Assembly (NCBI GenBank): GCA_018651725.1
Contig: JABIDK010000005.1
Location: 64,064 to 128,063, forward strand
DNA from: Candidatus Falkowbacteria bacterium
Lineage (GTDB): Bacteria > Patescibacteriota > Patescibacteriia > JAACEG01
Direction: 5' to 3'
Length of the DNA: 64,000 bases
Part shown: piece by piece, positions 1 through 64,000 of the stretch
Numbering within the stretch: the first letter of the stretch is position 1
Layout of the letters: the number at the start of each line of letters is the position of its first letter
Made by a program: the position numbers and the translations under genes
Notes under the pieces: generated by a model
Told to the model about the DNA's origin: nothing
The model's input: the letters and a program-made list of their open reading frames with translations, nothing else
Databases searched by the model: none

Positions 1-1190
1 TTGTCCTAGAAGGATACTACGCAAAAGATAAAAACAAAGTTTATCTGGCTAAACCAGTTTTGACCGGCAATATGTCTGCTAATCTTACTCCTGGGATTAT
101 AGAGGCCGCCGATCCGAATACTTTTAAAGTTCTGCCCTTTGATTATTCAAAAGACAAAAACAATGTTTATGTATTTGATCAAATAGTGGAGGGGGCTGAT
201 GTGGAGACTTTTGTTTCGTACAGCGGTGTAGCTAGAAAAGATCCAAAAATTAATGAAGGCGAAGGTAGATACAATGCAGAAGATAAAAATTATAAGTATT
301 TTCATGGCAATCGTGTCGGTGTAGCAAAATCCAACAACACTGAATTTATAAACGACTATTTTTCCAAAGACAACGATTACGCTTACTATAATTTAGAAAA
401 AATTGAAGGAAGCGACAGTTCTTTTTTTGAGGTAATTGAGGGTGGCAAATGGGTAAACGTATACGACAAAGGAAAATATGCCAAAGATAATATTAATTAT
501 TACTTTGAGAACAAAATCGTAAATGAAATTGATGGCAACACCTTCGAAATCTTAAGTACTAATTACGCAAAAGATGAATACAATGTGTATTTTAGTGAAA
601 AAATTCTAAAAAACGCAAACCCGCAAACATTCAGTGTTAAGTGCTTGATTCCAAGCACCACTAGAATAGATGGATGTGAATATGCGCACGATGATAACAA
701 TCTTTACTACAATGGTGAAGTGATTATTGGTTCAAACCCAAAATCTTTCGAAATAAAAAGAGAAAGTGTTAATGGAATAAATATTGATTCGAGAGATTTT
801 ATTAATCTTTATAATCAAGGAAAAGTTGTCGAAAAGAGAAATCTTGAAGATATTAACGGATTTATAAATGTTTCCATCACATTAAAGGATAGAGCGATTA
901 CACAATCTACTAAATATGTTTACGAATATGATGAATATGAAAATTATAAAAAAGAAATTGAAAATATAGGTGGTATTGGTACCCAATCTGCAATAACCAA
1001 AGGGATAAACGGAAATATTTATGGTGCAAATATTTATTCAAATATTCCGATTGACTATCTAATAAATTTCATAAAAAAAGATTGGATAAAATCAATTCGC
1101 AATACTTCAGATTTTGATATGAGCAACAAACTTAGACAACACAAGAACGCTATAGAAGAATCTAGAAAAATAATTAAAGAAATAAGCTAA
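1..1190 (+). CDS. DKNYY-repeat family protein, 5'-truncated by window edge
   Basis: The reading frame is open from nt 3 (VLEGYYAKDKNKVYLAKPV...) upstream of the tracked Met at 60. It carries repeated D-K-N-x-Y-Y/YxF motifs (DKNNVYVFDQ, KDNDYAYYNL, KDNINYYFEN, KDEYNVYFSE, DDNNLYYNGE) spaced about 30-40 aa apart, typical of the DKNYY repeat family. The stop codon is at 1188-1190. Confidence 0.6.
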   Translation, partial: VLEGYYAKDKNKVYLAKPVLTGNMSANLTPGIIEAADPNTFKVLPFDYSKDKNNVYVFDQIVEGADVETFVSYSGVARKDPKINEGEGRYNAEDKNYKYFHGNRVGVAKSNNTEFINDYFSKDNDYAYYNLEKIEGSDSSFFEVIEGGKWVNVYDKGKYAKDNINYYFENKIVNEIDGNTFEILSTNYAKDEYNVYFSEKILKNANPQTFSVKCLIPSTTRIDGCEYAHDDNNLYYNGEVIIGSNPKSFEIKRESVNGINIDSRDFINLYNQGKVVEKRNLEDINGFINVSITLKDRAITQSTKYVYEYDEYENYKKEIENIGGIGTQSAITKGINGNIYGANIYSNIPIDYLINFIKKDWIKSIRNTSDFDMSNKLRQHKNAIEESRKIIKEIS

Positions 1191-1620
1191 AAGGAGTTTT
1201 GGGGTAAAGGGAATTCACCCCTTTAATTCCCCTCTTCCCTTTACCCAAAACGAAAAACAAAATTAAATTCTTTTTAAAAGTGATTTGCATTCGCAAATCA
1301 AAGAAAAACATATACATCAGCTAACAACACGATATCCGGTTACGGCTCTTCCGAGAGCCTCCACCCAAATTTTCTTTCGCTCCGCTCCAGAAAACTTCGG
1401 ATATCGGTAACAGTTATACGAAATAAATTTTTTATCTATACTAGTATTTAAAATTCAATGCGTTGAACACAGCGAAAATTTGATTTTTATTTAATTAATA
1501 AGGGGTAATAAGGAATATTTTTTGTCTTTAAAAAATTCTGGTAACAGAAAAATAATATTTTAATAAGTATTAACTTTTTTTGAAATTAGCTTTAGCTATA
1601 TAAGAAAAAATAATAAAAAA
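1191..1620 (+). repeat. Intergenic repeat module M1: H1 hairpin plus conserved blocks
   Basis: It shares blocks with modules at 2752-3153, 3981-4575, 9964-10221 and 14979-15405. These are TACATCAGCTAACA..CGGTTACGGCT..GCCTCCaCCCAAATTTT (near-identical to M5), CTCCGCTCC, AAAACTTCgGATAtcGGTAACAGTTATACGAAATAAATTTTTT, and ATTAATTAATAAGGGGTAATAAGG. Confidence 0.7.
1196..1251 (+). repeat. Structured hairpin element H1, copy A. Stem GTTTTGGGGTAAAGGGAA / TTCCCTTTACCCAAAAC, 21-nt loop TTCACCCCTTTAATTCCCCTC.
   Basis: It starts 6 nt after the stop of the upstream CDS and is preceded by AAGGAG. The 5' arm is 18 nt and the 3' arm 17 nt, leaving one unpaired G in the 5' arm. The loop is identical in copies A, B and D; copy C differs at two positions. 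Confidence 0.8.
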
Positions 1621-2751
1621 ATGGAATCACTAGATAATTTCAAACAATACTCAAAAAAGGAGGCGCAAGAAAAAGGAAAAGAAATGCAGGAAAAAATTAA
1701 ATCTGGAGAAGCGAAAGACTTTAGAGAAGCAGAGCAATCTGTTGAAAAAGAGCAAAAATTTGATTTAACCATAGATCAGATCACATCTATGCAGAGCATA
1801 GAAGATCTTTTTTCTAAAAGTAAGGATGTGCATACTGAACAAAATACAAATTTTATAAAATCTCTGAAAGAGTATATTGATGACTCTTCATTGCCGCAAG
1901 ATTTAATTATTTTAATTATAGAAAAAAATATTTTAAATAATTCTAATATTACAACAGACTTTGAGTACTCTTCACCAGAATGGCTAAGTGCTATAGTTTC
2001 AAGATTAAATCCTGAGCAAAAGAAAGAGTTTATCAAAAAAAGAGTTAAACTTTCTTTGAGTGTTCCTGAGATGATTCCAAGAATGATTGAACTATATTCT
2101 GTAACAGTTGATGATTATCGAAATGAATTTTTAAATAATCTTTCATCACAAAAGTATGATGGTTTAATCAATTATAGTAAAGGATTGTCAAAAAGATATA
2201 AAGAAGTTGGAATATCCTGCTTTGATGACGCAAAAGACAGAGAAGCACGCTTACCATTTCCTTGTGATGAAAATATTTTACTAAGATTGTTCCCAGACTT
2301 TTTTAATAGTCAAGTTTCGAATTCGTTAAAAAAAATTAAAATAAAAAAAACTGCAGAAAAAAATAAAGACCTCATGGATTTTTATTTCGTAACTATGGGT
2401 GGGGGCGGAGCAAATATTTTATCTAGTAAAAAAGAGATGAATATTAAAAAGATTGATAAAACAATTGAGAGCTCTTTAAAAGAAATTAATAATATACTTA
2501 CATCAACTGGTGATATCACCAAACAAAGCGTTATAGATCAATTAACAAATCAAGCTTTTGATACTATGTTTAATAGTATGCTTGAGGGAAGAACGCTTAC
2601 TATAAATTATACTGATTCCCAGGTTAAAGCAATGAAGAATGTTATTTCTAACTTAAATACTATCCGCAATAAGTATGAACTATCAGAAATTAGACCTGAA
2701 GACATAAACAAATTAGTTGAATATTTAAAGATAAAAACTGATACCCCCTAA
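1621..2751 (+). CDS. Hypothetical Lys/Glu-rich protein (376 aa), no recognisable domain
   Basis: Long ORF between two repeat modules. It has no signal peptide or TM segment and I recognise no motifs. Confidence 0.5.
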   Translation: MESLDNFKQYSKKEAQEKGKEMQEKIKSGEAKDFREAEQSVEKEQKFDLTIDQITSMQSIEDLFSKSKDVHTEQNTNFIKSLKEYIDDSSLPQDLIILIIEKNILNNSNITTDFEYSSPEWLSAIVSRLNPEQKKEFIKKRVKLSLSVPEMIPRMIELYSVTVDDYRNEFLNNLSSQKYDGLINYSKGLSKRYKEVGISCFDDAKDREARLPFPCDENILLRLFPDFFNSQVSNSLKKIKIKKTAEKNKDLMDFYFVTMGGGGANILSSKKEMNIKKIDKTIESSLKEINNILTSTGDITKQSVIDQLTNQAFDTMFNSMLEGRTLTINYTDSQVKAMKNVISNLNTIRNKYELSEIRPEDINKLVEYLKIKTDTP

Positions 2752-3153
2752 AAATATAAGGAGTTTTGAAAAAATGGAATTCACCCCTTTAATTCCCCTC
2801 TTCCATTTTTTCAAAACAAAAAATCAAATTTTCTTTTCTAGTAGAAAAGAGTAATCGCAATTAAAACGAGATAAAAAATTTACATCGCACAACAAAGAAT
2901 ATCTGGTTCAAAATATTTAATTTTAAATTATAATAAGGATTTAAATATTACTCACCCAAATTTTATTTCGTTTCACTTAATAAAACTTCAGATATTCTTA
3001 AACGTTGTACGAAATAAATTTTTTCATTCTATTTTCTTAACAAGTATTTCCTTATAACCACGGCGAAAGTTTATTTTTTTATTAATTAAAAGGGGAAATA
3101 GGTTATTTTCTCCGCTTCGCTACGAAAATAAATTTATTAAATTAACAAAAACT
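2752..3153 (+). repeat. Intergenic repeat module M2
   Basis: Its blocks are H1, the small hairpin CTTTTCTAGTAGAAAAG, CACCCAAATTTT, AAAACTTCAGATATTCTTAAACGTTGTACGAAATAAATTTTTT, and TTATTAATTAAAAGGGGAAATAGGTTATTTTCTCCGCTTCGCTACGAAAATAAATTTATT. The last block is nearly identical to 10128-10195. Confidence 0.7.
2773..2827 (+). repeat. Structured hairpin element H1, copy B. Stem GTTTTGAAAAAATGGAA / TTCCATTTTTTCAAAAC, same 21-nt loop.
   Basis: The 17-bp stem is perfect and completely different in sequence from copy A, but fully compensatory. The loop TTCACCCCTTTAATTCCCCTC is identical. Confidence 0.8.
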
Positions 3154-3624
3154 ATGTCACAAATTGAAATTATTGAACACAAAAATCACAAATTCATGTT
3201 CTTGGATGATTATCTTTGGATGTGGGACACACCACAAGAAAAAGAGTTACAAGAAGATTTAGCCAAACAAGCATATGGGGATGTGTTAATCGCAGGATAC
3301 GGATTTGGTATTTTATCAAAATACGCCCTAGATAACAAAAATATAAAAACAGTCAACACTGTTGAAAAATATCAAATTGTTATTGATAAAATGAAAGAGT
3401 TTGGTCACATATATGGAGATATAACTATTAACGATTACTATGATTTGCCAGAAGAAAAAAAATATGATTGTATTATTGGCGATATATGGCCAGACATTGA
3501 CGCAAAATTTTTAGATGATTATATCAAATTTAAAAATAAATCTAATCAAATATTAAAAAAAGGCGGAAAATTATTGGCTTGGGGAGGTGATTACTACGAA
3601 TATTTGATTAATTCAAAAAAATAA
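3154..3624 (+). CDS. Short spermidine-synthase-like class I MTase-fold protein (156 aa)
   Basis: VLIAGYGFGILSKYAL..VNTVEKYQIVID resembles the aminopropyltransferase motif I (VL.IGGGDGG..E..VE.D..Vi). DCIIGD resembles the D-V-I-I-V-D segment. It sits immediately upstream of speH with a 2-nt gap. It is too short for a canonical SpeE. Confidence 0.45.
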   Translation: MSQIEIIEHKNHKFMFLDDYLWMWDTPQEKELQEDLAKQAYGDVLIAGYGFGILSKYALDNKNIKTVNTVEKYQIVIDKMKEFGHIYGDITINDYYDLPEEKKYDCIIGDIWPDIDAKFLDDYIKFKNKSNQILKKGGKLLAWGGDYYEYLINSKK

Positions 3625-3626
3625 TT

Positions 3627-3980
3627 ATGAAAAACGGAACACATTTATTAGTTGATATAAAAAATTGCAAAAAAATAAAAGAGTTGTCTGATACTAAAGT
3701 TATCACCTCTTTCCTTGTTAAACTAATCAAATTAGCAAAAATGAAAGCCATAACAGAGCCAAAGGTAATGTATTATGAACACGAAGATAAAATTGAAAGT
3801 GGTATTACCGGTTTTGTAATCATCGCGGATAGTCATGTGAGCATTCACACATATCCTTTAAAAAAATCATTTTACCTCGACCTATTCTCTTGTAAAAAAT
3901 TTAATGAAAAAGAAATAATTAAATACACAAATGAATTTTTTGGAGGCAAAAAAATAAAAAGCCAACTTATCAAAAGATAG
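3627..3980 (+). CDS. speH: S-adenosylmethionine decarboxylase proenzyme, pyruvoyl-dependent class 1b (SpeH/SpeD-like)
   Basis: G-HLLVD..C ... GITGFVIIADSHVSIHTYP ... YLDLFSCKKF matches the small AdoMetDC signature (G.TG.v.l.ESHisIHTwPE ... D.F.C), including the Ser of the self-cleavage site. Confidence 0.8.
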   Translation: MKNGTHLLVDIKNCKKIKELSDTKVITSFLVKLIKLAKMKAITEPKVMYYEHEDKIESGITGFVIIADSHVSIHTYPLKKSFYLDLFSCKKFNEKEIIKYTNEFFGGKKIKSQLIKR

Positions 3981-4038
3981 TATTAATTATACTTATAAAG
4001 TAGTTACTTTTTAAAATAACAAAAACTAAAAATAAGGA

Positions 4039-4093
4039 GTTTTGGGCAAAGAGCATTCACCCCTTCATTTCCCCTCTGCTCTTTGCCCAAAAC
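4039..4093 (+). repeat. Structured hairpin element H1, copy C. Stem GTTTTGGGCAAAGAGCA / TGCTCTTTGCCCAAAAC, loop TTCACCCCTTCATTTCCCCTC.
   Basis: The 17-bp stem is perfect with compensatory changes. The loop differs from the other copies at two positions. Confidence 0.8.
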
Positions 4094-4498
4094 AAAAAAA
4101 TTAAACTTTCTTTTCTTTCAGAAAAGATTTAAACTGTTAACAAAAAAATTTACTACGTACAACACGGTGTATCTGGTTACAGAAAATTTCAATATAAAAA
4201 CATCCTGTTACGCTATCGCTTCACAGGATTAATAATAAGGAATAAAATTTTCTTCCACGCAAATCCAAATCTCTTTTATATTAATTTAAAAATGTATCGA
4301 TTTGGACTTCAGATGACACCGAAACGTTATCTGAAATTTTTACACTGCCTTGATGAGTGCCTCTCAAGTAAACCTCTACTTTTTAACGGTGCCTCTTTCG
4401 TTTAGACGAGAAAAGAAAAAGAATTCAATTGCTTCACAACAAAATATAACATTGTCTAAACGGTTCACTTCGTTCTCCCAAATTTTTCTCTTACTTGG

Positions 4499-4511
4499 GG
4501 GGGTCGCCATT
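4499..4511. repeat. GC-rich 13-bp inverted repeat GGGGGTCGCCATT, left copy. Its partner is at 9089-9101.
   Basis: Perfect reverse complements bracket the ABC transporter operon. The right copy begins inside the ATPase stop codon. Confidence 0.7.
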
Positions 4512-4575
4512 TGAAAACATTTAAAAACAATTATATACTACTTAATATAATAATAACTAAAAGAGGTATAATACT

Positions 4576-5562
4576 ATGAAAAACACAATTTTTGCTCTAA
4601 CAATCATCGCAGTTTTGCTATTAGTTGGATGTACGCAAGTACAACAAGATAAAGAATTAAAAGATTTTAAATTAAGTGTAAACACTTGGGTTGGTTTTGG
4701 TCCTTTTTATTTAGCCGATGAACTTGGATATTTTGAAGATGAGGGATTAGATGTAGATATTATTGTCATGGAGGGAACAGCTGAAAGAAAATCCACCATG
4801 ATAACTAATAAGATTGATGCTTTAGGGGACACAGTTGATTTATTGGTTTTAGCAAGAGATGAGGATGTGCCTGAAGTTGCAGTTTTAGAAGTTGATCTTT
4901 CTGATGGTGCTGACGGTTTAATTGCTACAGAAGATATCCAATCATTAGCAGATCTTAAAGATAGAAAAGTTGCTGCTCAAAAGAATTTTGTTGGGGAATC
5001 ATTTTTGCTCTATCTACTAAAAAAGAATGGAATGTCAGTAGATGATGTAACAATTATTGACACAGAATCAGGAGCAGCAGGAGCGGCTTTTGTTGCTGGA
5101 CATGTTGATGCTGCTGTCACATGGGAACCTTGGTTAAGTAAAGCAAAAGAACGAGAGGGTGGCCATATAGTTATAGATAGCGCAGATGAGCCAGGAGTAA
5201 TTGTTGATATTCTAACGGTCAATGAAAATGTTCTTAAGAACAGACCTGACGAAGTAAAAGCTTTAATGAGAGCATGGTTTAAAGCCATTGATTACTGGGA
5301 AAAGAATCCTGATGAAGCAAATGTAATCATGACAAAACACTATGATATGCCAGTAGAAGAATTTGCAGATATAATTTCTGGTGTAAAATGGCCAAGTTAT
5401 CAAGAGAATCTAGCTTACTTTGGAACATCAAATAATCCTGGAATGATTTACGATGTTGCCGATACTTTTGGAGAGGTCTTTTTAGAAACAGGCTCTATCA
5501 GTGTAAAACCGGACTTAAATAAAGCGATTGACGAATCATTGCTTGTTAATCTCTATAAATAA
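4576..5562 (+). CDS. ABC transporter substrate-binding lipoprotein, NMT1/SsuA (NitT/TauT) family
   Basis: Signal peptide with lipobox LLVGC. The VTWEPW motif and overall periplasmic-binding-protein character match sulfonate/nitrate/thiamine-precursor SBPs. Confidence 0.7.
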   Translation: MKNTIFALTIIAVLLLVGCTQVQQDKELKDFKLSVNTWVGFGPFYLADELGYFEDEGLDVDIIVMEGTAERKSTMITNKIDALGDTVDLLVLARDEDVPEVAVLEVDLSDGADGLIATEDIQSLADLKDRKVAAQKNFVGESFLLYLLKKNGMSVDDVTIIDTESGAAGAAFVAGHVDAAVTWEPWLSKAKEREGGHIVIDSADEPGVIVDILTVNENVLKNRPDEVKALMRAWFKAIDYWEKNPDEANVIMTKHYDMPVEEFADIISGVKWPSYQENLAYFGTSNNPGMIYDVADTFGEVFLETGSISVKPDLNKAIDESLLVNLYK

Positions 5563-5574
5563 AAGAGGTAAACT

Positions 5575-6639
5575 ATGAACTTAATAGTAAAAGACATTGA
5601 TAGAGTAAAAAATACTTTAGAGAAGCTTCACAAAAGTAAGAAGCTTTTCTTTGCTTTATTTTTTGATGAAAGACCAGTACACAAAAAATATTTCTCTGAT
5701 GACCAAATCAGTATTCTAAAAGCGACTAATCTAATCTCAATAAAACAAAACTATATTTCTGCAAATTACAGAGTGATAAAGTTACAAAATAACAACAATT
5801 CAGCATTTATTGTAACTGATAAAGTTTCTTACAAAAAATTAGATCAAGTAATGCCCCTTCATCCTGAGAACCAATTTATAGTTGATGATATGAAAATTAA
5901 AGCTGACGATGAAGTTTTAGAAATTGGTGTTGGCAGTGGAGTTAATGTAATTTTTTCAATTATGTCCGGAGCTAAAAAAGTTACTGCTTTAGACATTAAC
6001 AAAAGAACTTTTGAATTTACAAAATTTAATGCTGCATTAAATCTCTCAAAACAAGACCAAAATAAAATTAATTTAATCCTTAATAAAAAATCCAGTTTAG
6101 AAAATATCTTTGATTCTGTGAAAAACAAGAAGTTTGATTATATCGTAACTAACCCTCCTTTTGAACCAACACCACCAAAATCAAAATATTTATTGAATTC
6201 TGCAAGTGGTATTTACGGTTTAGATGTAATAGAAGCTATCCTAAAAAAGACCAAACAGCATTTAAAAAACGCAGGATATTTACAGATGGTAACTTTTTCT
6301 CCTGGAAATCAAAAAGAACCTTTTATGCTTAAAGAAATGCTAAATAAATATTTAGGGGCAGGTATTATACATCTTAATAAAATAGGGATGAAATATGTTG
6401 ATTTTACTAAAAGATTTATTGATTTAGGTTATGATAAAGAAAAAGTAGACCTAATGAACTTACAGGCAAAAAAAGATAAAGTAACACATTTATATCTAAG
6501 CATGGTTCAGTATAATAATCAAATGGAAGATGTTAAAATTAAAACTTCAACTAAAATTTACAAGAATTGGGACATTCCTATTTATTCTGATGTGCCAATG
6601 GGGTTTAAACCTAAAAAATCAAAACTAAAGTTAGATTAA
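5575..6639 (+). CDS. Class I SAM-dependent methyltransferase with NPPF motif (HemK/PrmC-like small MTase domain)
   Basis: Motif I is EIGVGSGVNV. Motif IV is YIVTNPPFEP, the N6-adenine/N5-glutamine type. It lies inside the ABC transporter operon, 12 nt after the SBP and 1 nt before the permease. Confidence 0.55.
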   Translation: MNLIVKDIDRVKNTLEKLHKSKKLFFALFFDERPVHKKYFSDDQISILKATNLISIKQNYISANYRVIKLQNNNNSAFIVTDKVSYKKLDQVMPLHPENQFIVDDMKIKADDEVLEIGVGSGVNVIFSIMSGAKKVTALDINKRTFEFTKFNAALNLSKQDQNKINLILNKKSSLENIFDSVKNKKFDYIVTNPPFEPTPPKSKYLLNSASGIYGLDVIEAILKKTKQHLKNAGYLQMVTFSPGNQKEPFMLKEMLNKYLGAGIIHLNKIGMKYVDFTKRFIDLGYDKEKVDLMNLQAKKDKVTHLYLSMVQYNNQMEDVKIKTSTKIYKNWDIPIYSDVPMGFKPKKSKLKLD

Positions 6640-6640
6640 C

Positions 6641-7408
6641 ATGAAAAATAGATTAAAAACATTATTATGGGGATTATCTTCGTTTATTGTAATTATAATT
6701 ATCTGGGGTCTCTTTACTTATACAAGAATAATCAAACCTTTTTTTCTGCCAACGCCGACTGAAGTTTTAATTGCATTATTTGATTTATTTACCAAGTATA
6801 ATTTTATTGAAGATGTTTCTATTAGTGTTTTCAGGATTTTAACAGGCTTCATTATTGCCGTTATTATGGCAATCCCTGTTGGTGTCTCCATAGGGTTAAG
6901 CAAAAAATTTCAATCATTTATAGAACCAATCATTGATTTTATTCGTTATACTCCAATTCCTGCATTTATTCCTCTTCTAATCCTTTGGTTTGGTATTGGA
7001 GAATTAGAAAAAATCATCGTCATCGTATTAGCAGTATTTTTCCAATTAGTATTAATGGTGTCTAATTCAATTTCTCATGTGCCAAAAGACATTATAGAAT
7101 TCGCTAAAACCTTAGGAGTAAATAAAAAAGAACTTATTACTAAAGTTATTTATCAACATGCTAAACCTAGAATTTTTGATGATCTAAGAGTTTCAATGGG
7201 TTGGGCATGGGCTGGTTTAATGATTGCAGAAATTGTCGGAGCAACTTCGGGTATTGGTTTTGTTATTATTCAATCTCAAAGATTATTAAGAACAGAAAAT
7301 GTTATTTCCGCAATTATAATTGTCGGCCTGTTAGGGTTAATAACTGATTTTGTATTTAAAATTGCCTATAAGAAACTTTATCCTTGGGCAGAAAAAGAAA
7401 CACAATGA
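6641..7408 (+). CDS. ABC transporter permease (SsuC/TauC-type inner membrane component)
   Basis: About six TM helices. The binding-protein-dependent transport permease signature region is present. Confidence 0.75.
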   Translation: MKNRLKTLLWGLSSFIVIIIIWGLFTYTRIIKPFFLPTPTEVLIALFDLFTKYNFIEDVSISVFRILTGFIIAVIMAIPVGVSIGLSKKFQSFIEPIIDFIRYTPIPAFIPLLILWFGIGELEKIIVIVLAVFFQLVLMVSNSISHVPKDIIEFAKTLGVNKKELITKVIYQHAKPRIFDDLRVSMGWAWAGLMIAEIVGATSGIGFVIIQSQRLLRTENVISAIIIVGLLGLITDFVFKIAYKKLYPWAEKETQ

Positions 7409-9090
7409 AACCAAAACTTAAAATCAATAAAGTATCTAAGATTTTTGTAGATGATTCTGGAAAGAAAATAGAAGCTATCAAAGATATTTCAGTTGATGTT
7501 GCAGATAAAGAATTTGTTGCTATTGTTGGCCCATCTGGTTGTGGAAAAACAACTCTATTAAAAACTGTAGCAGGACTTCTTGAACCAACAAATGGTGAAA
7601 TCTACTTAAATAATAAAATAATCAATCAACCACAAAAAGAAATGGGCCTAGTTTTTCAAAACCCAGCTTCTTTTTCTTGGCTAACTGTTTTAGAAAATGT
7701 TGAATTCGGATTAAAATTACAGAATATCCCTGAAAGAAAAAGAAGAGAGATTGCAGGCCATTTTATAGACTTAGTTGGTTTATCTAGTTTTGAAAAATCA
7801 TATATTAAAAATCTTTCAGGAGGAATGAAGCAACGAGTTGCCATAGCAACAGTTTTAGCTAACAACCCAGATATTCTATTAATGGATGAGCCTTTTTCTG
7901 CTTTAGATGCCCAAACAAGAGCTTTAATGCAGGAATTAATTCTTACAATTTGGGAAGAAACAAAAAAGACAGTCCTTTTTGTCACTCATGATATTGAAGA
8001 AGCAATTTTTTTAGCAGATAGGGTCTATGTGATGAGTGCAAAGCCAGGAGAGATTAAAGATGTTATTAATATTAATCTACCAAGAGATAGAACTCCTGAA
8101 ATTAAATTATCTGATGATTTTCTTAGAATAAAAAAACATATCTCATATATCATCAGGGGAGAAGCAATTAAAGCAGCCCATGTAAATGTAGAATCACTTA
8201 GACCAAAAGCATTAAGAGTTGGAACTCATACTTGGCCAGGTAACAGCCCTTTCTATTTAGCAAGAGAAGTAGGTATATACAAAAAGAAAAAATTAGATGT
8301 AGAATTGTTAAGCCTTGAAAAAGAAGAAGACAGGATTAAAGCTCTACAAAATGGAGAAGTAGATATTCTTAATTTAACAGCTGATGGCGTAGTCTTAGCA
8401 AAAGAGAGAGGTTTAGATTTACAGATAATTGCTTGCCTTAACAAATCAATTGGTGGAGATGCAATTTTAACCAAGAAAGAGATCAAGAAAGTTGAAGAGT
8501 TAAGAGATAAAACTATTGCCATTGAAAGAGGATGGATTAGTCATTTCTTTTTATTGTATGTACTAAAAAAACATGGAATGGATGAAAAAAATGTTAAAAT
8601 AGTCCACATGAGGGGAAGTGATATAGGCGCAGCTTTAATTGCAAATAAAGTTGATGCTGCTGTTCTTTGGGAACCCTGGCTATCTCAAGCGCAGAAACTT
8701 TCAAGTACAAAAACTCTTATCTCCACTAAAGAAGAACCCGTAATAATTGATGTTTTAGCAACTACTAAAGATATTGCCAAGAAGAAAAATATTGAAATTA
8801 AGAAATTTGTCAATTCATGGTTTGAATCATTGAATTATGCTGATAGAAATAAAGAAAGAGCACACACTCTAATGGCCATCCCTCTCGGAATCTCTACAAA
8901 AGAACTCAGAGAATTATTAAAGCAACTTCAGTTTATTGACATAAACTATAATAAAAAACTATTAGGGACCAAAACCAACCCTGGAACTCTGATAAATTTA
9001 ATAGATAAAATATCTGATGTTTGGTTATACAACAAACAAATTAAAAATAAAGTGAATAGTAAAAACTTAATTAATTCTGATTTTATTTAA
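7405..9090 (+). CDS. ABC transporter ATP-binding protein fused to a C-terminal NMT1/SsuA-like substrate-binding domain
   Basis: Walker A GPSGCGKTT, ABC signature LSGGMKQRVAIA, Walker B LLMDEPFSALD and H-loop FVTHD are present. The C-terminal half carries WEPW and aligns with the SBP at 4576. The start is placed at the ATG overlapping the permease TGA (ATGA coupling); the track start at 7384 is also possible. Confidence 0.75.
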   Translation: MKPKLKINKVSKIFVDDSGKKIEAIKDISVDVADKEFVAIVGPSGCGKTTLLKTVAGLLEPTNGEIYLNNKIINQPQKEMGLVFQNPASFSWLTVLENVEFGLKLQNIPERKRREIAGHFIDLVGLSSFEKSYIKNLSGGMKQRVAIATVLANNPDILLMDEPFSALDAQTRALMQELILTIWEETKKTVLFVTHDIEEAIFLADRVYVMSAKPGEIKDVININLPRDRTPEIKLSDDFLRIKKHISYIIRGEAIKAAHVNVESLRPKALRVGTHTWPGNSPFYLAREVGIYKKKKLDVELLSLEKEEDRIKALQNGEVDILNLTADGVVLAKERGLDLQIIACLNKSIGGDAILTKKEIKKVEELRDKTIAIERGWISHFFLLYVLKKHGMDEKNVKIVHMRGSDIGAALIANKVDAAVLWEPWLSQAQKLSSTKTLISTKEEPVIIDVLATTKDIAKKKNIEIKKFVNSWFESLNYADRNKERAHTLMAIPLGISTKELRELLKQLQFIDINYNKKLLGTKTNPGTLINLIDKISDVWLYNKQIKNKVNSKNLINSDFI

Positions 9091-9101
9091 TGGCGACCCC
9101 C
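9089..9101. repeat. GC-rich 13-bp inverted repeat AATGGCGACCCCC, right copy
   Basis: Reverse complement of 4499-4511. Confidence 0.7.
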
Positions 9102-9414
9102 TATTCTAGTCTGCTACGCAGAATTTATATTAAGAAAAGTAAGAGAAAAACTACAGAGGCACCTAAAGTAGAGGCAGTGTAAAAACTCTCTTCGTTCCCT
9201 TCGGTCACTACGAGCCACGCTACGCTCTCACTTCGTTCGGGTCAGATAACAGGGCTTATGCGGAAAATGGCTCGGCTCGCCATTTTCCCAAATTGCTCCG
9301 CTTCGCTACGCAACTTCGCATAAGCCCGATGTTATATAAAATGGCCTAAATCGGCCTCATCATATAACAAGTTGTATCTAGCTACGCCAGTAAAATAAAA
9401 ATTAACTCTTTAAT
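9091..9414 (+). repeat. Intergenic repeat module M4a (variant without H1)
   Basis: It contains the nested inverted repeats GGGCTTATGCG...CGCATAAGCCC (11 bp) and AAAATGGC...GCCATTTT. It also has CTCCGCTTCGCTACG, CCCAAATT and CACTTCGTTC blocks shared with the other modules. Confidence 0.6.
9386..9414. repeat. 29-bp perfect inverted repeat, left copy (GCCAGTAAAATAAAAATTAACTCTTTAAT), ending at the ATG of the enclosed ORF
   Basis: Exact reverse complement of 9959-9987. Confidence 0.9.
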
Positions 9415-9963
9415 ATGTTTTTAAAAATTTATCTTTACATTTTATTATCTTTGTTAATACTTTTTGTTTTACATTTTTTCTTTAAATGGCAAATTCGTAA
9501 AATTATGATGCGCTCAGTTGCCAATAAGCTTGGATTGAAATATATCCCCAAAACAACCAAACCTGCTAGCAAGGAAGAGCTGCAAGAGGTGCCAGACATA
9601 CTCACAGATTCAAGTGAAAAAATTAGAAATCTAATTGAGGGTATGTACAATGGAAAAAGTATAATAATATATGAAAGACAAGTCGTCTCAGGCGCCGGTC
9701 CATACACACAACAAGCCACAACAAAAATGTTAAATATAATTATTGACGACAATAAAATTCTTGTTATTAATTGCAGCGAAATCTTGTTTCCTCTGCCTGG
9801 CAAAATAATTAAATTCATTAACGATTATATTGAAAATGGCCAGCTGCCAAAAACTAAAAAAATGAACAGCGCTTTACTGTTGGTTATTTTGATATTCACA
9901 ATCTTGCCCACAATTATAATACTTGGAATAATAGCTTTAAAATTGGATGAAGCGTTATATTAA
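9415..9963 (+). CDS. Small membrane protein (182 aa), N- and C-terminal TM helices, unknown function
   Basis: The ORF fills exactly the space between the two 29-bp inverted repeats. It has hydrophobic N- and C-termini. Confidence 0.5.
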   Translation: MFLKIYLYILLSLLILFVLHFFFKWQIRKIMMRSVANKLGLKYIPKTTKPASKEELQEVPDILTDSSEKIRNLIEGMYNGKSIIIYERQVVSGAGPYTQQATTKMLNIIIDDNKILVINCSEILFPLPGKIIKFINDYIENGQLPKTKKMNSALLLVILIFTILPTIIILGIIALKLDEALY

Positions 9964-9987
9964 AGAGTTAATTTTTATTTTACTGGC
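9959..9987. repeat. 29-bp perfect inverted repeat, right copy (ATTAAAGAGTTAATTTTTATTTTACTGGC), beginning inside the stop codon
   Basis: Exact reverse complement of 9386-9414. Confidence 0.9.
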
Positions 9988-10221
9988 TTCGCCCAAATTT
10001 TCAAAATGAATATTAATTACAATAAGAAATTTTGAAAACTTTAGATACAACTAAACGTTAGCTGAAATATTCCTTTTCTTTTTCGGGCTATCGCCCTAAT
10101 TGTTTTAAAAAATTTTCAAATTTCTTTTTTATTAATTAAAGAGGGGAAATAAGGTGTTTTCTCCGCTCCGCTCCGAAAACGATTTATTTATAGGGGAAAA
10201 CGAATACAATACAAAACATCA
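9964..10221 (+). repeat. Intergenic repeat module M4b
   Basis: Its blocks are CGCCCAAATTTTC, AAACTTTAGATAcaactaAACGTTAgctGAAATA, and TTATTAATTAAAGAGGGGAAATAAGGTGTTTTCTCCGCTCCGCTCCGAAAACGATTTATTTA. The last block is about 85 percent identical to the M2 3' block. Confidence 0.65.
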
Positions 10222-11307
10222 ATGTCAAAAATTATGGCAAAATCTTCAAATTCAAATTTTCATAGAGCGGCCAAAGCAAAAAATGATGAGTTTTATACTC
10301 AGCTTATTGATATCGAAAAAGAACTGAAACATTACAAAGACCAATTTCGTAACAAAGTAGTCCACTGTAATTGCGATGATCCATTTGAGAGCAACTTTTT
10401 TAAATATTTTGCCGCCAATTTCAAAACGCTCGAATTAAAAAGACTTATTGCAACTAGCTATAAGCCGTCTCCGATCGCAAATACACAACTTAGTTTATTC
10501 GGTGATGATAAAACACTCAAGCCCAAAAAGGGTCGCCCAAAAGTGAATGCAAACAAGTTTATCATCAACGATGTTGGCGATCTGGATGGCGACGGCGCTT
10601 TTGATTTGAAAGACGTCGCGGAACAGCTAAAGGTAAACAAAAACAACGAGTGGTTGCCGCTTGAAGGTGAAGGAGATTTTAGAAGTCCAGAAAGCATAGA
10701 GTTGCTTAAGCAGGCGGATATTGTGGTAACCAACCCGCCGTTTTCGCTCTTTCGGGAATATGTAAATCAGCTAGTTGAGTATAAGAAGCAGTTCTTGATT
10801 ATCGGCAATGACAATGCGAGAACATACGTGAATATTTTTGAACTGATACAAAAAAATAAAATTTGGGCAGGATATGGAAAGGTAAAGGAATTTATACAGC
10901 CCGACGGATCAATAAAAGGATTTGGTAATGTCGGATGGTATACGAATCTTGATGTAGCGAAGCGACATGAATCCTTAACGCTCTATAAAAAATATTCCCC
11001 AAAAGAATATCCTAAGTACGCAAATTATGATGCAATAGAAGTTAGCAAGGTTACTGATATACCTATTGATTATGACGGCGAGATGGGTGTACCGATTTCA
11101 TTTCTAGATAAATACAACCCGGAACAATTTAAAATTGTTGGGTCAAGTAGTAATCTATCAGAACCCATCAAAACAAAAGATGGTTTAGTCTACCGATATA
11201 AAGACCGTAACGGATATATGCGTCAAGCGGCAAATGAACGTTTTGCTCTTCCCGACGGTGACACTTGGCGACGCATTTATGACAGAATTGTAATTAGAAA
11301 AAAATAA
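10222..11307 (+). CDS. N6-adenine DNA methyltransferase, EcoRI-methylase-like family
   Basis: N-terminal AKAKNDEFYTQ (DEFYT signature). Catalytic motif DIVVTNPPFS (NPPF). Confidence 0.65.
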   Translation: MSKIMAKSSNSNFHRAAKAKNDEFYTQLIDIEKELKHYKDQFRNKVVHCNCDDPFESNFFKYFAANFKTLELKRLIATSYKPSPIANTQLSLFGDDKTLKPKKGRPKVNANKFIINDVGDLDGDGAFDLKDVAEQLKVNKNNEWLPLEGEGDFRSPESIELLKQADIVVTNPPFSLFREYVNQLVEYKKQFLIIGNDNARTYVNIFELIQKNKIWAGYGKVKEFIQPDGSIKGFGNVGWYTNLDVAKRHESLTLYKKYSPKEYPKYANYDAIEVSKVTDIPIDYDGEMGVPISFLDKYNPEQFKIVGSSSNLSEPIKTKDGLVYRYKDRNGYMRQAANERFALPDGDTWRRIYDRIVIRKK

Positions 11308-11308
11308 T

Positions 11309-12439
11309 ATGAAAATTGAACTAAACAACATCAAAGTACGTGAAGTATTCAACGGATACAAAGATAGTGACGAGGAAGGCGTTGTCGCATATGACGGTAA
11401 TCTTGATATTCGTCCAAAATACCAGCGCGAATTCGTGTATAAGCCAGAACAACGCAATCAAGTTATTAAAACTATTCTGCGTGGCTATCCAGACAGCGAC
11501 GCATATTTCCCACTTAATACAATGTACTGGCTTAAGACTGATGATAATCATTTTGAGATTATTGATGGTCAACAGCGTACGCTCTCAATCTGTCAATATA
11601 TAAATGGTGATTTCAGTATTGATGAGAAATACTTTCATAGCTTGAACAAAACGGAACAGGAGTATATTTTGGAATATCCCTTGCAAGTGTATATCTGCAC
11701 AGGAAGCGATAAAGAGCGGCTTGAATGGTTTGAAGTAATCAACACTGCTGGCGAAGTTTTAACACCTCAAGAACTACGCAACGCAAACTATACTGGCGAG
11801 TGGCTCACCGACGCAAAGCGATGGTTTTCTAAAAGTGGCGCACCTGCGTATCAAATTGGTCAAGATTATGTCAAAGGCTCACCTATCCGCCAAGAATTTT
11901 TGGAAAAGGTATTAAAATGGATATCTGCACGCGACTACGGTGAAGAAAATCCTGCTGAGTACATGTCTAAACATCAGCATGATAAAAATGCCAACGAATT
12001 GTGGGAGTACTTTCAGGGCGTAATTGAATGGGTGCAAGAAACATTCCCGAATTACCGCAAAGAAATGGCAAGTGTAAACTGGGGCGAGTTATACAATCAA
12101 TTCAAAGACAAAAAACTAAACGCAGAAAAACTTGAGGAAGAAATCTCAAAATTGATGCAAGACGAAGATGTCAGCAGCAAGCCTGGTATTTATCCTTATG
12201 CACTCACGAGACAAGAAAAATACCTATCTATCCGCGCATTTAATGACAAAATGAAGCGCGAGGCGTACGAGAAGCAAAAAGGAATTTGCCCGCTATGTAA
12301 AGCCAAAGATAAAAAACGCTTAGATATTTCTGACATGGAAGCCGACCATATCACCCCTTGGCATGAAGGAGGCAAAACTGTTTCAGAAAATTGCCAAATG
12401 CTGTGCAAACAATGCAATAGAACTAAATCTGGAAAATAA
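11309..12439 (+). CDS. DUF262 (ParB-like, DGQQR motif) domain fused to a C-terminal HNH endonuclease domain
   Basis: N-terminal FEIIDGQQRTLSI. C-terminal CPLC...EADHITPWHEGGKTVSENCQMLCKQCNRTKS, the canonical HNH zinc-finger nuclease motif. There is a 1-nt gap after the MTase gene. Confidence 0.7.
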   Translation: MKIELNNIKVREVFNGYKDSDEEGVVAYDGNLDIRPKYQREFVYKPEQRNQVIKTILRGYPDSDAYFPLNTMYWLKTDDNHFEIIDGQQRTLSICQYINGDFSIDEKYFHSLNKTEQEYILEYPLQVYICTGSDKERLEWFEVINTAGEVLTPQELRNANYTGEWLTDAKRWFSKSGAPAYQIGQDYVKGSPIRQEFLEKVLKWISARDYGEENPAEYMSKHQHDKNANELWEYFQGVIEWVQETFPNYRKEMASVNWGELYNQFKDKKLNAEKLEEEISKLMQDEDVSSKPGIYPYALTRQEKYLSIRAFNDKMKREAYEKQKGICPLCKAKDKKRLDISDMEADHITPWHEGGKTVSENCQMLCKQCNRTKSGK

Positions 12440-12605
12440 AAATTAAAGACAATTATGAATAGTTTGCTTGCAGAAATAAATAATGAAATCACGCCTGAAC
12501 AGAAAAAAATTTCTGAGGCTATTGATATTAAAAAATCAGAAGAAGAGATAATTTCCGATTTAATAGAAAATGATATTGTTTCTTTTGACCTTAAGGAAAA
12601 AACGG

Positions 12606-14978
12606 ATGATCAAAAAACTTAAAACAATCAATAATATTTTTTCCTATTCCTTTTTCGAGTGGGATACCATTAACCCTGTTAAGGGGGTTAACCCCAATGA
12701 TCCGATAGATATTTTTAAAAAGAATAATATTCTTTTTGCAGAAAATGGGAATGGAAAAACAAATCTGATTAATCTTCTCAAGGTGTTGAATGGTGTTGAT
12801 TCAATTAAACTTGAAAAACACTGGGATTACCCCACGGAAAATCAAAATGTTGTTTTGGAGCTTGATAATGAACTATCCTTTAATTCTGGAAATTGGAGCG
12901 AAATAAATGGATCGTTACAAGATAAGTTTGTTATCTTTGATAAGTATTTTACGGAAAAATATGTTCATTCCGTGGGATTAGATCATCACAATACAGCACA
13001 GAGAAAACAGGAAAGAGGCAAGCACATTATTTACCTGGGGAATTTTACTGAATATAATCAAGAAATAAATAAAATTAATAGACTTAAAAATGAAGTAAGC
13101 GAAAAAAACAGTGCATTTTGGACTGCTGAACAAGATAAAATAAGCAACATACTTCCTGAGTGGCTAGACATTACCAAGATTGATAGTGAGAAAAATATTA
13201 TAAAAAACATTGACCCCTTAAGTCTTTCTAGCAAGCAACAGACATTGGAAAATCAAAAAAAGAATCTTGAAAAAGTCATAAACGCCATTAAAAATCAATC
13301 CGAAATAGAGAAACTAAAAAACTTAGATGATATAAAAACGGTTTTTGATTTTAAAATTAAAGAATTTGATAAGAACGGTAAAAAAACGGTTTATCAACTT
13401 GACCCCGCCAAATTATTTAATTTTACCGTTTCCAAGGGCGTTAAGCAGACTTTATCGAAAATAAGCAATAAAAAGTCTTTTATCAAAACAGGATTGAACT
13501 TGGTTGACGATACTACGGAAGATTGCCCATTCTGCGAACAGAAAATTAAAAATGGCGAACTTATTCAAATTGTAAAAGATTACCAAAATATTTTTGATCA
13601 AACATTTTTAGATGAGGAAAGTAAAGTAAAAAACCGCTTACAGAAATATAAGACTGTTTTATCAAGTTTGAAAGATCTTCAGTCAATATCTTCTAATGTT
13701 ACAAGTTTACAGGAAGCTCAAAAATATGTAGGTGTTGATATTTCAATCCCAAATTGTTCTTTGGGCGAGGAAGACAAAAAAATAATTGAGTTAGAAATTC
13801 AACGCGTTATTGATAAAGAAAAAAATATTTTAAATCCGGTAACTGGTAGTACATTTGAACAAATCAAGAATATGGTTGATAGGGCAAATGCTTTAAAAAA
13901 GAGCTACAACAACGCTGTAGATAAAATAAACGAAAAAATAAATGAGCTTAAAAAGGTTGCAAGCGAAGGCAAGCTTGATGAAAGAAAAACAGAGATTGAA
14001 AATACAATCAGAGAGTTAGAAAAAAGCATCCTATATATTAATCATCAGAAAGATTTTTTGCGATATTTTAATGCCAAAAATCATAATAACCAAAATAAAA
14101 AAGTTATTGAGAATCTTGAAGCAATCTATCAAAAACTTAAAGAAAAAATAGTTGAAAAATTTAACAAGTTCGCAAATGAATATTTTGAGTTGATAAAGCA
14201 TTATGTAAAAATAATAAGCCCATCAATGGAAATATTTGATGTTTTAGGGAAAGGCACATACTCAAGAACCGGTCGTGAGCCTGCGCAATGCGGTTTTGAA
14301 GTTCAATACAACAAAAAGGATTGTACAAATGATCTTAGCGAAGGCGAAAGACAAGTTATCGCGCTTGCATTTTTCTTTGCTCAATTAAAAAAAGAGATAA
14401 GCAAAGATAAAATAATAATTTTAGATGACCCTATTACATCGTTTGACGCTGGAAAAAGAAAATCTACTGCAGAAGTAATTAAATCCGAGACGCAGAAATT
14501 CGATCAGTTATTCGTGTTTACTTGCGACCCTCTTTTTCGTGAGTTTTGCTTGAAAGAAATTCCAAATAGAAATTTTTACTATATTTTTATTACAAAAAAA
14601 TCTTCATCAATACATTATGTCCCCAAAAATCGAGAAACAATATATCAATCATTTGAGGAAGATTTTAAGAACATCGGAAATATCAATGGTTCAAATGAAA
14701 ATGTTGTTATTTACGGACAAAAGTTAAGGTTTTGTTTGGAAACGAAAATCAAGGAGGACTATTTTGGTTATTCACAAGATAATCTTTCAAATATGATTGA
14801 GCAGGTGGTAGAAAAAGGTAATCAAAAATTCAAAAACCTTATCGACAATAAGGAAACAATTTTGAATTTATATAATTATTGCAATACTGGCGGATTGGCA
14901 CATTACCCAAAAGACGGTTCAACAAGTTGGAACGAATTAAACAGCAAAGTACAAGAGTATTTAAATTTAAATTTATAA
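12606..14978 (+). CDS. PrrC/RloC-like ABC-type ATPase (AAA_13-like) with coiled-coil CxxC zinc-hook and an uncharacterised C-terminal domain
   Basis: Walker A LFAENGNGKTNLINLL. Long Lys/Glu-rich coiled coil containing EDCPFCEQ (CxxC). ABC signature LSEGERQVIALAFF, Walker B IIILDDPITSFD. The C-terminal about 180 aa contains LRFCLE (R-x3-E) followed by a distal His. The start is placed at the MIKKLKTINN Met with upstream AAGGAAAA; the track start at 12570 would add 12 aa. Confidence 0.6.
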   Translation: MIKKLKTINNIFSYSFFEWDTINPVKGVNPNDPIDIFKKNNILFAENGNGKTNLINLLKVLNGVDSIKLEKHWDYPTENQNVVLELDNELSFNSGNWSEINGSLQDKFVIFDKYFTEKYVHSVGLDHHNTAQRKQERGKHIIYLGNFTEYNQEINKINRLKNEVSEKNSAFWTAEQDKISNILPEWLDITKIDSEKNIIKNIDPLSLSSKQQTLENQKKNLEKVINAIKNQSEIEKLKNLDDIKTVFDFKIKEFDKNGKKTVYQLDPAKLFNFTVSKGVKQTLSKISNKKSFIKTGLNLVDDTTEDCPFCEQKIKNGELIQIVKDYQNIFDQTFLDEESKVKNRLQKYKTVLSSLKDLQSISSNVTSLQEAQKYVGVDISIPNCSLGEEDKKIIELEIQRVIDKEKNILNPVTGSTFEQIKNMVDRANALKKSYNNAVDKINEKINELKKVASEGKLDERKTEIENTIRELEKSILYINHQKDFLRYFNAKNHNNQNKKVIENLEAIYQKLKEKIVEKFNKFANEYFELIKHYVKIISPSMEIFDVLGKGTYSRTGREPAQCGFEVQYNKKDCTNDLSEGERQVIALAFFFAQLKKEISKDKIIILDDPITSFDAGKRKSTAEVIKSETQKFDQLFVFTCDPLFREFCLKEIPNRNFYYIFITKKSSSIHYVPKNRETIYQSFEEDFKNIGNINGSNENVVIYGQKLRFCLETKIKEDYFGYSQDNLSNMIEQVVEKGNQKFKNLIDNKETILNLYNYCNTGGLAHYPKDGSTSWNELNSKVQEYLNLNL

Positions 14979-15405
14979 TAATGAGTTTAAGGGCAAGGGG
15001 AATTCACCCCTTTAATTCCCCTCTTCCCCTTGCCCTTAAACAGAAAAAGAAATTTGAAAATTTTTTAAAACAAGTTTTCTTTCAGAAAACAAAAGAAAAG
15101 GAATACATCAGCTAACAGCGTATAACAGGCTACGGCTTCCCTATCGGTAAGCCTCCGCCCAAATTTTAAATTATTTCTTTGTTGTTGCTCCGCAAAATTA
15201 TAACAAAGAAATAATTTAAAACTTCTGTTATACGCATATGTTGTCCAAAATGCCTTCGCTCCACTGCGTCATTTCGGACAACAGTGGTTATCTGAAATTT
15301 CCTTCCGCCAAAACCCCTTCGGGGATTGGCTTCAGAAAACTTCAGATAACCGCGAGGCGTTATACAAAATAATAAAATTAATCTTATTAACTTAACATAA
15401 AACAT
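14979..15405 (+). repeat. Intergenic repeat module M5
   Basis: Its blocks are H1, the small hairpin GTTTTCTTTCAGAAAAC (a compensatory C/G swap relative to M2 and M3), TACATCAGCTAACAGCG...GGCTACGGCTTCC...GCCTCCGCCCAAATTTT, the arms GGTTATCTGAAATTTCC ... GAAAACTTCAGATAACC around CCCCTTCGGGG (a UUCG loop), and CGCTCCACTGCG. Confidence 0.7.
14985..15041 (+). repeat. Structured hairpin element H1, copy D. Stem GTTTAAGGGCAAGGGGAA / TTCCCCTTGCCCTTAAAC, same 21-nt loop.
   Basis: The 18-bp stem is perfect and again different but compensatory. The loop is identical to copies A and B. Confidence 0.8.
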
Positions 15406-15939
15406 ATGAAAAAAACATTTTTTTTAACTATAGTTATAAGTTTATTGTTAAGCGGTTGTACGCTTTCTGTAGAACAAGAATCAGTTAATGTTGATAAAGA
15501 AAATATCATTAATAATGAACCGGTCCCTGGAAACGAACAGCCTTTGGAAAAGAAAACACAAACCAAAGATAGCTTAAATTTAAGCAATCAAAATTTGCAA
15601 AAAATCCCGGAGTATGTTTTTGGCAGAACAAATTTGGAAGAGCTTAATGTTTCCGGTAACAAACTTACAGGGGCGATTCAGGCTGAAATTAGACATTTGC
15701 AAAAACTTAAAATTCTTAATGCTAGTAATAATTTTATGACCGGTGTTCCAGCTGAAATTGGTCAGTTACAAAATTTGGAAATATTAAATTTATCAAACAA
15801 CCAACTCACCGGCTTACCGTACGAGCTTGGTAATTTAAAAAATTTAAAAATATTTAACATCTCCGGTAACAATTATTCTGAACTTGATTTAAGCATTATA
15901 CAGGAGAAACTTCCCAAAAACGTAAATATTATTAAATAA
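15406..15939 (+). CDS. Leucine-rich-repeat lipoprotein
   Basis: Signal peptide with lipobox LLSGC. It has at least four tandem LxxLxxLxLSxNxLTG units (LEELNVSGNKLTG, LKILNASNNFMTG, LEILNLSNNQLTG, LKIFNISGNNYS). Confidence 0.7.
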   Translation: MKKTFFLTIVISLLLSGCTLSVEQESVNVDKENIINNEPVPGNEQPLEKKTQTKDSLNLSNQNLQKIPEYVFGRTNLEELNVSGNKLTGAIQAEIRHLQKLKILNASNNFMTGVPAEIGQLQNLEILNLSNNQLTGLPYELGNLKNLKIFNISGNNYSELDLSIIQEKLPKNVNIIK

Positions 15940-16000
15940 TTTATAATTAAATCAATTGAAGTAATCAAATAAACAAGTAATGATGAAGTTAAAAACGAAA

Positions 16001-16034
16001 AAAGCCGATGGCTAATAAATCATCGGCTTTTGGT
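16001..16034. terminator. Bidirectional rho-independent terminator between convergent genes
   Basis: AAAGCCGATG-gctaataaat-CATCGGCTTT followed by TTGG. A run of As precedes it on the other strand. Confidence 0.6.
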
Positions 16035-16057
16035 TATTTTCTTTTCTTTGGGCCTTG

Positions 16058-16351
16058 TTATTTTTGTGAGTAAAAAACAAGAGCTGTTTCTACTATTGGT
16101 TTAACAGGATATTCTCTGTCAGATCTTTCTTTTGACCAGTCTTCCATAGTGCCCCAGGTTTGCTCACATATTCCGTCGCATGCAAAAGGAGTGTTTACTT
16201 CGGTTAAATACCCCTCCCCACCGTGAAAAGTTGCTACATAAGGAACGTGTATTCCCAGATTTACAAAACAAGCAATCATCTTGTAAGAACCTCTTCCTAC
16301 CTGGCTGGAGTCTTGTTTAAAAATAAACACTGGAATTTTATTAACACTCAT
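16058..16351 (-). CDS. Small conserved protein, possibly DsrE/DsrF-like (97 aa)
   Basis: Strong SD AGGAGGAAAAA before the ATG. KIPVFIFKQDS...KMIACFVNLGIHVPYVATFHGGEGY resembles the DsrE-family pattern (..A..f..aal..GheV.vFF..dGV). The family assignment is tentative. Confidence 0.4.
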   Translation of the reverse strand: MSVNKIPVFIFKQDSSQVGRGSYKMIACFVNLGIHVPYVATFHGGEGYLTEVNTPFACDGICEQTWGTMEDWSKERSDREYPVKPIVETALVFYSQK

Positions 16352-16465
16352 TTTTTCCTCCTTAATTTAAGGTGCTGTTATAGATAAAAGTTTATTAATA
16401 CATAACATAGTTTTAGATTATAGTCAAGTATGAATAATAATTCTTATCTAAAGATCACCCTAACT

Positions 16466-16497
16466 AAAACACGACCCTTAAGGGTCGTGTTTTTTTG
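16466..16497. terminator. Rho-independent terminator hairpin
   Basis: ACACGACCC-ttaa-GGGTCGTGT followed by TTTTTTT. Confidence 0.6.
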
Positions 16498-16517
16498 AAA
16501 AAATTTTTTCGAAAAAT

Positions 16518-17210
16518 TTATTTCTTTTTCCCATTACATTTGCATGGCATTTGATTCAAAATCTGTGCTGCCTTGTCTTTGCCTCCTAAACCAAAGGCAA
16601 GTCCTCCGGCAAGAGCGAGCATTCCGATAATACCGGAAAAAAGTATTGAGATCAAAGAAGTGGCTATACCAAGTTGAACCAGGGCGGCCATAACTCCGAA
16701 AATGATGATTGCCCATTTACTCATTGCTCCAAAAATATGACTATGAGCAACTTTAGTGGCGCGTCCTCCTTTGTGGACAATATGATTTACAAAGTTAGCA
16801 ACGATAACAGTAACCGCCAAGATAATCGCTGCTACAATAACATTTGGAACGTACAGTAAGATACTGTTTAAAAAATACGTTATCTGCGGTAAACCTAAAA
16901 TATCAGTAGCAGCCATTAAGGATGCAATAATTAAAAACCATTTTACAATTTCCCCAATAATCGTTGGAATACTTACTTTTATCTCACCTTGTTCCAGCAT
17001 ATGTGTCAGACCAATTTCGTCAGCAGCTTTGTCAACTTTTAATTTTTCCAGAAGTTTTGTAAATAAAACTCCTAAAGAAATAGCTATCATTAATCCAACC
17101 GCAAAGATAATAATTGCCCCAAATAAGTTCGGTAAAAAACCGATTGAGCGCATCCAAAGATCTTGCATAGATCCACTGATTGCCATTTCCCAAGATTGTG
17201 TGTTAGTCAT
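16518..17210 (-). CDS. Integral membrane protein (about 5-6 TM helices) with C-terminal CKCNGKKK. Possible mechanosensitive-channel-associated TM-helix repeat protein.
   Basis: SD AAGGAGGGGGG lies upstream. It is a hydrophobic multi-helix protein. Confidence 0.45.
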   Translation of the reverse strand: MTNTQSWEMAISGSMQDLWMRSIGFLPNLFGAIIIFAVGLMIAISLGVLFTKLLEKLKVDKAADEIGLTHMLEQGEIKVSIPTIIGEIVKWFLIIASLMAATDILGLPQITYFLNSILLYVPNVIVAAIILAVTVIVANFVNHIVHKGGRATKVAHSHIFGAMSKWAIIIFGVMAALVQLGIATSLISILFSGIIGMLALAGGLAFGLGGKDKAAQILNQMPCKCNGKKK

Positions 17211-17304
17211 TTATTTTCACCCCCCTCCTTATTTATTTAAGCATGTAAATATTATACCATAAAATCATATAAATAAAAAATCCCTAGCTAAGTTCAAGGG
17301 ATCT

Positions 17305-18720
17305 TTATCTTTCGTAGATGTCATCGTACCTTATAATGTCATCTTCTTCTAGATAATTTCCGGTTTGGACCTCTATTATCTCCAGGTTTATTTTGCCGGG
17401 ATTTTCCAGGCGATGCCTAGTTTTAGTCGGGATGAAGGTGCTTTCTCTTTCGTCTAGAATAATTTCTCTATCGTTATTTACAATTTTAGCTACTCCTTTT
17501 ATAACTATCCAATGCTCAGCTCGATGAAGATGTGATTGTAAACTTAATTTTTCCCCGGGATAAACAGTTATTTTTTTTACTTTATGATTAAGGTTTTCAA
17601 TTAGGATTTCGTACTTCCCCCAAGGGCGGTAGTTAATTAAAACATGATCAATTTCTTTAATATTTTGTTTTTGCATTTGTTCCACTATTTTTTTCACTTT
17701 TTCACTTCTGCCTTTTTTGTAAATTAAGATACTGTCATTATTTTCTACTATTCCTAAATCTTCTACGCCGATTGTTGTTACTAAACGATTATTAGTCGAT
17801 AGAACAGATATATTTTTAGAGTCAATATTTATTTGATTCGGCTTATAATTTTTATTTTTAGACAAAATTTCCATTAAACTGTCAAAAGATCCAATATCGT
17901 TCCAACCAAAGTCCCCTTCAAAAACTATTATTTTATTTGATTTTTCCGAGATAGCATGATCAAAAGATATACTTGGCAAGTTTTTGAACTCATTTAAAAA
18001 AGTTTCAAAATTCTTGGAGAGTAAAGAGTATAACTCCGGAGCGTGTTTATTAAGTTCGTTGACAAAAGTTTTTATTTTAAACAAATATATTCCAGAGTTC
18101 CAAAGATATTCCCTTGACTCTAAATATTTTTTAGCTGTTAGCTTGTCGGGTTTTTCTTTAAATTCTGAGACATTGTAAAAAATATTTTGATTTTCTCCTT
18201 TTTTAATATAACCAAAACCGGTATGCGGTTTAAGAACGGTAATTCCAACTGTCCCAATATTGTCTCCTATATTTTTTTCTGCTTCAAGAAGCAGGTTCTT
18301 ATATTTTTCTTCATCTTCTATATAATGATCAGCCGGTAGAACGGTGACAATTTCTTCGGGGTCAACTTTTATTGTTTCAACCAAATATTTCACAGCCAAT
18401 GTAACGGCCGGAGCAGTATTTAGATTTGTAGACTCAATTATTATTTGTTTTTTGTCAAAGTCTTTGTCTAACTCTTGCAGTTGATTGTAAACATTAAAAA
18501 AATTATCTTTATTGGTTATGAAAAAGATTTTTTCAGTGGGGGTTGTTTTTTGAGCGCGGAGGAATGTTCCCTGAAGCAGAGAATGATTGTTGAAAAGATT
18601 TAAGAATTGTTTAGGAAAATTTTTCCGAGAAAGAGGCCAGAGCCGAGTCCCGGAGCCCCCGCATAAAATTAGGCTATACATAGAATAAAAAAAACAAGAA
18701 AACAAAAAAACAATTGACAA
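17305..18720 (-). CDS. manC: Mannose-1-phosphate guanylyltransferase / mannose-6-phosphate isomerase (ManC/CpsB type)
   Basis: N-terminal LCGGSGTRLWPLSR nucleotidyltransferase motif. C-terminal cupin segment with HRAEHWIVIKG. The true start is probably the internal Met (MYSLILCGG) at 18681. Confidence 0.8.
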   Translation of the reverse strand: MSIVFLFSCFFYSMYSLILCGGSGTRLWPLSRKNFPKQFLNLFNNHSLLQGTFLRAQKTTPTEKIFFITNKDNFFNVYNQLQELDKDFDKKQIIIESTNLNTAPAVTLAVKYLVETIKVDPEEIVTVLPADHYIEDEEKYKNLLLEAEKNIGDNIGTVGITVLKPHTGFGYIKKGENQNIFYNVSEFKEKPDKLTAKKYLESREYLWNSGIYLFKIKTFVNELNKHAPELYSLLSKNFETFLNEFKNLPSISFDHAISEKSNKIIVFEGDFGWNDIGSFDSLMEILSKNKNYKPNQINIDSKNISVLSTNNRLVTTIGVEDLGIVENNDSILIYKKGRSEKVKKIVEQMQKQNIKEIDHVLINYRPWGKYEILIENLNHKVKKITVYPGEKLSLQSHLHRAEHWIVIKGVAKIVNNDREIILDERESTFIPTKTRHRLENPGKINLEIIEVQTGNYLEEDDIIRYDDIYER

Positions 18721-18860
18721 TAAAATCCATTTAGGATTTTAAAGTTATTATAATATCATAGCAATTATCTTTGTTTAGTCAATGGAAAAAAGGAAGCCCT
18801 TGATTTTTTGGGTTTTAGAGGGTATTATAGTTACATAATTTATTTATTAATTTTATTTTT

Positions 18861-19940
18861 ATGAAAGAACAAATTTTTGGTTTAATTCCGGGTGGAGACA
18901 GCGCTTTGATGCAGTCTGAGTTTTTTAATAATACTTTGGCTGATTATCTTGGGGCGATTATTGCTTTTGTCTTGTTTTTAGTTGTTTTTAAGATTTTTCA
19001 AAGCATTATTTTGTACAAGTTAAATAAGTTTGCCGAGAAAACAAAGACAGACATTGACGATGCTTTTATTAAAATTATTAAAAGCTTAAAACCGCCTTTT
19101 TATTCTTTTTTAGCTTTTTATTTAGCTTTGAAATTTTTGATTGTTCAGGATTTAGCTGAGAAAATATTTGGAATCATGCTTATTGCCTGGGCAATTTATC
19201 AGGCAATAATTGCAGTCCAGATTTTGATTGACTATGTTTTGCAAAAAACCTTAAAAGACAAGGAAGACGCTCACTCTCAGTCAGCCATTCGACTAATGGG
19301 AAATATTACTAAAGCGATTTTATGGCTGATTGGAATTTTATTGTTTTTATCTAACCTTGGAATAAACGTGACATCGCTTATCGCCGGACTTGGTGTCGGT
19401 GGTATTGCCATTGCCCTTGCTCTTCAAAATGTTCTGGGAGATTTGTTCAGTTCTTTCGCGATTTATATTGACAGGCCTTTTGCTGTTGGAGATTTTATTA
19501 CTATCGGGCAAGACTCAGGTACAGTTTTAAAAGTGGGGATTAAAACTACCAGGATTAAAACTTTACGCGGAGAAGAGTTAGTGGTTTCCAATCAAGAGCT
19601 AACTTCAACCAGAGTACAAAACTTCAAAGAAATGAAAGACAGAAGAGTTGTTTTCCCTTTGGGAGTTACCTATAATACTTCAACAGAAAAAGTAAAAAAG
19701 ATTCCAAGCATGGTTCAAAAAATAATTGAAACTGAAAAACTAGCTAGATTTGATCGTGGATTTTTCAAAGAATTTGCAGACTCTGCCTTAATATTTGAGT
19801 TTGTTTATTATGTTGACTCCGGCGAGTACCTAGATTACGCCAATGTCAACCAAGAAATATTTTTCAAAATAAAAGAAGCCTTTGAAAAAGAAAAAATAGA
19901 GTTCGCCTATCCAACTCAAACAGTTTATTTGGAGAAATAA
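18861..19940 (+). CDS. mscS: Small-conductance mechanosensitive channel (MscS family)
   Basis: TM helices followed by the conserved MscS core NVLGDLFSSFAIYIDRPFAVGDFITIG..GTVLKVGIKTTRIKTLRGEELVVSN. Confidence 0.8.
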   Translation: MKEQIFGLIPGGDSALMQSEFFNNTLADYLGAIIAFVLFLVVFKIFQSIILYKLNKFAEKTKTDIDDAFIKIIKSLKPPFYSFLAFYLALKFLIVQDLAEKIFGIMLIAWAIYQAIIAVQILIDYVLQKTLKDKEDAHSQSAIRLMGNITKAILWLIGILLFLSNLGINVTSLIAGLGVGGIAIALALQNVLGDLFSSFAIYIDRPFAVGDFITIGQDSGTVLKVGIKTTRIKTLRGEELVVSNQELTSTRVQNFKEMKDRRVVFPLGVTYNTSTEKVKKIPSMVQKIIETEKLARFDRGFFKEFADSALIFEFVYYVDSGEYLDYANVNQEIFFKIKEAFEKEKIEFAYPTQTVYLEK

Positions 19941-19958
19941 GCAATAATTAAAAATAAC

Positions 19959-19992
19959 ACCGCTTAATATATTTTTAAGCGGTTTTATTTTT
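19959..19992 (+). terminator. Rho-independent terminator after mscS
   Basis: ACCGCTTAA-tatattt-TTAAGCGGT followed by TTTTATTTTT. Confidence 0.6.
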
Positions 19993-20050
19993 GCCAAATT
20001 TGTTTGGCGTGTTATACTTCAGTCATATAAATGTATAAGTATTTTTAAAT

Positions 20051-23000
20051 ATGAAATTTACTCACTTACATACTCATAGCCACTACAGTCTTTTGGATGG
20101 GCTTGTTAAGATCGATGATTTGATTGAGAAGACTAAGGAATATAATATGGACTCGGTTGCTTTGACCGATCATGGGGTTATGTATGGGGCGATTGAGTTT
20201 TATCAGAAGGCCTTAAAAGCTGGAGTAAAACCGATTGTTGGGGTGGAGGCGTATTTGGCAGCTGGTTCAAGATTTGAAAAAACAAGACAAGGGCGTTATC
20301 ATTTGGTTTTATTGGCAAAAAATAAAACAGGTTATGGTAACTTACTTAAGCTTACAAGCTTGGCTCATTTGGAGGGATATTATTATAAGCCTCGGATTGA
20401 TTGGGAGATTTTAGAAAAATACAGTGAGGGATTAGTGGCTTTGTCAGCTTGTATTCAGGGTGAAGTTCCACGAGCTTTTTTAACAAGCGGGCACGATAAA
20501 GCCAAAGAAATAACTAAAAAATATTTAAAGTTGTTTGGCCATGATTTTTATTTAGAGGTGCAAAAACATAATAATGTTGAGGGTCAGGACAAAGCCAATC
20601 AAGGATTAATTCAAATCGGAAAAGAACTTGGAATTCCGATTGTGGCAACCAACGATGCTCATTATCTTGATGTGGAAGATGAGGAGGCTCAAGATGTGCT
20701 TTTATGCTTGCAAACTAAAAAGAAACAAAAAGACACTGATCGAATGAATATGATTGGGATGGACAACTCTTTTAAAAGCACTGAGAAAATGAAAGAGTCT
20801 TTTTATGACTTTAAAGAAGCTGTGAGTAATACCGAAGAAGTAGTCAAAAAATGTAATTTGGAGATAGAACTAGGAAAAATTACATTGCCTAAATTTGAAG
20901 TACCCAAAGAAAAAACAGACAGTGAATATTTAAGAGATCTTTGTAACGAGGGTGCAAAAAAAAGATACCCGGAATATTTTAAGGAAGATGGAGAAAAATT
21001 TGACGATCCCGATAACTTTAAAAAACAAGTTTTAGATAGACTTGATTTTGAGTTTAATGTAATCGATAAAATGGGCTTTGCTTCATATTTTTTGATTGTA
21101 GGTGATTTTGTTAATTGGGCTAAGGAGCAAAAAATTGTAGTTGGGCCGGGAAGAGGATCTGCTGCTGGGAGTTTAGTCGCTTATCTTTTGAGTATTACTA
21201 ACGTTGATCCGTTAAAATACGATTTGATGTTTGAACGATTTTTAAATCCGGATAGAATTTCCATGCCTGATATTGATTTGGACTTTGCCGATACTAGGCG
21301 CGATGAAGTGATTCGTTATGTAGAGAAAAAGTATGGTCGAGACAAAGTAGCGCAAATTATTACTTTCGGAACAATGGCGGCACGGGCAGCAATCCGCGAT
21401 GCTGGTCGGGTGTTGGACTTTGAATATGATTACTGCGACAAGCTCGCCAAGATGATTCCAATGTTCACACCACTTCAAAAAGCTATCGATGAAGTAGGTG
21501 AGTTAAATGCGATTTATAACAATGAAGTCCAGGCTAAGAAAATTTTAGACACAGCTTTAAAGTTGGAGGGAGTAGCCCGCCATGCTTCAACTCATGCCTG
21601 TGCTGTTTTGATCACTAAAGACCCGCTAGACAAAAGTGTCCCGCTTCAATACGCCTCTTCCGGGGACAAAACAATTGTTTCTCAATTTTCAATGAAGCCG
21701 GTTGAAGAGTTGGGACTCCTTAAAATGGATTTTTTAGGACTTCGTAATTTAACGATTATTGAAAACGCTCTTCGGATTATTAAAGGTCTTCGTGACATTG
21801 AAATTAATATCGATAACATTCCGCTTGACGATCAAAAAACTTACGAATTATTTTCCAAGGGCGATACAACAGGTGTATTTCAATTTGAAAGTTCGGGTAT
21901 GAGACGTTATTTGAAACTTTTGCAACCTAGTGTTTTTGAGGACATTATTGCGATGGTGGCGCTTTATCGACCAGGGCCTTTGAACTCCGGGATGATTGAT
22001 GAGTTTATTGACAGAAAACATGGACGCAAGCAGATTGTTTTTAAGCATCAAATTATGGAGAATGCTCTTAAAAATTCTTATGGAGTGATTGTCTATCAAG
22101 AGCAGGTGATGCAACTTTCCAAAGATATGGCTGGCTTTACGGGTGGGCAAGCTGACACGCTTCGAAAAGCAATGGGTAAAAAAATTGCGGCTTTAATGGC
22201 GAAAATGAAAAGTGAATTTATAGAAGGATGTGTAAAAAAAGGTTTGGAAGAAAATTTGGCAAGAGATACATTTCGTGATATGGAAAAATTTGCTGAGTAC
22301 GGATTTAACAGAAGTCATGCTGCTTGCTATGGGTTGATCGGTTATCAAACAGCTTATCTAAAAGCAAATTACCCGGTAGAGTTTATGGCGGCGCTTTTAA
22401 CTGCCAACGAGGGCGATGTTGATAAAGTGGCGATTGATGTGGCTGAATGCCAAAAAATTGGGATAGAAGTTTTACCTCCGGATATTAATGAAAGCTTCGA
22501 ACATTTTACAGTTGTACCGTTAAAAGAAGGGGATGATAAAAAGTTTGGGCAAATTCGCTTTGGACTTTTAACAGTTAAAAATGTTGGAGAAAATATTGTT
22601 ACAGAGATAATTAAAGAAAGAAAAAAGAATGGTAAGTTTTTGAATCTAGGGGATTTTATTTCCAGGATAAAAAGTAAGGATTTTAATAAAAAATCTTTGG
22701 AAAGTTTAATGAAGTGCGGAGCCTTGGATAATATCGGAGACAGAAGTAAACTACTTTTTAACTTGGAAAAGATTTTGGTATTTATCCGTTCCCTCAGAGA
22801 CCAAGAAAAAAGTAAACAAGGTAATTTACTGGGAATGTTATCTGATGATTATAAGCCAACTTTGGAATTAGATGAAATTGAAGAAGGAAAAGAAATTAGC
22901 AAAAAAGAAAAACTAAGCTGGGAAAAAGAATTACTTGGTCTTTATGTTAGTGATCATCCTTTTACAAAATTTCAAGCTGATCTCGCGGATAAAACCGTAT

Positions 23001-23605
23001 CTCTTTTAGAGGCAAACAAGGAAACAGAAAATTTTAAGGAAAAGCAAATTATTATCGCCGGCATTATCTCTAAGATTAAAAAAATAACCACTAAAAAAGG
23101 AGACGCCATGATGTTTGTAACTATTGAAGACACCGCCAGTAATTTAGAGATTTTGGTTTTTCCTAGATTACTTGAAGAAACTAAAGATTTGTGGGAAGAA
23201 GAAAAAATGCTTATCGTAAAAGGAAAATTATCAGACAAGGACGGGGTGCCAAAGTTACTGGCCGAGTCTGTTAAAGAATTAGTTCCAAGTAGAATAGATG
23301 AAACTATATCTGTTTTAAATCAAGCAAGGGATAATAAATCTTATTATAAGAAAAAACAAGAGAATAATAATAATTTTCAAACAAACAATAACAGTAGATT
23401 TATAGATATAAAAATGCCAAAAATAATCAGTAAAGAAAAGCTTGTAAAGTTAAAAGAATTTTTTAGTAAATATTCAGGAGAAACAAAAGTAAGATTTATA
23501 ATTGAAAACGGAGTTGGAGCAAAGATAATTAACACTTCTTTTAATGTTCCGAGTAGTAATCTTGAGGAGATAAAAAGTAAAGTGGATTCTATTATTTTAA
23601 ATTAA
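20051..23605 (+). CDS. dnaE: DNA polymerase III alpha subunit (DnaE)
   Basis: PHP domain start HLHTHSHYSLLDG. Polymerase core motifs (GPGRGSAAGSLVAYLL, DIDLDF) and a C-terminal OB-fold region. 1184 aa. Confidence 0.9.
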   Translation: MKFTHLHTHSHYSLLDGLVKIDDLIEKTKEYNMDSVALTDHGVMYGAIEFYQKALKAGVKPIVGVEAYLAAGSRFEKTRQGRYHLVLLAKNKTGYGNLLKLTSLAHLEGYYYKPRIDWEILEKYSEGLVALSACIQGEVPRAFLTSGHDKAKEITKKYLKLFGHDFYLEVQKHNNVEGQDKANQGLIQIGKELGIPIVATNDAHYLDVEDEEAQDVLLCLQTKKKQKDTDRMNMIGMDNSFKSTEKMKESFYDFKEAVSNTEEVVKKCNLEIELGKITLPKFEVPKEKTDSEYLRDLCNEGAKKRYPEYFKEDGEKFDDPDNFKKQVLDRLDFEFNVIDKMGFASYFLIVGDFVNWAKEQKIVVGPGRGSAAGSLVAYLLSITNVDPLKYDLMFERFLNPDRISMPDIDLDFADTRRDEVIRYVEKKYGRDKVAQIITFGTMAARAAIRDAGRVLDFEYDYCDKLAKMIPMFTPLQKAIDEVGELNAIYNNEVQAKKILDTALKLEGVARHASTHACAVLITKDPLDKSVPLQYASSGDKTIVSQFSMKPVEELGLLKMDFLGLRNLTIIENALRIIKGLRDIEINIDNIPLDDQKTYELFSKGDTTGVFQFESSGMRRYLKLLQPSVFEDIIAMVALYRPGPLNSGMIDEFIDRKHGRKQIVFKHQIMENALKNSYGVIVYQEQVMQLSKDMAGFTGGQADTLRKAMGKKIAALMAKMKSEFIEGCVKKGLEENLARDTFRDMEKFAEYGFNRSHAACYGLIGYQTAYLKANYPVEFMAALLTANEGDVDKVAIDVAECQKIGIEVLPPDINESFEHFTVVPLKEGDDKKFGQIRFGLLTVKNVGENIVTEIIKERKKNGKFLNLGDFISRIKSKDFNKKSLESLMKCGALDNIGDRSKLLFNLEKILVFIRSLRDQEKSKQGNLLGMLSDDYKPTLELDEIEEGKEISKKEKLSWEKELLGLYVSDHPFTKFQADLADKTVSLLEANKETENFKEKQIIIAGIISKIKKITTKKGDAMMFVTIEDTASNLEILVFPRLLEETKDLWEEEKMLIVKGKLSDKDGVPKLLAESVKELVPSRIDETISVLNQARDNKSYYKKKQENNNNFQTNNNSRFIDIKMPKIISKEKLVKLKEFFSKYSGETKVRFIIENGVGAKIINTSFNVPSSNLEEIKSKVDSIILN

Positions 23606-23620
23606 AATTTAGTAAATAAA

Positions 23621-23654
23621 AAAGAAACCTCTTTAGATGGTTTCTTTTTTATTT
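23621..23654. terminator. Bidirectional rho-independent terminator
   Basis: AAAGAAACC-tctttagat-GGTTTCTTT followed by TTTTATTT. Confidence 0.6.
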
Positions 23655-23659
23655 ACGTT

Positions 23660-24034
23660 CTACACTTGCCAAAGTCCGTGAATATTACAATAACTTCGTA
23701 CCTGAATATTTTTTCCTTTAACTTTAAATTCGGCTTTTGGATTATCGTTGGATTTTAGATATTGACGGTGAATTTTCCCGTCTTCAATTACTTCTATCCA
23801 TTCAATATAGTGAGTTTCTTCCATTGGATGAGAAACTTCACCAACTTTTATAAGCACTTTGTTTTCAATTTTTTCAATTACTGGCAAATGTTTTTCTTGG
23901 CCCTCGTCACTTTCTTTCTCTTCTTGAAGTTTCATTGGTTGGCCGCAGCAAACCAGTTCTCCGGCGCCGGTATGTAAAACTTCCACAATATTTCCGCAAA
24001 TTTCACATTTATAAACTTGATTTAGTTTAGTCAT
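23660..24034 (-). CDS. dfx: Desulfoferrodoxin (2Fe superoxide reductase)
   Basis: N-terminal desulforedoxin-like CEICGN...CCGQPM. SOR domain with EKHLPVIE and [14 protein letters not shown]. Confidence 0.8.
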
Positions 24035-24036
24035 AG

Positions 24037-24624
24037 TTAAAAAGTTTCACATTTAATTTGGAAGTAGGCTTGAGGATGGTTACAGGCCGGACATTTTTCC
24101 GGAGCGTTTGATCCTGAGTGTTCGTACCCGCATTTTCTGCAGACCCATTTTACTTCATCTTCTTTTTTAAAGATAGAGTTATTTTCCAGTTCTTGTAAAA
24201 GTTTTTTATATCTTTCTTCGTGATGAGCCTCAGCTTTGGCAATTGCCATTAACCTACCAGCGATTTCAGGCAGATCTTCTTCTCTAGCGGTTTCGGCAAA
24301 TTCCGGATACATTGTAGTGAATTCATAGTTCTCTCCTCCGATCGATGCTTTTAAATTTTCAGCTGTTGTTCCAAGTGCTGTTGGTGCTCCGGCATCTATT
24401 TTAATTTCATCGTATTTGCCTTCTTCACTTTTTTTCTTTAAATCTTGAATCATCATAAAGAGCCATTTAGCATGCTCTCTTTCTTGATCGGCTGTTTTAG
24501 TGAAGATTTCTGAGATTTGTTCGTAGCCTTCTTTTTTAGCTACTTTGGCATACATTGTATACCGGTTCCTAGCTTGAGATTCGCCAACAAAGGCTTTACT
24601 CAAATTTTCAATAGTTTTTTCCAT
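24037..24624 (-). CDS. rbr: Rubrerythrin
   Basis: Ferritin-like diiron domain ([18 protein letters not shown] ... EREHAKW ... EAHHEERY) plus C-terminal rubredoxin-like CRKCGY...CPACNHP. The track ORF extends to 24672 with a hydrophobic N-extension. The internal Met (MEKTIENL) fits rubrerythrin N-termini better. Confidence 0.8.
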
Positions 24625-24804
24625 AAAATGTGTAATTATTAAAATAGCAAAAATAACTAAATTATTAATCACTATTTAATTAATTACAGGGTTATTTATT
24701 TTTTCTTAGTTTTACAACCACCACATTTTTTCTTTTTTGGAGTTGTGGTTTTTGGGGCTGTTTTTTTCTTACAAGCCATAGAGTTAACTTTATAGAGTTA
24801 GTTA

Positions 24805-24880
24805 TGGAGCGGGTAGGGGGAATCGAACCCCCATCTTCGGCTTGGAAGGCCGACATAATAAGCCGTTATACTATACCCGC
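24805..24880 (-). tRNA. tRNA-Gly (anticodon UCC), CCA encoded
   Basis: The reverse complement reads GCGGGTATAGTATAACGGCTTATTATGTCGGCCTTCCAAGCCGAAGATGGGGGTTCGATTCCCCCTACCCGCTCCA. The acceptor stem is 7 bp, the anticodon stem TCGGC/GCCGA with loop CTTCCAA, and the T-arm GGGGG-TTCGATT-CCCCC. It is very similar to E. coli glyT. Confidence 0.85.
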
Positions 24881-24969
24881 GGAATCATTTTTTAATTTTT
24901 AAACTGTAATTTATTTTACTACATTTTTTATAAATGTCAAACCCTTAAATTTCTAATCCAAATTTTTAT

Positions 24970-24997
24970 TTGACAAGTTTTTTTTATTTACTATAAT
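24970..24997 (+). promoter_or_regulatory. Sigma70-type promoter TTGACA-N16-TATAAT
   Basis: TTGACA at 24970-24975 and TATAAT at 24992-24997. The leader ORF ATG lies about 10 nt downstream, so the transcript is near-leaderless. Confidence 0.55.
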
Positions 24998-25006
24998 AAA
25001 ATTATT

Positions 25007-25081
25007 ATGATAAAAAATATTACAAAAGGATTTTACTTTTTTTGGTTTTATTTCTTCTCTAAGGAGACGAATCTTTTGTAA
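25007..25081 (+). CDS. Aromatic-amino-acid-rich leader peptide MIKNITKGFYFFWFYFFSKETNLL (24 aa), a putative attenuation leader for the pheA-tyrA-aminotransferase cluster
   Basis: Nine of ten consecutive codons encode Phe, Tyr or Trp. The last codons (AAG GAG ACG, 25061-25069) contain the 5' segment AAGGAGAC (25061-25068) of the antiterminator. Confidence 0.55.
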   Translation: MIKNITKGFYFFWFYFFSKETNLL

Positions 25082-25115
25082 TGTTAAAATAATTTTTCAA
25101 AAACAAAAAGATGAA

Positions 25116-25146
25116 GTCTCCTTACAACAAGGAGATTTTTTTATTT
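25116..25146 (+). terminator. Attenuator terminator hairpin GTCTCCTT-acaac-AAGGAGA plus T7. The alternative antiterminator is AAGGAGAC (25061-25068) pairing with GTCTCCTT (25116-25123).
   Basis: The two structures share the GTCTCCTT segment and are mutually exclusive. The U-tract is TTTTTTTATTT. Confidence 0.55.
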
Positions 25147-25189
25147 CGAACCTTTTATTAACAAACAACCCAACAAACAGGAGGGAAAA

Positions 25190-25363
25190 ATGGCAGAGAT
25201 TACAGTTATAGACTGGTGCAGAAAAAGAGCAGAAGACAACAGAAAAATGTGCAATAAGCAAGTAGTAATTAAGGGCAGTAATCAGAAGAAACAAAAAGAA
25301 GAAGTCGATGAGACTATCATTGACGAAGGAATGTTACCACCGCCACGACCGATTGGTTGGTAA
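25190..25363 (+). CDS. Small protein (57 aa), MAEITVIDWCRKRAEDNRKMC...MLPPPRPIGW, absent from the ORF track
   Basis: Strong SD AGGAGGG 7 nt upstream. It is followed by a terminator. It overlaps the antisense track ORF 25097-25294, which has no RBS. Confidence 0.4.
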   Translation: MAEITVIDWCRKRAEDNRKMCNKQVVIKGSNQKKQKEEVDETIIDEGMLPPPRPIGW

Positions 25364-25378
25364 TCAGTCGGTAGCATT

Positions 25379-25421
25379 GGGAAGGGTGAATTTATTTTTT
25401 TCACCCTTCCTACTTATTTTT
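25379..25421 (+). terminator. Rho-independent terminator-like hairpin
   Basis: GGGAAGGGTGAA-tttattttt-TTCACCCTTCC followed by TACTTATTTTTC, an interrupted U-tract. Confidence 0.5.
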
Positions 25422-25448
25422 CTAAAAAAATTATTTTAAATAAAAATT

Positions 25449-26018
25449 ATGAATCAAAAACAAAAAATTGGAATATCCGGTAATGTTGGTAGCTTTTCAG
25501 AAGAAGCTGCTAATTATTATTGTCACAAAAATAAAATTAAAGATTATGAACTTATTTATCTGGTAACAGTAGAAGATACACTTTCTTCTGTAGTTGCTAA
25601 TAAAGTTGACAAAGGAATTTTTCCTATTGAAAATTCAAATGGTGGTATAGTATATGAATCAGTTTACGCTATGGCGAAATATACTTTTAATATTGAAAAA
25701 ATGTTTGAAATAGATGTTCGTCATTGTCTTTTAACTTTACCAAATAAAAAGGTTGGTGATATTAAAAAAATTGCTTCACATGCTCAAGCCTTAAAGCAAT
25801 GCAAAATGTATTTAAAAAGAAAATGGCCTAACACAGAGTTAATTGAATGGTCAGATACAGCTCAAGCAGCCAATGATTTAAATAAAGGAAAATTGGACGA
25901 AAGCACAGCCGTAATTGCGCCTGTCGGCTGTGCTAAATTATATAATTTAGATATTTTAGAAGAAGGAATACAAGACTTAAAATTTAACTTTACAAGTTTT
26001 ATAACCGCAGTTGAATAA
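25449..26018 (+). CDS. pheA: Prephenate dehydratase (PDT domain only, no ACT domain)
   Basis: IGISGNVGSFSEEAA...FPIENSNGGIVYES...ASHAQALKQCKMYL...TAQAANDL..AVIAPVGCAKLYNLDILEEGIQD matches the PDT catalytic domain pattern. Confidence 0.75.
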   Translation: MNQKQKIGISGNVGSFSEEAANYYCHKNKIKDYELIYLVTVEDTLSSVVANKVDKGIFPIENSNGGIVYESVYAMAKYTFNIEKMFEIDVRHCLLTLPNKKVGDIKKIASHAQALKQCKMYLKRKWPNTELIEWSDTAQAANDLNKGKLDESTAVIAPVGCAKLYNLDILEEGIQDLKFNFTSFITAVE

Positions 26019-26020
26019 CT

Positions 26021-26743
26021 ATGTTAAAACAAAAAATAGCTATAATTGGATTTGGGAGATTCGGCAGTTTACTTGCTGGAATTTTATCGCCGTACGGAGA
26101 TATTTTTATTATTAGCAAAAGAAAAATTAACGATACCAGATTTAAACAAATTGAATATAAAGATTTAAAAGAAATTGATTTAATAATTTTAGCTGTGCCT
26201 ATTTCATCTCTTAAAAAGGTGCTGAAAAAAATAAGTCCTTATTTAAAACAGGGGTCTGTTGTGATGGATGTCTGTTCGGTCAAAGTTTATCCGTGTCAGT
26301 GGCTTAAAAAATATTTGCCAAAAACAGTTCATATCTTAGGTTCTCACCCTATGTTTGGGCCGGACAGTGTAAAGAAAAATTTAGAAGAACTACAAATTGT
26401 ATTTTGTCCTTTGCGAATTAATAAAGAAAAATTTGATAGCATAAAAAATATTTTTAAAACAATAAAACTTAAAATCATTGAAATTACTCCGGAAGATCAC
26501 GACAAGCAAAACGCAGTTAGTTTAGCTTTAGTGCATTTTATCGGGCGAGGCTTAAGTAAGATAGACGTTGATCATCAGGAAATTACAACTGTTGGGTTTA
26601 AAAGGTTGTTACAGCTTCGCGATAATGTTACCAATGATACTGAGGAGTTATTTAAAGATATGCACAACTTTAATCCTTACGCAAAAAAGATCAGAGAAAA
26701 ATATATAGACTCTTTACAAAAAATAGATTTAATGCTAGATTAA
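26021..26743 (+). CDS. tyrA: Prephenate/arogenate dehydrogenase (TyrA family)
   Basis: N-terminal Rossmann IAIIGFGRFGSLLA. SHPMFGP motif. 2-nt gap after pheA. Confidence 0.7.
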   Translation: MLKQKIAIIGFGRFGSLLAGILSPYGDIFIISKRKINDTRFKQIEYKDLKEIDLIILAVPISSLKKVLKKISPYLKQGSVVMDVCSVKVYPCQWLKKYLPKTVHILGSHPMFGPDSVKKNLEELQIVFCPLRINKEKFDSIKNIFKTIKLKIIEITPEDHDKQNAVSLALVHFIGRGLSKIDVDHQEITTVGFKRLLQLRDNVTNDTEELFKDMHNFNPYAKKIREKYIDSLQKIDLMLD

Positions 26744-26757
26744 AATGAACAAAAAAA

Positions 26758-26830
26758 TAGACTTGTTACATAATAAGCTATGTACCAAAATATGGGGATT
26801 GCAGTAATAGCTTATTATGTAACAAGTCTA
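26758..26830. repeat. Palindromic element, copy 1. 24-bp perfect inverted repeat TAGACTTGTTACATAATAAGCTAT with a 25-nt loop.
   Basis: Left arm 26758-26781, right arm 26807-26830. Loop GTACCAAAATATGGGGATTGCAGTA. A related copy lies at 54037-54195. Confidence 0.85.
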
Positions 26831-26870
26831 ATGAACCTTACATTTCAAACTAAACATAGAGGAGAGTAGC

Positions 26871-28055
26871 ATGAGACAATTATCGTCAAGATTTCAAATG
26901 TTAAGAAAAACTTTTCTAGGCTCTTTTTTATCTCGCAAACAACAGGAAGACGTAATTTCTTTGTGCATTGGAGAGCCTTTTTTTGACACCCCTCAACACA
27001 TAAAGGAGCGAGGAATTCAAGCTATAAACAAAAACAAAACAAAGTATACTTCTGCCAATGGGTCACTTGCCACCAGACAAGCAATCCAATCGTTTTTAAG
27101 TCAAGAATATCATGCTTTTTATGACTTGGATTCAATAATGGTTTCTCCTGGAGCTAAGCCGCTTATTACAGCTGCTCTTGCCGTGCTTACTGGGGACTGG
27201 AGATATGTTTTTATCCCGGCTCCATATTATCCGCCTTTTTATAATATTTCAGTATTACAAAGTAAGTCATTATTATCGTGTCCAATGTTAGTAGATACTA
27301 GGGAGGATGATTTCCAGATAACTGGCGAGGCTATAAAAAGGGTAATCGGGAATTTGTACGACGAAGAAAGCGTGGATTCTAGCGTCTTAATTCTTAATTC
27401 TCCTAATAACCCAACCGGCGTTGTCTATACCAGAAAAAATTTGGAATCTGTGGCCAAGGTAGTTAAAGAGTATGACATGTGGGTTATCTTGGACGAAAGT
27501 TATCTTGATTTTACTTACAATAATGATTATTGTTTTTTTGCAGATTTGTCCGATATGGCGGAAAGAACTGTGGTTATCAGAAGTTTTAGTAAAACTTACG
27601 CTATGACCGGCTGGAGAATGGGGTATGTTCTTGGGCCGCCAAAGGTGGTTAATAATATTAATGCATACATGAATAATTGCATAGGGTGTGCTTCTAGTAT
27701 TTCCCAGGAGGCGGCAATTGCTGCCCTGCAAAGTTCAGTAATGGCTGATGACGTGCGAGAATCGTTTCTAATAAATAGAAATATTTTGTTGGAGTGGTTG
27801 ACAGACAATAGTATTCCTTTCGTTGAACCACAAGGAGCCTTTTACGTGTTTCCGGATTTATCAGAATATTGTTTTTCTGGTGGATTCAAGGACGCTACCG
27901 AAATAGTAGGGTATTGCCTGGAAAAGGCCAGGGTAGCCATAACTCCCGGACTTGATTTTGGAGACATGTACAAGAATTTTGTTCGTATTTCGTATTCTGT
28001 TTCTACGGACAAATTAAAACAGGCCTTAGTAAGGCTTGAAGAATTAATAAATTAA
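26871..28055 (+). CDS. Class I/II pyridoxal-phosphate aminotransferase (aromatic/aspartate aminotransferase-like)
   Basis: PLP-lysine motif SFSKTYAMTGWRMGY. SD GAGGAGAG upstream. It is the third gene after pheA and tyrA. Confidence 0.8.
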   Translation: MRQLSSRFQMLRKTFLGSFLSRKQQEDVISLCIGEPFFDTPQHIKERGIQAINKNKTKYTSANGSLATRQAIQSFLSQEYHAFYDLDSIMVSPGAKPLITAALAVLTGDWRYVFIPAPYYPPFYNISVLQSKSLLSCPMLVDTREDDFQITGEAIKRVIGNLYDEESVDSSVLILNSPNNPTGVVYTRKNLESVAKVVKEYDMWVILDESYLDFTYNNDYCFFADLSDMAERTVVIRSFSKTYAMTGWRMGYVLGPPKVVNNINAYMNNCIGCASSISQEAAIAALQSSVMADDVRESFLINRNILLEWLTDNSIPFVEPQGAFYVFPDLSEYCFSGGFKDATEIVGYCLEKARVAITPGLDFGDMYKNFVRISYSVSTDKLKQALVRLEELIN

Positions 28056-28094
28056 GAGGAGGATCCGCTAACCAACGGATAAAATAATAATACA

Positions 28095-28125
28095 AGGATA
28101 AGCTTTCGAGCTTATCCTTTTTCTT
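28095..28125 (+). terminator. Rho-independent terminator (overlaps the 3' end of the convergent gene)
   Basis: AGGATAAGCT-ttcg-AGCTTATCCT followed by TTTTCTTT. Confidence 0.55.
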
Positions 28126-29347
28126 TGCAAATATTTTCTTCACAGCTCATCGGCACATAGCAATAAGGTAAATAGCCATTTTTTTTACAACATGGTCCAC
28201 CTAAATATCCGCAATCAACTTTTTTAATGAAAACTTGAGTAATAAAAAAGTAATTATTAATTTCTGCTATGCCGATTCCGGCTTCATTATAGTCAGCGGT
28301 TAATATATTTTTTCGATGGCCGGGGCTGTTCATCCAACCAACCACAGCATCGTCAATAACTTCATTGTCTGTATTAAAAATTGTTTCTATTATTTCAACT
28401 TCCGGATTTTGGGATAGTAAATTTTGCCTTAACTCTATTTCCTCTTGAATGATATTTTCTTTTCCTTCTTCCGGAGAGTTGTTTAGTTTTGACTTGAAAG
28501 TACTCTCTAAATTTTTATTACTACATTCATAAACAGCTTCGCTTTGGTAGCTTATTTTTTTTATCCTTGGAATTAAAGCAATGTTTTCTCCGCTTGACCC
28601 AAAATAATAAACATCTCTGTTATTAAGGCGTTCGCTTTGGTAAAGTCCAAACTCATAGCCTTCGTGATGAATCATTGGATAGTTACAGATTACGCCAAGC
28701 TCTGTTAAGATTTTATTTTCTTCGGCTAAATTTGCGCTATGTTCTCTAGCAACTTTTGCCACCTCGCTATTCCACAAAAGCGATTCTAGCCCTTCTTTTG
28801 TTCTCTCGATATTTATTAAATCATGAATATCGCTTTCCATTTCAGAAAATAAAAATTCACTATTAGAAAGAGCAGATTGAATCCTATTTAAATCATTGTT
28901 AGTAATTCCAAGTCCCAGTTCACGCATCAAATTAAAAGCATCAAGCGGTCGACCTAAAAAATATCTTTGGCTATTGTCAGGATTTATATACCAAGCTTCT
29001 CCGTTTTGTTCAACTTGTAAAAATATTTTACCTTTATGTTTTTCAGCAAAATTTAAGTCAACTTTTTCTTCTTCGGAGTTATCATTAATAACCGGAATTT
29101 TACTAAGGTCGTTATCTGTAATGCCAATTCCAAGTTCACGCATTAAATTAAAGGCATCAAGTGGCCGACCCATATAATAACGTTTTTTATCAACCGGATT
29201 TACATACCAGGACTCCCCATGAGACTCAACTTGCAGAAGGATTTTTCCTGATAAACGACTAGACAAGGTTTCAGCAGAGACCTGACTCGCAGATATCAAA
29301 GAGAATAAAAAAAACAAGATGAAAATTTTTAAAATATTTTTTTTCAT
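28112..29347 (-). CDS. Secreted protein with two about 90-aa N-terminal repeats and a C-terminal CAP/SCP (YkwD-like) domain
   Basis: Signal peptide. Duplicated unit (K)ILLQVE..GE.WY(V/I)NP...RY(Y/F)(M/L)GRPLDAFNLMRELG(I/L)GITNNDL. C-terminal GWMNSPGHRKNIL..YNEAGIGIA, as in CAP-domain proteins. Confidence 0.6.
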   Translation of the reverse strand: MKKNILKIFILFFLFSLISASQVSAETLSSRLSGKILLQVESHGESWYVNPVDKKRYYMGRPLDAFNLMRELGIGITDNDLSKIPVINDNSEEEKVDLNFAEKHKGKIFLQVEQNGEAWYINPDNSQRYFLGRPLDAFNLMRELGLGITNNDLNRIQSALSNSEFLFSEMESDIHDLINIERTKEGLESLLWNSEVAKVAREHSANLAEENKILTELGVICNYPMIHHEGYEFGLYQSERLNNRDVYYFGSSGENIALIPRIKKISYQSEAVYECSNKNLESTFKSKLNNSPEEGKENIIQEEIELRQNLLSQNPEVEIIETIFNTDNEVIDDAVVGWMNSPGHRKNILTADYNEAGIGIAEINNYFFITQVFIKKVDCGYLGGPCCKKNGYLPYCYVPMSCEENICKEKG

Positions 29348-29446
29348 ATTTCAAGATTTGTTGTTTAATAAGTTTATTATACTATAGTAGATCGATTAAG
29401 CAAAATAAAAAACAGTCCCATCATATCGAGAAACTGTTTTTAAAAG

Positions 29447-29623
29447 TTATTTTGCGTTTTTGGCGATTGTTTTAAGGCAACTGGTACAAGCTTTTGTTTT
29501 TTTGCCTTCTATTTTTTTAGTTTGCAAATTAAGGTATTGCTTTCTCTTGGTAGCCACCATAGAATGACTGCGGCTGTTCCCACTTAAAGCTTTTCGCCCG
29601 CAAACTTCGCATCTTCTGGACAT
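29447..29623 (-). CDS. rpmB: 50S ribosomal protein L28
   Basis: [34 protein letters not shown] matches the L28 N-terminal consensus (M.r.C...GK....Gn..SHs...tkR...pNLq). The track start at 29638 adds 5 aa. Confidence 0.75.
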
Positions 29624-29694
29624 AGATTTATTTTTCAATTTATTTTATTATTTATAATAAAAAGGTTAGCATGTTTTTTTGTTTTTGGCAAGGG

Positions 29695-29722
29695 TTGACA
29701 TATTTTTCTATTTTTTTATAAT
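29695..29722 (+). promoter_or_regulatory. Sigma70-type promoter TTGACA-N16-TATAAT for groES-groEL
   Basis: TTGACA at 29695-29700 and TATAAT at 29717-29722. Confidence 0.55.
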
Positions 29723-29732
29723 TAAAGAATAA

Positions 29733-29759
29733 TTAGCACTTTCATATTATGAGTGCTAA
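29733..29759 (+). promoter_or_regulatory. CIRCE element (HrcA operator) TTAGCACTT-N9-GAGTGCTAA
   Basis: One mismatch to the consensus TTAGCACTC-N9-GAGTGCTAA. It sits between the promoter and the groES start. Confidence 0.8.
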
Positions 29760-29836
29760 TTTTTTAATAAATCTGATAATTAATTTTGAGATTAAGCAAT
29801 AAATTTTGTTGCTTAAACTCAGATAAACTTAATTTT

Positions 29837-30127
29837 ATGAACATAAAACCACTTGGTGATAATGTTATTGTAAAACCAATCACTAAAGATGAAGTAACTA
29901 AATCCGGTATTGTTTTGCCGGATACTGTTGACAAAGAACGCCCGGAAAAAGGTGAAGTTGTTGCAGTTGGACCAGGGAAAATGACCGCGGAGGGAAAAAG
30001 AATTGAAATGAGCGTTAGAGAAGGAGACAAAATTTTATTTAAAAAATACAGTCCGGACGAAATTAAGATTGAAGGTCAAGAAGTCTTAGTAATTTCAGAA
30101 GGAGATATAATCGCAATATTAAATTAA
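29837..30127 (+). CDS. groES: Co-chaperonin GroES
   Basis: MNIKPLGDNVIVKPI..KSGIVLPDT..EKGEVVAVGPG matches Cpn10. The track ORF starts at an upstream TTG (29786); the ATG at 29837 gives the canonical N-terminus. Confidence 0.9.
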   Translation: MNIKPLGDNVIVKPITKDEVTKSGIVLPDTVDKERPEKGEVVAVGPGKMTAEGKRIEMSVREGDKILFKKYSPDEIKIEGQEVLVISEGDIIAILN

Positions 30128-30182
30128 GTTATTTAACTATTTAAAATAGATTGTTTAAATGTTTATATGCTTAAATGTTTAA

Positions 30183-31865
<1,683 letters not shown>

Positions 31866-31906
31866 AAAGTTAGTAATCAGTAACTAGTAATTAGGAATAT
31901 TTAAAA

Positions 31907-31941
31907 ATCCGGAGAGAACACTCTCCGGATTTTATTTATTT
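31907..31941. terminator. Bidirectional rho-independent terminator
   Basis: ATCCGGAGAG-aaca-CTCTCCGGAT followed by TTTATTTATTT. Confidence 0.7.
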
Positions 31942-31946
31942 AGCAT

Positions 31947-33005
31947 TTATTTTCCGATTTCTTTTTTGAAAAAATCTACAAACGGAACAGGCGAGGGATT
32001 TATTTTATTCAACATTGCTAAATAAAAACTAGCGTAGCTTCCGAAAACAAGAGCTTCAAAAACTTGATCAAGTTTGGTTTTTGAGCTTAAAGAATATTCA
32101 GTAAAATTGATTTTGTTTTTTTTAATAACTTTTTTTGTTATCTCATATCGCTTTTGGTTTCGTTTATGATAAAGGTGTGAATTTAAAAATATAAAACAAA
32201 GATTTTTTTGATTTGATTTTGGTTCTCTCAACCCTTCCAACAGATGGTGATTTATATTCGGCAGCTCCATTCGAGTTGAAAAGTTTTTAGCGTTTTCATT
32301 TATTTGATTATTAAAGGCGTGAATGTTTCCCAAAAGAATTTCCGAGCCAATAACAATCGGTATTTTATTATGAATTTTTTTAGCAACTTCAAGGGAGTAG
32401 TTATTTTTTTTGTTTTCAATGTTAAATTTGTTATTAAACTTTTTAATTGTTTTAATAACACTCTTGAATTCTTTGTTGGTTATTTTTAACAATCCAAGTT
32501 TATTAAAAATAATAATTTGTCCAAAGATAGAATAACCCAGCCCCATTCTTGGTTCGTTGCAGGGGTTGTTTTTGGGTTCAAAAATATAGCTTGGAATTTT
32601 ATATTTTAAAGCAAATTTTTTTAATTTTCCTCCGGTAGTTATGATGAATATTTTCGCTCCTTTTTTACGTGCTTCTTTTAAAGTTGATAAAGTCTCCTCG
32701 GTTGTTCCGGAGTAGCTCGATATAATACAAAGTGTTTTTTTATTTACATAATTTGGTAAATTATAGTCTTTCACGATTTCTATCGGCACTTTTAATTCTT
32801 GTTTATATAAATTTTTTATAATATAACCGCCCAAATTAGAGGCCCCCATCCCACTGACAATAATATTATCTATGTTTTTATAGTTGCTAGGGATTTTAAT
32901 ACTATTTTGTTCCTCCAAAACTTGTTTACATTGTGAAGACAAACTTGCAATAGAAGAATACATATTTTTTTTATCCAGTTTTTGAATTGTTTTTTGATTG
33001 ATCAT
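31947..33005 (-). CDS. SIS-domain sugar-phosphate isomerase (bifunctional phosphoglucose/phosphomannose isomerase-like)
   Basis: SIS motifs IVSGMGASNLGG and CIISSYSGTTEETLSTLKEARKKGAKIFIITTGG. Confidence 0.55.
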   Translation of the reverse strand: MINQKTIQKLDKKNMYSSIASLSSQCKQVLEEQNSIKIPSNYKNIDNIIVSGMGASNLGGYIIKNLYKQELKVPIEIVKDYNLPNYVNKKTLCIISSYSGTTEETLSTLKEARKKGAKIFIITTGGKLKKFALKYKIPSYIFEPKNNPCNEPRMGLGYSIFGQIIIFNKLGLLKITNKEFKSVIKTIKKFNNKFNIENKKNNYSLEVAKKIHNKIPIVIGSEILLGNIHAFNNQINENAKNFSTRMELPNINHHLLEGLREPKSNQKNLCFIFLNSHLYHKRNQKRYEITKKVIKKNKINFTEYSLSSKTKLDQVFEALVFGSYASFYLAMLNKINPSPVPFVDFFKKEIGK

Positions 33006-33419
33006 AAATTATAGTTTTTTATTTTTATTTATGTTATTATGTTATAATAATCTCATATTAACATTTAAACATTTAAACAGCAAGACGCATCTAGTTTGTC
33101 ATCCTGAGCAACCCGCTAGAACGGGGAATCGAAGGATCTCGTCGTTTAATGCTTAGACTATCCTCTAAAAAATCAACATTATTTCACATTATTTTTTTAA
33201 TGACCATTTTTTGCATCGCCATATTTAACCACATTGAAACAAGCTGTGACGACACGGCGGTATTGGTTTATTTTAAAAAGTTTGATATAATAGAAATAGA
33301 ATATAGAATAACAAATTAACAGTTTATCTCGCCTCAGCGGGACCCCGCCTTCTTTAAGGTAAAATTATAGGTGGCGGGATAATTCATAATTCATAATTCA
33401 TAATTTACAATTAGCTTTT

Positions 33420-34190
33420 ATGTTTGACAAAAATCTCAGAGCTCCAAGCTCTCCAAATCAAAATCCAAATCAAAGTCCGCAACCTCAAGTACCGAATGTT
33501 TCAACAGGAGAACCTAAAAAACCGGTTGAGGATATGTTTTCTCCAACTGATTCTGTGCCTCAAAAGAATATTAATGAGGCGCAAAAACAGGAAAATATTT
33601 CCAATATTTTAAAGCCCGAAACAAGTAATGCTAATGTAAGTCCTGCTAATGCAAGTCAAATTCCACCGAACTTGCCAGCCGCCAAAGTGGGATTGACTCC
33701 AGAAAAGCATAACCCTAAAAACAAAGGAGTATTTTTTGTTTTAGTTATTATTATTTTTTTACTGATTGCTCTTGGCGCTGGTGCTTGGTATTATTTTAAT
33801 TATTTGGCTGTGCCGGATGTTATTGAGGATCAAATTATAGATGAAAAAGAGAACGAGCAAGCAGCACAAGAAAACATTAACATTAATACACCTGTTGTAA
33901 ATGAGAATGTTAATATAAATAAAAATATTAGTCCGACCACGATAATATTTGACTCTGACCTTGATTCCGATGGATTAACAGATGACGAAGAAAAAAAACT
34001 TGGAACAAATATTAATTTAGCTGATAGCGATAACGATGGTCTTTTGGACAGAGAAGAGATAAGAATATATAAAACAAATCCGTTAAATCCGGACACCGAT
34101 GGAGACGGACATAAAGATGGAGATGAAATAAAAGGTGGCTATAACCCGAATGGCCCGGGGAAGTTAGATGTTAAGTCTATGTTTAATTAA
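33420..34190 (+). CDS. Membrane-anchored surface protein with thrombospondin type-3-like Ca-binding repeats
   Basis: Pro/Gln/Asn-rich N-terminus, one TM helix, then DSDLDSDGLTDDEE, DSDNDGLLDREE and DTDGDGHKDGDE repeats. Confidence 0.5.
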   Translation: MFDKNLRAPSSPNQNPNQSPQPQVPNVSTGEPKKPVEDMFSPTDSVPQKNINEAQKQENISNILKPETSNANVSPANASQIPPNLPAAKVGLTPEKHNPKNKGVFFVLVIIIFLLIALGAGAWYYFNYLAVPDVIEDQIIDEKENEQAAQENININTPVVNENVNINKNISPTTIIFDSDLDSDGLTDDEEKKLGTNINLADSDNDGLLDREEIRIYKTNPLNPDTDGDGHKDGDEIKGGYNPNGPGKLDVKSMFN

Positions 34191-34207
34191 TATATTTGTC
34201 ATAATTT

Positions 34208-35245
34208 ATGTTTTTCCATAAAAAAAATAAAAATCAAAAACAGGAAGAAAAAAATCCTAACAAAGGCATAGATATTCATGTAATGCCAAAAAAGTTTTTA
34301 AGAAAAGCTGACGTTAATGACAAAGGCTCAAATGCCGCAGTGTTTGTTTTGATATTTTTAATAGTGCTTGGCGTAGCAGCTTATTTTTTAAGTAACTATA
34401 TTTTTCCAAATGGAGTTTCTTTTTTAAAAAATAATTCTAATAAAGTTGCTGTAAACGATAGTGCAAATAAAAACAGCAATATGCTTGAAAATGAAAATAC
34501 AAATATAAATGAAAACATAAACGATTCAATCTTAAACAGAAATTATAATACAAACACTAACACTAACGCTAATACAAACACTAACACTAATACAAACACT
34601 AACACTAACACTAACGCTAATACAAACACTAACACTAACACTAACGCTAATACAAACACAAGTGTTATTCCTGTTATCCCAATTTCTTCAGACAAAGACT
34701 ATGATACTTTGACTGACATTGAAGAGGCTATTTACAAAACCAATCCAAGTATTTCCGATACAGACAAGGACGGATTTTTGGACGGGCAAGAGCTTGCTAA
34801 TTTATATGATCCGTTGATAGGAGGATCAGTAAGAATAGAAGATTCCAGTCTGATCGATAAATATATTAATCCAACTTATGGTTACTCTATTTTATATCCA
34901 AAAAGTTGGCAGGTAGCTCCTCTTGGCGGTGGAGATCAGGAGATAACTTTTGTTTCTTCTAACAAAGAATTTATTGAGGTGACGGTTATGGATAATTCTG
35001 AGGGACTAACAGCGGTCGGGTGGTATTTAAATCAAATTCCAAAGAGTTCGGGATATAAAGCTGAAAGAGTTTGGGCAAATAATTTTATGGGTATAAAAAG
35101 TCTAGACGGAATGCATGTTTATTTAACTCCAATCTCTGGAAAAAGGAATTTTATTTACACAATTTCTTATATGGTTGGAAGTCACGCCTATATCAGTTAT
35201 CCAGCAACTTTCCAAATGATGATAAGAAGTTTCGATGCCATATGA
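34208..35245 (+). CDS. Membrane-anchored protein with an (Asn-Thr)n low-complexity tract, a TSP3-like repeat and a C-terminal globular domain
   Basis: TM helix. NTNTNTNANTNT... encoded by a hexanucleotide tandem repeat. DKDYDTLTDIEE and DTDKDGFLDGQE motifs. Confidence 0.5.
   Translation: MFFHKKNKNQKQEEKNPNKGIDIHVMPKKFLRKADVNDKGSNAAVFVLIFLIVLGVAAYFLSNYIFPNGVSFLKNNSNKVAVNDSANKNSNMLENENTNINENINDSILNRNYNTNTNTNANTNTNTNTNTNTNTNANTNTNTNTNANTNTSVIPVIPISSDKDYDTLTDIEEAIYKTNPSISDTDKDGFLDGQELANLYDPLIGGSVRIEDSSLIDKYINPTYGYSILYPKSWQVAPLGGGDQEITFVSSNKEFIEVTVMDNSEGLTAVGWYLNQIPKSSGYKAERVWANNFMGIKSLDGMHVYLTPISGKRNFIYTISYMVGSHAYISYPATFQMMIRSFDAI
34548..34670 (+). repeat. In-frame hexanucleotide tandem repeat (AACACT/AATACA/AACGCT units) encoding the (NT)n tract
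   Basis: About 20 consecutive 6-nt units with minor variation, inside CDS 34208-35245. Confidence 0.8.
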
Positions 35246-35649
35246 TAACTTGGGAAGTAAATCAAAAAGCAGGCAGAAAAATTCCCAAAGATTTTTTTAA
35301 TAATATAATAAAAACATCTTTTAAAATATTAAAAATAAAAAAAGCAAATGTTTCTATAGCAATAGTTAAAGAGGAAGATATTAAAAAAGCCAATAAAATA
35401 TATCGTCATAAAGATAAAGTAACAGATGTTTTAAGTTTTATTTACGAAAAAAATCCATTAGAAGGAGAGATCTTACTTTGTTATAAAAAAGTTTCAGAAC
35501 AAGCCAAGGAGAAAGGTCATAGTTTAAACCAAGAAACAAAAATATTATTAATTCATGGGCTGGTTCATCTGGTAGGATATGATCATAAGAAAAAAAGGCA
35601 AGCAAATGAGATGAAGCAAATCGAAGCTATGATATTGAAAAAGATATAA
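35242..35649 (+). CDS. ybeY: rRNA maturation endoribonuclease YbeY
   Basis: Zinc-binding motif HGLVHLVGYDH (consensus H-G-x-L-H-L-x-G-Y-D-H). Confidence 0.85.
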   Translation: MITWEVNQKAGRKIPKDFFNNIIKTSFKILKIKKANVSIAIVKEEDIKKANKIYRHKDKVTDVLSFIYEKNPLEGEILLCYKKVSEQAKEKGHSLNQETKILLIHGLVHLVGYDHKKKRQANEMKQIEAMILKKI

Positions 35650-35660
35650 TATATAAAAAC

Positions 35661-36026
35661 ATGTTTTTTAATTTTAAAAGAGCTACAAAAAGTTTTGTTT
35701 ACGCCTTTCGTGGCCTTAGATCTGTTTGGAAAAAAGAACAAAATTTTCGATTTCACAGTGTTGCGGCTATTTTAATTTTGATTTTAGCTGTTTTTTTAAA
35801 ACTTGAAAAAACAGACTTTGCAATTATTCTCTTACTAATTGGTGTAGTTTTAATTTTAGAGCTTGTTAACACCGTCTTTGAAAGATTAATCGATATTTTA
35901 AAGCCCCGCATCCACGAATACTCTAAAGAAATAAAAAACATTTCCTCAGCCATAGTCTTAACCGCAGCCATCTTTAGCGTTATAATAGGAACAATCATTT
36001 TCCTACCATATATATGCCACCTTTAA
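35661..36026 (+). CDS. dgkA: Diacylglycerol kinase / undecaprenol kinase (DgkA family)
   Basis: Three TM helices and LILELVNTVFERLIDIL (DgkA signature E-L-x-N-T/S-A/V-I/F-E). Confidence 0.7.
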   Translation: MFFNFKRATKSFVYAFRGLRSVWKKEQNFRFHSVAAILILILAVFLKLEKTDFAIILLLIGVVLILELVNTVFERLIDILKPRIHEYSKEIKNISSAIVLTAAIFSVIIGTIIFLPYICHL

Positions 36027-36451
36027 ACAATCAAAAAAGAATCACCTTCATCTTAATAATACTAATTCTCCTAGTTATAATCAGCGTTACCACGCTTATT
36101 TTTTTTAACCAAAAAGACATTAAAAAAGAAAAAAGTCTTATCTCTGATATTAAAACAGCAGAAACCCCTTTATCTTTTTTAAACAACGAAGAATCAGAGC
36201 CAGACTCTGACCAAGATGGTCTGACCGATAAAGATGAAAAAGAAATCTACAAAACCGATCCCAACAAAAAAGATACCGACAACGATGGTTTATCTGATTC
36301 ACAGGAGATCGTTACCTATCAGACAAACCCTTTAAATAAAGATACCGACAACGATGGTTTTAGAGACAAAGAAGAAATTGAAAGAAACCTTAACCCCAAT
36401 GGAGAAGGTGACAGCAAGAAAGGATATATTCTTCCCTTTGGAAATAAATAG
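36014..36451 (+). CDS. Membrane-anchored TSP3-like repeat protein
   Basis: TM helix, then DSDQDGLTDKDE, DTDNDGLSDSQE and DTDNDGFRDKEE repeats. Confidence 0.5.
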   Translation: MPPLNNQKRITFILIILILLVIISVTTLIFFNQKDIKKEKSLISDIKTAETPLSFLNNEESEPDSDQDGLTDKDEKEIYKTDPNKKDTDNDGLSDSQEIVTYQTNPLNKDTDNDGFRDKEEIERNLNPNGEGDSKKGYILPFGNK

Positions 36452-36464
36452 TAATATCAATATT

Positions 36465-39400
36465 ATGCGTAAACTCTATTTAATCTTAATTGCCTTACTT
36501 TTTTTGCCTTTTATTGCATCTGCCGATACTCCGGTAGTTAATAATTTTGAATTACTGGATAATACCAGCGGTGCAAGCGTCTCTAGTCCAATCCGAGGCA
36601 ATGTTGTCAGATTACACGTTACAGCAACCGATCCGGATGGCATTAAATATGTTCGAGCAATTGTTCTAGATCCCGGAGGAACTCAAAAATCCCTGATCAT
36701 TTTACACAACGACGGCGATAGCGCTCACGGGGATTTTAGTGCTAGCGATGATATATATTCCTCTCTCTGGCTGACCTCCTATTCTCTGTCCTCAGGAGTT
36801 AACTATACTATAGTTATTAAAATAATGGATAACTTAGGTAATATCTACAGCTCTAGCGATGGATCTTTTGATATCACAGAAAGCTGCGATTTTGGCTCAA
36901 CCTGCAATAATATTAATGAATTAAGATGTAATAACGGCATAATCGAAAGATGCACAGCTCAAGCTACCTGCAATTATTGGGCGCTTGATGAAAATTGTCC
37001 GGGAGTAAATGTTTGTTGCGGAAGCGGGGTTAGCTCTACCTGCTGCGGTCTGGGACAGATTTGCTCCAGTAACGATAACTGTCTTACCTGCGGTATTACC
37101 TGCGATAACGTCTGTCTTGATTCCAAGTGCGTTAACGATCCGGACTGTCAGCCCGGAGGCTGTTGCGGAGATAACACCTGCGATATTGATATTAACGAGT
37201 GCTCAAACTGTAGTAATGACTGTAATCTAACCGATTGTTGTGGAAATCAAGTTTGCAATAGCGCAGTTGGAGAGGACTTTAATACTTGCCCCGGAGACTG
37301 TCCATGTATCGACAGCGATGGAGACGGACAAATCTCAACTGTTTGCGGAGGCGATGATTGTGACGATAGTAATGACGATAGATTTTTAGGAAATCAAGAG
37401 GTCTGCGATGGAGTAGATAACGATTGTAATGCTTCAACAACCGATGAAGATCTTTGCGATAGCGACCACGACAACTATTGCAACTGTGATGAACCTTTTA
37501 AAATAGGCTCTAATTTAAACGCTATTTGCAACACAAACACAACTAACGGTTTTCATTGGAGTCAAACTTGCGATTGTGATGATAATAATTCAAACATCAA
37601 CCCCGGAGTAACGGAAAACTGCACCAGCCCGGAAGACGATGACTGCGATGGACAGGTAAACGATCTTGATATAGACTGCGGCGGAACAGGCACCCCAGCC
37701 AGCCCAATCTTAACTGTTTCTCCTTCACCGGCCGTTGATGGTGATTTTGTAACCTACACAATGTCTGCCACTGGCTTAATTACTCATTATGAATTTTATT
37801 CTTGCGAAGGAGCAAGTTGCGTTCCAATAGATAGCACTACTTTAGAGACAAGCAGTAACTCTTATTCGCAAAGCGGAACAATAGCAGGCCCAGCAGTTTG
37901 GAACTTCCAACTTCAAGCCTGCAACGATAACGGATGCTCAAACGCAACCAATGTTCAAACATTCATAATTAATCCTCAAACCGTTCCAAACAATGTTTCT
38001 CTGACCGTTACGCCCGATACTGTTAACATTAATGAAAGCGTTACTTACTCCTGGTCCGCCGATGGAAACATCGATAACTACGGACTGCAGTTTAAATACA
38101 ACGACCAACCCTGGTCCAGTTTTATTAACTATGGATTAACCACCTCTATAACCGAAGTTTCCGATATGGCCGGAGATTTTCAAATAAGAGCCAGAGCCTG
38201 TAATGGTCATGGTTGTGGCTATAGTACCGTCAGAACTTTAACGGTAAATGCCGAAGGCGAAGAATTACCCTCTAATGTAAACTTTAATATCTCCCCAAAT
38301 ACCGTAGTTACCGGAGACAACGTTACTTATTCTTGGTCGGCCATTGATGCAGAGAGCTTTGAATATGTCTCCAGATTTAACTCCGGCACTTGGGGAACTT
38401 GGTCTACTCTAAGTAACATTGGCGATCCCGGATCTTTAACAAATCCAGCCGGAACTCCCGGAATTTACGAATACATATTAAGAGCCTGTAATAGCTTTGG
38501 TTGCAGTGAAGATAACATTCAAACCTTAACAGTAAACAACGCCAGTGTAGTTGCTCCAACTAATCCAGCTATCACAATTAACCCAGCTATAACAGAGGTA
38601 ATGGAGAACATCTCCTTTACCTTAGGGGCTAACGGAACAGTTGATTATTATGAATTTTATTCTTGTGAGGGAGCAGGCTGCACACCAGTAGATATGGTTA
38701 ACTTTAATGTTGCTCAAAACCCATATTCATTTAATGCCACTCAAGTAAACCCCGGGACATTTCGCTATATGGTTAATGCCTGCAACATAATCGGATGCTC
38801 AGGCAATAGTAATATTGAAGATTTAGTTATTTACCCAAGCGGAACCTGCGATACCGATAACGACACTTATCTTGAAGATATCTGTGGTGGTAACGATTGT
38901 GATGATGACGACGATGAAATGTTTCCAGGCAATCCAGAGATCTGTGATGGGAAGGATAACGATTGCAACGATCAAACTAACGATGGCTGTAACTGTGTTA
39001 ACGGAACAACTCAACCCTGCGGAACAGATGTTGGATTATGCGAAGCAGGAGAACAAACTTGTATCGTAGGAGAATGGGGAACATGTCTTAACCAAGTAGG
39101 ACCAACCGCAGAAATCTGTGACAACGAAGACAACAACTGTAACACCCAAACCGACGAAGGCTTAACTGTAATTTGTAATAACAATAGTAACTGTAACGAC
39201 AGCAATGACTGCACAGTAGATACCTGTAATAACCCGGGAAGTTGTTTCTCAAGTTGCTCTAATGACCAAGTTACAAGTTGCCAAGATAGCGATGGTTGTT
39301 GTCCAAATGGTTGTAACTTTAGTAACGATAACGACTGTGCTCCAGGTTGTACCCCGGACGGCTGTAACAACAACTGCCCAGTAAACTGTAGCGGTGCAGA

Positions 39401-41780
39401 CGACCCGGATTGTTCAGGAACTTGTCTTGATTGCTCTTGTTCAACCGATACTGATTGTGGAAGTACCTGCGCACAAGGCGATGGATGTTGCGTAAGCTGT
39501 AGTAGCCCAATAGATTTGGACTGTGATATGCAGGATCCAAACGTCAACACCTTCAACGCCGTTGAAAACAACGATAACGCCGATATCTCCTGGACAGTAA
39601 CCGATCAAGGTGGCTCTCAACTAGACTACATTGCAATCTGGCGCGCTCCATACAATGCCTCTAACTGTCACGAAACAAACAAGAGTGGTTGTGTGTGGAG
39701 TCAAATTCAAACGATAAATATCTCCGGAGACAGCCAGACCGGTTCCCATACCGATAGCCCTGGCAACGGATCTTGGTGGTACGGTATGCATGTTTACGAC
39801 AATGCTGGTAACTGGAGCCAGGAACCAACTCCACCGGGAGTATTAAATGTAGAGATAGCTCCAGCGTGCACACCTAGCCTTGACTGTAGCGACTATCCAG
39901 GAAACTGTAATGTTAATCTTTTTGATGGCTGTGATAATATTCTAAATTGTTCTAATAACTGTTCGGGTGGAGAGAGTTGTTGCTCTGGCAGCTGTCAAGC
40001 TCCTACCTGCTCTAACAATAGCGACTGCGACGATAGCAATAACTGTACAACAGATACTTGCAATAACCCGGGAGGTTGTTCAGCTAGTTGTTCTAATAGT
40101 CCGTCTTCTAAAGCGAATGGTGAGGCTTGTAGTGTTGATTGTGAGTGTGCGAGTGGAGTGTGTACTAATAATATTTGTGTTAATGGAGTTAATAAAACTA
40201 TCGTTTACAGAGCCCTATCTTCTCATAATGGTAACTTCGGAGGTAGATCCGGTCTTGACTCTTATTGCGCTAACAACAAACCGGCTAATTTACCTGGGAA
40301 TGTCTCAAATATTCACGCTTTTATTTCTGTTTCTGATACCGACGAGCTTAGAGATATGCCTAATAATTACGGCTATGATTCTAACGTTAGTCTTTATTGG
40401 TTTAAAAGTAGTAACACGACTTTTAATAAATTTGCAGATAATTGGGCGGATATGTTAGATGGTAGCATTCAATTAAGTAGAAGTGACGGAGGAGATAGTG
40501 GTAGCGCTTGGTCGGGAAGTAAGCCCGACGGATCAGTAGAACAATATAACGGTGTAACAGTAAATTGTGATCAGTGGATTTCTGATGCTTATGATGGCAA
40601 TTGTAATCAGGATAAAGATCATTCGTCTGTGTTTGGATCTAATTATACAACTAGCTATGTAGCTGATGGAAGTTATTGGCAAGGATGGATTTATGGATCT
40701 GTTTATATTAGTTATCCTTCAGGATGTATGAGATGCTCTAATTCTGCTTATTTGTTGTGTGCAGGAGAGATGAATGCGTCGTGTACACCTAGCCTTAATT
40801 GTAGCGACTATCCTGGAAACTGCGGTATTAATCTTTTTGATGGCTGTGATAATATTCTAAATTGTTCTAATAACTGTTCGGGCGGAGAAGTTTGTTGCTC
40901 CGACAGCTGTCAAGCTCCTGCCTGCTCTAACAATAGCGAATGCAACGACAGTGATAACTGTACAACAGATACCTGCAATAACCCGGGAAGTTGTTCAGCA
41001 AGTTGTTCTAATACTCAAGCAAGTTGCCAAGATGGTGATGGTTGTTGTCCAAGTGGTTGTGATTCTGGCAACGATAATGATTGCCTTTTTATTCCTGATA
41101 CCTTTACTTGGCGAGACTATAATGGCAGTGATTGGATGAGTCCAATGAGATATCAAGCTATGTGTGGATCTTGTTGGGCGTTTGCTACAATGGGGGTTGC
41201 CGAAGGAAAATACAATATACAAGAAAACAACCCAGCCTTAGACGTTGACCTTTCTGAACAATATGTAACCTCTGATTGTTGTAGTGCCGGAACCTGTAAT
41301 GGTGGCGGCCATTCATTTAATTGCGATACAACAGATGAGTCTTGTTATCCTTATATACCGGGACAAGATCTTGATAGTCTTAGTAGTTGTAGTGGAAGAT
41401 GTGCTGATTGGAGTACCAGAGTATGGGATATGTCTGATTACTCAGTTGCTCCAAATGCCTATACTGCAATTTCAGATCCAGATGCCATAAAAACGTTACT
41501 TATGAACGAAGGACCGGTTTGGGCTGCAATGGGTGATGCTAGCTCTAGTAGTTTTGTTTATAGTCCTGCTGATCAAGCTTGGATATGTACAAACGATGAT
41601 TCACGCGCTCAAGATTTAAATCACGCAATTGTTTTAGTTGGTTGGGATGATAATATTGGTTGCTGGTGGTTTAAAAATAGCTGGGGAATGGGTTGGGGAG
41701 ACGGAGGTTATGGTTGTATAAAATATGGAGAGTGTCTTTTAGAAGCTGATTATTATTTAAATAGTGTTATTTCACCTTAA
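36465..41780 (+). CDS. Giant secreted Cys-rich multi-domain protein (about 1771 aa) with MopE-like metal-binding repeats, four Ig/FN3-like repeats, triplicated Cys-rich modules and a C-terminal papain-like (C1) cysteine peptidase domain
   Basis: Signal peptide MRKLYLILIALLFLPFIASA (the track start at 36354 is an upstream in-frame extension). MopE-like CGGDDCDDSNDDRFLGNQEVCDGVDNDCN occurs twice. Four about 95-aa repeats end in C-N-x-x-G-C. C-terminal C1 peptidase motifs are QAMCGSCWAFAT (Cys), NHAIVLVGWDD (His) and WWFKNSWGMGWGDGGY (Asn). Confidence 0.8.
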   Translation: MRKLYLILIALLFLPFIASADTPVVNNFELLDNTSGASVSSPIRGNVVRLHVTATDPDGIKYVRAIVLDPGGTQKSLIILHNDGDSAHGDFSASDDIYSSLWLTSYSLSSGVNYTIVIKIMDNLGNIYSSSDGSFDITESCDFGSTCNNINELRCNNGIIERCTAQATCNYWALDENCPGVNVCCGSGVSSTCCGLGQICSSNDNCLTCGITCDNVCLDSKCVNDPDCQPGGCCGDNTCDIDINECSNCSNDCNLTDCCGNQVCNSAVGEDFNTCPGDCPCIDSDGDGQISTVCGGDDCDDSNDDRFLGNQEVCDGVDNDCNASTTDEDLCDSDHDNYCNCDEPFKIGSNLNAICNTNTTNGFHWSQTCDCDDNNSNINPGVTENCTSPEDDDCDGQVNDLDIDCGGTGTPASPILTVSPSPAVDGDFVTYTMSATGLITHYEFYSCEGASCVPIDSTTLETSSNSYSQSGTIAGPAVWNFQLQACNDNGCSNATNVQTFIINPQTVPNNVSLTVTPDTVNINESVTYSWSADGNIDNYGLQFKYNDQPWSSFINYGLTTSITEVSDMAGDFQIRARACNGHGCGYSTVRTLTVNAEGEELPSNVNFNISPNTVVTGDNVTYSWSAIDAESFEYVSRFNSGTWGTWSTLSNIGDPGSLTNPAGTPGIYEYILRACNSFGCSEDNIQTLTVNNASVVAPTNPAITINPAITEVMENISFTLGANGTVDYYEFYSCEGAGCTPVDMVNFNVAQNPYSFNATQVNPGTFRYMVNACNIIGCSGNSNIEDLVIYPSGTCDTDNDTYLEDICGGNDCDDDDDEMFPGNPEICDGKDNDCNDQTNDGCNCVNGTTQPCGTDVGLCEAGEQTCIVGEWGTCLNQVGPTAEICDNEDNNCNTQTDEGLTVICNNNSNCNDSNDCTVDTCNNPGSCFSSCSNDQVTSCQDSDGCCPNGCNFSNDNDCAPGCTPDGCNNNCPVNCSGADDPDCSGTCLDCSCSTDTDCGSTCAQGDGCCVSCSSPIDLDCDMQDPNVNTFNAVENNDNADISWTVTDQGGSQLDYIAIWRAPYNASNCHETNKSGCVWSQIQTINISGDSQTGSHTDSPGNGSWWYGMHVYDNAGNWSQEPTPPGVLNVEIAPACTPSLDCSDYPGNCNVNLFDGCDNILNCSNNCSGGESCCSGSCQAPTCSNNSDCDDSNNCTTDTCNNPGGCSASCSNSPSSKANGEACSVDCECASGVCTNNICVNGVNKTIVYRALSSHNGNFGGRSGLDSYCANNKPANLPGNVSNIHAFISVSDTDELRDMPNNYGYDSNVSLYWFKSSNTTFNKFADNWADMLDGSIQLSRSDGGDSGSAWSGSKPDGSVEQYNGVTVNCDQWISDAYDGNCNQDKDHSSVFGSNYTTSYVADGSYWQGWIYGSVYISYPSGCMRCSNSAYLLCAGEMNASCTPSLNCSDYPGNCGINLFDGCDNILNCSNNCSGGEVCCSDSCQAPACSNNSECNDSDNCTTDTCNNPGSCSASCSNTQASCQDGDGCCPSGCDSGNDNDCLFIPDTFTWRDYNGSDWMSPMRYQAMCGSCWAFATMGVAEGKYNIQENNPALDVDLSEQYVTSDCCSAGTCNGGGHSFNCDTTDESCYPYIPGQDLDSLSSCSGRCADWSTRVWDMSDYSVAPNAYTAISDPDAIKTLLMNEGPVWAAMGDASSSSFVYSPADQAWICTNDDSRAQDLNHAIVLVGWDDNIGCWWFKNSWGMGWGDGGYGCIKYGECLLEADYYLNSVISP
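39843..40098 (+). repeat. Intragenic direct repeat unit 1 (about 90 percent identical to 40781-41010), encoding the Cys-rich module CTPSLDCSDYPGNCNVNLFDGCDNILNCSNNCSGGE.CCS.SCQAP.CSNNS.C.DS.NCTTDTCNNPG.CSASCSN
   Basis: DNA-level repeat inside the giant gene. A third, more diverged copy lies at about 39170-39340. Confidence 0.8.
40781..41010 (+). repeat. Intragenic direct repeat unit 2
   Basis: Matches 39843-40098 over about 230 bp with few substitutions. Confidence 0.8.
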
Positions 41781-41801
41781 TTTTTTAACTATAAAGTATT
41801 T

Positions 41802-42404
41802 ATGAAAAAAGCCATTTTATTTTTTATTTTTATGTTATCACCATTGAGTATTTTTGCTCAAGAATCCATGGTGCATATAATCCCGCCACCAAATCCATCG
41901 GCAGCTTATTGTGAAGAATTGGGTTATAAAATTACTATTAAAAAAACTCCGGAAGGAGAGCTTGGTATTTGTAATTTTTCAGATACAGAGCAAGCTCCAG
42001 CTTGGAGTTTTTTACGAGGCGAAGAGGCTCAAGAGCATAGTTATTGTGCTAAAGTTGGCTATGAAATGAAATTAATAGATGATCCTGCAAAATGTGGAGC
42101 TACTTATAAACCTGGTCATGGATGTTTAGCTTGCATACTTGAGGACGGTAGCGAAGTAGAGGCTGGAAATCTTTTAAAGATAGAAAAAGCCAGAAGATTA
42201 ACTAATCCTTGTAACAATGACGGAAAATGTCTTACCCCTGAAACTCCTCAAAACTGTCCTCAAGATTGCACAGTCGCTAAACAAGAAATCCCTAAAGATA
42301 ATGCCAAAAATATAGTCCTCGCTATCATGGCTATTAGTGGTATAATTGTTATAATATTAACCTCATATTATTTTTTAAGAAAAAAGGAAAATAACGATAT
42401 TTAG
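41802..42404 (+). CDS. Secreted protein with two tandem DUF333-like (putative haemolysin/YoaF-like) Cys domains and a C-terminal TM anchor
   Basis: Signal peptide. NPSAAYCEELGY...GICNF...WSFLRGE and AQEHSYCAKVGY...GHGCLACILEDGSEVEAG resemble the DUF333 pattern NPAS.YC...GG...G.C...dG.e.W. Confidence 0.5.
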   Translation: MKKAILFFIFMLSPLSIFAQESMVHIIPPPNPSAAYCEELGYKITIKKTPEGELGICNFSDTEQAPAWSFLRGEEAQEHSYCAKVGYEMKLIDDPAKCGATYKPGHGCLACILEDGSEVEAGNLLKIEKARRLTNPCNNDGKCLTPETPQNCPQDCTVAKQEIPKDNAKNIVLAIMAISGIIVIILTSYYFLRKKENNDI

Positions 42405-42506
42405 AAATTGATTTTTGCTTTTTTCTTTTTTGTGTTATAATAGAAAAACACATAACTGGTATTCGAATGTGTCGTATTTGTAGTGCGATTAATGAAAATA
42501 TAACAT

Positions 42507-43772
42507 ATGAAACACGATAGACTTATTGCCGGGCTTGATGTTGGGTCAAGTAAAACTCGTCTAGCAGTGGCTAGGATTGAGGAAAAAGAGAACGGCCAAA
42601 GAAAAATAAATATTATTGGTTTGTCTGAGGTTCCTACTGAAGGGTTTACTAAGGGCAATGTTTCTAATTTGGAAGATTTGGTTTCCACTATTTCTTTAGT
42701 TGTGGAAAAATCAGAAATAGTTATCGGTCTTCCTATTGAAGAAATTTGTCTGGGTATCTCCGGAGATCATATTACTTCAAGTATAAGTAAAGGAGTAGTT
42801 GCAATTTCTAAAGCTAACAATGAAATAGAGGAGGAAGACGTTGAGCGGGCAATAGAAAGCGTTAAGTCTATGGCTATACCGCCGAACTATGAAAATCTTC
42901 ATATTATTCCAACTTCTTTTAATATTGATTCACAAACCAACATTAAAGATCCAATCGGAATGACCGGCATAAAGCTTGAAGCCGAAGTCCAGGTCATTAG
43001 TGGGTTAAATACTAGAATTAATAACTTTACTAAATCCGTTGACAGAACAAGTTTGGAAATAGATTCACTGGTCTTTTCTGTTTTAGCAACAGCTGAGGCG
43101 ATTCTCGATAAAAAGCAAAAAGAGCTCGGTGTTTTGGTTCTGGACATTGGGCACACTTTGACTAAGGGGGCTATTTTTGAAGAAGGTGAAGTTATCCATG
43201 CTTTTAATATTCCAATTGGGTCGTCGCATATTACGGCTGATCTTGCCATTGGGCTTAGATCATCCATTGAGGTTGCGGAAAAAGTAAAGAGAAAACAAGG
43301 GACGCTTGATTTAAGTTCTCTTAGAAGAACCGAGCAAGTTGACTTAAATAAATACGAAGACAATAAAGATAACTCTTTAAGAAAAAATTCTTTCAGCAAA
43401 AGATATATTAATGAAATAATAGAAGCCAGGGTCGATGAAATTTTTTCTTTTGTAGCAACAGAGCTTAAGAAGGCAAAAAGATTTGGAAAATTGCCTGCTG
43501 GAGTTGTTTTAACCGGAGGAGGGGCAAAGTTGCCTTATTTAACAGATTATGTTAAAAATAAATTATCTCTACCATCATCACTTGGAAACTTAAAAGGACT
43601 TTCAAGCAGCATCGATAACGTAGATGACTCAAGTTACTCTACTGTTTGCGGGCTTGTTTTGTGGAATGCTTTGGATCAAGAAAAACGCAAAAAAAGAACA
43701 TTTAACATTAATTTGAATTTTTTAAAAAACTTTGATAAACTAAAAAAGTTACTTAAAAAATTAACACCATAA
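42507..43772 (+). CDS. ftsA: Cell division protein FtsA
   Basis: Actin-fold motifs [24 protein letters not shown] and [13 protein letters not shown]. Confidence 0.85.
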
Positions 43773-43776
43773 AAGT

Positions 43777-45000
43777 ATGAGTCAAATAAAACCTGATATT
43801 GAAACATTTGCAAAAATTAAAGTTATTGGAGTTGGCGGTAGCGGCAACAGTGTTGTTAATCGGATGATTAGCGCTAAAATTAGAGGCGTTGATTTTTTAG
43901 CGATAAACACCGACGTCCAGGCTCTTCATGCTTCAAAAGCAAAAAATAAATTACATATTGGAAAAACACTTACTCGCGGGTTAGGAGCCGGAATGAACCC
44001 GGAGGTTGGTAAAAAAGCAGCCGAAGAAAACCAAAACGATATTCGAGATATGCTAAAAGGGGCTGATATGGTCTTCATTACTTGCGGATTAGGCGGAGGC
44101 ACAGGATCCGGGGCCGCACCGATTGTGGCTGAAATTTCCAAAGACTTAGGAGCTCTTACAATCGCAGTTGTTACCAAACCTTTTTCTTTTGAAGGAGTAA
44201 AAAGATCTGAGATTGCCGAAGAAGCTTTGCAGGAATTATCCGATAAAGTTGACTCTATTATTGTAGTTCCTAACGATAAGTTATTAGAAATTATCGATAA
44301 GGAGACATCTTTACTTGATGCTTTTAATGTTTCAGATAATGTTTTAAAGCAAGGAGTTCAAGGGATCTCTGAACTTATTACTGTCCCGGGACTTATTAAT
44401 GTTGATTTTGCTGATGTAAAAGCAATTATGTCGGAAGCCGGATCATCGTTGATGGGAATAGGAGAGAGTAAAGGAGAAGACAGGGCGAAAAAGGCCGCTA
44501 AGGCCGCTATTGAAAACTCTTTACTTGATATGTCGATCGACGGAGCCGAAGGAGTCTTGTTCTCTGTTACTGGTTCGCCGGATTTAACAATGCACGAAGT
44601 TAATGAAGCCGCTAAAGTTATCACCGAGCTGGTTGACTCTGAGGCTAAAATTATTTTTGGCGCAATTATAGACGAAGATCTTAAAGATACCGTTAGAATC
44701 ACAGTTGTAGCCACTGGGTTTAATGATTCTTTTAATAGAGGTTTTGACAGAGACAGATTTCAAAAATCAAAAGAAACTCTCGAAGTCCAGAAAGAAAACA
44801 TAGATTTACCAGCTAATAAAGAAAATAAAAAAGAAGATGTTGACGAAGATAAGGAAGAAGATTTTTTATCTAAAGAAAAAAAAACCAGTCTTTTCACAGA
44901 AGATAAACCAGTAGAAGAAGAGCTAGAAGAGGAAAAAACAGAAGAAAAAAACGAACTGGATATCCCGGCGTTCTTAAGAAGAAAAATGAAAAAGAAATAA
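43777..45000 (+). CDS. ftsZ: Cell division protein FtsZ
   Basis: [14 protein letters not shown] and the tubulin signature [15 protein letters not shown]. Acidic Lys/Glu-rich C-terminal tail. Confidence 0.95.
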
Positions 45001-45087
45001 TCTTTGAATCTTTTAATTTCATTAGACTTATCCACAATAGCCAGATGGCTTTTTTATTTTTAGCTTATTTAAGCCAAATTTTAGATC

Positions 45088-45116
45088 TTGACAAGCACAA
45101 TATATAGTATTATAAT
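45088..45116 (+). promoter_or_regulatory. Consensus sigma70 promoter TTGACA-N17-TATAAT upstream of nrdR
   Basis: TTGACA at 45088-45093 and TATAAT at 45111-45116. Confidence 0.6.
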
Positions 45117-45127
45117 TTATTTAGACA

Positions 45128-45143
45128 CACTAGATATAGTGTA
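45128..45143 (+). promoter_or_regulatory. NrdR box ACACTAGATATAGTGT. A weaker partner, GCACAATATATAGTAT at 45095-45110, overlaps the promoter spacer.
   Basis: One mismatch to the NrdR-box consensus acaCwAtATaTwGtgt. The box starts are 33 bp apart. Confidence 0.55.
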
Positions 45144-45218
45144 GTTAGATAAAAGCCCTTTCTTAATAAGAAGATGAATTACAATTTTATTTTCTCCAAA
45201 GAAAGGTTTTTTAAACCC

Positions 45219-45698
45219 ATGAAATGTTTAAACTGTCATCATAACGAGACAAAAGTAATAGATTCGCGTCTTTGTTCGGATGGTTTTGCAATTCGTAGGC
45301 GTCGAGAGTGCCTTAAGTGCGCTTTTCGTTTTTCTACTTTAGAGGAAGTGGAAATATTAGATCTAACGATTCTTAAACAAAACGGAAAACGAGAATCTTA
45401 CGATAGAAGTAAAATAGAGTCAGGTCTTAAGAAATCATTGGAAAAAAGACCTATCACCGTTGAAAAATTTAAAAAACTGATTAATCAAATAGAAATTGAT
45501 CTTCAAAAGTTAAAAACTAGGGAAATTGAAAGTAGCAAAGTTGGCGATGTAATAATGAAACGCCTTAAAAGAACAGATAAAGTTGCTTACATTCGTTTCG
45601 CCTCGGTTTATAAGTCATTTGAAGACGCAGAAACTTTTCGAAAAGAAATAAATGATATCTTAAAAAGAAAAGTTAAAAAAATAAAAAAGAAAAAATAA
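45219..45698 (+). CDS. nrdR: Transcriptional repressor NrdR
   Basis: MKCLNCHHNETKVIDSR...AIRRRRECLKC zinc ribbon followed by an ATP-cone. The track start at 45174 adds 15 aa that NrdR proteins do not have. Confidence 0.85.
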   Translation: MKCLNCHHNETKVIDSRLCSDGFAIRRRRECLKCAFRFSTLEEVEILDLTILKQNGKRESYDRSKIESGLKKSLEKRPITVEKFKKLINQIEIDLQKLKTREIESSKVGDVIMKRLKRTDKVAYIRFASVYKSFEDAETFRKEINDILKRKVKKIKKKK

Positions 45699-45730
45699 AT
45701 CAATATTTAACTACTCATTAATTTAAATTT

Positions 45731-47902
45731 ATGGTTATCAAAACTCAAACTAAAGAAAAAATTACTCAAATTCTAAAAAGAGACGGAGTTATCGCTGACT
45801 TTAACACAGCCAAAATCACTAGCGCTATTTTAAAGTCCTTGGAAGAAACTAAAGAAGTGGAAAATTCAAATGAAGTTGCCGAAGAGCTTGCAAAAGAAGC
45901 TATTAATATTTTACACTCCAAGTTTCATGTTCGTTCTATTCCGGCGGTGGAAGAAGTTCAAGATATTGTTGAAGAAGCTTTAATTAAATCAAGACTCATT
46001 AGAACAGCTAAAGCTTATATTTTATACCGTGACCAAAGAGCAAAGTTGCGAGACGTAGAAGACCTTATTGATTCCGGTGAACTTATGGAGAAATATTTAG
46101 AGCAATTGGACTGGCGAGTAAAGGAAAACAGTAATATGAGTTATTCGCTGCAAGGGCTTAACAATCATGTAGCTTCAACTATTTCAGCAAAATATTGGTT
46201 AAACAAAGTTTACCCTCAGCAAATCGGAAATGCTCATGTTGAGGGTGATATTCACATTCATGATCTTCAGCTTTTGGCTCCCTACTGTGCCGGCTGGGAT
46301 TTAAAGGATCTTTTAATGAGAGGTTTCGGCGGAGTTAACGGTAAAGTTGAAGCCAAACCACCAAAGCATTTTCGAACCGCTCTTGGACAAATGGTTAATT
46401 TCTTTTACACTCTTCAGGGTGAGGTTGCAGGAGCTGAAGCATTTTCTAACTTTGATACTTATTTAGCGCCTTTTGTCAGGTACGATAAATTAAACTATAA
46501 AGAAACAAAGCAGGCCTTACAGGAGTTTTTATTTAATGTTAATGTTCCGACTCGAGTTGGTTTTCAAACACCATTTACAAATATCACAATGGATATGTTT
46601 GTTCCAAACATGATTAAAGATGAAAGTGTTATTATCGGTGGTAAACCACAGAACGAAAAATACGGTGAGTTCCAAGAAGAAATGGATATGATCAATAAAG
46701 CTTTTGCCGAGCTAATGATGGAAGGAGACGCGACTGGAAGAGTGTTTACTTTTCCGATTCCAACTTATAATATTACTAAGGATTTTGATTGGGACAGTGA
46801 AGTAATGGAAAAAGTTTTTGAAATGACCGCTAAATACGGAATTCCTTATTTTTCTAACTTTATTAATTCAGATATGAGCCCGGAAGATGCTCGGTCTATG
46901 TGTTGCAGATTACGTTTGGACAATAGAGAGCTGCGAAAAAGAGGCGGAGGACTTTTTGGAGCCAACCCTTTAACCGGATCGATCGGAGTGGTAACTATTA
47001 ATTTACCGAGAATAGGATATCTGGCTAAGAAAAAATATCCTGAGGATATTGAAAAAGCAAAAGAATATTTCTATAAACGTTTAGGCAAGTTTATGGACTT
47101 GTCCAAAGAAAGCTTGGAGATTAAAAGGGAAATTATTGAAAAATTAACTGACGGCGGTCTTTATCCTTACGCTAGACACTATCTGGACGGCATTAAGAAA
47201 AAATTTGATAAATACTGGCAAAATCACTTTGCAACTATTGGTATAAACGGAATGAACGAAGCTATGGTAAATATTCTAGGCAAGAATATCGCTTCAAAAC
47301 AAGGGCAAAAATTAGCGATCGAGGTAATGGATTTTATGAGAGATAAAATGGGAAAATACCAAGATGAAACTAACAATCTTTATAACTTGGAGGCCACTCC
47401 GGCTGAGGGAGTTACCAGAAGATTTGCCAACGTTGATAAAAAGAAATTTAAAGACATAATTGTAGCTAATGAAAAAGAGGTTAATGAAAAAGGCGCTTCT
47501 CCTTACTATACCAACTCTTCTCATTTACCGGTAGATTATTCAGATGATATCTTTGAAGTTTTGGATCTGCAAGACGAGCTGCAAACCAAATACACCGGCG
47601 GAACAGTTGTTCATGGATTTATCGGTGAAAGAATGCCATCGGTTGAGGCCACAAAAAATATGGTTAGAAAAATTGCCGAAAATTATAAACTGCCATATTA
47701 CACAATTACTCCAACTTTTAGTGTTTGTCCAACTCACGGTTACATCACAGGCGAAAAGCCAAAGTGTCCTGATTGTGATGCGGAAACAGAAGTTTACTCC
47801 AGAGTAGTTGGATACCTACGCCCAGTAAAACAATGGAACGACGCTAAACAATCCGAGTTTGAAAAACGCTTGGAATATGCAGCCGACGGCTGCGGATGCT
47901 AA
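45731..47902 (+). CDS. nrdD: Anaerobic ribonucleoside-triphosphate reductase (class III, NrdD)
   Basis: N-terminal ATP-cone. C-terminal Zn-ribbon CPTHGY...CPDC and glycyl-radical motif RVVGYLRPV. Confidence 0.9.
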   Translation: MVIKTQTKEKITQILKRDGVIADFNTAKITSAILKSLEETKEVENSNEVAEELAKEAINILHSKFHVRSIPAVEEVQDIVEEALIKSRLIRTAKAYILYRDQRAKLRDVEDLIDSGELMEKYLEQLDWRVKENSNMSYSLQGLNNHVASTISAKYWLNKVYPQQIGNAHVEGDIHIHDLQLLAPYCAGWDLKDLLMRGFGGVNGKVEAKPPKHFRTALGQMVNFFYTLQGEVAGAEAFSNFDTYLAPFVRYDKLNYKETKQALQEFLFNVNVPTRVGFQTPFTNITMDMFVPNMIKDESVIIGGKPQNEKYGEFQEEMDMINKAFAELMMEGDATGRVFTFPIPTYNITKDFDWDSEVMEKVFEMTAKYGIPYFSNFINSDMSPEDARSMCCRLRLDNRELRKRGGGLFGANPLTGSIGVVTINLPRIGYLAKKKYPEDIEKAKEYFYKRLGKFMDLSKESLEIKREIIEKLTDGGLYPYARHYLDGIKKKFDKYWQNHFATIGINGMNEAMVNILGKNIASKQGQKLAIEVMDFMRDKMGKYQDETNNLYNLEATPAEGVTRRFANVDKKKFKDIIVANEKEVNEKGASPYYTNSSHLPVDYSDDIFEVLDLQDELQTKYTGGTVVHGFIGERMPSVEATKNMVRKIAENYKLPYYTITPTFSVCPTHGYITGEKPKCPDCDAETEVYSRVVGYLRPVKQWNDAKQSEFEKRLEYAADGCGC

Positions 47903-47966
47903 AGTTAGGGGATATTAAAATTAAGTAAACAAGGGCGGGCAGAGTCCCGCCCTTTAATATTATTTT

Positions 47967-48692
47967 ATGCAAATTGCTGGATTACAAAAATTATCATTAA
48001 TAGATTATCCAAATAAAATGGTGGCGGTTGTTTTTACCTTGGGTTGTAACTTTAATTGTTTTTATTGCCATAATCGGGAGTTGATTTTTCCAAATAAATT
48101 TCCCAAAGAAAATTTAATTCAAGAAAAAGAAATATTTGAATTTTTAGGGAAAAGAAAGGGAAAGCTGGACGGAATTTCAATTACCGGCGGAGAGCCAACA
48201 ATGCAAAAAGATTTAAAAGAATTTATTATCAAAGTTAAAGAAATGGGATTTTTAGTAAAGCTGGACAGCAACGGCACCAATCCGGAGATGTTACAAGATT
48301 TAATAAACGAAAAACTGGTTGATTATGTGGCTATGGATATTAAATCCCCGCTTAACTTTGAGGATTACAAAAGAATAACAAAAATAACAAATGAAAAATT
48401 ATTTTCTAAAATTTTGGAAAGTGTAAAGATATTAAGACAAGAAAAAGTTGATTTTGAATTTAGAACTTCTTTGACTAGAGGGCTTTTTAGTAAAGACGAT
48501 ATTAAAAGAATAATTCAAGATATAAAGAATAATAAAATATATTATCTGCAAAACTTTATTAACCCAACAGAAAAATTAGACGAAAACGATAAAAAGATAT
48601 ATAATAAATTACAGCCCTTGAAAAAAGAAGAAATAGAAGAATTTAGATTAGTCGCCGAAGAGTTGGGGCAGAAATGTATTGTTAGGGGATAA
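47967..48692 (+). CDS. nrdG: Anaerobic ribonucleotide reductase activating protein (radical SAM, NrdG)
   Basis: CNFNCFYCHN radical-SAM cluster motif. Immediately downstream of nrdD. Confidence 0.8.
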   Translation: MQIAGLQKLSLIDYPNKMVAVVFTLGCNFNCFYCHNRELIFPNKFPKENLIQEKEIFEFLGKRKGKLDGISITGGEPTMQKDLKEFIIKVKEMGFLVKLDSNGTNPEMLQDLINEKLVDYVAMDIKSPLNFEDYKRITKITNEKLFSKILESVKILRQEKVDFEFRTSLTRGLFSKDDIKRIIQDIKNNKIYYLQNFINPTEKLDENDKKIYNKLQPLKKEEIEEFRLVAEELGQKCIVRG

Positions 48693-48713
48693 TTTTAAAT
48701 AATTTATATTTTT

Positions 48714-49073
48714 ATGCTTAAAAAACAAACAGAAAGTAAAGAAGAAAAAAATATTGCTATGGAAACTCATGACGAAAAGATTGTTCGTCTTCTAGAGGAA
48801 AATTTGGATGTTTCCAAACAGATTTTAACTCATAGCAAAAAAACTCGCCGTTGGATTTTAATTCAAAAAATTAAAGGCTGGTTTTACATTATGTTAATTA
48901 TAGTCCCCTTGATTTTAGCTGTTTTTTACCTTCCGCCAATTTTAGAGAAAACTTTTGAGCAATATCAAACGCTTTGGGGAATGATAACCGGAGCAAACCA
49001 GCAAGATGGTTCAATGGAGCTAGACCAAAAACAACTGGAACAATTAAAATTTTTTTGTAATCAACAAAAATAA
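48714..49073 (+). CDS. Hypothetical protein with one TM helix
   Basis: ORF with a central hydrophobic helix. No motif recognised. Confidence 0.4.
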   Translation: MLKKQTESKEEKNIAMETHDEKIVRLLEENLDVSKQILTHSKKTRRWILIQKIKGWFYIMLIIVPLILAVFYLPPILEKTFEQYQTLWGMITGANQQDGSMELDQKQLEQLKFFCNQQK

Positions 49074-49097
49074 AATTAAAAGATAGTAAAAAATATA

Positions 49098-49126
49098 AAA
49101 TCCCATTAAAATGGGATTTTATTTTC
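49098..49126 (+). terminator. Rho-independent terminator
   Basis: AAATCCCAT-taaa-ATGGGATTT followed by TATTTTCTT. Confidence 0.6.
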
Positions 49127-49161
49127 TTGCTAAAAAACATTTTGTATATTAGACTTATTGT

Positions 49162-50250
49162 ATGTCCATACAAGATTTAAGCCAACAATTTAAAGAATTG
49201 AAAAATAAGATAGCAGAAACTATGAAGCTTCTTAAAATTGATGATAAGAAAACAGAGTTGAAAGTTTTAGATATGGAGATGTCGGAGCAGGGCTTTTGGG
49301 ACAATCAAGATGAGGCGCGGGAAGTTAGTCAAAGGGCAAGTGATTTGCGTGAAGAAATTGAACGCTGGAGTAAGATTAAAAAAGAAACAGAGGAGCTATT
49401 GGGACTAGCTGAGTCAGGAGATGAAGAGTTAAGCGAGCAACTAAAAAAAGAACTTAAAGATAAAGAAAAGGAGTTTGAAAAGTTGGAGTTTTTTGTTTTG
49501 TTTTCCGGCAAGTACGATAAAAATAACGCGATAATGTCAATTCACGCCGGAGCCGGCGGAGTAGATGCTCAGGACTGGTCGGAAATGTTGTTGAGAATGT
49601 ATTTGCGGTTTTGTGAAAAAAAGAATTGGAAAGTGGACATTGTAGATGAATCAAAAGGACAAGAGGCTGGAATAAAAAGTATTACTTTGCACATTAAAGG
49701 ACAAAACGTGTTTGGATTTTTAAAGAGTGAAAACGGCGTTCATCGCTTGGTTAGAATTTCACCATTTGATGCCGAAGCAATGCGACATACTTCTTTTTCT
49801 TTAGTTGATATTTTACCGGAGTTGGGAGACACACAAGAAATTGAAATTAAAGACGATGATTTACGAGTGGAAACTTTTAAAGCCTCCGGTCACGGCGGGC
49901 AAGGAGTTAATACTACGGATTCAGCTGTAAGAATTGTGCATATTCCAACCGATATAAAAGTGGTTTGCAGAAATGAAAGATCACAGTTGCAAAACAAAGA
50001 AACTGCTATGAAGATTTTACGCGCCAAGCTTTTAGAGTACGAGGAAGAAAAAAAAGATAAAGAAAAAAAAGAACTCCGCGGCGAAGTTCAAAAAGCCGAA
50101 TGGGGTAGTCAAATCAGAAGTTATGTCCTACATCCCTACAAAATGGTAAAAGACCACCGCACAAATTTTGAAACTCAAGAAACAGAAAAAGTCCTAGACG
50201 GAGAAGTCGATGAATTTATTGAGGAGTATTTAAAAAGTTTAAAAAAATAA
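49162..50250 (+). CDS. prfB: Peptide chain release factor 2, single uninterrupted frame with no programmed +1 frameshift
   Basis: SPF tripeptide (VRISPFDA) specifies RF2. The GGQ motif is GHGGQGVNTTDS. Confidence 0.85.
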   Translation: MSIQDLSQQFKELKNKIAETMKLLKIDDKKTELKVLDMEMSEQGFWDNQDEAREVSQRASDLREEIERWSKIKKETEELLGLAESGDEELSEQLKKELKDKEKEFEKLEFFVLFSGKYDKNNAIMSIHAGAGGVDAQDWSEMLLRMYLRFCEKKNWKVDIVDESKGQEAGIKSITLHIKGQNVFGFLKSENGVHRLVRISPFDAEAMRHTSFSLVDILPELGDTQEIEIKDDDLRVETFKASGHGGQGVNTTDSAVRIVHIPTDIKVVCRNERSQLQNKETAMKILRAKLLEYEEEKKDKEKKELRGEVQKAEWGSQIRSYVLHPYKMVKDHRTNFETQETEKVLDGEVDEFIEEYLKSLKK

Positions 50251-50260
50251 AGATATTCAT

Positions 50261-51184
50261 ATGAAAATTTTAATTACTGGCGGTGCCGGATTTATTGGGT
50301 CTAGTTTAGCGGATGCCTTAATTGAAAAAGGTGATGATGTTGTGATTGTTGATAATTTGGTTACTGGGAAAAAAGAGTACATAAATTCGCAGGCTAAATT
50401 TTATGAAGTGGATATTTGCTCAACTGAAATTGAAGATATTTTTGCAAAAGAAAAGCCTGATTATGTTTTTCATTTTGCAGCGCAAATCGATGTGAGGAAA
50501 TCAGTTGATGATCCTGTTTTTGATAATAAAGTTAATGCTTTGGGAAGTTTGAATATTTTTCAAACAAGTGCAAAAAATAAAGTTAAGAAAGTTATTTTTG
50601 CCTCAACCGGCGGAGCCTTGTATGGCGATGTAGAGAGTCCGGCAAAAGAAGAAGATTTAATTGAACCCCTTAGCCCGTATGCAATTCATAAATATACCGC
50701 GGAAAGATATTTGGAGTTTTTAAAAGAAGTTCATGGACTTAATTATGCTGTTTTAAGGTTGGCTAATGTTTATGGCATCAGGCAATATAAAGGAGGAGAG
50801 TGTGGAGTGATTGGAATTTTTACTAGCAATGCAGTTGAGAAAAAACAAAGTATAATTTATGGCGATGGCAGTAAAACCAGAGATTATGTTTATATCTCCG
50901 ATGTAGTGAATGCTTTTATTTTAGCAATGAAAAAAGATTGTTCAGGGGTTTTTAACATCGGGACAGAAAAAGAAACAAGCGTTCTAGATATTGTAAAAGC
51001 AATCGAGAATACCACCAAAGAAAAGTTTGACTATAAATGTGAAAACGACAGACCAGGAGAAGTTAAAAGAAGCGTTCTATGTTGTCAAAATGCTCATGAT
51101 CTGTTAGGCTGGAAAGCAGAAGTTGATTTAAAAGAAGGGGCGCAAAAAACTTTAAAGTGGATAGAATCTATAAAAAATATATGA
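50261..51184 (+). CDS. NAD-dependent epimerase/dehydratase (UDP-glucose 4-epimerase-like)
   Basis: [12 protein letters not shown] Rossmann motif and YAIHKYTAE (YxxxK). Confidence 0.75.
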   Translation: MKILITGGAGFIGSSLADALIEKGDDVVIVDNLVTGKKEYINSQAKFYEVDICSTEIEDIFAKEKPDYVFHFAAQIDVRKSVDDPVFDNKVNALGSLNIFQTSAKNKVKKVIFASTGGALYGDVESPAKEEDLIEPLSPYAIHKYTAERYLEFLKEVHGLNYAVLRLANVYGIRQYKGGECGVIGIFTSNAVEKKQSIIYGDGSKTRDYVYISDVVNAFILAMKKDCSGVFNIGTEKETSVLDIVKAIENTTKEKFDYKCENDRPGEVKRSVLCCQNAHDLLGWKAEVDLKEGAQKTLKWIESIKNI

Positions 51185-52131
51185 AAATTTTAATTACCGG
51201 AGGAGCCGGATTTATTGGCTCTAATTTAGCGAAAAAATTAATAGACAGAGGTGATGAAGTTGTGATGGTCGATAATTTTAATGATTATTATGACCCGCAG
51301 TTAAAAGAAGATAGGATTAAAAAGTTTTTAAAAGGTTATGACTTCAAATTGTATCGAGGAGATATTCGCGACTATGATTTACTTAAAGAAATATTCAAAA
51401 AAGAAAAATTAGACAAAGTAATGCATTTTGCGGCTATGGCCGGGGTGCGAAACTCTTTGGAAGACCCATTTTTATATGAAGAGGTTAACATTCGCGGAAC
51501 TTTAAATTTACTAGATTTAGCAGCAAAGCATAAAATTAAAAATTTTGTTTTTGCTTCATCTTCTTCTATTTATGCTCAAAATAAAAAGGTCCCTTTTTCT
51601 GAAGAAGATAGGGTTGATCATCCAATCTCACCTTATGCGGCAACTAAAAAATCAAAAGAATTAATGGCCCATGTTTATAGTCATTTGTACGGTTTAAATG
51701 TGACCGGACTTAGATATTTTACTGTTTATGGACCATGGGGTAGGCCGGATATGTCATATTTTAAATTTGCCGATAAAATGAGAAAAGAGCAACCAATTGA
51801 TGTTTACAATAGAGGTAAAATGAGTAGAAATTTTACTTACATAGATGATATAGTTAGTGGAACCATTAAGGCACTTGATAATCCGGCTAGATATTCAATA
51901 ATGAATATCGGCGGAGACAGAGAGGAGACTTTAATGAGGTTTATTGATGTTCTTGAAGAAAGTCTAGGGACTAAGGCAAAAAAGAACATGTTGCCAATGC
52001 AACCGGGCGATGTCAAATCCACGGTAGCTGATATTTCCAAGTTAAGAGCACTCGGCTGGGCGCCAACTACAAGAATTGAAGAAGGGCTTAAAAATTTTGC
52101 AGATTGGTATAAGGAATATTATAAAGATTAA
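51181..52131 (+). CDS. NAD-dependent epimerase (UDP-glucuronate 4-epimerase-like)
   Basis: [16 protein letters not shown] and YAATKKSKE (YxxxK). YFTVYGPWGRPDM is typical of UDP-GlcA/GlcNAc epimerases. The start is placed at the ATG overlapping the upstream TGA. Confidence 0.7.
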   Translation: MKILITGGAGFIGSNLAKKLIDRGDEVVMVDNFNDYYDPQLKEDRIKKFLKGYDFKLYRGDIRDYDLLKEIFKKEKLDKVMHFAAMAGVRNSLEDPFLYEEVNIRGTLNLLDLAAKHKIKNFVFASSSSIYAQNKKVPFSEEDRVDHPISPYAATKKSKELMAHVYSHLYGLNVTGLRYFTVYGPWGRPDMSYFKFADKMRKEQPIDVYNRGKMSRNFTYIDDIVSGTIKALDNPARYSIMNIGGDREETLMRFIDVLEESLGTKAKKNMLPMQPGDVKSTVADISKLRALGWAPTTRIEEGLKNFADWYKEYYKD

Positions 52132-52142
52132 ATATAATATTT

Positions 52143-53435
52143 ATGAAAATTGCAGTTATTGGGACAGGTTATGTTGGGTTGGTCCAAGGAGTTGGACTAG
52201 CTGAAAAGGGCCACGAAGTGGTCTGTGTTGATATTGATAAGGAGAAAATAGAAAAATTAAAACAAGGCATTAGCCCTATTTATGAGCCTGGCCTGGATGA
52301 ACTGATTGAGAAAAATATAAAAGCCAAGCAATTGTCTTTTAGCACGGATTTAGCATCTTCTATAAATGGAGCCAAGGCTATTTTTATTGGCGTTGGTACT
52401 CCTCAGGGCGAAGGCGGTGCGGCTGATTTAAGTTATGTTTACACGGTTGCTCGTGAGATAGGAGAAAGTATGAAAGAATATTCCGTGATTATAAATAAAA
52501 GCACAGTGCCGGTTGGCTCGGCCAAGAAGGTTGCAGACATTATTAAAGAAAACTATGACAATGAGTTCGATGTTGTTTCTAACCCGGAGTTTTTACGTGA
52601 AGGAATGGCTGTTAGCGATGTAATGAATCCGGATAGAGTTGTAATTGGTACAAACAGCAAAACAGCAAAAAAAATAATGGAGGAAATTTATAAAGATTTT
52701 GACTGTCCAAAAGTTTTCGTAACTCCTGAGAGCGCAGAGTTAATTAAATATGCCTCCAATGCTTTTTTAGCCACAAAAATATCTTTTATCAATGAAATCG
52801 CCGGTATCTGCGAGCGAGTTGGTGCTGATGTTAAAGAGGTAAGTGAAGGAATGGGGCTGGACAAAAGAATAGGAGATAAATTTTTGGAAGCCGGACTTGG
52901 TTACGGCGGATCATGTTTCCCAAAAGACACCAGGGCTTTGCATCAGATTGCCAATTTAAATAACTATGAATTCAAAATTTTAAAGTCAGTAATCGAAGTT
53001 AACAATAATCAGAAAAGATTAATCAGAGAAAAGATTAAAAAGACATTTCCTGATATGCGTGGCAAAATATTTGCTGTTTGGGGTCTTGCCTTTAAACCGG
53101 ACACAGATGATGTTAGAGAGTCCCCGGCAATCAATCTAATCCGTTGGCTTATTGGTCGCGGAGTTAAGGTAAGAGCCTGTGATCCAATCGCTATTGAAAA
53201 TGCAAAAAGTCATTTGCCTCATGAAGTTGAATATTTTGATTCACCATATGATGCAGCTAGTGGAGCTGATGCTGTTGTAGTAATAACTGATTGGAATCAT
53301 TTTAAAGAAATCGATAAAAATTTATTAAAAGAAGTTTTAGGCGAACATAATATTTTTGACGGTCGAAATATTTTTGATCCTAGGGAAATGAAAGAACTTG
53401 GTTTTAATTATCACGGAATTGGAAGAAGGGTTTAG
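52143..53435 (+). CDS. ugd: UDP-glucose 6-dehydrogenase
   Basis: MKIAVIGTGYVGLV NAD-binding motif and catalytic GGSCFPKD. Confidence 0.9.
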   Translation: MKIAVIGTGYVGLVQGVGLAEKGHEVVCVDIDKEKIEKLKQGISPIYEPGLDELIEKNIKAKQLSFSTDLASSINGAKAIFIGVGTPQGEGGAADLSYVYTVAREIGESMKEYSVIINKSTVPVGSAKKVADIIKENYDNEFDVVSNPEFLREGMAVSDVMNPDRVVIGTNSKTAKKIMEEIYKDFDCPKVFVTPESAELIKYASNAFLATKISFINEIAGICERVGADVKEVSEGMGLDKRIGDKFLEAGLGYGGSCFPKDTRALHQIANLNNYEFKILKSVIEVNNNQKRLIREKIKKTFPDMRGKIFAVWGLAFKPDTDDVRESPAINLIRWLIGRGVKVRACDPIAIENAKSHLPHEVEYFDSPYDAASGADAVVVITDWNHFKEIDKNLLKEVLGEHNIFDGRNIFDPREMKELGFNYHGIGRRV

Positions 53436-53464
53436 TAACGATATTGTCACGAAATTTAAAAAAT

Positions 53465-53499
53465 AAAACTCTGCTCTATTGAGCAGAGTTTTATTTTTT
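53465..53499. terminator. Bidirectional rho-independent terminator
   Basis: AACTCTGCTC-tatt-GAGCAGAGTT followed by TTATTTTTT. Confidence 0.7.
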
Positions 53500-53506
53500 A
53501 AAAGGG

Positions 53507-54019
53507 CTATCTGGTTATTAAGAATTTTCTTTTATTTTGACTCATATTAATAAAGCTGTCAGCGGTTGTTATTAGTTTGGCGCTTGATGATTCTTGGAAG
53601 GCGATTATTTCTACTCGACAACCGGTAGTATTTTGGATGTACTCTACCATAGGAATATAATCACCATCACCGGAGGCAAGAACAATAACGTCCAGACTTT
53701 TAGACATTTTAATAGCATCAACAGCGATGCCAACATCCCAGTCTCCTTTTTTTGCTCCGCCTGGAAAAATTTGCAGATCCTTTGTTTTCACTTCAAATCC
53801 TTGATTTTCAAGAGCTTCAAAAAATTTTTCCTCCAAACCCTCCGCTGTTCTTATTCCGTAAGCAATAGCTCTGATAAATTTTCTTCCGGAAACAGACTCT
53901 TCCAGAACTTTGTTAAAATTTACTTTTTTTCCATGGAGAACTTTTCCGCTGTAATAAAGGTTTTGGATGTCAACTAATACTCCGACTCTTTGTTCTTTAA
54001 ATTTAGATATTTTAGGCAT
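53507..54019 (-). CDS. NYN-domain (LabA/DUF88-like) protein
   Basis: VGVLVDIQNLYY...DVIVLASGDGDYIPMVE matches the NYN/LabA nuclease-fold pattern. Confidence 0.65.
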   Translation of the reverse strand: MPKISKFKEQRVGVLVDIQNLYYSGKVLHGKKVNFNKVLEESVSGRKFIRAIAYGIRTAEGLEEKFFEALENQGFEVKTKDLQIFPGGAKKGDWDVGIAVDAIKMSKSLDVIVLASGDGDYIPMVEYIQNTTGCRVEIIAFQESSSAKLITTADSFINMSQNKRKFLITR

Positions 54020-54036
54020 AGTATTTTAGTTTCAAT

Positions 54037-54195
54037 AGACCTATTACATAATAAACTATTACTGCAATCCCCATATTTTGGTAAATTTCTTTGTAAAATT
54101 TTTGACCTATGCTAAGGCATAAGCAAAAAATTTTACAAAGAAATTTCCTCAAAATCTAGGAATTTCGTTACATAGCTTATTATGCAACAGGTCTA
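54037..54195. repeat. Palindromic element, copy 2 (composite). 24-bp arms TAGACCTATTACATAATAAACTAT / ATAGCTTATTATGCAACAGGTCTA, the copy-1 loop in inverted orientation, plus an about 85-bp inner insertion that is itself a 22-bp inverted repeat.
   Basis: 54061-54084 is the reverse complement of the copy-1 loop (24 of 25 nt). The inner AAATTTCTTTGTAAAATTTTTG...CAAAAAATTTTACAAAGAAATTT is palindromic. The element overlaps the last codons of the GT4 gene at 54180-55328. Confidence 0.8.
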
Positions 54196-55328
54196 TTATA
54201 AACTTCCTCGGTTTTTTGGATCATTTGTTCCAAGGTAAATTTATTAATTAGTTTTTTATAGGCATTAGTTGTGAAAATTTCTGCAATTTCTGGTTGCTTT
54301 AAATAGTAAATCGTTTTCTCAGCTATTTTTTTTATTGTTTTAGTTTCCACTTTTCCTTGAACTGACTCAACTAAAAATCCGTTTTCACCATCAGTGATTA
54401 TTTCCGGTACCCCGCCGACTTTGGTGGCAACGATTGGCACTTCAGCAGCCATGGCCTCTAAAATTGCATATGGGAAACCTTCTTTCACCGACGGCAGCAC
54501 GAAAACATCCAGGGCTTTTAAATATCGTGCAGCATTTTTTATTGGCCCGAAAAGAAAATTATTTGTAAGTCTCATTTTTTTAATCTGCTCCTCCAAGGAT
54601 TTTCTTTGCGGTCCATCACCAATTAAAATAAATTTAGCATTATTAAAATCTTGGATAATAATTCCAGCTGCCTCAATCAGCCGATGTAAAGCTTTGGTAG
54701 GGTAGTAATTAGCAATAACCCCGATTACTTTATGATTTTGAGAAAGATTTAATTCACGTCTTGATTCTTCTTTTGATAAAAAATTAATATCATTTAAGTT
54801 AAGGCCATTTTGAATGGTTACAAATTTTTCTTTTGGCGCTATTTTATTTTTAATTCCTATTTGTTTATCTTTTTCACTAATCGCAATAATTTTATTTTTG
54901 TAAATCGCAGAAAATTTTTCCGCGTATAAATATATTTTTTTCTTAATTATATTCATTGGTTCATTAAAAACAAATCCATGAGCAGTGTAAATTACTTTAG
55001 TTTTTAAACCAACGCTACCTAAGCTGCCAATTACCCCGGCTTTAGAGCTGTTAAGATGAATAATGTCTGGTTTAAACATTTTAATAAGTTTACGCATCTC
55101 AAAAACAGCCAAAATATCGTGTAAAGGATCAATTTCTCTTTTTAAATGTTTTAACGGATAATACTCTATTTTTTCTTGCTCTAGTTTTTGAAAAAGAGGA
55201 CTACCAAGTTTCCCGCCCGAGGCCACCATTACTTCATACTTGTCTTTTAAATTACAAGCCAAATCAAGCACATATTTCTGTGCCCCGCCAATTTCCGGCA
55301 AGGTGATAACATAAAGTATTTTTTTCAT
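54180..55328 (-). CDS. Glycosyltransferase family 4
   Basis: EGFPYAILEAMAAEVPIVATKVGGVPEII (GT4 E-x7-E region). Confidence 0.8.
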   Translation of the reverse strand: MKKILYVITLPEIGGAQKYVLDLACNLKDKYEVMVASGGKLGSPLFQKLEQEKIEYYPLKHLKREIDPLHDILAVFEMRKLIKMFKPDIIHLNSSKAGVIGSLGSVGLKTKVIYTAHGFVFNEPMNIIKKKIYLYAEKFSAIYKNKIIAISEKDKQIGIKNKIAPKEKFVTIQNGLNLNDINFLSKEESRRELNLSQNHKVIGVIANYYPTKALHRLIEAAGIIIQDFNNAKFILIGDGPQRKSLEEQIKKMRLTNNFLFGPIKNAARYLKALDVFVLPSVKEGFPYAILEAMAAEVPIVATKVGGVPEIITDGENGFLVESVQGKVETKTIKKIAEKTIYYLKQPEIAEIFTTNAYKKLINKFTLEQMIQKTEEVYNRPVA

Positions 55329-55393
55329 ATTAAAAATTGACTAATTATCTTATTTAAAGGTATAATACAATAAATAATATAAAAATTCAAACT

Positions 55394-56257
55394 ATGAAGA
55401 AAACAATTCTCGTTACCGGAGGAGCTGGGTTTATTGGTTCGTATTTATGCGAGCGTCTTTTGCGTGATGGACATAAAGTTATATCATTAGATAATTATTT
55501 TACCGGCAGCGAAAAAAACCATATTAAAGGAGTGGAATATATTAAAGGTGAAACAAAAGATATAGAAAATTTAATAACTGAAATTCCGGATGTTATTTAT
55601 CATCTTGGCGAATATTCTCGAGTGATGACAAGCTTTGATGATATTGATTTAATTTGGCGACTTAATAAATTTGGAACTTTTAAGGTTCTTGAATTTTGTC
55701 GAAAAAATAATATTAGGCTGATATACGCCGGCTCCAGTACAAAATTTGGCGAATTTAGTGATAATGGCAATGGAAAAGATCAAGCGCCCTATGTCTATTT
55801 TAAATCAACTAATACTGATTTAGTGAATAACTATGGAAAATGGTTTGGGTTAGATTATGCTATTACTTATTTTTATAACGTCTACGGGAACAGAGAAATA
55901 AGTAATGGTAAATATGCCACAGTTATAGGAATTTTTATTAGAAAATATAAAAACAAAGAGTCTTTGACCGTGGTTTCTCCAGGGACACAAAAAAGAGCCT
56001 TTACTCACGTTGACGATACAATAGATGGACTTGTTTTGGTTGGTGAAAAAGGCAACGGTGATGGATATTGCATCGGATCAAATAAAGAATATTCTATTTT
56101 GGATATCGCTAAAATTTTTAATGGAAAAATAGAAATGATTCCGGAAAAAAGAGGCGACAGAAAATTTTCTAAAATAGATTTTACAAAAATGAAAGAACTG
56201 GGTTGGTCTTCCCAAAAAAATGTAGAAGATTATATTAAAGATAAAATAAATGTCTAA
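55394..56257 (+). CDS. NAD-dependent epimerase/dehydratase (UDP-glucuronate decarboxylase-like)
   Basis: [14 protein letters not shown]...[10 protein letters not shown], with YVYFK (YxxxK). Confidence 0.65.
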
Positions 56258-57452
56258 AAAAGTTTTAATTTTTTCTTTGGCTTATCCGCCGTTTGTAGGG
56301 GGAGCAGAGTTGGCTATTAAGGAGGAAACAGATCGGATTAAAGACATTGAATTTGATATGGTAACGCTTCGTTTTGATCGTGATTTGCCGAAGTTTGAAC
56401 GGGTTGGTAATGTTAATGTTTATCGGATTGGTTTTACTAAACCGGGGGCGAAGATGGAAGATTTAGTGAAGTATCCGTTGAAGTTAAATAAGTTAATTTT
56501 TCCGTTTATTGCTTGTTTTAAAGCTTCAAAGCTACATAAGAAAAATAAATATGATGCGATCTGGGCGATGATGGCGGCTTACGCCGGCTTTGCAGCTATG
56601 TTTTTTAAGACTAGGCACCCAAAAGTTCCGTATTTATTAACCTTACAAGAAGGCGATCCGATCGATTATATTTTGAAAAAAGTTAGATTTGTTAAACCTT
56701 TATTTAAGAGGATTTTCACTAAAGCCGATTATCTGCAAGCGATCTCTAATTATTTGGCAAGCTGGGGCAAGGGTATGGGATTTAAGGGAGAGTTAAAACT
56801 TGTTCCTAACGCAGTTAATACCGCTCATTTTTCTCAAGAGTATAACGAAGAGGAATTAAATGAACTCAAAAAAGAACTAGGCAAAAAAGATAACGATAAA
56901 TATGTTATTACCACCTCAAGATTGGTTTTAAAAAACGCTGTTGATGATGTTATAAAATCATTACAGTATTTGCCGGATAATATTAAATTTTTGGTTTTAG
57001 GTGATGGGCCGGATAAAGAAAAATTAGATAAATTAGTTGAAAAATTAAAAGTGAAAGATAGAGTTAAATTTTTAGGTCTGGTTGATCATAAAGTAATGCC
57101 TAAATATTTAAAGGCCTCTGATATTTTTATTCGTGCATCACTATCTGAGGGCTTTGGTAATTCTTTTATCGAGGCCATGGCCGCTGAAATTCCTGTAATA
57201 GCCACCCAAGAGGGTGGAATAGCTGATTTTTTATTTGACAGCGAAAAAAATCCAAACAAAAAATCAACCGGCTGGGCAGTGAATAAGCGTGATCCAAAAG
57301 GCATTGCTCAAGCTATTAAGAAAATTTTAGATAATCAAGAACAAACGAAAAAGACAGTTGAAAATGCTAAGAAAATGGCCTTTGAAAAATACGATTGGAA
57401 TATAATCGCCAAGGACATGGAAGGGATTTTTAAAAAGATAACAAAAAAATAA
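56250..57452 (+). CDS. Glycosyltransferase family 4
   Basis: EGFGNSFIEAMAAEIPVIATQEGGIADFL. Confidence 0.8.
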   Translation: MSKKVLIFSLAYPPFVGGAELAIKEETDRIKDIEFDMVTLRFDRDLPKFERVGNVNVYRIGFTKPGAKMEDLVKYPLKLNKLIFPFIACFKASKLHKKNKYDAIWAMMAAYAGFAAMFFKTRHPKVPYLLTLQEGDPIDYILKKVRFVKPLFKRIFTKADYLQAISNYLASWGKGMGFKGELKLVPNAVNTAHFSQEYNEEELNELKKELGKKDNDKYVITTSRLVLKNAVDDVIKSLQYLPDNIKFLVLGDGPDKEKLDKLVEKLKVKDRVKFLGLVDHKVMPKYLKASDIFIRASLSEGFGNSFIEAMAAEIPVIATQEGGIADFLFDSEKNPNKKSTGWAVNKRDPKGIAQAIKKILDNQEQTKKTVENAKKMAFEKYDWNIIAKDMEGIFKKITKK

Positions 57453-57871
57453 TGGAAGCTATTAAAAATTTAATTTATAAGTACAAACTTTTTATAAAAT
57501 ATTGCATAGTTGGCGGAACCGCTGCAGTGGTTGATTTTGGGATTCTTTTTATTTTAACTGATTTTTTTAGCGTTTATTATTTAACCTCTGCTACAGCTTC
57601 TTTTATTGTTTCGGCTCTAGTAAATTATTCTTTAAACAGATCTTGGACATTTCAGTCAAATGGAAAAAAGAGAAAGCAGTTACCGATTTTTTTTACTATC
57701 GCCACTTTAGGACTGATTATTAATAACGGTATAATGTATACAGGAGTAGAGTTTTTTGGGCTGTGGTATATTTTAGCAAAAGTAATCGCAACCGGAGTAG
57801 TCTTAATCTGGAATTTTTTAGGCAATAAATATTTTACATTTAAAGTATATGAAAATAATATTAGCGGCTGA
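57452..57871 (+). CDS. GtrA-family polysaccharide biosynthesis membrane protein
   Basis: YCIVGGTAAVVDFGILFIL and four TM helices, about 140 aa. Confidence 0.7.
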   Translation: MEAIKNLIYKYKLFIKYCIVGGTAAVVDFGILFILTDFFSVYYLTSATASFIVSALVNYSLNRSWTFQSNGKKRKQLPIFFTIATLGLIINNGIMYTGVEFFGLWYILAKVIATGVVLIWNFLGNKYFTFKVYENNISG

Positions 57872-59003
57872 TATTTTTCCGCCTGATATTGGTGGGCCGG
57901 CTACATATAGTAAAAATTTAGCTAAGGAGTTAATAAACGCCGGACACAAGGTTGAGGTTATTTGTTATGCAGACGAAAAAGGAGAAGAAAAAGTAGACGG
58001 TTATCAAGTAACTAAAATAGATAGAAGCAAACCAATTTTTTTTCGTTATTTGGATTATTTTTTACAACTTTTAAAGATTGGAAAATCAGTTGATTTGATT
58101 TATGCTATGGGGCCGGTTTCAGCTGGTCTCCCCGTGATGCTTGCTTGTAAATTTTTAAAGAAAAAATATTTAGTTAAGGTGGTAGGGGATTACGCTTGGG
58201 AACAGGGTCGGAATCGGTTTGGAGTAATCGACGGAATCGATGAATTTCAAGATAAAAAATACTCACTAAAGGTAGAGATTTTTAGATTTATCCAAAGGAG
58301 AGTTGTTAGAAACGCTGAAAAAGTAATTACCCCAAGTTATTATTTACAAGACTTGGTAGAGGGCTGGGGAGTAAATAAAAAAAACATAAAGGTAATCTAT
58401 AATGCTGTTAATTTGAGCGATGTTTCTATAATAGATAAATTAACTGCTCAAGATAATATAAGGATTCATGGGAAAATAGTTTTTTCCATTGCCAGGCTGG
58501 TTCCGTGGAAAGGTTTTGAAATGCTAATTAATATCTGGTCAAAAATTTTAAAGCAAGATAAAAATTTAAAGTTGGTCATAGCCGGCGATGGTCCGGAAAA
58601 AGAAAAATTGGAAAATTTAATAAGAGAAAAGCACTTAGAGAAAAAAGTTTTTTTAGTGGGCCGAATAGAGCACAAAAAATTATTTTCCTATTTTAGCGCT
58701 TCAGATATTTTTATTTTAAACTCCGGCTACGAAGGTTTGTCGCATGTCTTAATCGAAGCCTTTGCCTATCACAAACCGGTTATTGCTTCAAATAAAGGAG
58801 GAAATAAAGAAGTAATAAAAAGTAATTATAACGGATTTTTAATTGAGTATAACAATGAAGAAAAATGGCAAGAAGCGATTTTAAATTTAACAAACAACGA
58901 AAATTTAAAAAGAAAATTCGCCATAAACTCTTCTAACGATCTGGAAAAATTTAGATACAAAACAATGATTGATAAAACTTTAGAAACATTAAAAGATATA
59001 TGA
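57849..59003 (+). CDS. Glycosyltransferase family 4
   Basis: EGLSHVLIEAFAYHKPVIASNKGGNKEVI. Confidence 0.8.
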   Translation: MKIILAADIFPPDIGGPATYSKNLAKELINAGHKVEVICYADEKGEEKVDGYQVTKIDRSKPIFFRYLDYFLQLLKIGKSVDLIYAMGPVSAGLPVMLACKFLKKKYLVKVVGDYAWEQGRNRFGVIDGIDEFQDKKYSLKVEIFRFIQRRVVRNAEKVITPSYYLQDLVEGWGVNKKNIKVIYNAVNLSDVSIIDKLTAQDNIRIHGKIVFSIARLVPWKGFEMLINIWSKILKQDKNLKLVIAGDGPEKEKLENLIREKHLEKKVFLVGRIEHKKLFSYFSASDIFILNSGYEGLSHVLIEAFAYHKPVIASNKGGNKEVIKSNYNGFLIEYNNEEKWQEAILNLTNNENLKRKFAINSSNDLEKFRYKTMIDKTLETLKDI

Positions 59004-60151
59004 AAATTTTAATGATTAGTTTGGATAAAAATTTATTGGGAATTGAAGGGGCTTTTGGTGATGCAACTGAAAGGCATAAGTTGTATGGAAAGCATGTGGA
59101 AAATTTAGATATTATTGTTATGAATAAAGGAAAAGAAAGTGAGCTTGAAATAAGTCATAATGTAAGAGCGTATCCGACTAGCTCTTGGTCGCGATTTTGT
59201 TATTTTTTAGATGCCTATAAAATAGGTAAAAAGATTTTTCAGAAAAGAAAATTTGATTTAATTGTTTGCCAGGATCCTTTTTTAACCGGTTTGGCTGGTT
59301 ATCTTTTAAAAAGAAAAACAAAAACCAAACTTGTAGTTCACTCGCATGGTGATTTTTTTGGAAATAAATATTGGCTAAAAGAAAATTGGTTTAATTTGCC
59401 TTTACTTTGTATTGGAAAATTTGTTATTAAAAAAGCCGACGCTATTAGAGTTGTAAGTGGGGTTATAAAAGAAAAGTTAGTAAAAATGAATATCTTGGAA
59501 AATAAAATTTATAAAATTTCTACCCCTGTTCAGTTGGAAAAATTTTCACAATTTAACAATGAACGAGTGGAAGAAATTAAAAATAAATATAACAACCGGA
59601 AAATAATTTTACTTGTTGGACGACTGGTTAAGGCTAAGAATATTTTTTTACTTATCGATGCTTTTAAAAAAGTTTTGAATGGATATAACGATACGGTTTT
59701 GCTTGTGGCCGGATCCGGTGAATTAAAAGAAGATTTGGAAAAACAAATAGAAAAACATAATCTTCAAGAAAAAGTTTTTTTGCTGGGTGCTGTTAATCAC
59801 GACGATCTGCCTAATTTTTACAAGGCCTGCGAATTTTTTGTTCTGCCGTCTACAAATGAAAGTTTCGGTAAAGTGTTACTCGAAGCAGCGGCTGCTAAAA
59901 AACCTAGTATTGCTTCAAGCACCATTGGCGCTCAAGAAATAATTCAAGAAGGAAAAACCGGTTTTATAGTTCCGATTAATGATAAAGACAAGCTAACAGG
60001 GAAAATTTTGTTTTTATTAAAAAATAAAGAAAAAACTACAGAGATGGGCGAAGAAGCAAGGAGCTATATTTTAAAAGAGTTTAGTCTGGAGAAAAGTATT
60101 GAGAAGATTATAAAAATGTGGAACGCAGTCTATAAAGCCAAAAGTCTATAA
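59000..60151 (+). CDS. Glycosyltransferase family 4
   Basis: ESFGKVLLEAAAAKKPSIASSTIGAQEII. Confidence 0.8.
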   Translation: MKILMISLDKNLLGIEGAFGDATERHKLYGKHVENLDIIVMNKGKESELEISHNVRAYPTSSWSRFCYFLDAYKIGKKIFQKRKFDLIVCQDPFLTGLAGYLLKRKTKTKLVVHSHGDFFGNKYWLKENWFNLPLLCIGKFVIKKADAIRVVSGVIKEKLVKMNILENKIYKISTPVQLEKFSQFNNERVEEIKNKYNNRKIILLVGRLVKAKNIFLLIDAFKKVLNGYNDTVLLVAGSGELKEDLEKQIEKHNLQEKVFLLGAVNHDDLPNFYKACEFFVLPSTNESFGKVLLEAAAAKKPSIASSTIGAQEIIQEGKTGFIVPINDKDKLTGKILFLLKNKEKTTEMGEEARSYILKEFSLEKSIEKIIKMWNAVYKAKSL

Positions 60152-60163
60152 AGCCAAAAGTCT
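60128..60163 (+). repeat. Tandem 16-bp repeat GTCTATAAAGCCAAAA x2 plus a partial unit, spanning the GT4 stop codon
   Basis: Flanked by the 10-bp direct repeat ATGTGGAACG (60115-60124 and 60164-60173). Confidence 0.8.
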
Positions 60164-60877
60164 ATGTGGAACGATAAAAAAATATTTATTTGTATTCCGA
60201 CTTATAATGAGGCGGAGAATATTGAAAATTTAATTAAAGAGATTTTTGGTTTGGGAATAGAAAATTTGAAAGTTATTGTTATTGACGACAACTCTCCGGA
60301 CAAGACAGGTGAGATTGCGGATAAATTGGCTGAGAACTACTCTATTAAAGTTATTCACAGAAAAGGAAAGCTTGGTTTGGGCAGCGCTTATATCGCTGGA
60401 TTTAAATACGCTCTTAAAAATCAAGCTGACTTGATTTTTGAAATGGACGCGGATTTTTCTCATAATCCAAAAGATATTCCAAGGTTTTTAGAGGAAATAA
60501 AAAATGGGAATGAAGTAGTTTTAGGTTCTCGAAAAATAGAGCAAGGTGAAATTAAAGACTGGAATCTTTGGCGACATTTTTGCTCAAACGGCGCAATGTT
60601 ATTTTCCAGAATTTTACTTAGGCTTAAGACTAAAGATGTAACAACCGGATTCAGGTGTTATAAACGAGAAGCTTTGGAGAGTTTAAATTTAGACAATATC
60701 AAAAGCAATGGCTATGCTTTTCAGGAAGAGATGATATATTTATGCGAAAAAAAAGATTTTAAAATTAAAGAAATCCCAATAACTTTTATAGACAGAAAAT
60801 ACGGTAAATCAAAGTTAGCTTTTAAAGATATTATTGAGTTTTTTATTAAGATTGTGAGGTTAAAGATAAGCCGTTAA
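60164..60877 (+). CDS. GT2 polyprenol-phosphate glycosyltransferase (Dpm1-like)
   Basis: ICIPTYNEAENI...VIVIDDNSPDKTGEIA...FEMDADFSHNP...GFRCYKRE. Confidence 0.8.
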   Translation: MWNDKKIFICIPTYNEAENIENLIKEIFGLGIENLKVIVIDDNSPDKTGEIADKLAENYSIKVIHRKGKLGLGSAYIAGFKYALKNQADLIFEMDADFSHNPKDIPRFLEEIKNGNEVVLGSRKIEQGEIKDWNLWRHFCSNGAMLFSRILLRLKTKDVTTGFRCYKREALESLNLDNIKSNGYAFQEEMIYLCEKKDFKIKEIPITFIDRKYGKSKLAFKDIIEFFIKIVRLKISR

Positions 60878-60887
60878 TTTTTTTTAG

Positions 60888-61706
60888 ATGCTTTTGCAAG
60901 AAACAAAAAATTTACTAAAGAAATATAATTTTCAACCAATTCATGGCAGAGGGCAAAATTTTTTGATTGATGAAAAAGTTTTGGAAGAGATAGTTGATTC
61001 AGCTAATTTAAAATCAAGTGATGTGGTGCTGGAAGTGGGGCCGGGAATGGGAGTTTTAACCAAAGAGTTGGCGAAAAGAGTAAAAAAAGTAATCGCCGTA
61101 GAGTTGGATAAAAATTTAGTAAAAGTTTTAAAGCAAGAGTTAAAAGACTATAAAAATATAGAGATTATAAGCGATAATATACTTAAAATTGACTCTACCA
61201 GCTACCAGCTACCAATTAGCAGCTATAAAATTGTTGCCAATCTTCCATATAATATAACATCTAAATTTATTAGAACTTTTTTGGAAATAGAAAATCAACC
61301 AATTGAGATGATTTTAATGGTCCAAAAAGAAGTAGCCGAAAGAATTACAGCTAAGCCCGGACAGATGAGTATTTTAGGCGTTGCTTGCCAATTTTATGCT
61401 GATTGCAAGATTGAATTTTTAGTTAAAAAAACAAGTTTTTTGCCAATTCCAAAAGTGGATAGCGCTACGATTAGTCTTAAAGTCAAAAGTCAAAAGTCAA
61501 AAGTCAACGATAACGAATTGTTTTTTAAAGTTGTCAAAACTGGATTTTCAAGTAAAAGAAAAAAATTAAAAAGCAATTTATCTAAAGGACTGGATATTAA
61601 AAAAGAAAAAATACAAGAGATTTTTGATAAATTAGAGTTAAAAGAAAATACAAGAGCCCAGGAGTTGTTGGTTGAAGAGTGGGTGAAGTTAGTTAATTTG
61701 TTATGA
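60888..61706 (+). CDS. ksgA: 16S rRNA (adenine1518/1519-N6)-dimethyltransferase KsgA/RsmA
   Basis: GQNFLIDEKVLEEIV and VLEVGPGMGVLTKEL, with NLPYNITS. Confidence 0.85.
   Translation: MLLQETKNLLKKYNFQPIHGRGQNFLIDEKVLEEIVDSANLKSSDVVLEVGPGMGVLTKELAKRVKKVIAVELDKNLVKVLKQELKDYKNIEIISDNILKIDSTSYQLPISSYKIVANLPYNITSKFIRTFLEIENQPIEMILMVQKEVAERITAKPGQMSILGVACQFYADCKIEFLVKKTSFLPIPKVDSATISLKVKSQKSKVNDNELFFKVVKTGFSSKRKKLKSNLSKGLDIKKEKIQEIFDKLELKENTRAQELLVEEWVKLVNLL
61477..61508 (+). repeat. Heptanucleotide tandem repeat (AAAGTCA)x4 inside ksgA
   Basis: TAAAGTCAAAAGTCAAAAGTCAAAAGTCAACG encodes KVKSQKSKVN. Confidence 0.8.
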
Positions 61707-61793
61707 TTTGGTGCTTTTTTATTTTTTTGATATAATAAACTTAGTCAAAAGTCTGTAAAGTCCATAAAGTCGAAAGTTAATAAGATATTTTTT

Positions 61794-62423
61794 ATGAACG
61801 AGCAATTGCCTAAAAAAACAAAAACCATTGAAATATTTTTGATAGTCTTGGGTATTGGGGCTTTGATTTTGGGTTTTTTGCGTTTGAATAATACAATAGT
61901 CGGGACCGTTAAAAATAATCAAAGTAATTCCACTGATACTTTAAATGAACAAGAACAGGATTTAAAAAAATTGATTGAACTTCAAAATAAAGACACGGAT
62001 CAAGACGGTCTTAGTGACTACGACGAATTAAATGTTTATCATACCAGCGTTTATATTGCTGACTCTGACTCAGATGGATTTTCCGACAAGGAAGAAATTG
62101 ACGCCGGAGAAAATCCGCATTGTCCGCGCGGACAGGACTGCTCTTTACCGGATGAGCCTGAAATAGAAGATGAAAAACCCTCAACTGCTTTTGATGATAT
62201 GGAAGTTATTGATGAGCAATTTAAAAATATCGGTTTAGATCCTAAAACAGGACAACCAATAAATCAACAAACAGACAAGCAGCAAAGATTAATGTCCGGC
62301 AACGCCACACTTAGCGAGGTTAAAGAGATGCTTTTAGAGTCCGGAATGACTCAACAAGATTTGGAGAAAATACCGGATAGTGATATAATGAAAATGTATG
62401 TAGAAATGGTAAATGGAAGTTGA
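61794..62423 (+). CDS. Membrane-anchored TSP3-like repeat protein
   Basis: TM helix, then DTDQDGLSDYDE and DSDSDGFSDKEE repeats. Acidic C-terminal region. Confidence 0.5.
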   Translation: MNEQLPKKTKTIEIFLIVLGIGALILGFLRLNNTIVGTVKNNQSNSTDTLNEQEQDLKKLIELQNKDTDQDGLSDYDELNVYHTSVYIADSDSDGFSDKEEIDAGENPHCPRGQDCSLPDEPEIEDEKPSTAFDDMEVIDEQFKNIGLDPKTGQPINQQTDKQQRLMSGNATLSEVKEMLLESGMTQQDLEKIPDSDIMKMYVEMVNGS

Positions 62424-62447
62424 AAGTTAAAAGTTAAAAGCACTACT

Positions 62448-62768
62448 ATGGTAACAAAAAAACAAAAAGACATAAATAAGATTACTGAAAAGATTGTTAA
62501 AAAGTATAAACCGGAAAAAATTATTCTTTTTGGTTCTTACGCTTGGGGAACACCGGGTCCTGACAGTGATGTTGATTTGTTTGTTGTTAAAAACACTAAA
62601 AATGCAAGAAAAACAGCGCGAAATATTGACGGTGATATTTTTCCGCGCCTTTTTCCAATTGATTTAATTGTTTCTACCCCTAAACAAATAGAAAGCGGAA
62701 TAGAAAAAGATAATTTTTTTATTAAAAAAGTTATGACAATGGGGAAGATTTTGTATGCTAAAAAATAA
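62448..62768 (+). CDS. Minimal nucleotidyltransferase (MNT) antitoxin-like protein
   Basis: GSYAWGTPGPDSDVDLFVV (GS-x9-DxD nucleotidyltransferase motif). Confidence 0.7.
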   Translation: MVTKKQKDINKITEKIVKKYKPEKIILFGSYAWGTPGPDSDVDLFVVKNTKNARKTARNIDGDIFPRLFPIDLIVSTPKQIESGIEKDNFFIKKVMTMGKILYAKK

Positions 62769-63156
62769 CAAAATCAATCAAAATGTTATTGAATGGCTCA
62801 ATAAAGCCCAGGAAGACGAATCTTCGGTAGAGGCAATTATCAAAGAAAAAGCAGCCCCCGGAGTCGCCTGTTTCTTGTCGCAACAAATGGCGGAAAAGTT
62901 TTTAAAGGCATTGTTGGTTTTTTATAAAATAGATATCCCAAAAATTCATGATCTGATAAGGCTGGAAAGTATATTGTTTGATGTTGTTCCTGATATTAAG
63001 AAAATGCACAATAATATAAAAATTCTTAATCGTTATTATATTGAAACTCGCTATCCGGGAGATTGGCCGGAAGGATTTTCCTGGGACGACGCAAAAGAGG
63101 CATTAGAATCAGCTGTACAAATCAAAGAATTTGTTTTTGACGAAGTAGGAATATAA
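62755..63156 (+). CDS. HEPN-domain protein (toxin partner of the MNT)
   Basis: Overlaps the MNT gene by 14 nt. All-alpha protein with R-x4-6-H-like KIHDLIRLE. Confidence 0.65.
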   Translation: MLKNNKINQNVIEWLNKAQEDESSVEAIIKEKAAPGVACFLSQQMAEKFLKALLVFYKIDIPKIHDLIRLESILFDVVPDIKKMHNNIKILNRYYIETRYPGDWPEGFSWDDAKEALESAVQIKEFVFDEVGI

Positions 63157-63170
63157 TAAAGTTTTAAATT

Positions 63171-64000
63171 ATGTTCAATTTAAACAACAAAAAACGTTTT
63201 ATAAGCGGAATTGTTTTATTTTTGCTGATTTTTAATTTGGTCGGGGTTGGTTTTCCGAAAAAAGCAGAGGCAGGCCTTGCTAGTGAGGCAACACAAGTTA
63301 TGCAGGCCAGGATAGATGCTGTTAGGGGGGTTTTCGATAAAGTTTGGCAAGCATGGGAAAAAGCTGAAGCTAAATTGATAAAAAATCAAAAGCATTGGGC
63401 GGCTGTAGCGTTTAAAGCCACTTTGCATCAGTTTTTAAAGTCTTTGGCGGTTGATACAGCCACTTGGGTTGCAACCGGAGACAAAGGGCAAAAACCAATG
63501 TTTATTACTCAAGGCTGGGGAGCTTATTTAGAGGACGCAGCTGATCAAGCCGCTGGAACTTTTATAATGACCGCGGCTGATAGCTGGGATAGTCAGGATC
63601 ATTATGATCAAGATCTTTATAGTGAATGTTTAGATGGAATAGACCACGAATCGTTAAAAGATAGGTGTCTTGGAGGAGAAGGAGTGATGGAAGAATGTTA
63701 TGATCAGCTTGTGCAAGAAGAAATTGATAATTGTCAAGAAGGCTTAGATTTAAGCAGTAATCCTACTGTCGGAAATGCCGGACGAAATTACAGTAAAGGT
63801 ACTGTGGGTAGTATAGTTAATTTTTTATGCGAACCCGACGTAAGAGTTAAGTTAAGAATTGCCGGTGGACTGGCCAGTATAGAGCGTCCTAGAACACCAA
63901 AATGTACAATGAGTGAGGCGCGTAAAAATTGGGATGAATTTGTAAATGACCCTAACTTTTTACAGAATTTTCAAACTTATTGGGATCCATGGGAGAATGA
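63171..64000 (+). CDS. Secreted/membrane-anchored protein, 3'-truncated by the window edge (more than 276 aa), absent from the ORF track
   Basis: ATG at 63171 followed by a signal/TM segment (FISGIVLFLLIFNLVGVGF) and an open frame to nt 64000 with no stop. A Cys-containing acidic region follows. Confidence 0.5.
   Translation, partial: MFNLNNKKRFISGIVLFLLIFNLVGVGFPKKAEAGLASEATQVMQARIDAVRGVFDKVWQAWEKAEAKLIKNQKHWAAVAFKATLHQFLKSLAVDTATWVATGDKGQKPMFITQGWGAYLEDAADQAAGTFIMTAADSWDSQDHYDQDLYSECLDGIDHESLKDRCLGGEGVMEECYDQLVQEEIDNCQEGLDLSSNPTVGNAGRNYSKGTVGSIVNFLCEPDVRVKLRIAGGLASIERPRTPKCTMSEARKNWDEFVNDPNFLQNFQTYWDPWEN

Follow-up and report, generated by a model that had tools for sequence, protein, structure and literature searches.

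A hairpin family on a contig of Candidatus Falkowbacteria (hereafter HP) is the gene-proximal module of the right non-coding end of cassettes in an integron-like array. HP is neither a self-standing signal nor a new kind of signal: the system to which it belongs is a known one in a variant form that has been little described. Four copies lie in the window, by which we mean the whole 64,000-nucleotide stretch of contig JABIDK010000005.1 that was analysed, and more than 100 relatives with strong stem covariation were found in public genomes and metagenomes, confirming that the motif extends beyond a local duplication.

The hairpin family

All four window copies are on the forward strand and fold into Watson–Crick stems of 17–18 bp around a common 21-nt loop. 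Copy A (1196–1251) stands at the end of cassette 2, which carries a DKNYY gene, and has one bulged G. Copy B (2763–2817) ends cassette 3 (376-aa ORF, 1621–2751), copy C (4039–4093) ends cassette 4 (a 156-aa ORF and an AdoMet decarboxylase), and copy D (14985–15041) ends cassette 7 (EcoRI-like methylase, GmrSD/HNH, and AAA_13). The original prediction of four hairpins sharing a 21-nt loop, with two loop differences in C, fully complementary stems as quoted and an extra unpaired G in the 5' arm of A, was borne out at every locus. Copies A, B, and D have the loop TTCACCCCTTTAATTCCCCTC unchanged and C departs from it at two positions; these four matches in the window compare with 0.00 expected from 100 shuffles. 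The hairpins are highly stable (−18 to −31 kcal/mol), with fold z-scores of −1.8, −4.2, −6.0, and −6.3.

Comparison of 45 copies verified the covariation that had been claimed for the stems. Paired cells make up 86.7% of the alignment against 65.5% in shuffled versions, none of 500 shuffles attained the observed value, and controls with a slid register reached 40–55%. Both sides have changed in 16 of the 17 stem pairs. The accompanying claim of an invariant loop under selection stood only in part: selection for the stem plus a specific loop was upheld, and strict invariance was not. In a sample collected independently of the loop, the consensus is TTCACCCC-N(2-7)-CCCCTC, 16–21 nt long with a middle of varying length, so the loop is only partly invariant. 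Fixed C-tracts in the loop and covarying stems across very divergent copies indicate purifying selection on structure plus loop. Of 762 stem cells, 15 are G·T and 21 are A·C, with no excess of G·T.

HP had been described as beginning 2–7 nt after a stop codon. Measured from the stop of the real ORF, the four distances are 5, 11, 58, and 6 nt, and the apparent stop 3 nt 5' of copies B and C is the TAA of a conserved flank, ATAAGGAG. Across the 45 loci HP starts 0–14 nt past the stop codon in most cases, and an SD-like AAGGAG or AAGGTG lies directly 5' of it. Every kind of 3' module abuts the stop codon in the same way, and the post-stop position is therefore a feature of cassette architecture rather than of HP. 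The hairpins are not canonical terminators, as originally argued: a terminator scan reported none of the four copies, and each is followed by an A-rich tract in place of a T-tract.

Occasional arrangements depart from this pattern. HP can stand between two ORFs without module X or an attC-like site (both described below; locus L003), and tandem copies occur (L034, L081, L112, and L056). The HP loop is also a precise target of IS110-family insertions, seen in L204 and L129 and in L173 and L235.

Several other identities were considered and set aside. A small ORF or leader peptide within or after HP, or at the L2 hairpin of the left cassette end, was rejected as indels in the loops leave the frames unconserved. 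Mimicry of an anti-Shine-Dalgarno sequence by the loop was noted as a conceivable reading and taken no further than that. Sigma-70 scans of X modules gave the same promoter counts as shuffled sequences, and a phage origin seemed unlikely, with just four loop-pattern matches in viral contigs. A second class of matches from Okeania, Bacteroidota, and Anaerolineae (CACCCC..CCCCTC-loop-GAGGGG..GGGGTG) consists of ordinary two-helix repeats and is treated as unrelated, with about 70 matches to the 17-base pattern expected by chance in 596 Gb. Rfam 15 at the gathering threshold reported a single tRNA in the window, and a permissive search of positions 1–16000 returned only chance-level miRNA and snoRNA matches.

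A cassette array beside a tyrosine recombinase

The part of the array within the window spans positions 1–15990 on the forward strand. The array begins about 1.6 kb upstream of the window with a GTTAGGCGAAAT core next to smpB and a divergently transcribed tyrosine recombinase of 278 aa, continues through about nine cassettes, and ends past an LRR gene at an ordinary terminator (~15985–16030). The recombinase is encoded on the opposite strand. About 80 nt separate its start codon from the first core site, and the first cassette ORF begins 127 nt beyond that codon. This core site, of the GTTAGGC form, falls between the recombinase gene and the first ORF (3131–3142 of locus L244) and conforms to the GTTRRRY core of the attI type. 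The same layout recurs in L004, L013, L046, L055, L093, L103, and L148, and next to each of the eight recombinase genes found in genome loci the first conserved element is GTTRNNYGAAAT. A search for a recombinase accompanying the motif, which the original prediction had proposed, identified the tyrosine recombinase as the most recurrent neighbour of HP loci. By comparison, no recurrent HUH-type gene was found among 512 ORFs of 48 loci.

The recombinase lacks the additional domain specific to IntI. Relative to VchIntIA (2a3v) about 43 residues are missing, and the alignment is split between query residues 15–186 (IntI 8–182) and 202–278 (IntI 241–317), while XerA (4a8e, 5hxy) aligns end to end in one stretch. 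TIGR02249 scores are 188–220 bits, under the cutoff of 265. No dif-like duplex, which would measure ~28 bp and have 11-bp arms on either side of a 6–8 bp spacer, was seen on inspecting the attI region, the core, and X; a folded R-box plus P1 would mimic one.

The array ORFs are co-oriented and functionally unrelated, including restriction-modification, GmrSD, Fic, S24, NUDIX, and transporter genes. ORF-less cassettes are present, and repeats resemble each other more within an array than between arrays. The system is found mainly in Patescibacteria and also on contigs assigned to DPANN archaea and Bacteroidota. Among ~23 contigs from many samples that carry the window proteins, cassette order was identical with no presence/absence polymorphism, and thus there is no sign of current mobility.

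attC-like sites and the crossover point

Each cassette terminates in an attC-like site that is separate from HP. These sites have a covarying multi-helix layout, R''..AAC – P1 – P2 – P3 – P1' – GTT..R', and end in G|TTRNNYGAAAT, which in the window places the crossover 150–290 nt 3' of the HP 3' end. The spacing from HP to R'' is constant at 70–76 nt. On the forward strand, the site of cassette 2 (1315–1424) comprises R'' CATCAGCTAAC, a P1 helix formed by CGATATCCG and CGGATATCG, two inner hairpins, and R' GTTATACGAAAT, with the crossover G at 1413. Those of cassettes 3 (2883–3015) and 4 (4153–4337; R'' CTACGTACAAC, R' GTTATCTGAAAT) have their crossover G at 3004 and 4326. Cassette 5, an ABC-transporter operon, ends in a site at 9242–9342 with no HP or X upstream; its R'', TCAGATAAC, is the reverse complement of its own start, TTATCTGA, at 4327. 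In cassette 7 (site at 15106–15251, R' GTTGTCCAAAAT, crossover G 15240) R'' is again CATCAGCTAAC, and the start of this cassette at 10057 is its reverse complement. An ORF-less mini-cassette with its own attC-like site follows directly (15241–15370), with R'' TCGGACAAC at 15274–15282 and R' GTTATACAAAAT at 15359–15370.

Compensatory changes occur in 20 of 25 predicted pairs of the attC-like site. P1 is fully paired in a 20-sequence alignment, the L-box extrahelical bases that give attC sites their strand choice are absent, and asymmetry is confined to the spacer (1–2 nt versus 4 nt). An integron attC is an imperfect palindrome of 57–141 nt that has R'' RYYYAAC, R' GTTRRRY, R and L boxes, and a centre that varies; the sites here measure 96–185 nt. 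AAC and GTT are invariant, the helices covary, and the junction sequence CCRCCCAWATT is conserved; the heptamers are often one base off RYYY/RRRY (AGCTAAC/GTTAGCT).

Between R'' and the own-cassette start, window cassettes 1, 2, 4, 5, and 7 show a match of 6/6 and cassette 3 one of 4/6. Across public loci the better partner of R'' is the own-cassette start in 15 cases and the adjacent R' in 2, in a comparison based on attC-like sites from a crude detector with false positives and misses. The complementarity of R'' to its own cassette start indicates circular permutation and a crossover at G|TT. The original suggestion that HP might be a recombination site was therefore right about the biology, an integron-like array beside a tyrosine recombinase, and wrong about the crossover, which lies at the attC-like site. 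HP accompanies 52 of 99 attC-like sites and is missing from the other 47, where cassette boundaries are normal. This absence marks HP as accessory and not essential for recombination.

Cassette ends as long inverted repeats

In each cassette the non-coding DNA to the left of the ORFs is complementary to that on the right, the two forming inverted repeats of 50–250 nt. At the right end of cassette 7, HP is followed by module X (15042–15116, forward strand), an A-tract-rich segment consisting of GAAAAAGAAATTTGAAAATTTTTTAAAAC, a small variable hairpin, and AAAAGAAAAGGAATACATCAGCTAAC. Diverged equivalents occupy 1252–1325, 2818–2893, and 4094–4163 at the right ends of the HP-bearing cassettes of copies A–C. 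The left end of cassette 7 carries the reverse complement of X (10057–10130), starting exactly at the G of GTTAGCTGAAAT, then a counterpart of HP (10141–10180) in which GAGGGGAAATAAGGTG is complementary to the HP loop and flanking stems are absent. The L2 hairpin, GTTTTC-TCCGCTCCGCTCC-GAAAAC, comes after GAGGGGAAATAAGGTG.

X and loop-like sequence recur inverted at the left end, and the layout RC(X)..ORFs..HP-X was found in 46 distinct units. In six of seven window cassettes the right end pairs best with its own left end; inter-arm pairs number 51, 42, 33, 65, 39, and 53 with the own end and 13, 33, 10, 14, 36, and 10 with the next cassette. Unrelated ORFs can be followed by HP-X blocks with 96% identity, and one cassette with a reversed ORF keeps HP in the orientation of the cassette.

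Possible roles of HP

There is about an even chance that HP serves as an accessory structural or recognition branch, at the level of DNA, at the foot of a folded cassette rod. In an excised single-stranded or circular cassette, the two ends flanking the attC-like core would pair as one long rod, and HP, just past the stop codon, would fold on itself and branch off sideways where the right arm has its foot. Its loop would display two C-tracts (CACCCC and CCCCTC), for which the left arm carries a G-rich complement, GAGGGGAA..GGTG, at the mirror position. HP could then delimit or clamp the fold, with loop-to-strand pairing closing the rod and excluding coding DNA, or it may be where the recombinase or an accessory protein lands. 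The complementarity between loop and left arm covers just 8–10 nt plus gaps, and loop type and left-arm type covary only weakly (~8/13 versus 5/18, counted by hand). From sequence comparison we lean towards a role for HP in DNA rather than RNA, because the stems have no G·T excess and the modules are inverted at the other cassette end. The HP orientation in the reversed-ORF cassette, the constant HP-to-R'' spacing, and the precise IS110-family insertions in the loop point the same way.

We consider it rather unlikely that HP is instead an RNA 3'-end element, a stem-loop that stops or stabilises the transcript and perhaps, as a barrier or mark for processing, insulates the expression of one cassette from that of the next. 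The invariable placement of HP on the coding strand, its stability, its closeness to stop codons, and the SD-like sequence just 5' would all suit such an element. However, a U-tract is absent and the loop is 16–21 nt long, while the host's terminators elsewhere, among them the one that closes the array, are ordinary hairpins with a T-tract. Protection from exonucleases needs no conserved loop, G·U pairs are not in excess over A·C, proximity to the stop codon is shared by all 3' modules, and the cassette with a reversed ORF retains HP in cassette orientation. A selfish or neutral REP/MITE-like palindrome that colonises cassette 3' ends, with no role in the cassette, is improbable. Such a repeat would account for the optional occurrence of HP (52/99 sites), its tandem copies and copies outside the X context, and its use, like that of REP elements, as an IS110-family target. 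It would not predict covarying stems and fixed loop C-tracts over very divergent copies or a fixed position and orientation in the cassette end, and no HUH/RAYT-type gene recurs in the loci. REP elements proper have a conserved stem sequence with a GTAG-type head and an associated RAYT transposase; this identification was rejected, given stems that are free to vary in sequence and the lack of a recurrent HUH-type gene among the ORFs of the 48 loci.

That HP is itself the crossover site, as an unusual attC, is highly improbable, even though it is a folded palindrome with a GTT start and an AAC end, sits at the 3' end of cassette ORFs in an array adjoining a tyrosine recombinase, and belongs to the near-identical HP-X blocks behind unrelated ORFs. 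Block boundaries and the match of R'' to the own cassette start both lead to G|TTRNNYGAAAT, 150–290 nt further 3'; the GTTTT…AAAAC order of HP is the inverse of R''…R' (..AAC … GTT..); and cassettes lacking HP (47/99 sites) have normal boundaries. The least likely of the readings we weighed makes HP a single-strand initiation signal, either a second-strand priming site of the excised cassette or a loop nicked by an HUH enzyme. Rolling-circle and single-strand origins combine a variable stem with a conserved loop, and HP has this combination and is strand-specific. Against this, no Rep or HUH gene recurs nearby, loop length varies in the middle part, and half of the cassettes have no HP.

Relation to known systems and implications

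The defining features of integrons are IntI and the extra domain with which it reads the extrahelical bases of attC. The array resembles integrons (IntI, attI, and attC), above all sedentary chromosomal ones whose repeats are uniform, as with Vibrio VCRs, in its divergent adjacent tyrosine recombinase, GTTAGGC core, co-oriented unrelated ORFs, folded imperfect palindromes with AAC/GTT half-sites, G|TT signature, ORF-less cassettes, and within-array repeat similarity. It differs in a recombinase without the IntI additional domain, a P1 (L-box) helix without extrahelical bases, an asymmetric spacer, the conserved CCRCCCAWATT, and inverted-repeat ends of 50–250 nt on both sides of the ORFs. HP has no counterpart in described integrons.

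Acinetobacter plasmid pdif/Xer modules share with the array an Xer-type recombinase, gene modules bounded by alternately inverted sites, and toxin/antitoxin and defence-type cargo. Their dif-like site is a 28-bp duplex, whereas the site here is folded, 96–185 nt long, and built of covarying helices; the crossover signature is of the integron type and the recombinase gene adjoins the array. HP resembles REP/BIME elements as a post-stop palindromic repeat with many copies per genome and as an insertion target of the IS110/IS1111 family, yet REP elements combine a conserved stem with a free loop whereas HP combines a free stem with a conserved loop, is confined to the cassette array, and has no RAYT that we could find in the loci. 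The IS1111-attC group, IS110-family elements whose targets are integron recombination sites, offers a further parallel, since here too IS110-family elements sit at a fixed position of a cassette-associated hairpin (as in the pairs L204/L129 and L173/L235), with the difference that the target here is the HP loop and not the attC-like site. A paper on archaeal integrons requires a canonical IntI, and we found no literature specific to integrons or cassette arrays in Patescibacteria/CPR.

A broader possibility, which we hold tentatively and think somewhat doubtful, is that these arrays constitute a distinct lineage of gene capture independent of IntI. An Xer/XerA-type recombinase would act on folded attC-like sites without extrahelical bases, all the non-coding DNA of a cassette would fold into a single rod-like hairpin, and HP would be a dedicated loop-display element at its foot, serving as a clamp, as a pad for an accessory protein, or in synapsis between C-tracts and G-tracts.

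The array pairs the full boundary signature of an integron with a recombinase lacking the IntI domain and with sites lacking extrahelical bases. Should the array be active, structure-specific capture of cassettes would be independent of the IntI innovation. With standard integron finders and their IntI requirement, such arrays would count as orphan attC clusters at most, which is relevant to the very large Patescibacteria radiation. The HP loop constitutes a natural and precisely used target of IS110-family recombinases, and both the long inverted-repeat ends and this hairpin with its conserved loop are relevant to the making and the folding of cassettes.

Hairpin anatomy in the window

All four hairpins of the original prediction (HP; copies A, 1196–1251, B, 2763–2817, C, 4039–4093, and D, 14985–15041, plus strand) were confirmed at their positions, at the ends of cassettes 2, 3, 4 and 7 of an integron-like array. 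The window contains four instances of their shared loop, TTCACCCCTTTAATTCCCCTC, one of them with two substitutions, where none is expected. The arms are 17–18 nt long and Watson–Crick paired throughout in every copy, and copy A does carry a single bulged G. The proposed spacing of 2–7 nt from stop codon to hairpin was not borne out: the real ORF stops lie 5, 11, 58, and 6 nt upstream of copies A to D, and the apparent stop beside B and C is a TAA within the conserved flank ATAAGGAG. Other 3' modules likewise start at the stop codon, so this placement is not specific to HP. A T-tract is absent after each copy and HP is unlike the terminators of its host, which are ordinary, in agreement with the earlier view that it is not a terminator. 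None of the Rfam families matches HP. Repeats of other kinds lie at 34510–34677 and 39179–41083 of the window, comprising a tandem repeat in coding sequence (AACACT/AATACA units, period 6/12/18 nt) and 0.9-kb internal repeats, the latter inside an 1808-aa ORF (36354–41780).

Distribution and conservation

Scanning one genome per species with the pattern CACCCCTTNANTTCCCCTC returned at least 120 loci. About 45 copies among the loci listed have the window-type anatomy, ATAAGG(A/T)G followed by a covarying stem, the loop, the stem, and an A-rich tract; most are in Patescibacteria MAGs, and HP is not a unique local duplication. In about 75 loci of L001–L120 the 19-mer is part of ordinary two-helix repeats, of which it makes up the 5' half (CACCCC-TTNAN-TTCCCCTC-loop-GAGGGGA-n-GGGGTG); we set these aside as probably unrelated C-rich repeat families. 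Their hosts are cyanobacteria, Bacteroidota, Anaerolineae, and others, often with several copies per genome (e.g., L022, L047, L052 (Okeania); L019, L031, L035, L078). A few HP copies lie on contigs with Woesearchaeota, Altiarchaeum, or Gammaproteobacteria labels and on a Polaribacter chromosome. Typical units of HP plus cassette outside Patescibacteria were seen in L040 (OY729423.1, 6655–6727, the Polaribacter chromosome, a chromosome-level Bacteroidota assembly), in L006 (a Woesearchaeota MAG), and in L062 (an Altiarchaeum MAG), whose left-end module is 95% identical to that of the window. Such units reflect either horizontal spread or mis-binning.

Stem covariation was upheld across 45 copies: 86.7% of cells are paired compared with 65.5% in shuffles, none of 500 shuffles reaches the observed value, both-side changes occur at 16 of 17 stem pairs, and a slid-register control gives 40–55% paired. 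Because the loop of this first sample was fixed by construction, we re-sampled metagenomes via the downstream module. The claim of an invariant loop then held for two C-tracts but not for the N(2–7) between them (TTCACCCC-N(2–7)-CCCCTC); the 21-nt form was found 23 times, the 17-nt form CCCCTAACCCC 19 times, and several others also occurred, making the C-tracts the conserved part. Tandem HP–HP pairs, 66 nt apart, were observed in L034 (230–367), L081 (4480–4618), L112, L056, L055, L086, and L030, the first HP always being the same imperfect-stem variant, TGTTTTCGG(T/G)CGGGGCAA-loop-TTGCCCCTCCCTCAAAC.

The loop also appears to be a specific target of IS110-family elements, which are inserted within it at fixed positions. 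The insertions in L204 (931–2140; Pfam DEDD_Tnp_IS110 and Transposase_20) and L129 (~1–1395) are 84% identical and join directly after TTCACCCC in two different loop types; a second lineage (L173, ~1–830; L235, ~990–1816) joins within CCCCTC.

HP as part of a cassette

The four HP intergenic regions of the window are homologous across 300–480 nt. HP is followed by a 75-nt A-tract-rich module (X) and then by a multi-helix, attC-like element. The reverse complement of X, RC(X), lies at 10057–10130, immediately upstream of the methylase/GmrSD/AAA_13 genes, at whose end copy D lies. This layout recurs in 46 distinct units of 1–8 kb, each running from RC(X) through GAGGGGAAATAAGGTG, a left-end hairpin (L2), and 1–4 ORFs to HP and X. 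The left end also carries loop-like sequence in reverse complement, without flanking arms. L2 and, in the attC-like site, helix P3 have the loop (T)CCGCT(C/A)CGCTCC in common and so form a second variable-stem, conserved-loop motif (window 10156–10180, 1370–1400, 15186–15200; many loci).

We folded all combinations of a right non-coding end and a left end under DNA energy parameters. In six of seven window cassettes the left end of the same cassette gave the most inter-arm pairs, and this preference extends to cassettes whose end sequences are unrelated; in cassette 5, TGGCGACCCCC just after the stop pairs with GGGGGGGTCGCCA upstream of the start. In a circular cassette both ends would thus flank the attC-like core and could form one long rod, with HP at the foot of its modelled right arm.

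The attC-like site and the recombinase

The attC-like element between X and the next cassette spans 96–185 nt. In order, it consists of R'' (CATCAGCTAAC), a 1–2-nt spacer, the 5' arm of the 11-bp helix P1, a P2 hairpin between GGY and RCC, CAAATT, the hairpin P3, AACWTC, the 3' arm of P1, a 4-nt spacer, and R' (GTTRNNYGAAAT). RNAalifold predicts 25 pairs, 20 of them with compensatory changes, including GGT/ACC swapping with GGC/GCC. Blocks conserved between loci start precisely at the G of GTTAGCTG, and the DNA to the left is unrelated. R'' is reverse-complementary to the bases with which its own cassette opens, 1–6 kb upstream, rather than to the adjacent R'. The match is 6/6 in window cassettes 1, 2, 4, 5, and 7; only cassette 3 (R'' CGCACAAC, 2883–2893; start GTTATACG, 1413–1420) deviates, at 4/6. 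At both mismatched positions the top strand gives C·A where the bottom strand would give G·T, a hint that it is the bottom strand that folds. In public loci a crude detector favoured the own cassette start in 15 cases and the adjacent R' in two. This match, which we consider decisive, is the signature of integron cassettes with recombination at G|TT. The site of cassette 7 is directly followed by a 119-nt mini-cassette that has no ORF (15241–15359) but has its own attC-like site, the whole spanning 15241–15370. In L204 a MITE-like insertion of ~100 nt (2216–2310; inverted ends AGGCTGTCTAAAAACTC/GAGTTTTTAGACAGCCT, apparent ACTGC duplication) sits inside P1 of an attC-like site.

A tyrosine recombinase of ~270 aa is the most recurrent protein near HPs. 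Among protein families it matches best "integron integrase" (below cutoff, with the match split in two stretches) and archaeal XerA. Its alignment with XerA structures runs over the full length; relative to VchIntIA it is missing ~43 residues, which correspond to the IntI-specific domain. No recombinase gene lies within the window, which opens in the 3' part of a DKNYY gene; upstream on the contig, public assemblies show smpB, a 278-aa recombinase (minus strand), GTTAGGCGAAAT, ORF293, and the DKNYY gene. At eight genome-scan recombinase loci, the conserved element closest to the gene is GTT(A/G)NN(C/T)GAAAT. In L244 (1658–3142, upstream of the window) array and recombinase adjoin smpB directly, with IF3, L35, and L20 genes beyond.

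Possible role of HP

The suggestion that HP is a recombination site was right about its setting, near a recombinase and a cassette array, but cassette boundaries and R'' place the crossover at the attC-like site. Nor is HP essential, since 47 of 99 strict attC-like sites lack one within 170 nt. We favour action at the DNA level in the folded cassette over the main rival, an RNA 3'-end stem-loop, because HP stems show no wobble bias (15 G·T versus 21 A·C among non-Watson–Crick cells), X and the loop are inverted at the other cassette end, HP-to-R'' spacing is constant (70–76 nt), and HP orientation is bound to the cassette, even in L015, where the isochorismatase-like ORF is reversed. Counting against a DNA-level role are that HP is optional and sometimes alone or in tandem, that loop-to-arm complementarity is short, and that ~23 contigs, drawn from many samples, all carry an identical array, with no sign of current cassette mobility. 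In the favoured DNA-level reading, HP would be a self-nucleating branch marking the rod end and displaying its two C-tracts. These could base-pair with the left arm's G-rich mirror sequence; alternatively, the recombinase or a partner protein could bind them.

Judged by sequence, the array would work like an integron. It departs from integrons on two membership criteria, its recombinase lacking the IntI-specific domain and its sites lacking extrahelical bases; this joint absence fits a Xer-type enzyme reading a fully paired folded site. A study of archaeal integrons required a canonical IntI, and we found no description of such cassette arrays in Patescibacteria in the literature. HP is a new accessory element of this variant integron-like system.

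Follow-up and report, generated by a model that had tools for sequence, protein, structure and literature searches.

A probable chromosomal integron with unusual sites and an unusual integrase in a Candidatus Falkowbacteria genome

Known cassette systems and the locus analyzed here

Sedentary chromosomal integrons of Proteobacteria, such as the Vibrio cholerae superintegron with its VCR attC sites, combine a divergently oriented integrase gene and an adjoining attI site with one co-oriented array of gene cassettes, and the same layout is found at the locus described here. The window, by which we mean the whole stretch of 64,000 nucleotides analyzed, belongs to a CPR bacterium, Candidatus Falkowbacteria, and the locus shares with those integrons the R''/L''/L'/R' boxes and G|TT crossover, the resemblance of attC sites within a lineage, the occurrence of ORF-less cassettes, and a cargo in which defence, restriction-modification, GNAT and NUDIX genes abound. 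Earlier work has termed chromosomal integrons "biobanks" of defence (bioRxiv 10.1101/2024.07.02.601686). We consider it highly probable (roughly 90%) that positions 1 to 15.4 kb of the window are the cassette array of a sedentary chromosomal integron. An earlier note on this DNA had rightly read the region as a cassette array; its further suggestion of an undescribed capture or mobile promoter/terminator system does not hold, the array, with its attC sites, recombinase and attI, being an integron and thus the product of a known mechanism.

Three features are unusual: a XerA-like integrase without the IntI additional domain, long complementary attC arms, and a conserved hairpin (H1) at the stop codon. 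All three set the locus apart from the sedentary integrons, as do the conserved three-way junction of the attC core (CCACCCAAATT ... AACTTC), several cassettes of two to four genes, and the host itself. The CPR phylum is absent from a 2021 list of integron-bearing phyla (PMC8618304), and we found no paper in the literature that describes integrons in CPR.

The archaeal integrons (Ghaly et al. 2022, PMC9668308) likewise consist of attC arrays in metagenome-assembled genomes of uncultured, small-genome lineages. Most of those arrays have no detectable IntI (6 IntIs for 539 attCs). The additional domain specific to IntI is reported for the archaeal IntIs (PMC9668308) and is missing from the CPR enzyme. 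The CPR motifs were not found in the supplementary sequences of that paper, and two of the H1 loci discussed below are labelled as archaeal genomes.

With respect to XerA and the Xer-dif systems, the CPR recombinase is likewise a short Xer-type enzyme without accessory domains, aligning end to end with Pyrococcus and Thermoplasma XerA, and Xer-dependent modules are, as here, discrete gene modules bounded by recombinase sites. The sites themselves differ, since dif-type sites are 28-bp duplexes with two arms and those described here are 90-180-nt hairpins. Furthermore, the pdif modules of Acinetobacter plasmids alternate in site orientation and are not co-oriented with complementarity between R' and the R'' of the next neighbour.

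Structured sites and cassette boundaries

Six intergenic modules (M1 to M6; 1191-1620, 2752-3153, 3981-4575, 9091-9414, 9964-10221 and 14979-15405) separate the gene blocks, and both modules and blocks are as the earlier note had described them. The modules are mutually homologous (alignments of 66-76% identity), with M1 aligning to M2 over about 350 nt (66%) and to M6 over 189 nt (76%), and M2 aligning to M5 over 160 nt (70%). Their motifs occur far above chance expectation, and the folding of M1 reaches z = -3.9 to -4.0 whichever strand is taken. Each module holds one or two attC sites. Covariance-model matches locate eight sites in the 64 kb, all on the plus strand and all inside 1319-15365, with none elsewhere in the window; attC3 and attC6a, both strong matches, lie outside the training set of the model. 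The conserved blocks previously noticed in the modules are present and can now be placed as attC parts, hairpin loops and arms: TACATCAGCTAACA...GCCTCCaCCCAAATTTT comprises R'', L'', the hairpin P2 and the junction, AAAACTTCAGATA...AACGTTATACGAAAT comprises P3, L' and R', the pair GGTTATCTGAAAT / AAACTTCAGATAACC forms the L''/L' stem of the attC at 15276-15365, and the CTCCGCTCCGCT runs are hairpin loops. The mosaic or shuffled look of the modules comes from their composition, each being an attC core with the 3' arm of cassette n on its left and the 5' arm of cassette n+1 on its right.

The same sites had been called "not classical attC", a judgement that the boxes contradict. Classical cores are present, consisting of R'' (xxxxAAC), L'', a branched middle, L' and R' (GTTxxxx) in the order R''-L''-[P2, CCACCCAAATT, P3, AACTTC]-L'-R', with an unpaired spacer, a G|TT crossover, and the AAC of R'' and GTT of R' invariant or nearly so. 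Examples of R'' (AGCTAAC, GCCTAAC, GTACAAC) and R' (GTTAGGC, GTTATAC) fit RYYYAAC / GTTRRRY loosely, and compensatory changes are seen in 16 of the 19 pairs of the L stem, P2 and P3. The dominant geometry has an unpaired spacer of 1 nt versus 4 nt and an L stem of 10-13 bp, in a core that at 90-176 nt is somewhat long. Extrahelical L-box bases are typical of attC sites and mark the recombining strand; here the L stem lacks a bulge in 75 of 113 folded sites (66%), and 34 sites have one to three extra bases, always in the 3' arm. GC skew suggests that the attC bottom strands lie on the leading-strand template, as is reportedly the case in sedentary integrons.

All cassette ORFs, and all features of the array given here, lie on the plus strand, and each cassette begins with the TT of an R' box and ends with the G of the following one. 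Cassette 1 (60-1413; its 5' end lies beyond the window) contains the 3' portion of a DKNYY gene of 530 aa (to 1190), H1 (1196-1252, beginning 6 nt past the stop codon at 1188-1190; loop 1214-1234, TTCACCCCTTTAATTCCCCTC), a second small hairpin, H2 (1281-1300, TGATTTGC-ATTC-GCAAATCA), and attC1 (1319-1419; R'' AGCTAAC, L stem CGATATCC/GGATATCG, R' GTTATAC; 80.3 bits), and ends at the G of R'. Cassette 2 (1414-3004) consists of a 5' arm with a G-rich block (1492-1514), a hypothetical ORF of 376 aa (1621-2751), H1 (2762-2818, loop 2780-2800), H2 (2833-2849, CTTTTCT-AGT-AGAAAAG) and attC2 (2887-3010; R'' GCACAAC, R' GTTGTAC; 66 bits). In cassette 3 (3005-4326), a 5' arm with the corresponding block (3080-3128) precedes a hypothetical ORF (3154-3624) and an AdoMet decarboxylase ORF (3627-3980), followed by H1 (4038-4094, loop 4056-4076 with one substitution), H2 (4110-4126, CTTTTCT-TTC-AGAAAAG) and attC3 (4157-4332; R'' GTACAAC, R' GTTATCT, with a long middle part; 48.6 bits).

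Cassette 4 (4327-9331) has no H1 and carries the four genes of an NMT1-type ABC transporter block, namely an NMT1 binding protein (4576-5562), a methyltransferase (5575-6639), a permease (6641-7408) and an ATPase-NMT1 fusion (7384-9090), before attC4a (9244-9337; R'' AGATAAC, R' GTTATAT; 64.7 bits); its 5' untranslated part contains a weak, degenerate attC-like relic (4444-4536; 19.5 bits, E 0.012) whose 3' end lacks GTT. Cassette 5 (9332-10057) contains no ORF in its 25-nt body, from R' to the R'' that follows, and its site, attC4b (9362-10063; R'' ATATAAC, L'' GTTGTATCTA at 9371-9380, L' TAGATACAAC at 10042-10051, R' GTTAGCT; covariance match to the 3' half, 9945-10063), is split by an inserted membrane ORF (9415-9963), which lies within the P2 hairpin loop between 36-nt inverted repeats (9381-9416 / 9957-9992). 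Cassette 6 (10058-15240) combines a 5' arm (block 10130-10181) with an EcoRI-type MTase (10222-11307), a GmrSD_N+HNH protein (11309-12439) and a RloC-like AAA_13 protein (12570-14978), then H1 (14985-15041, loop 15003-15023), H2 (15074-15090) and attC6a (15110-15246; R'' AGCTAAC, R' GTTGTCC; 73.6 bits). This last H2 reads GTTTTCT-TTC-AGAAAAC, and the compensatory swap relative to the copies in cassettes 2 and 3 that had been pointed out earlier is thus real. The 3' block that had been seen before the next start codon is likewise present and is the 5' arm of the next cassette.

Cassette 7 (15241-15359) has no ORF and is essentially attC6b alone (15276-15365; R'' GGACAAC, R' GTTATAC; 33.4 bits), the last site of the array. 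Its tip is the CCCC-TTCG-GGGG hairpin (15315-15326) that had been assigned to "M5"; the hairpin exists and sits in the sixth module, the earlier label having been counted from zero. The region that follows (15406-16031) comprises an LRR lipoprotein gene (15406-15939) and an ordinary intrinsic terminator (16000-16031), and has no attC. The array ends here, and the LRR gene belongs either to flanking chromosome or to a final cassette without attC.

The cassette boundaries carry a junction signature. At seven of the eight junctions here, that of attI with the first cassette included, R' of one site matches the reverse complement of the following R'' at 7/7 positions, the exception being attC1-attC2 (only 5/7), whereas a 7/7 match of R' to the R'' of its own site occurs in 0 of 8 sites. 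In arrays other than this one, agreement at all four variable positions holds for 42 of 86 adjacent pairs, versus 5.3% of random pairs (p = 2e-30). It is unlikely that this complementarity arose by tandem duplication of one unit, given that the seven R' boxes have different sequences. Copies from different genomes are similar up to ACGTT and no further, and cassette 6, the MTase-GmrSD cassette, is found again in at least eight other CPR loci with homology that starts exactly at 10057, the G of R', which is indirect evidence that cassettes may be excised and inserted. Nine near-identical contigs all have the same array, with no presence/absence polymorphism of cassettes among them, and the comparison of related genomes that had been proposed as a check therefore speaks neither for nor against the cassette reading.

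Short palindromic sequences in many intergenic copies, with covarying stems, are also known as REP and MITE elements, and modules of this appearance, with their internal inverted repeats and an H1 motif found in at least 120 species genomes, might be selfish repeats that a transposase has spread, or local duplications that have decayed, and follow no cassette logic. We give this explanation hardly any credence: the copies are restricted to one co-oriented array tied to a recombinase and attI, the remaining 48 kb of the window have none, target-site duplications are lacking, homology breaks off at G|TT, the junction signature and the association with a recombinase stand as described, and no H1 was found in 2.9 million viral contigs.

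A putative XerA-like integrase and an attI site left of the array

The earlier note had reported no recombinase in the window, and we find no tyrosine recombinase inside it either; one lies 1.7-2.5 kb to the left of its first base, in divergent orientation and with an attI site. An identical contig (L121 in our numbering, 0 mismatches over 12,751 nt) extends the locus leftward and shows the integron platform, which consists, from the array outward, of an attI core GTTAGGC (window position -1610; L121 3130-3136), the divergent integrase gene (L121 2215-3051, minus strand), smpB, and a tmRNA that Rfam detected and ARAGORN missed. The integrase has 278 aa and the full R-K-HxxR-H-Y catalytic set and lacks the IntI additional domain of about 43 aa; when it is aligned to VchIntIA (2a3v), chain residues 183-240 are passed over, with just 15 query residues in their place, and the match continues to the very C-terminal SPL. 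It scores below the cut-offs of TIGR02249 (221 bits, cut-off 265) and NF011946 (136 bits, cut-off 435) and passes the XerA model NF040815 (247.1 bits, cut-off 220; model positions 4-262 of 263). The family comprises at least 5,887 relatives at E <= 1e-30, and the best 120 homologues listed are 260-302 aa long (mostly 276-285). Integrase relatives were also looked for in metagenomes, where the 14 loci obtained, most of them short or distant, were uninformative.

We observe a strict positional coupling between this enzyme and the arrays. Among 120 loci fetched by the 21-nt H1 loop only, a close homologue is present in 16, upstream of the hairpin in all 16 and on the opposite strand in 15. Starting from the integrase, five loci offer at least 3 kb of sequence upstream of it, and each of the five has an attC array there in the same layout and none downstream. 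Furthermore, an exact complement of the R'' of the first cassette occurs once, 25-102 nt upstream of the integrase start, in 12 of the 16 loci; at this putative attI, the left context is conserved and the right half varies with the first cassette.

These observations bear on the possibility that the attC array is genuine and the recombinase a housekeeping dimer resolvase of XerA type, moonlighting on attC/attI or uninvolved, in which case the array would be a cluster without an integrase (CALIN), possibly frozen. The XerA equivalog match, the failed IntI model, the missing additional domain and an array that is invariant among available strains all point this way, and the very high conservation across CPR classes (homologues 65-76% identical) would also fit a housekeeping Xer. 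The positional coupling, the conserved attI half-site whose right half follows the first cassette, and a much closer relationship to VchIntIA (145 bits) than to E. coli XerD (92 bits) argue against it, and we rate this explanation as rather unlikely. The site architecture, covariation, junction signature, attI site and recombinase association of the integron are direct observations; we infer that the adjacent recombinase is the responsible enzyme, that it is active, and that its substrates are single-stranded folded sites. By analogy with classical integrons, it would release cassettes by attC x attC recombination and insert them by attC x attI recombination, in each case at G|TT on the folded strand. 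A promoter/terminator scan of the cassette array (positions 1-16500, the intI/attI region lying outside it) could not be told from shuffles, with 89 consensus promoter matches versus 73.5 +/- 9.1, and singled out no Pc promoter above chance.

H1 hairpins, complementary arms and cargo

H1 has a 21-nt loop that is invariant here save for the single substitution in copy 3, on a stem that covaries, and the loop occurs 4 times versus 0.01 expected. The hairpin is found mostly in CPR genomes and mainly after defence genes, and in 40 of 112 cases the stop codon precedes its loop by 23 or 26 nt. The exact loop sequence gave no matches in the papers searched. The R arms extend to about 25-100 nt, and complementarity between the 5' and 3' ends of the same cassette is seen in 90 of 127 cassettes, and likewise in all four ORF-bearing cassettes here. 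H1 and the G-rich 5' block are the outer ends of complementary arms of about 100 nt that extend the attC of one cassette type. We would guess that H1 functions as DNA, either within an extended folded site or as a protein-binding loop, rather than as RNA. An IS200/IS605-type or rolling-circle-origin hairpin, which would likewise combine a conserved loop with a variable stem, was rejected, there being no transposase or Rep gene nearby and the recombinase link explaining the context better. The H1 loop resembles the 3' end of 16S rRNA, and its flank TAAGGAG is Shine-Dalgarno-like. An anti-Shine-Dalgarno mimic or mini-ORF, judged by eye, was set aside, since no usable start codon follows and nothing covaries.

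A role in RNA has to be weighed for the modules as a whole, which might be structured 3'/5' untranslated regulatory domains, or copied terminator-plus-promoter units, rather than DNA recombination sites. In favour are their constant location on the coding strand, the position of H1 directly at the stop codon, the covarying stems, and a closed Polaribacter chromosome that has an H1 copy behind a restriction-modification gene and no attC. Nevertheless, Rfam at its gathering threshold gives only a tRNA-Gly in the window, and nothing relevant at E <= 10 in M1, and an RNA function would leave both the R'/R'' next-neighbour complementarity and the integrase/attI link unexplained. Mismatches in H1 stems are more often A.C than G.T (55 versus 32, p = 0.018, only suggestive), the opposite of the signature of a coding-strand RNA. 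No T-run follows H1 on either strand, in a genome that uses ordinary terminators such as that at 16000-16031, and H1 was on these grounds also rejected as an intrinsic terminator. We thus hold an RNA identity of the modules to be very improbable and retain the integron reading.

The cargo of H1 cassettes (restriction-modification, HEPN, AbiEii-like, GmrSD and AAA_13 proteins) and that of H1-less cassettes (NUDIX, GNAT, Fic and methyltransferases) are both typical of chromosomal integrons. Cassette size, up to 5 kb with three to four genes, is large for an integron and counts against this reading. More tentatively, and at clearly less than even odds in our view, CPR may carry a phylum-wide, distinct class of integron, with an integrase intermediate between Xer and IntI and lacking the additional domain, long-armed attCs with a three-way junction, and a conserved chassis, consisting of a 5' arm with the G-rich block before the payload and of H1 and the 3' arm behind it, that is re-used around unrelated defence genes. 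Within such a class, H1-type hairpins would mark how genes get loaded into cassettes.

Integrons are defined and detected through the IntI additional domain. Activity is reported to depend on this domain (Messier and Roy 2001, as cited in PMC9668308). Should this very large family of CPR recombinases without it run genuine attI/attC arrays, standard tools would label such arrays as orphan attC clusters, and the taxonomic reach of integrons would be underestimated. In evolutionary terms, the enzyme might stand between Xer recombinases and integron integrases as a living intermediate, and a distinct CPR class, if real, would bear on the origin of IntI from Xer recombinases and on the genesis of gene cassettes, for which the re-use of the same arms and H1 around unrelated genes offers a concrete handle. 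With respect to the organisms themselves, the arrays would be the way in which the ultra-small, streamlined genomes of CPR bacteria keep a swappable store of defence genes.

Junctions and attC sites of the array

In the array region, 13 genes all point the same way, and the spacers between them are unusually long, at 260 to 600 nt. The gene functions given in the earlier note are confirmed as listed, and its observation that the spacers are structured, related modules (M1 to M6, window 1191-15405) stands, given the partial homology among the six and the fold of M1. M1 and M2 can be aligned over ~350 nt, M1 and M6 have their 5' 189 nt in common, M2 and M5 have their 3' 160 nt in common, and M5 matches M6 in inverted orientation, while M1 folds far better than shuffled sequence on either strand (z ~ -4). 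Integron cassette arrays are a system of a known kind, and this array is one of them, so the note's idea of an undescribed mechanism falls.

All modules share one layout, found ~81-90 nt downstream of the stop-codon hairpin H1: xxxxAAC, 1 nt of spacer, a stem of 10-13 bp, hairpin P2, CCACCCA(A/T)ATT, hairpin P3, AAC(A/T)TC, the second stem arm, a ~4-nt spacer and GTTxxxx, which is the R''-L''...L'-R' plan of attC sites. In a strict pattern search, an attC-type site follows 53 of 108 copies of H1, versus 19 of 324 control windows. Alignment of 47 attC sites reveals compensatory changes in 16 of 19 predicted pairs, with P2 and P3 among the covarying pairs although they were unused in choosing the sites. 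A covariance model built from this alignment finds eight attC sites in the window, all on the + strand and all within 1319-15365, with none in the remaining 48 kb, and 225 more sites in the other loci, in same-strand arrays with a typical spacing of 0.5-1.5 kb. Their core has a conserved three-way junction and long arms; the bulged base is absent from two thirds of the L stems, and strand asymmetry arises from the constant 1-versus-4-nt spacer. One locus (L069) has two arrays facing each other in 8 kb, with + sites at 524-4463 and - sites at 5781-6952.

Since integron crossover takes place between the G and TT of R', the final six bases of an R' come with the next cassette and have to pair with the R'' of that cassette. 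At seven of the eight junctions of this array, R''(n+1) is a 7/7 match to the reverse complement of R'(n), a count that takes in the junction from the insertion site attI (GTTAGGC) to the first attC (GCCTAAC), and no site in the array has an R' that matches its own R'' at 7/7. Across all arrays, 42 of 86 neighboring pairs match at all four variable positions (P = 2e-30), compared with 5.3% when pairs are drawn at random and 7% when R' and R'' come from one site. This next-neighbor complementarity is the decisive test for integron cassettes. Similarity between copies of different genomes stops directly after ACGTT, and homology of the sixth cassette (C6) to other genomes begins exactly at 10057, the G of R'.

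Cassette arms, cargo and recurrence

Within a cassette, the sequence running in from R' at the 5' end is complementary to the sequence running back from R'' at the 3' end. In most cassettes this complementarity spans ~25 nt (above the control 95th percentile in 90 of 127), and in all four ORF-bearing cassettes here it spans 85-110 nt, extending into the H1 loop. The 3' block singled out in the earlier note, GAGGGGAAATAAGGTGTTTTC..GAAAAC, located ~77 nt beyond R', is the H1 loop's partner and is present in 13 of 26 cassettes with H1 versus 2 of 96 without (P = 8e-9). From the arm complementarity and the co-occurrence of block and H1, it follows that a module is made up of one cassette's 3' arm, an attC core and the following cassette's 5' arm. 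This explains the mosaic look of the modules, in which two cassette arms meet at an attC core.

Cassette C1 carries the DKNYY gene, C2 a 376-aa hypothetical protein, C3 a hypothetical protein and an AdoMet decarboxylase, C4 a four-gene ABC transporter and C6 an EcoRI-type MTase, GmrSD-HNH and AAA_13, while C7 has no ORF and is followed by the LRR gene with an ordinary terminator at its end. Two attCs lie in M4 plus M5 together and two in M6. The body of C5 is without an ORF, and its attC is split by a 182-aa membrane ORF (9415-9963, no Pfam hit) placed within the P2 hairpin loop and bracketed by 36-nt inverted repeats (9381-9416 and 9957-9992, 94% complementary); the element at 9381-9992 could be a small insertion or an extreme "variable terminal structure" bearing a gene. 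C4 is without H1, yet its ORF block is bracketed by complementary sequences (4497-4510 and 9090-9101; 4337-4383 versus 9135-9185), GGGGGGGTCGCCAT upstream and ATGGCGACCCCC from the last base of the stop codon, with the G-rich/C-rich polarity of the 5' block and H1 loop. Inside the 5' untranslated part of C4, a weak attC-like relic (4444-4536, E 0.012, no GTT box) may represent a cassette without an ORF that has fused or decayed.

With respect to mobility, the strain comparison for individual cassettes suggested in the earlier note was run on nine near-identical contigs, which carry the same array with no visible presence/absence differences. The EcoRI-type MTase and GmrSD/HNH pair of C6 (window 10057-15134) was found again in at least eight further CPR loci, with the unit or its arms in L010, L016, L034, L067, L075, L077, L088 and L094. 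L010 has the pair with an equivalent third gene (792 aa), and L075 has a different payload between the same 5' arm (~90% identical) and H1/3' arm (~85% identical).

The stop-codon hairpin H1

H1 opens four modules, directly 3' of the stop codon. Its 16-18 bp stem shows compensatory differences between copies, and its loop is the 21-nt TTCACCCCTTTAATTCCCCTC, a motif with four copies in the window versus 0.01 expected. H1 has no Rfam match, and the loop sequence had no literal match in the papers searched. Scanning for the loop in one genome of each species gave at least 120 loci. Among the loci listed, most are CPR (Saccharibacteria, Peregrinibacteria, Gracilibacteria, Magasanikbacteria, Falkowbacteria, Kuenenbacteria and Parcubacteria), double changes occur in 12 of 13 stem pairs, the upstream ORF is co-oriented in 112 of 116 cases, and the commonest stop is the TAA of a conserved flank, aTAAGGAG. 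The proteins encoded upstream of H1 in these listed loci have defense and accessory functions and include HEPN, AbiEii-like, AAA_13, GmrSD, DNA methylases, restriction enzymes, Fic and RhuM, with no housekeeping genes directly upstream. H1 is optional, being present at 84 of 223 attCs, and H1-less cassettes carry NUDIX, GNAT, Fic and methyltransferases, the usual integron cargo.

The evidence on the level at which H1 acts is mixed. Stem mismatches are more often A.C (55) than G.T (32; P = 0.018), which argues against a coding-strand RNA and weakly favors a role in bottom-strand or duplex DNA. An exact-loop H1 also occurs in the closed chromosome of a Polaribacter MAG (OY729423.1; L018 6655-6725), after a 1037-aa N6_Mtase and Methylase_S gene that has glycosyltransferase genes on one side and an MFS transporter gene on the other; no attC lies downstream. 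H1 is thus present also outside integron arrays and outside CPR, and its position after a restriction-modification gene hints at a gene-linked role. H1 was absent from 2.9 million viral contigs. Tandem H1 pairs, spaced by ~65 nt with no intervening gene and differing in their stems, occur at L017 255-341, L032 4506-4592 and L115 1028-1114. CPR-type H1 and attC arrays are also found in bins named otherwise, including a Woesearchaeota MAG (L003), an Altarchaeum MAG (L026, where integrase and array are on the same strand) and several Gammaproteobacteria, Alteromonas and Thiomargarita MAGs; these could reflect mis-binning or true cross-lineage cassette transfer.

Integrase, attI and relation to known integrons

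Contigs reaching left of the window were found by exact-protein look-up; among these, L121 shares 12,751 nt with the window without a mismatch. Going leftward from the window, it contains the DKNYY gene's 5' part, then module M0, an ORF of 293 aa, a tyrosine recombinase of 278 aa encoded on the opposite strand, smpB (L121 1658-2104) and, beyond it, a tmRNA identified by Rfam (1153-1567), so that the integron platform adjoins tmRNA and smpB. In two related contigs (L144, L149), a smpB / IF3 / L35 / L20 cluster also lies within ~4-10 kb of the integrase.

The recombinase scores above the cut-off of the NCBIfam XerA model, titled "site-specific tyrosine recombinase/integron integrase", and below the IntI model cut-offs. 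It aligns end to end with archaeal XerA and in two pieces with the Vibrio cholerae integron integrase VchIntIA, skipping ~43 residues that correspond to the IntI additional domain, and it is nearer to VchIntIA, at 145 bits and with the alignment reaching the C-terminal SPL, than to E. coli XerD, at 92 bits. Integron integrases normally have this additional domain, as is also reported for archaeal-integron integrases (PMC9668308), whereas the CPR recombinase lacks it. Its family is very large, with 65-76% identity across CPR classes. As the earlier note had proposed looking for, a recombinase does lie near other module copies: 16 of the 120 listed loci, fetched solely via the H1 loop, have a close homologue, upstream of H1 in 16/16 (P = 1.5e-5) and on the opposite strand in 15/16 (P = 2.6e-4). 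This is the layout of integrons, in which the recombinase is upstream on the opposite strand. Five homologues have 3 kb or more of upstream sequence, and each of them heads an opposite-strand attC array; in these five integrase-centered loci no attC lies downstream of the integrase, and H1 is absent from the arrays. In 12 of 16 loci, an exact complement of the first cassette's R'' is present as a single copy, 25-102 nt before the start of the integrase gene, and since this site has a conserved left context (AGTTCGNATATAACTN|GTT...) and a cassette-specific right half, it is attI.

A literature search for integrons or attC in Patescibacteria/CPR lineages, with subscription-only papers outside its scope, gave resistome surveys only. 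CPR is missing from the integron-bearing phyla listed in a 2021 review (PMC8618304), and the IntegronFinder 2.0 paper makes no mention of it. The system described here is a distinct integron variant in three respects: its integrase lacks the defining domain, its attCs have long arms and a conserved junction, and a stop-codon hairpin, spread across the phylum, accompanies its defense cassettes. Three other integrase contigs (L144, L149, L151) break off upstream of the gene, within 190-800 nt of it, which probably reflects assembly breaks at the repeated attC array, and CPR integron arrays may be under-represented in metagenome-assembled genomes.

Follow-up and report, generated by a model that had tools for sequence, protein, structure and literature searches.

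Results

The 64,000-nucleotide stretch analysed here (the window) comes from the chromosome of a Candidatus Falkowbacteria bacterium (Patescibacteria), and a one-directional gene-cassette array occupies its positions 1-15.4 kb. The cassettes each end in a three-way-junction element of ~100 nt, composed of an R box (..YAAC / GTTR..), a stem P1 and two hairpins, P2 and P3. Seven of these attC-like sites lie in 15 kb, counting the covariance-model matches together with site 5 (Table 1), and the gene that follows site 7 is itself followed by a plain terminator. A divergent 278-aa XerA-like tyrosine recombinase and a dif-like attI site are found ~6 kb before the window start. Between sites 4 and 6 lies a small gene, ORF182, whose two ends are bracketed by a long inverted repeat.

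Table 1. Features of the cassette array and of the ORF182 cassette, in window coordinates, and of the recombinase region in locus L037, in coordinates of that locus
Feature	Position	Strand	Basis
attC-like site 1	1315..1422	+	covariance model, 93.9 bits
attC-like site 2	2883..3013	+	covariance model, 72.3 bits
attC-like site 3, nested hairpin in P2	4153..4335	+	covariance model, 40.2 bits
attC-like site 4, end of the ABC-transporter cassette	9240..9340	+	covariance-model match, 91.3 bits, E 4e-20
R'4 GTTATAT, putative left crossover site of the ORF182 cassette	9331-9337	+	complementary to next R''
ORF182 cassette as predicted recombination unit, TT of R'4 to G of R'5	9332..10057	+	chimeric R'/R'' signature; identical attC cores, then different sequence after GTT, in four genomes
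Mini-hairpin (ATGGCC..GGCCTCAT) in the usual cargo position between R' and R''	9338..9361	+	read from sequence
R'' of site 5, ATATAAC, complementary to R'4 and not to its own R'5	9362..9368	+	sequence, R'/R'' comparison
P1 5' strand AGTTGTATCTA, L-box equivalent, pairing perfectly with 10042-10052	9370..9380	+	structural parse, both-strand minimum-energy folds
Junction J12 GCTAC, also in site 6, L021 and L062	9381..9385	+	alignment/parse
P2 5' arm, left repeat	9386..9416	+	GCCAG base and 26-nt AT-rich extension, ending in the AT of the start codon
ORF182, 182 aa, hydrophobic N- and C-terminal helices, fills the P2 loop	9415..9963	+	codon usage, homologues, AlphaFold
P2 3' arm, right repeat	9957..9987	+	stop codon TAA inside at 9961-9963
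Junction J23 TTCGCCC, family consensus TCCRCCC	9988..9994	+	alignment/parse
P3 hairpin (AA/A.C mismatch/TTTTCAAAAT ... ATTTTGAAAA/C/TT)	9995..10041	+	parse, fold
P1 3' strand TAGATACAACT	10042..10052	+	parse, both-strand folds
R'5 GTTAGCTG, preceded by spacer AAAC	10057..10064	+	sequence, R'/R'' comparison
attC-like site 6, gene-less close relative of site 5 with the same J12 and J23 type	15106..15249	+	covariance model, 73 bits; alignment
attC-like site 7, in a gene-less mini-cassette, last site of the array	15272..15368	+	covariance model, 26.9 bits
L037 recombinase gene	2215-3051	minus	profile search
L037 putative attI GTTAGGC, between the recombinase gene and the first cassette ORF (3179)	3130-3136		read from sequence

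A preliminary description of this DNA had pointed to a perfect 29-bp inverted repeat that delimits a single ORF to the nucleotide. The 29-mer GCCAGTAAAATAAAAATTAACTCTTTAAT indeed stands on the plus strand at 9386-9414, with its exact reverse complement at 9959-9987, and the perfect repeat is in fact longer, with 31 nt (9386-9416 / 9957-9987) that lengthen to 36 nt at 94% (9381-9416 / 9957-9992). The delimitation to the nucleotide does not hold, as the arms overlap both ends of the gene: the left arm takes in the first two bases of the start codon (ATG at 9415), and the right arm the last two bases of the final sense codon together with the entire stop codon. Chance is excluded as the source of the repeat, because two copies of the 29-mer occurred in 0 of 100 dinucleotide shuffles and because, over 200 flank shuffles, the longest exact inverted match from flank to flank had a mean of 8 nt and never exceeded 12. 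An assembly artefact is likewise unlikely, since 23 contigs, which come from different samples and bear record names in several assembler styles, encode an identical ORF182 protein, and the nine of these 23 that were compared with the window are all collinear with it at no more than one mismatch, in the same order and orientation at the level of the assembly consensus. All contigs of this strain are clonal, and accordingly none showed a circular junction, an empty site or a rearranged array.

The codon usage of ORF182 is that of a host gene, with an in-frame score of +0.26 bits per codon that equals the score of the neighbouring methyltransferase gene, and with values of 0 or below in the other frames. 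Together with remote homologues at E-values down to 2.6e-21 in an exhaustive HMMER scan, this indicates that ORF182 is a real gene. A reading as an orphan gene, suggested by a word-indexed protein search that returned ORF182 alone, was dropped once the exhaustive scan had found these homologues. The label of a small membrane protein is supported by the two hydrophobic helices predicted at its termini, for which alone the single-sequence AlphaFold model is confident (pLDDT 80-95, against a mean of 56). No family in Pfam, NCBIfam, PADLOC or PHROG and no transposase signature was found for the protein. Members of the ORF182 family also occur as ordinary genes outside any attC-like site in four loci (L059, L060, L063 and L064); an apparent 12-nt inverted repeat flanking the homologue in L059 does not exceed chance and is better read as part of ~30-nt direct repeats.

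The attC-like sites form a well-defined structural family. The covariance model finds 55 copies at E<=1e-6, six in the window (all on the plus strand and within 1-15.4 kb) and 49 in Patescibacteria loci, and RNAalifold on 15 compact copies independently predicts the R box, P1, P2 and P3, with compensatory changes in 18 of 28 pairs. Of the cells, 94.9% are paired, compared with 70% in shuffles and ~40% in slid controls, and double-change cells number 339 compared with 94 in shuffles; the long stem of P3 differs between site 6 and L021 by compensatory double changes. Nearly all copies have a perfect P1 helix of 9-11 bp, with no extrahelical bases evident in the copies examined; the asymmetry of the site may instead be provided by the 1-2 / 4-nt spacer and the three-way junction. 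The forms of R'' include GCCTAAC, AGCTAAC and GTACAAC, those of R' include GTTAGGC, GTTAGAC, GTTAGCT and GTTGTAC, and AAC and GTT are invariant. Rfam gave no match to the elements at gathering or permissive thresholds, its one tRNA hit lying elsewhere, and the defining motifs or proteins of hammerhead, twister and other ribozymes, tRNA-like elements, REP/RAYT, IS200/IS605 ends, pdif modules and group I/II introns with ORF loops are absent. P2 stems measure ~5-11 bp in gene-less copies and 21 and 31 bp in two gene-bearing ones, and in a stricter structural parse site 5 is the only copy among ~55 with a large insert. Looser pattern searches for other split sites carrying a large insert gave 586 observed matches and 340-376 in block shuffles, and were set aside because chance matches dominated them.

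A structural parse places site 5 (9370-10052) in register with 24 other copies, in the order P1 of 11 bp, J12, P2, J23, P3 with the A.C mismatch of the family and P1', and minimum-energy DNA folds of both strands recover P1, P2 and P3 (z-scores -3.7 and -5.3); the covariance model, which is unable to span the 571-nt insert, yields weak half-matches only at this site. The 31-bp repeat is therefore read here, with good probability, as stem P2 of the attC-like three-way-junction site 5 (9358-10066), with ORF182 in its loop. The preliminary description had placed the repeat unit between two repeat modules, whereas it lies inside one of them, its arms being helix P2 with P1, the junctions, P3 and the R box on their outer sides. 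The mini-hairpin between R' and R'' recurs at 51-73 of L062 and in the gene-less cassette at 15243-15275.

The R boxes of the array follow the chimeric arrangement of integrons. Across 31 site pairs from 12 sources (the window and 11 contigs), the variable 5-mer of each R' is on average complementary to the R'' of the next site at 4.61 of five positions, perfectly so in 22 of the 31 pairs, whereas complementarity to its own R'' (mean 2.82) is at the level of random pairs (2.73). Within the boxes, a count by eye of the mismatches between R'(n) and R''(n+1) gave four A.C and no G.T on the transcribed-sense strand. R'5 is perfectly complementary to R''6 CAGCTAAC (15108-15115), 5 kb downstream across a restriction-modification cassette. 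In four genomes, furthermore, an identical attC core is followed by different sequence directly after GTT. These patterns point to a G|TT crossover in R', with the sequence downstream belonging to the next cassette, and they suggest that it is the whole cassette (9332-10057) that moves, with its limits at the GTT crossover sites and not at the 29-mer.

The recombinase scores 247 bits against NF040815 (XerA/integron integrase; cutoff 220) and 221 bits against TIGR02249, under the cutoff of 265. It aligns with VchIntIA (2a3v) in two stretches, residues 15-186 with 8-182 and residues 202-278 with 241-317, ~43 residues being absent exactly at the position of the IntI-specific domain, and it is colinear, with no gaps, with the XerA structures 4a8e and 5hxy. 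That domain (~35-45 residues, near patch III) is needed for attC recombination in classical integrons (PMC4889954, PMC4792948), and the alignments indicate a recombinase that lacks it. The attI-like sequence AATTCGCATAT|AACTTG|TTAnnnGAAAT is conserved in four genomes (L037, L040, L042 and L043), which diverge after GTTA. Written as AATTCGCATAT-AACTTG-TTAGGCGAAAT, its arms form an inverted repeat with 8 of 11 positions matching, and crossover would fall where the central region meets the arm. The putative attI lies beside the recombinase gene with the cassettes transcribed away from it, as in integrons; no Pc promoter was identified at attI. Homologues of the recombinase have attC matches on their divergent side in all three other evaluable genomes, and a metagenome scan for the recombinase returned 14 loci, of which only two were close (65-68% identity), neither with upstream flank left in which an array could be sought.

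A second genome carries the same design. On L062, a 1.4-kb metagenome contig with no recombinase context, a gene homologous to ORF182 sits in the same P2 (BLASTP, 30% identity over 158 aa; whole-library HMMER search, E 2.4e-11), in the order R', mini-hairpin, R'', P1, GCTAC, a 21-nt perfect inverted repeat enclosing the ORF, TTCGCCC, P3, P1' and R'. Its arms differ in sequence from those of the window, the stop codon again lies within the right arm, and the start codon lies 17 nt inside the loop. Since L062 thus keeps a perfect 21-bp stem with a different sequence, pairing in P2 appears to be selected. These two are the only gene-in-P2 cassettes known, and the literature searched held no report of a gene inside the terminal structure.

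Discussion

The available data are best explained by a model in which the repeat around ORF182 is the P2 stem of an attC-like site in an integron-like array of the Candidatus Falkowbacteria chromosome, and we consider this model probable. Judged on sequence, the system appears to be integron/IMEX-like, with a cargo gene inside the recombination hairpin. The array would extend from the attI beside the recombinase to ~15.4 kb, and cassettes would be exchanged at the conserved GTT of each R'. The recombinase presumably acts on folded sites, and the long P2 stem would serve this folding: in single-stranded DNA, it would close the 540-nt coding loop and bring P1, P3 and the R box together as in gene-less sites, so that selection, possibly combined with arm-to-arm correction, would keep the arms complementary. 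Most cassettes carry their cargo between R' and R''; in this one only the mini-hairpin stands there, and ORF182 occupies the loop at the end of P2, which corresponds to the variable terminal structure of attC. The ORF is bracketed almost exactly for two reasons: no part of the loop is non-coding, and the reading frame meets its first stop codon in the AT-rich right arm. An excised cassette circle would carry the junction ...TAGATACAACTAAACG|TTATATAAAATGG, and the empty site would join site 4 to GTTAGCTG. Several observations weigh against the model: the clonal contigs showed no trace of recombination, the recombinase lacks the IntI-specific domain, P1 has no evident extrahelical bases, gene-in-P2 cassettes number only two, the second on a short contig with no recombinase context, and ORF182-family genes also occur outside such sites. 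The link to mobile DNA, the extrusion of a single-stranded stem-loop and the setting in an array of repeat modules, all raised in the preliminary description, are thereby retained, and the candidates it offered for the unit, a MITE-like or IS-derived passenger or an inversion switch, are not.

The first of these candidates takes the arms as terminal inverted repeats of a small transposable element, with its passenger, inserted in the P2 loop. In its favour, the terminal repeats of the 602-bp unit are perfect, and some IS families and group II introns, such as IS1111-attC elements and group IIC-attC introns, are known to target hairpins and attC sites. However, the arm has no further copy in the 64-kb window with up to three mismatches allowed, no match in the viral collection and only clonal copies among 58 loci, with none in any non-clonal locus; zero matches in the metagenome scan are uninformative, as that collection evidently does not hold this strain, of which JGI contigs with the sequence exist. 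The arms are flanked by GCTAC and TTCGC, which form no direct target duplication and belong to the conserved junctions J12 and J23, and their outer GCCAG/CTGGC pairs resemble an original P2 base. The gene encodes a two-helix membrane protein with no sign of a transposase, and its L062 homologue lies in the same P2 between other arms, which speaks for vertical or cassette-wise descent and not for repeated transposition. A transposable element is thus largely refuted and highly improbable. We regard as equally improbable a DNA-inversion switch in which crossover between the repeats would turn the gene around with respect to a promoter outside it. Invertons classically consist of a short segment between inverted repeats of 20-30 bp, a promoter-like site on the minus strand to the right of the segment points into it, and the tyrosine recombinase ~12 kb upstream weakly resembles tyrosine-type invertases (54 bits, cutoff ~220), but all nine contigs compared show a single order and orientation. 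Moreover, inversion would give the antisense strand an identical leader, because the arms are perfect and include the immediate 5' leader of the gene, and that strand is non-coding (score 0.02); the putative sites of the recombinase elsewhere are GTT/AAC R boxes and not the arm sequence.

The stem might instead act at the RNA level, where the 5' and 3' ends of the ORF182 message would pair over 31 bp in a read-through transcript. The duplex could mask the start codon or serve as a substrate of RNase III, and would thereby tune expression or excise a stable monocistronic mRNA. It would take in the leader, which lacks a Shine-Dalgarno sequence, and the AU of the AUG, the genome encodes an RNase III, and other cassettes are bracketed by long inverted repeats as well (10057-10129 / 15044-15116 and 4326-4511 / 9091-9252); in classical integrons, attC hairpins are reported to affect cassette translation. 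This role, which could coexist with one in DNA, is nevertheless unlikely to explain the repeat: start-codon sequestration is not conserved in L062, the A.C mismatches in the R boxes (by-eye counts) fit pairing of the bottom DNA strand and not of RNA, the chimeric sites and the adjacent recombinase mark the repeat family as a DNA recombination device, and Rfam has no match. Perfect identity would also be expected from one recent copying event, such as fold-back priming or template switching that copied the leader to the 3' side, in which case the repeat would be a neutral and functionless by-product, and clonality of the strain means that polymorphism cannot date it. Yet the cassette of a ~30%-identical protein shares the design with a perfect stem of other sequence, implying that pairing was maintained over a long time or that the arrangement arose more than once, independently, in one and the same place, and the long P3 stem shows compensatory double changes between site 6 and L021, which leaves this origin very improbable. 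The 29-mer does occur only here, as the preliminary description had anticipated for a static palindromic flank, but that term is too weak for a stem that a diverged homologous cassette keeps by compensatory change.

Measured against the established definitions of integron attC sites (PMC4889954), the cluster matches by description, with R'' RYYYAAC, R' GTTRRRY, an R box, a spacer, an L box and a terminal structure all recognisable. The likeness to sedentary chromosomal integrons (IntI/attI/attC) extends to a divergent tyrosine recombinase beside an attI with GTTAGGC, a one-directional array, a cassette-end imperfect palindrome with an R'' ..YAAC and R' GTTR.. core, an unpaired spacer, P1 as L-box equivalent and a variable terminal structure, chimeric sites whose R' belongs to the next cassette, and sites that are more similar within the lineage than the cargo is. 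The cargo is accessory, comprising restriction-modification, a defence ATPase and orphan genes. In contrast to integrons, the recombinase has no IntI-specific domain and is closest to archaeal XerA, no extrahelical bases were seen, and the terminal structure takes the form of a three-way junction that is conserved along with its junction sequences. The core has long extra conserved modules at its sides, a cassette may be as long as 5 kb with four genes, and in two cassettes a gene lies within the terminal structure.

Other systems share parts of this architecture. In CTX-phi, a folded single-stranded hairpin mimics the recombination site (PMC3442271), and the present array would resemble such IMEX (integrative mobile elements exploiting Xer) in its Xer-type recombinase, in a dif-like double-stranded target (11-6-11 at the putative attI), in a folded single-stranded incoming partner and in the capacity to accumulate in arrays; here, however, the units are small gene cassettes and not phage genomes, the array is long and ordered with chimeric sites, and a single XerA-like enzyme would take the place of XerC/XerD. 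Single-recombinase Xer/dif modules (XerS/difSL, XerH/difH and archaeal XerA/dif) are matched by the colinearity with XerA and by the putative double-stranded site directly upstream of the gene. In xerS/difSL, too, the site lies immediately upstream of the recombinase gene. These modules differ in that they resolve chromosome dimers and are not known with cassette arrays of folded sites. MITEs and IS with passenger genes have similar perfect, terminal-looking inverted repeats around a unit of ~600 bp, but the present unit is single-copy, with neither target duplication nor transposase, and its arms run without a break into a conserved helix that is part of a larger structured element. Invertons likewise have inverted repeats around a short segment and a tyrosine recombinase nearby; at this locus, by contrast, one orientation is seen, the repeats are not recognisable sites of the recombinase, and the segment is a complete gene whose leader lies within the repeat.

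A wider and more tentative proposal, which we think possible but doubtful as a whole, is that Patescibacteria harbour a widespread, undescribed integron lineage with an XerA-type recombinase that has no IntI domain, a dif-like attI and three-way-junction folded sites. Such a lineage might stand, as a living intermediate, between classical integrons and Xer/dif (or IMEX) systems, or it might have reinvented the integron by convergence. In the ORF182-type cassette, coding DNA would then stand at the tip of a recombination hairpin beside an otherwise empty cassette shell, hinting at gene capture at hairpin tips as a possible route of cassette genesis.

The new results touch on two open questions of integron biology, namely how IntI and folded attC sites arose from Xer/dif, and how cassettes are born. 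Specifically, the locus offers an Xer-like enzyme without an IntI domain at a dif-like site that heads an array of chimeric folded sites, a system that is spread over many candidate-phyla-radiation lineages with near-identical modules, and it adds a conserved cassette type in which a gene lies inside the recombination hairpin and the long stem is kept through compensatory change. In practical terms, a perfect inverted repeat around a gene need not signal a transposon or a switch. If the recombinase acts on these sites, current integron finders, which require the IntI domain and the classical attC model, probably overlook the class, both questions would become testable in a new system, and the array would explain how defence and accessory genes are shuffled in these tiny genomes.

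Results

The inverted repeat around ORF182, a 182-aa reading frame at 9415-9963 on the plus strand, is helix P2 of an attC-like site. As the preliminary description reported, a 29-mer at 9386-9414 has its exact reverse complement at 9959-9987. Its claim of bracketing to the nucleotide holds only nearly, as the perfect repeat measures 31 nt (36 nt at 94% when extended), covers the first two bases of the ATG (9415) and contains the whole TAA stop (9961-9963). Chance is excluded as its origin, because no window shuffle held two copies of the 29-mer and the longest inverted matches between shuffled flanks average 8 nt (maximum 12). Nor is the sequence an assembly artefact, since the identical protein occurs in 23 contigs from several metagenomes, with several assembler styles of record name, and all nine contigs fetched from these are collinear with the window at ≤1 mismatch, with both arms arranged alike. 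One low-coverage variant shows a single-base difference inside ORF182; the strain is clonal, and the compared contigs offer no polymorphism. The region's best promoter-like match (TTGAAA, 16 nt, TAAAAT; 10/12 positions) lies at 10004-9977 on the minus strand, takes its -10 element from the right arm and is directed antisense into ORF182; the left arm holds an identical -10 without a good -35 element.

Genes between 60 and 15939 all lie on the plus strand, separated by 260-600-nt spacers of recurring modules, one of which repeats behind every gene or operon of the array. Framed by ..NNNNNAAC upstream and GTTNNNNN downstream, this module runs from helix P1, which is variable, through a GYTAC or GTTC junction, hairpin P2, a TCCRCCC junction and hairpin P3 to the P1 return strand; at its start P3 has two A-T pairs plus a conserved A.C mismatch. 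For 15 compact copies RNAalifold predicts precisely these helices (R box, P1, P2 and P3), with compensatory changes supporting 18 of 28 pairs. A covariance model built from the 15 compact copies finds six copies in the window, all on the plus strand (Table), and none in 16-64 kb; at E≤1e-6 its hits total 55, and 49 lie in contigs that span many Patescibacteria lineages and were retrieved via the exact 29-mer of another module. Over these copies, 94.9% of cells are paired, against 70% in shuffles and ~40% with slid partners, and double-change cells number 339, against 94 in shuffles. No Rfam family matches the modules.

The stretch 9370-10052 parses as a further copy, site 5, whose junctions are those of the neighbouring gene-less site 15106-15249. 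P1, the long P2 and P3 all appear in the minimum-energy DNA folds of 9355-10070 on both strands; the covariance model, which does not reach across the insert, yields only weak half-matches here. Because the flanks parse as a single copy, the ORF182 unit splits one module and does not sit between two, as had been proposed; the proposed link to mobile DNA and hairpin extrusion was right.

attC-like copies in the window and structural elements of site 5
Feature	Position	Strand	Sequence or content	Basis
attC-like copy	1315-1422	+		covariance model
attC-like copy	2883-3013	+		covariance model
attC-like copy	4153-4335	+		covariance model
attC-like copy	9240-9340	+		covariance model
attC-like copy	15106-15249	+	gene-less	covariance model
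attC-like copy	15272-15368	+		covariance model
Site 5 R''	9362-9368		ATATAAC	structural parse
Site 5 P1			AGTTGTATCTA / TAGATACAACT	structural parse
Site 5 J12			GCTAC	structural parse
Site 5 P2	9386-9416 / 9957-9987		31-bp repeat, loop = ORF182	structural parse
Site 5 J23			TTCGCCC	structural parse
Site 5 P3	9995-10041			structural parse
Site 5 R'	10057-10064		GTTAGCTG	structural parse

The framing boxes of each site, R'' (..AAC) and R' (GTT..), resemble the attC core sites RYYYAAC and GTTRRRY, and the canonical GCCTAAC and GTTAGGC are both present. Integron-type boundaries were tested most decisively by the chimeric-site signature known from integrons (PMC4889954). In 31 consecutive site pairs from 12 sources (the window and 11 contigs), complementarity between the five variable bases that follow GTT and the next site's R'' averages 4.61 of 5 positions, and 22 pairs are perfect; with their own R'' the average is 2.82, equal to the random value of 2.73. 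Within the window this complementarity spans a 4.9-kb ABC-transporter cassette and a 5-kb restriction-modification cassette, and in four genomes an identical site core is followed straight after GTT by differing sequence. Among such R'/R'' pairs (for example 1412-1419 with 2885-2892), the imperfect ones show A.C mismatches when read on the top strand, equal to G.T on the bottom; four such mismatches fall inside the box, with no reverse case, a small sample. These few cases hint at folding of the bottom strand, the strand that folds in classical integrons.

Upstream of the window, contig L037 carries a divergent 278-aa tyrosine recombinase followed by GTTAGGC (together 2215-3136), with the first cassette beyond. 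The attI-like region, AATTCGCATAT-AACTTG-TTAnnnGAAAT, has a dif-like 11-6-11 layout and is conserved in four genomes, with divergence beginning after GTTA. In all three other evaluable genomes, attC-like sites lie directly on the divergent side of the recombinase homologue. The identical recombinase is named Candidatus Falkowbacteria at NCBI, and homologues of 260-302 aa number thousands in Patescibacteria. Site 5 thereby stands in an array with integron-type chimeric boundaries beside an Xer-like recombinase. The array fills the left quarter of the window (1-15368), its head (XerA-like recombinase, dif-like attI) lying outside, and its cargo includes a DKNYY protein, orphan genes, an AdoMet decarboxylase, a four-gene ABC transporter and a type II restriction-modification system with a PDC-S06/LmuB-like ATPase.

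Further repeats accompany these elements. A gene-less mini-cassette at 15240-15368 (R' GTTGTCC, hairpin with recurrent loop TTCGCTCCACTGC, R'' GGACAAC) ends in a degenerate three-way-junction site and has the shell of the ORF182 cassette without the gene. A conserved 13-nt loop, TYCGCTMCGCTMC, caps a set of hairpins whose stems vary (1373-1395, 3105-3128, 9290-9312, 10158-10180, 15250-15270); these form the tips of P3, sit in 5' leader modules and, at some sites, are nested within P2. Straight after the stop codon of cassette genes stands another hairpin (1191-1262, 2757-2828, 4033-4104, 14980-15051), whose stems vary and covary around an invariant 21-nt loop, TTCACCCCTTTAATTCCCCTC, complementary to the AAAGAGGGG module in cassette 5' leaders (3083-3100, 10137-10150). 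An exact copy of the 29-mer around this loop is present in 27 contigs, which represent many lineages; some belong to bins with the labels Gammaproteobacteria, Thiomargarita, Atribacterota, Actinomycetota and Woesearchaeota, pointing to mis-binning or transfer. Elsewhere in the window, an unrelated palindromic intergenic element with ~24-bp stems (TAGACTTGTTACATAATAAGCTAT / ATAGCTTATTATGTAACAAGTCTA) occurs in opposite orientations at 26736-26852 and 54023-54197, the second copy with an 87-nt palindromic insert; a 1808-aa ORF (36354-41780) has ~915-nt internal repeats (39179-41083) in which Cys, Asn and Asp codons abound, and a neighbouring gene contains ~18 tandem copies of AACACT (34546-34659).

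ORF182 is a real gene for a small, predicted membrane protein, as first described. Its codon usage is host-like in its own frame only (+0.26 bits per codon, as in the methyltransferase gene next to it). No family in Pfam, NCBIfam, PADLOC or PHROG matched, and a word-indexed protein search returned only ORF182 itself; 15 relatives emerged when 1.84 billion representatives were scanned exhaustively with HMMER (best 40% identity, E 2.6e-21). They share N- and C-terminal hydrophobic helices and the motifs IRKxMMK..LAxKM, RNxIxGxYxxKxIxIYE and IDxYIExG; the confidence of a single-sequence AlphaFold model of ORF182 is limited to the two terminal helices. Other family members are ordinary genes outside attC-like sites. 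Among them, the closest homologue, on contig L059, is flanked by ~30-nt direct repeats (793-822 and 1370-1399; 26/30 identical) plus an inverted 11-mer, and a homologue on L060 (38% identity) has an R'/attI-like GTTAGGCGAAGT 13 nt past its stop codon (5547-5560), with no three-way-junction site detected on that contig.

The gene-in-P2 design is conserved. On contig L062, the remote homologue P0125 (BLASTP, 30% identity across 158 aa; whole-library scan, E 2.4e-11) lies in the order R' GTTAGGCG, mini-hairpin, R'' CGCCTAAC, P1 CGGCGTATCTG, GCTAC, repeat with ORF, TTCGCCC, P3, P1', R'. A 21-nt perfect inverted repeat, GCCCAGAAAATATTATTTAAT, brackets this ORF, the right arm again including the stop codon; the arm sequence is unlike the window's, and the pairing is perfect nonetheless. 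P2 stems measure ~5-11 bp in gene-less copies versus 21 and 31 bp in the two gene-bearing ones. Because L062 repeats the design with different, perfectly pairing arms, the gene-in-P2 cassette is an inherited, conserved type whose stem is kept by compensatory evolution.

Discussion

The available data are best explained by a model in which the recombinase would recombine attC-like sites as folded single strands at G|TT, and in which the long perfect stem would close the 540-nt coding loop, letting the site still fold. The near-exact bracketing arises because the loop is fully coding and the AT-rich arm supplies the stop codon.

Other explanations of the repeat fare less well. The MITE or IS passenger first envisaged fails, with copy number, target duplication and protein content all against a transposon, and a DNA-inversion switch finds no support in any of the nine contigs compared. 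A neutral recent duplication is contradicted by L062. A role of the stem at the RNA level, through start-codon masking or RNase III, is possible, but it is not conserved in L062 and poorly fits the sense-strand A.C (not G.U) mismatches in R'/R'' pairs.

The nearest mechanistic analogues of this cassette array are integrons and Xer-exploiting elements such as CTX-phi, whose folded single strand integrates at dif (PMC3442271). Several features set it apart from a classical integron. The recombinase follows XerA structures colinearly, whereas its alignment to VchIntIA falls into two pieces and leaves out ~43 residues corresponding to the IntI-specific domain; it passes the NCBIfam XerA/integron-integrase model but fails the integron-integrase subfamily model. 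P1 shows no extrahelical bases, a conserved three-way junction forms the terminal structure, cassettes may carry four genes, and long extra modules render the two ends of many cassettes complementary (for example 10057-10129 with 15044-15116, 30 nt of it perfect). Long imperfect inverted repeats bracket ordinary cassettes there and at 4326-4511 / 9091-9252 and 1424-1488 / 2819-2882, the one around the restriction-modification cassette including 30 nt of perfect match, so that inverted repeats around genes characterise the array in general and are not peculiar to ORF182.

In the literature searched, neither integrons nor Xer cassette arrays were found described for Patescibacteria. Taken together, the wider system in these candidate-phyla-radiation bacteria, an integron/IMEX-like platform that carries a gene within its recombination hairpin, merits experimental follow-up.
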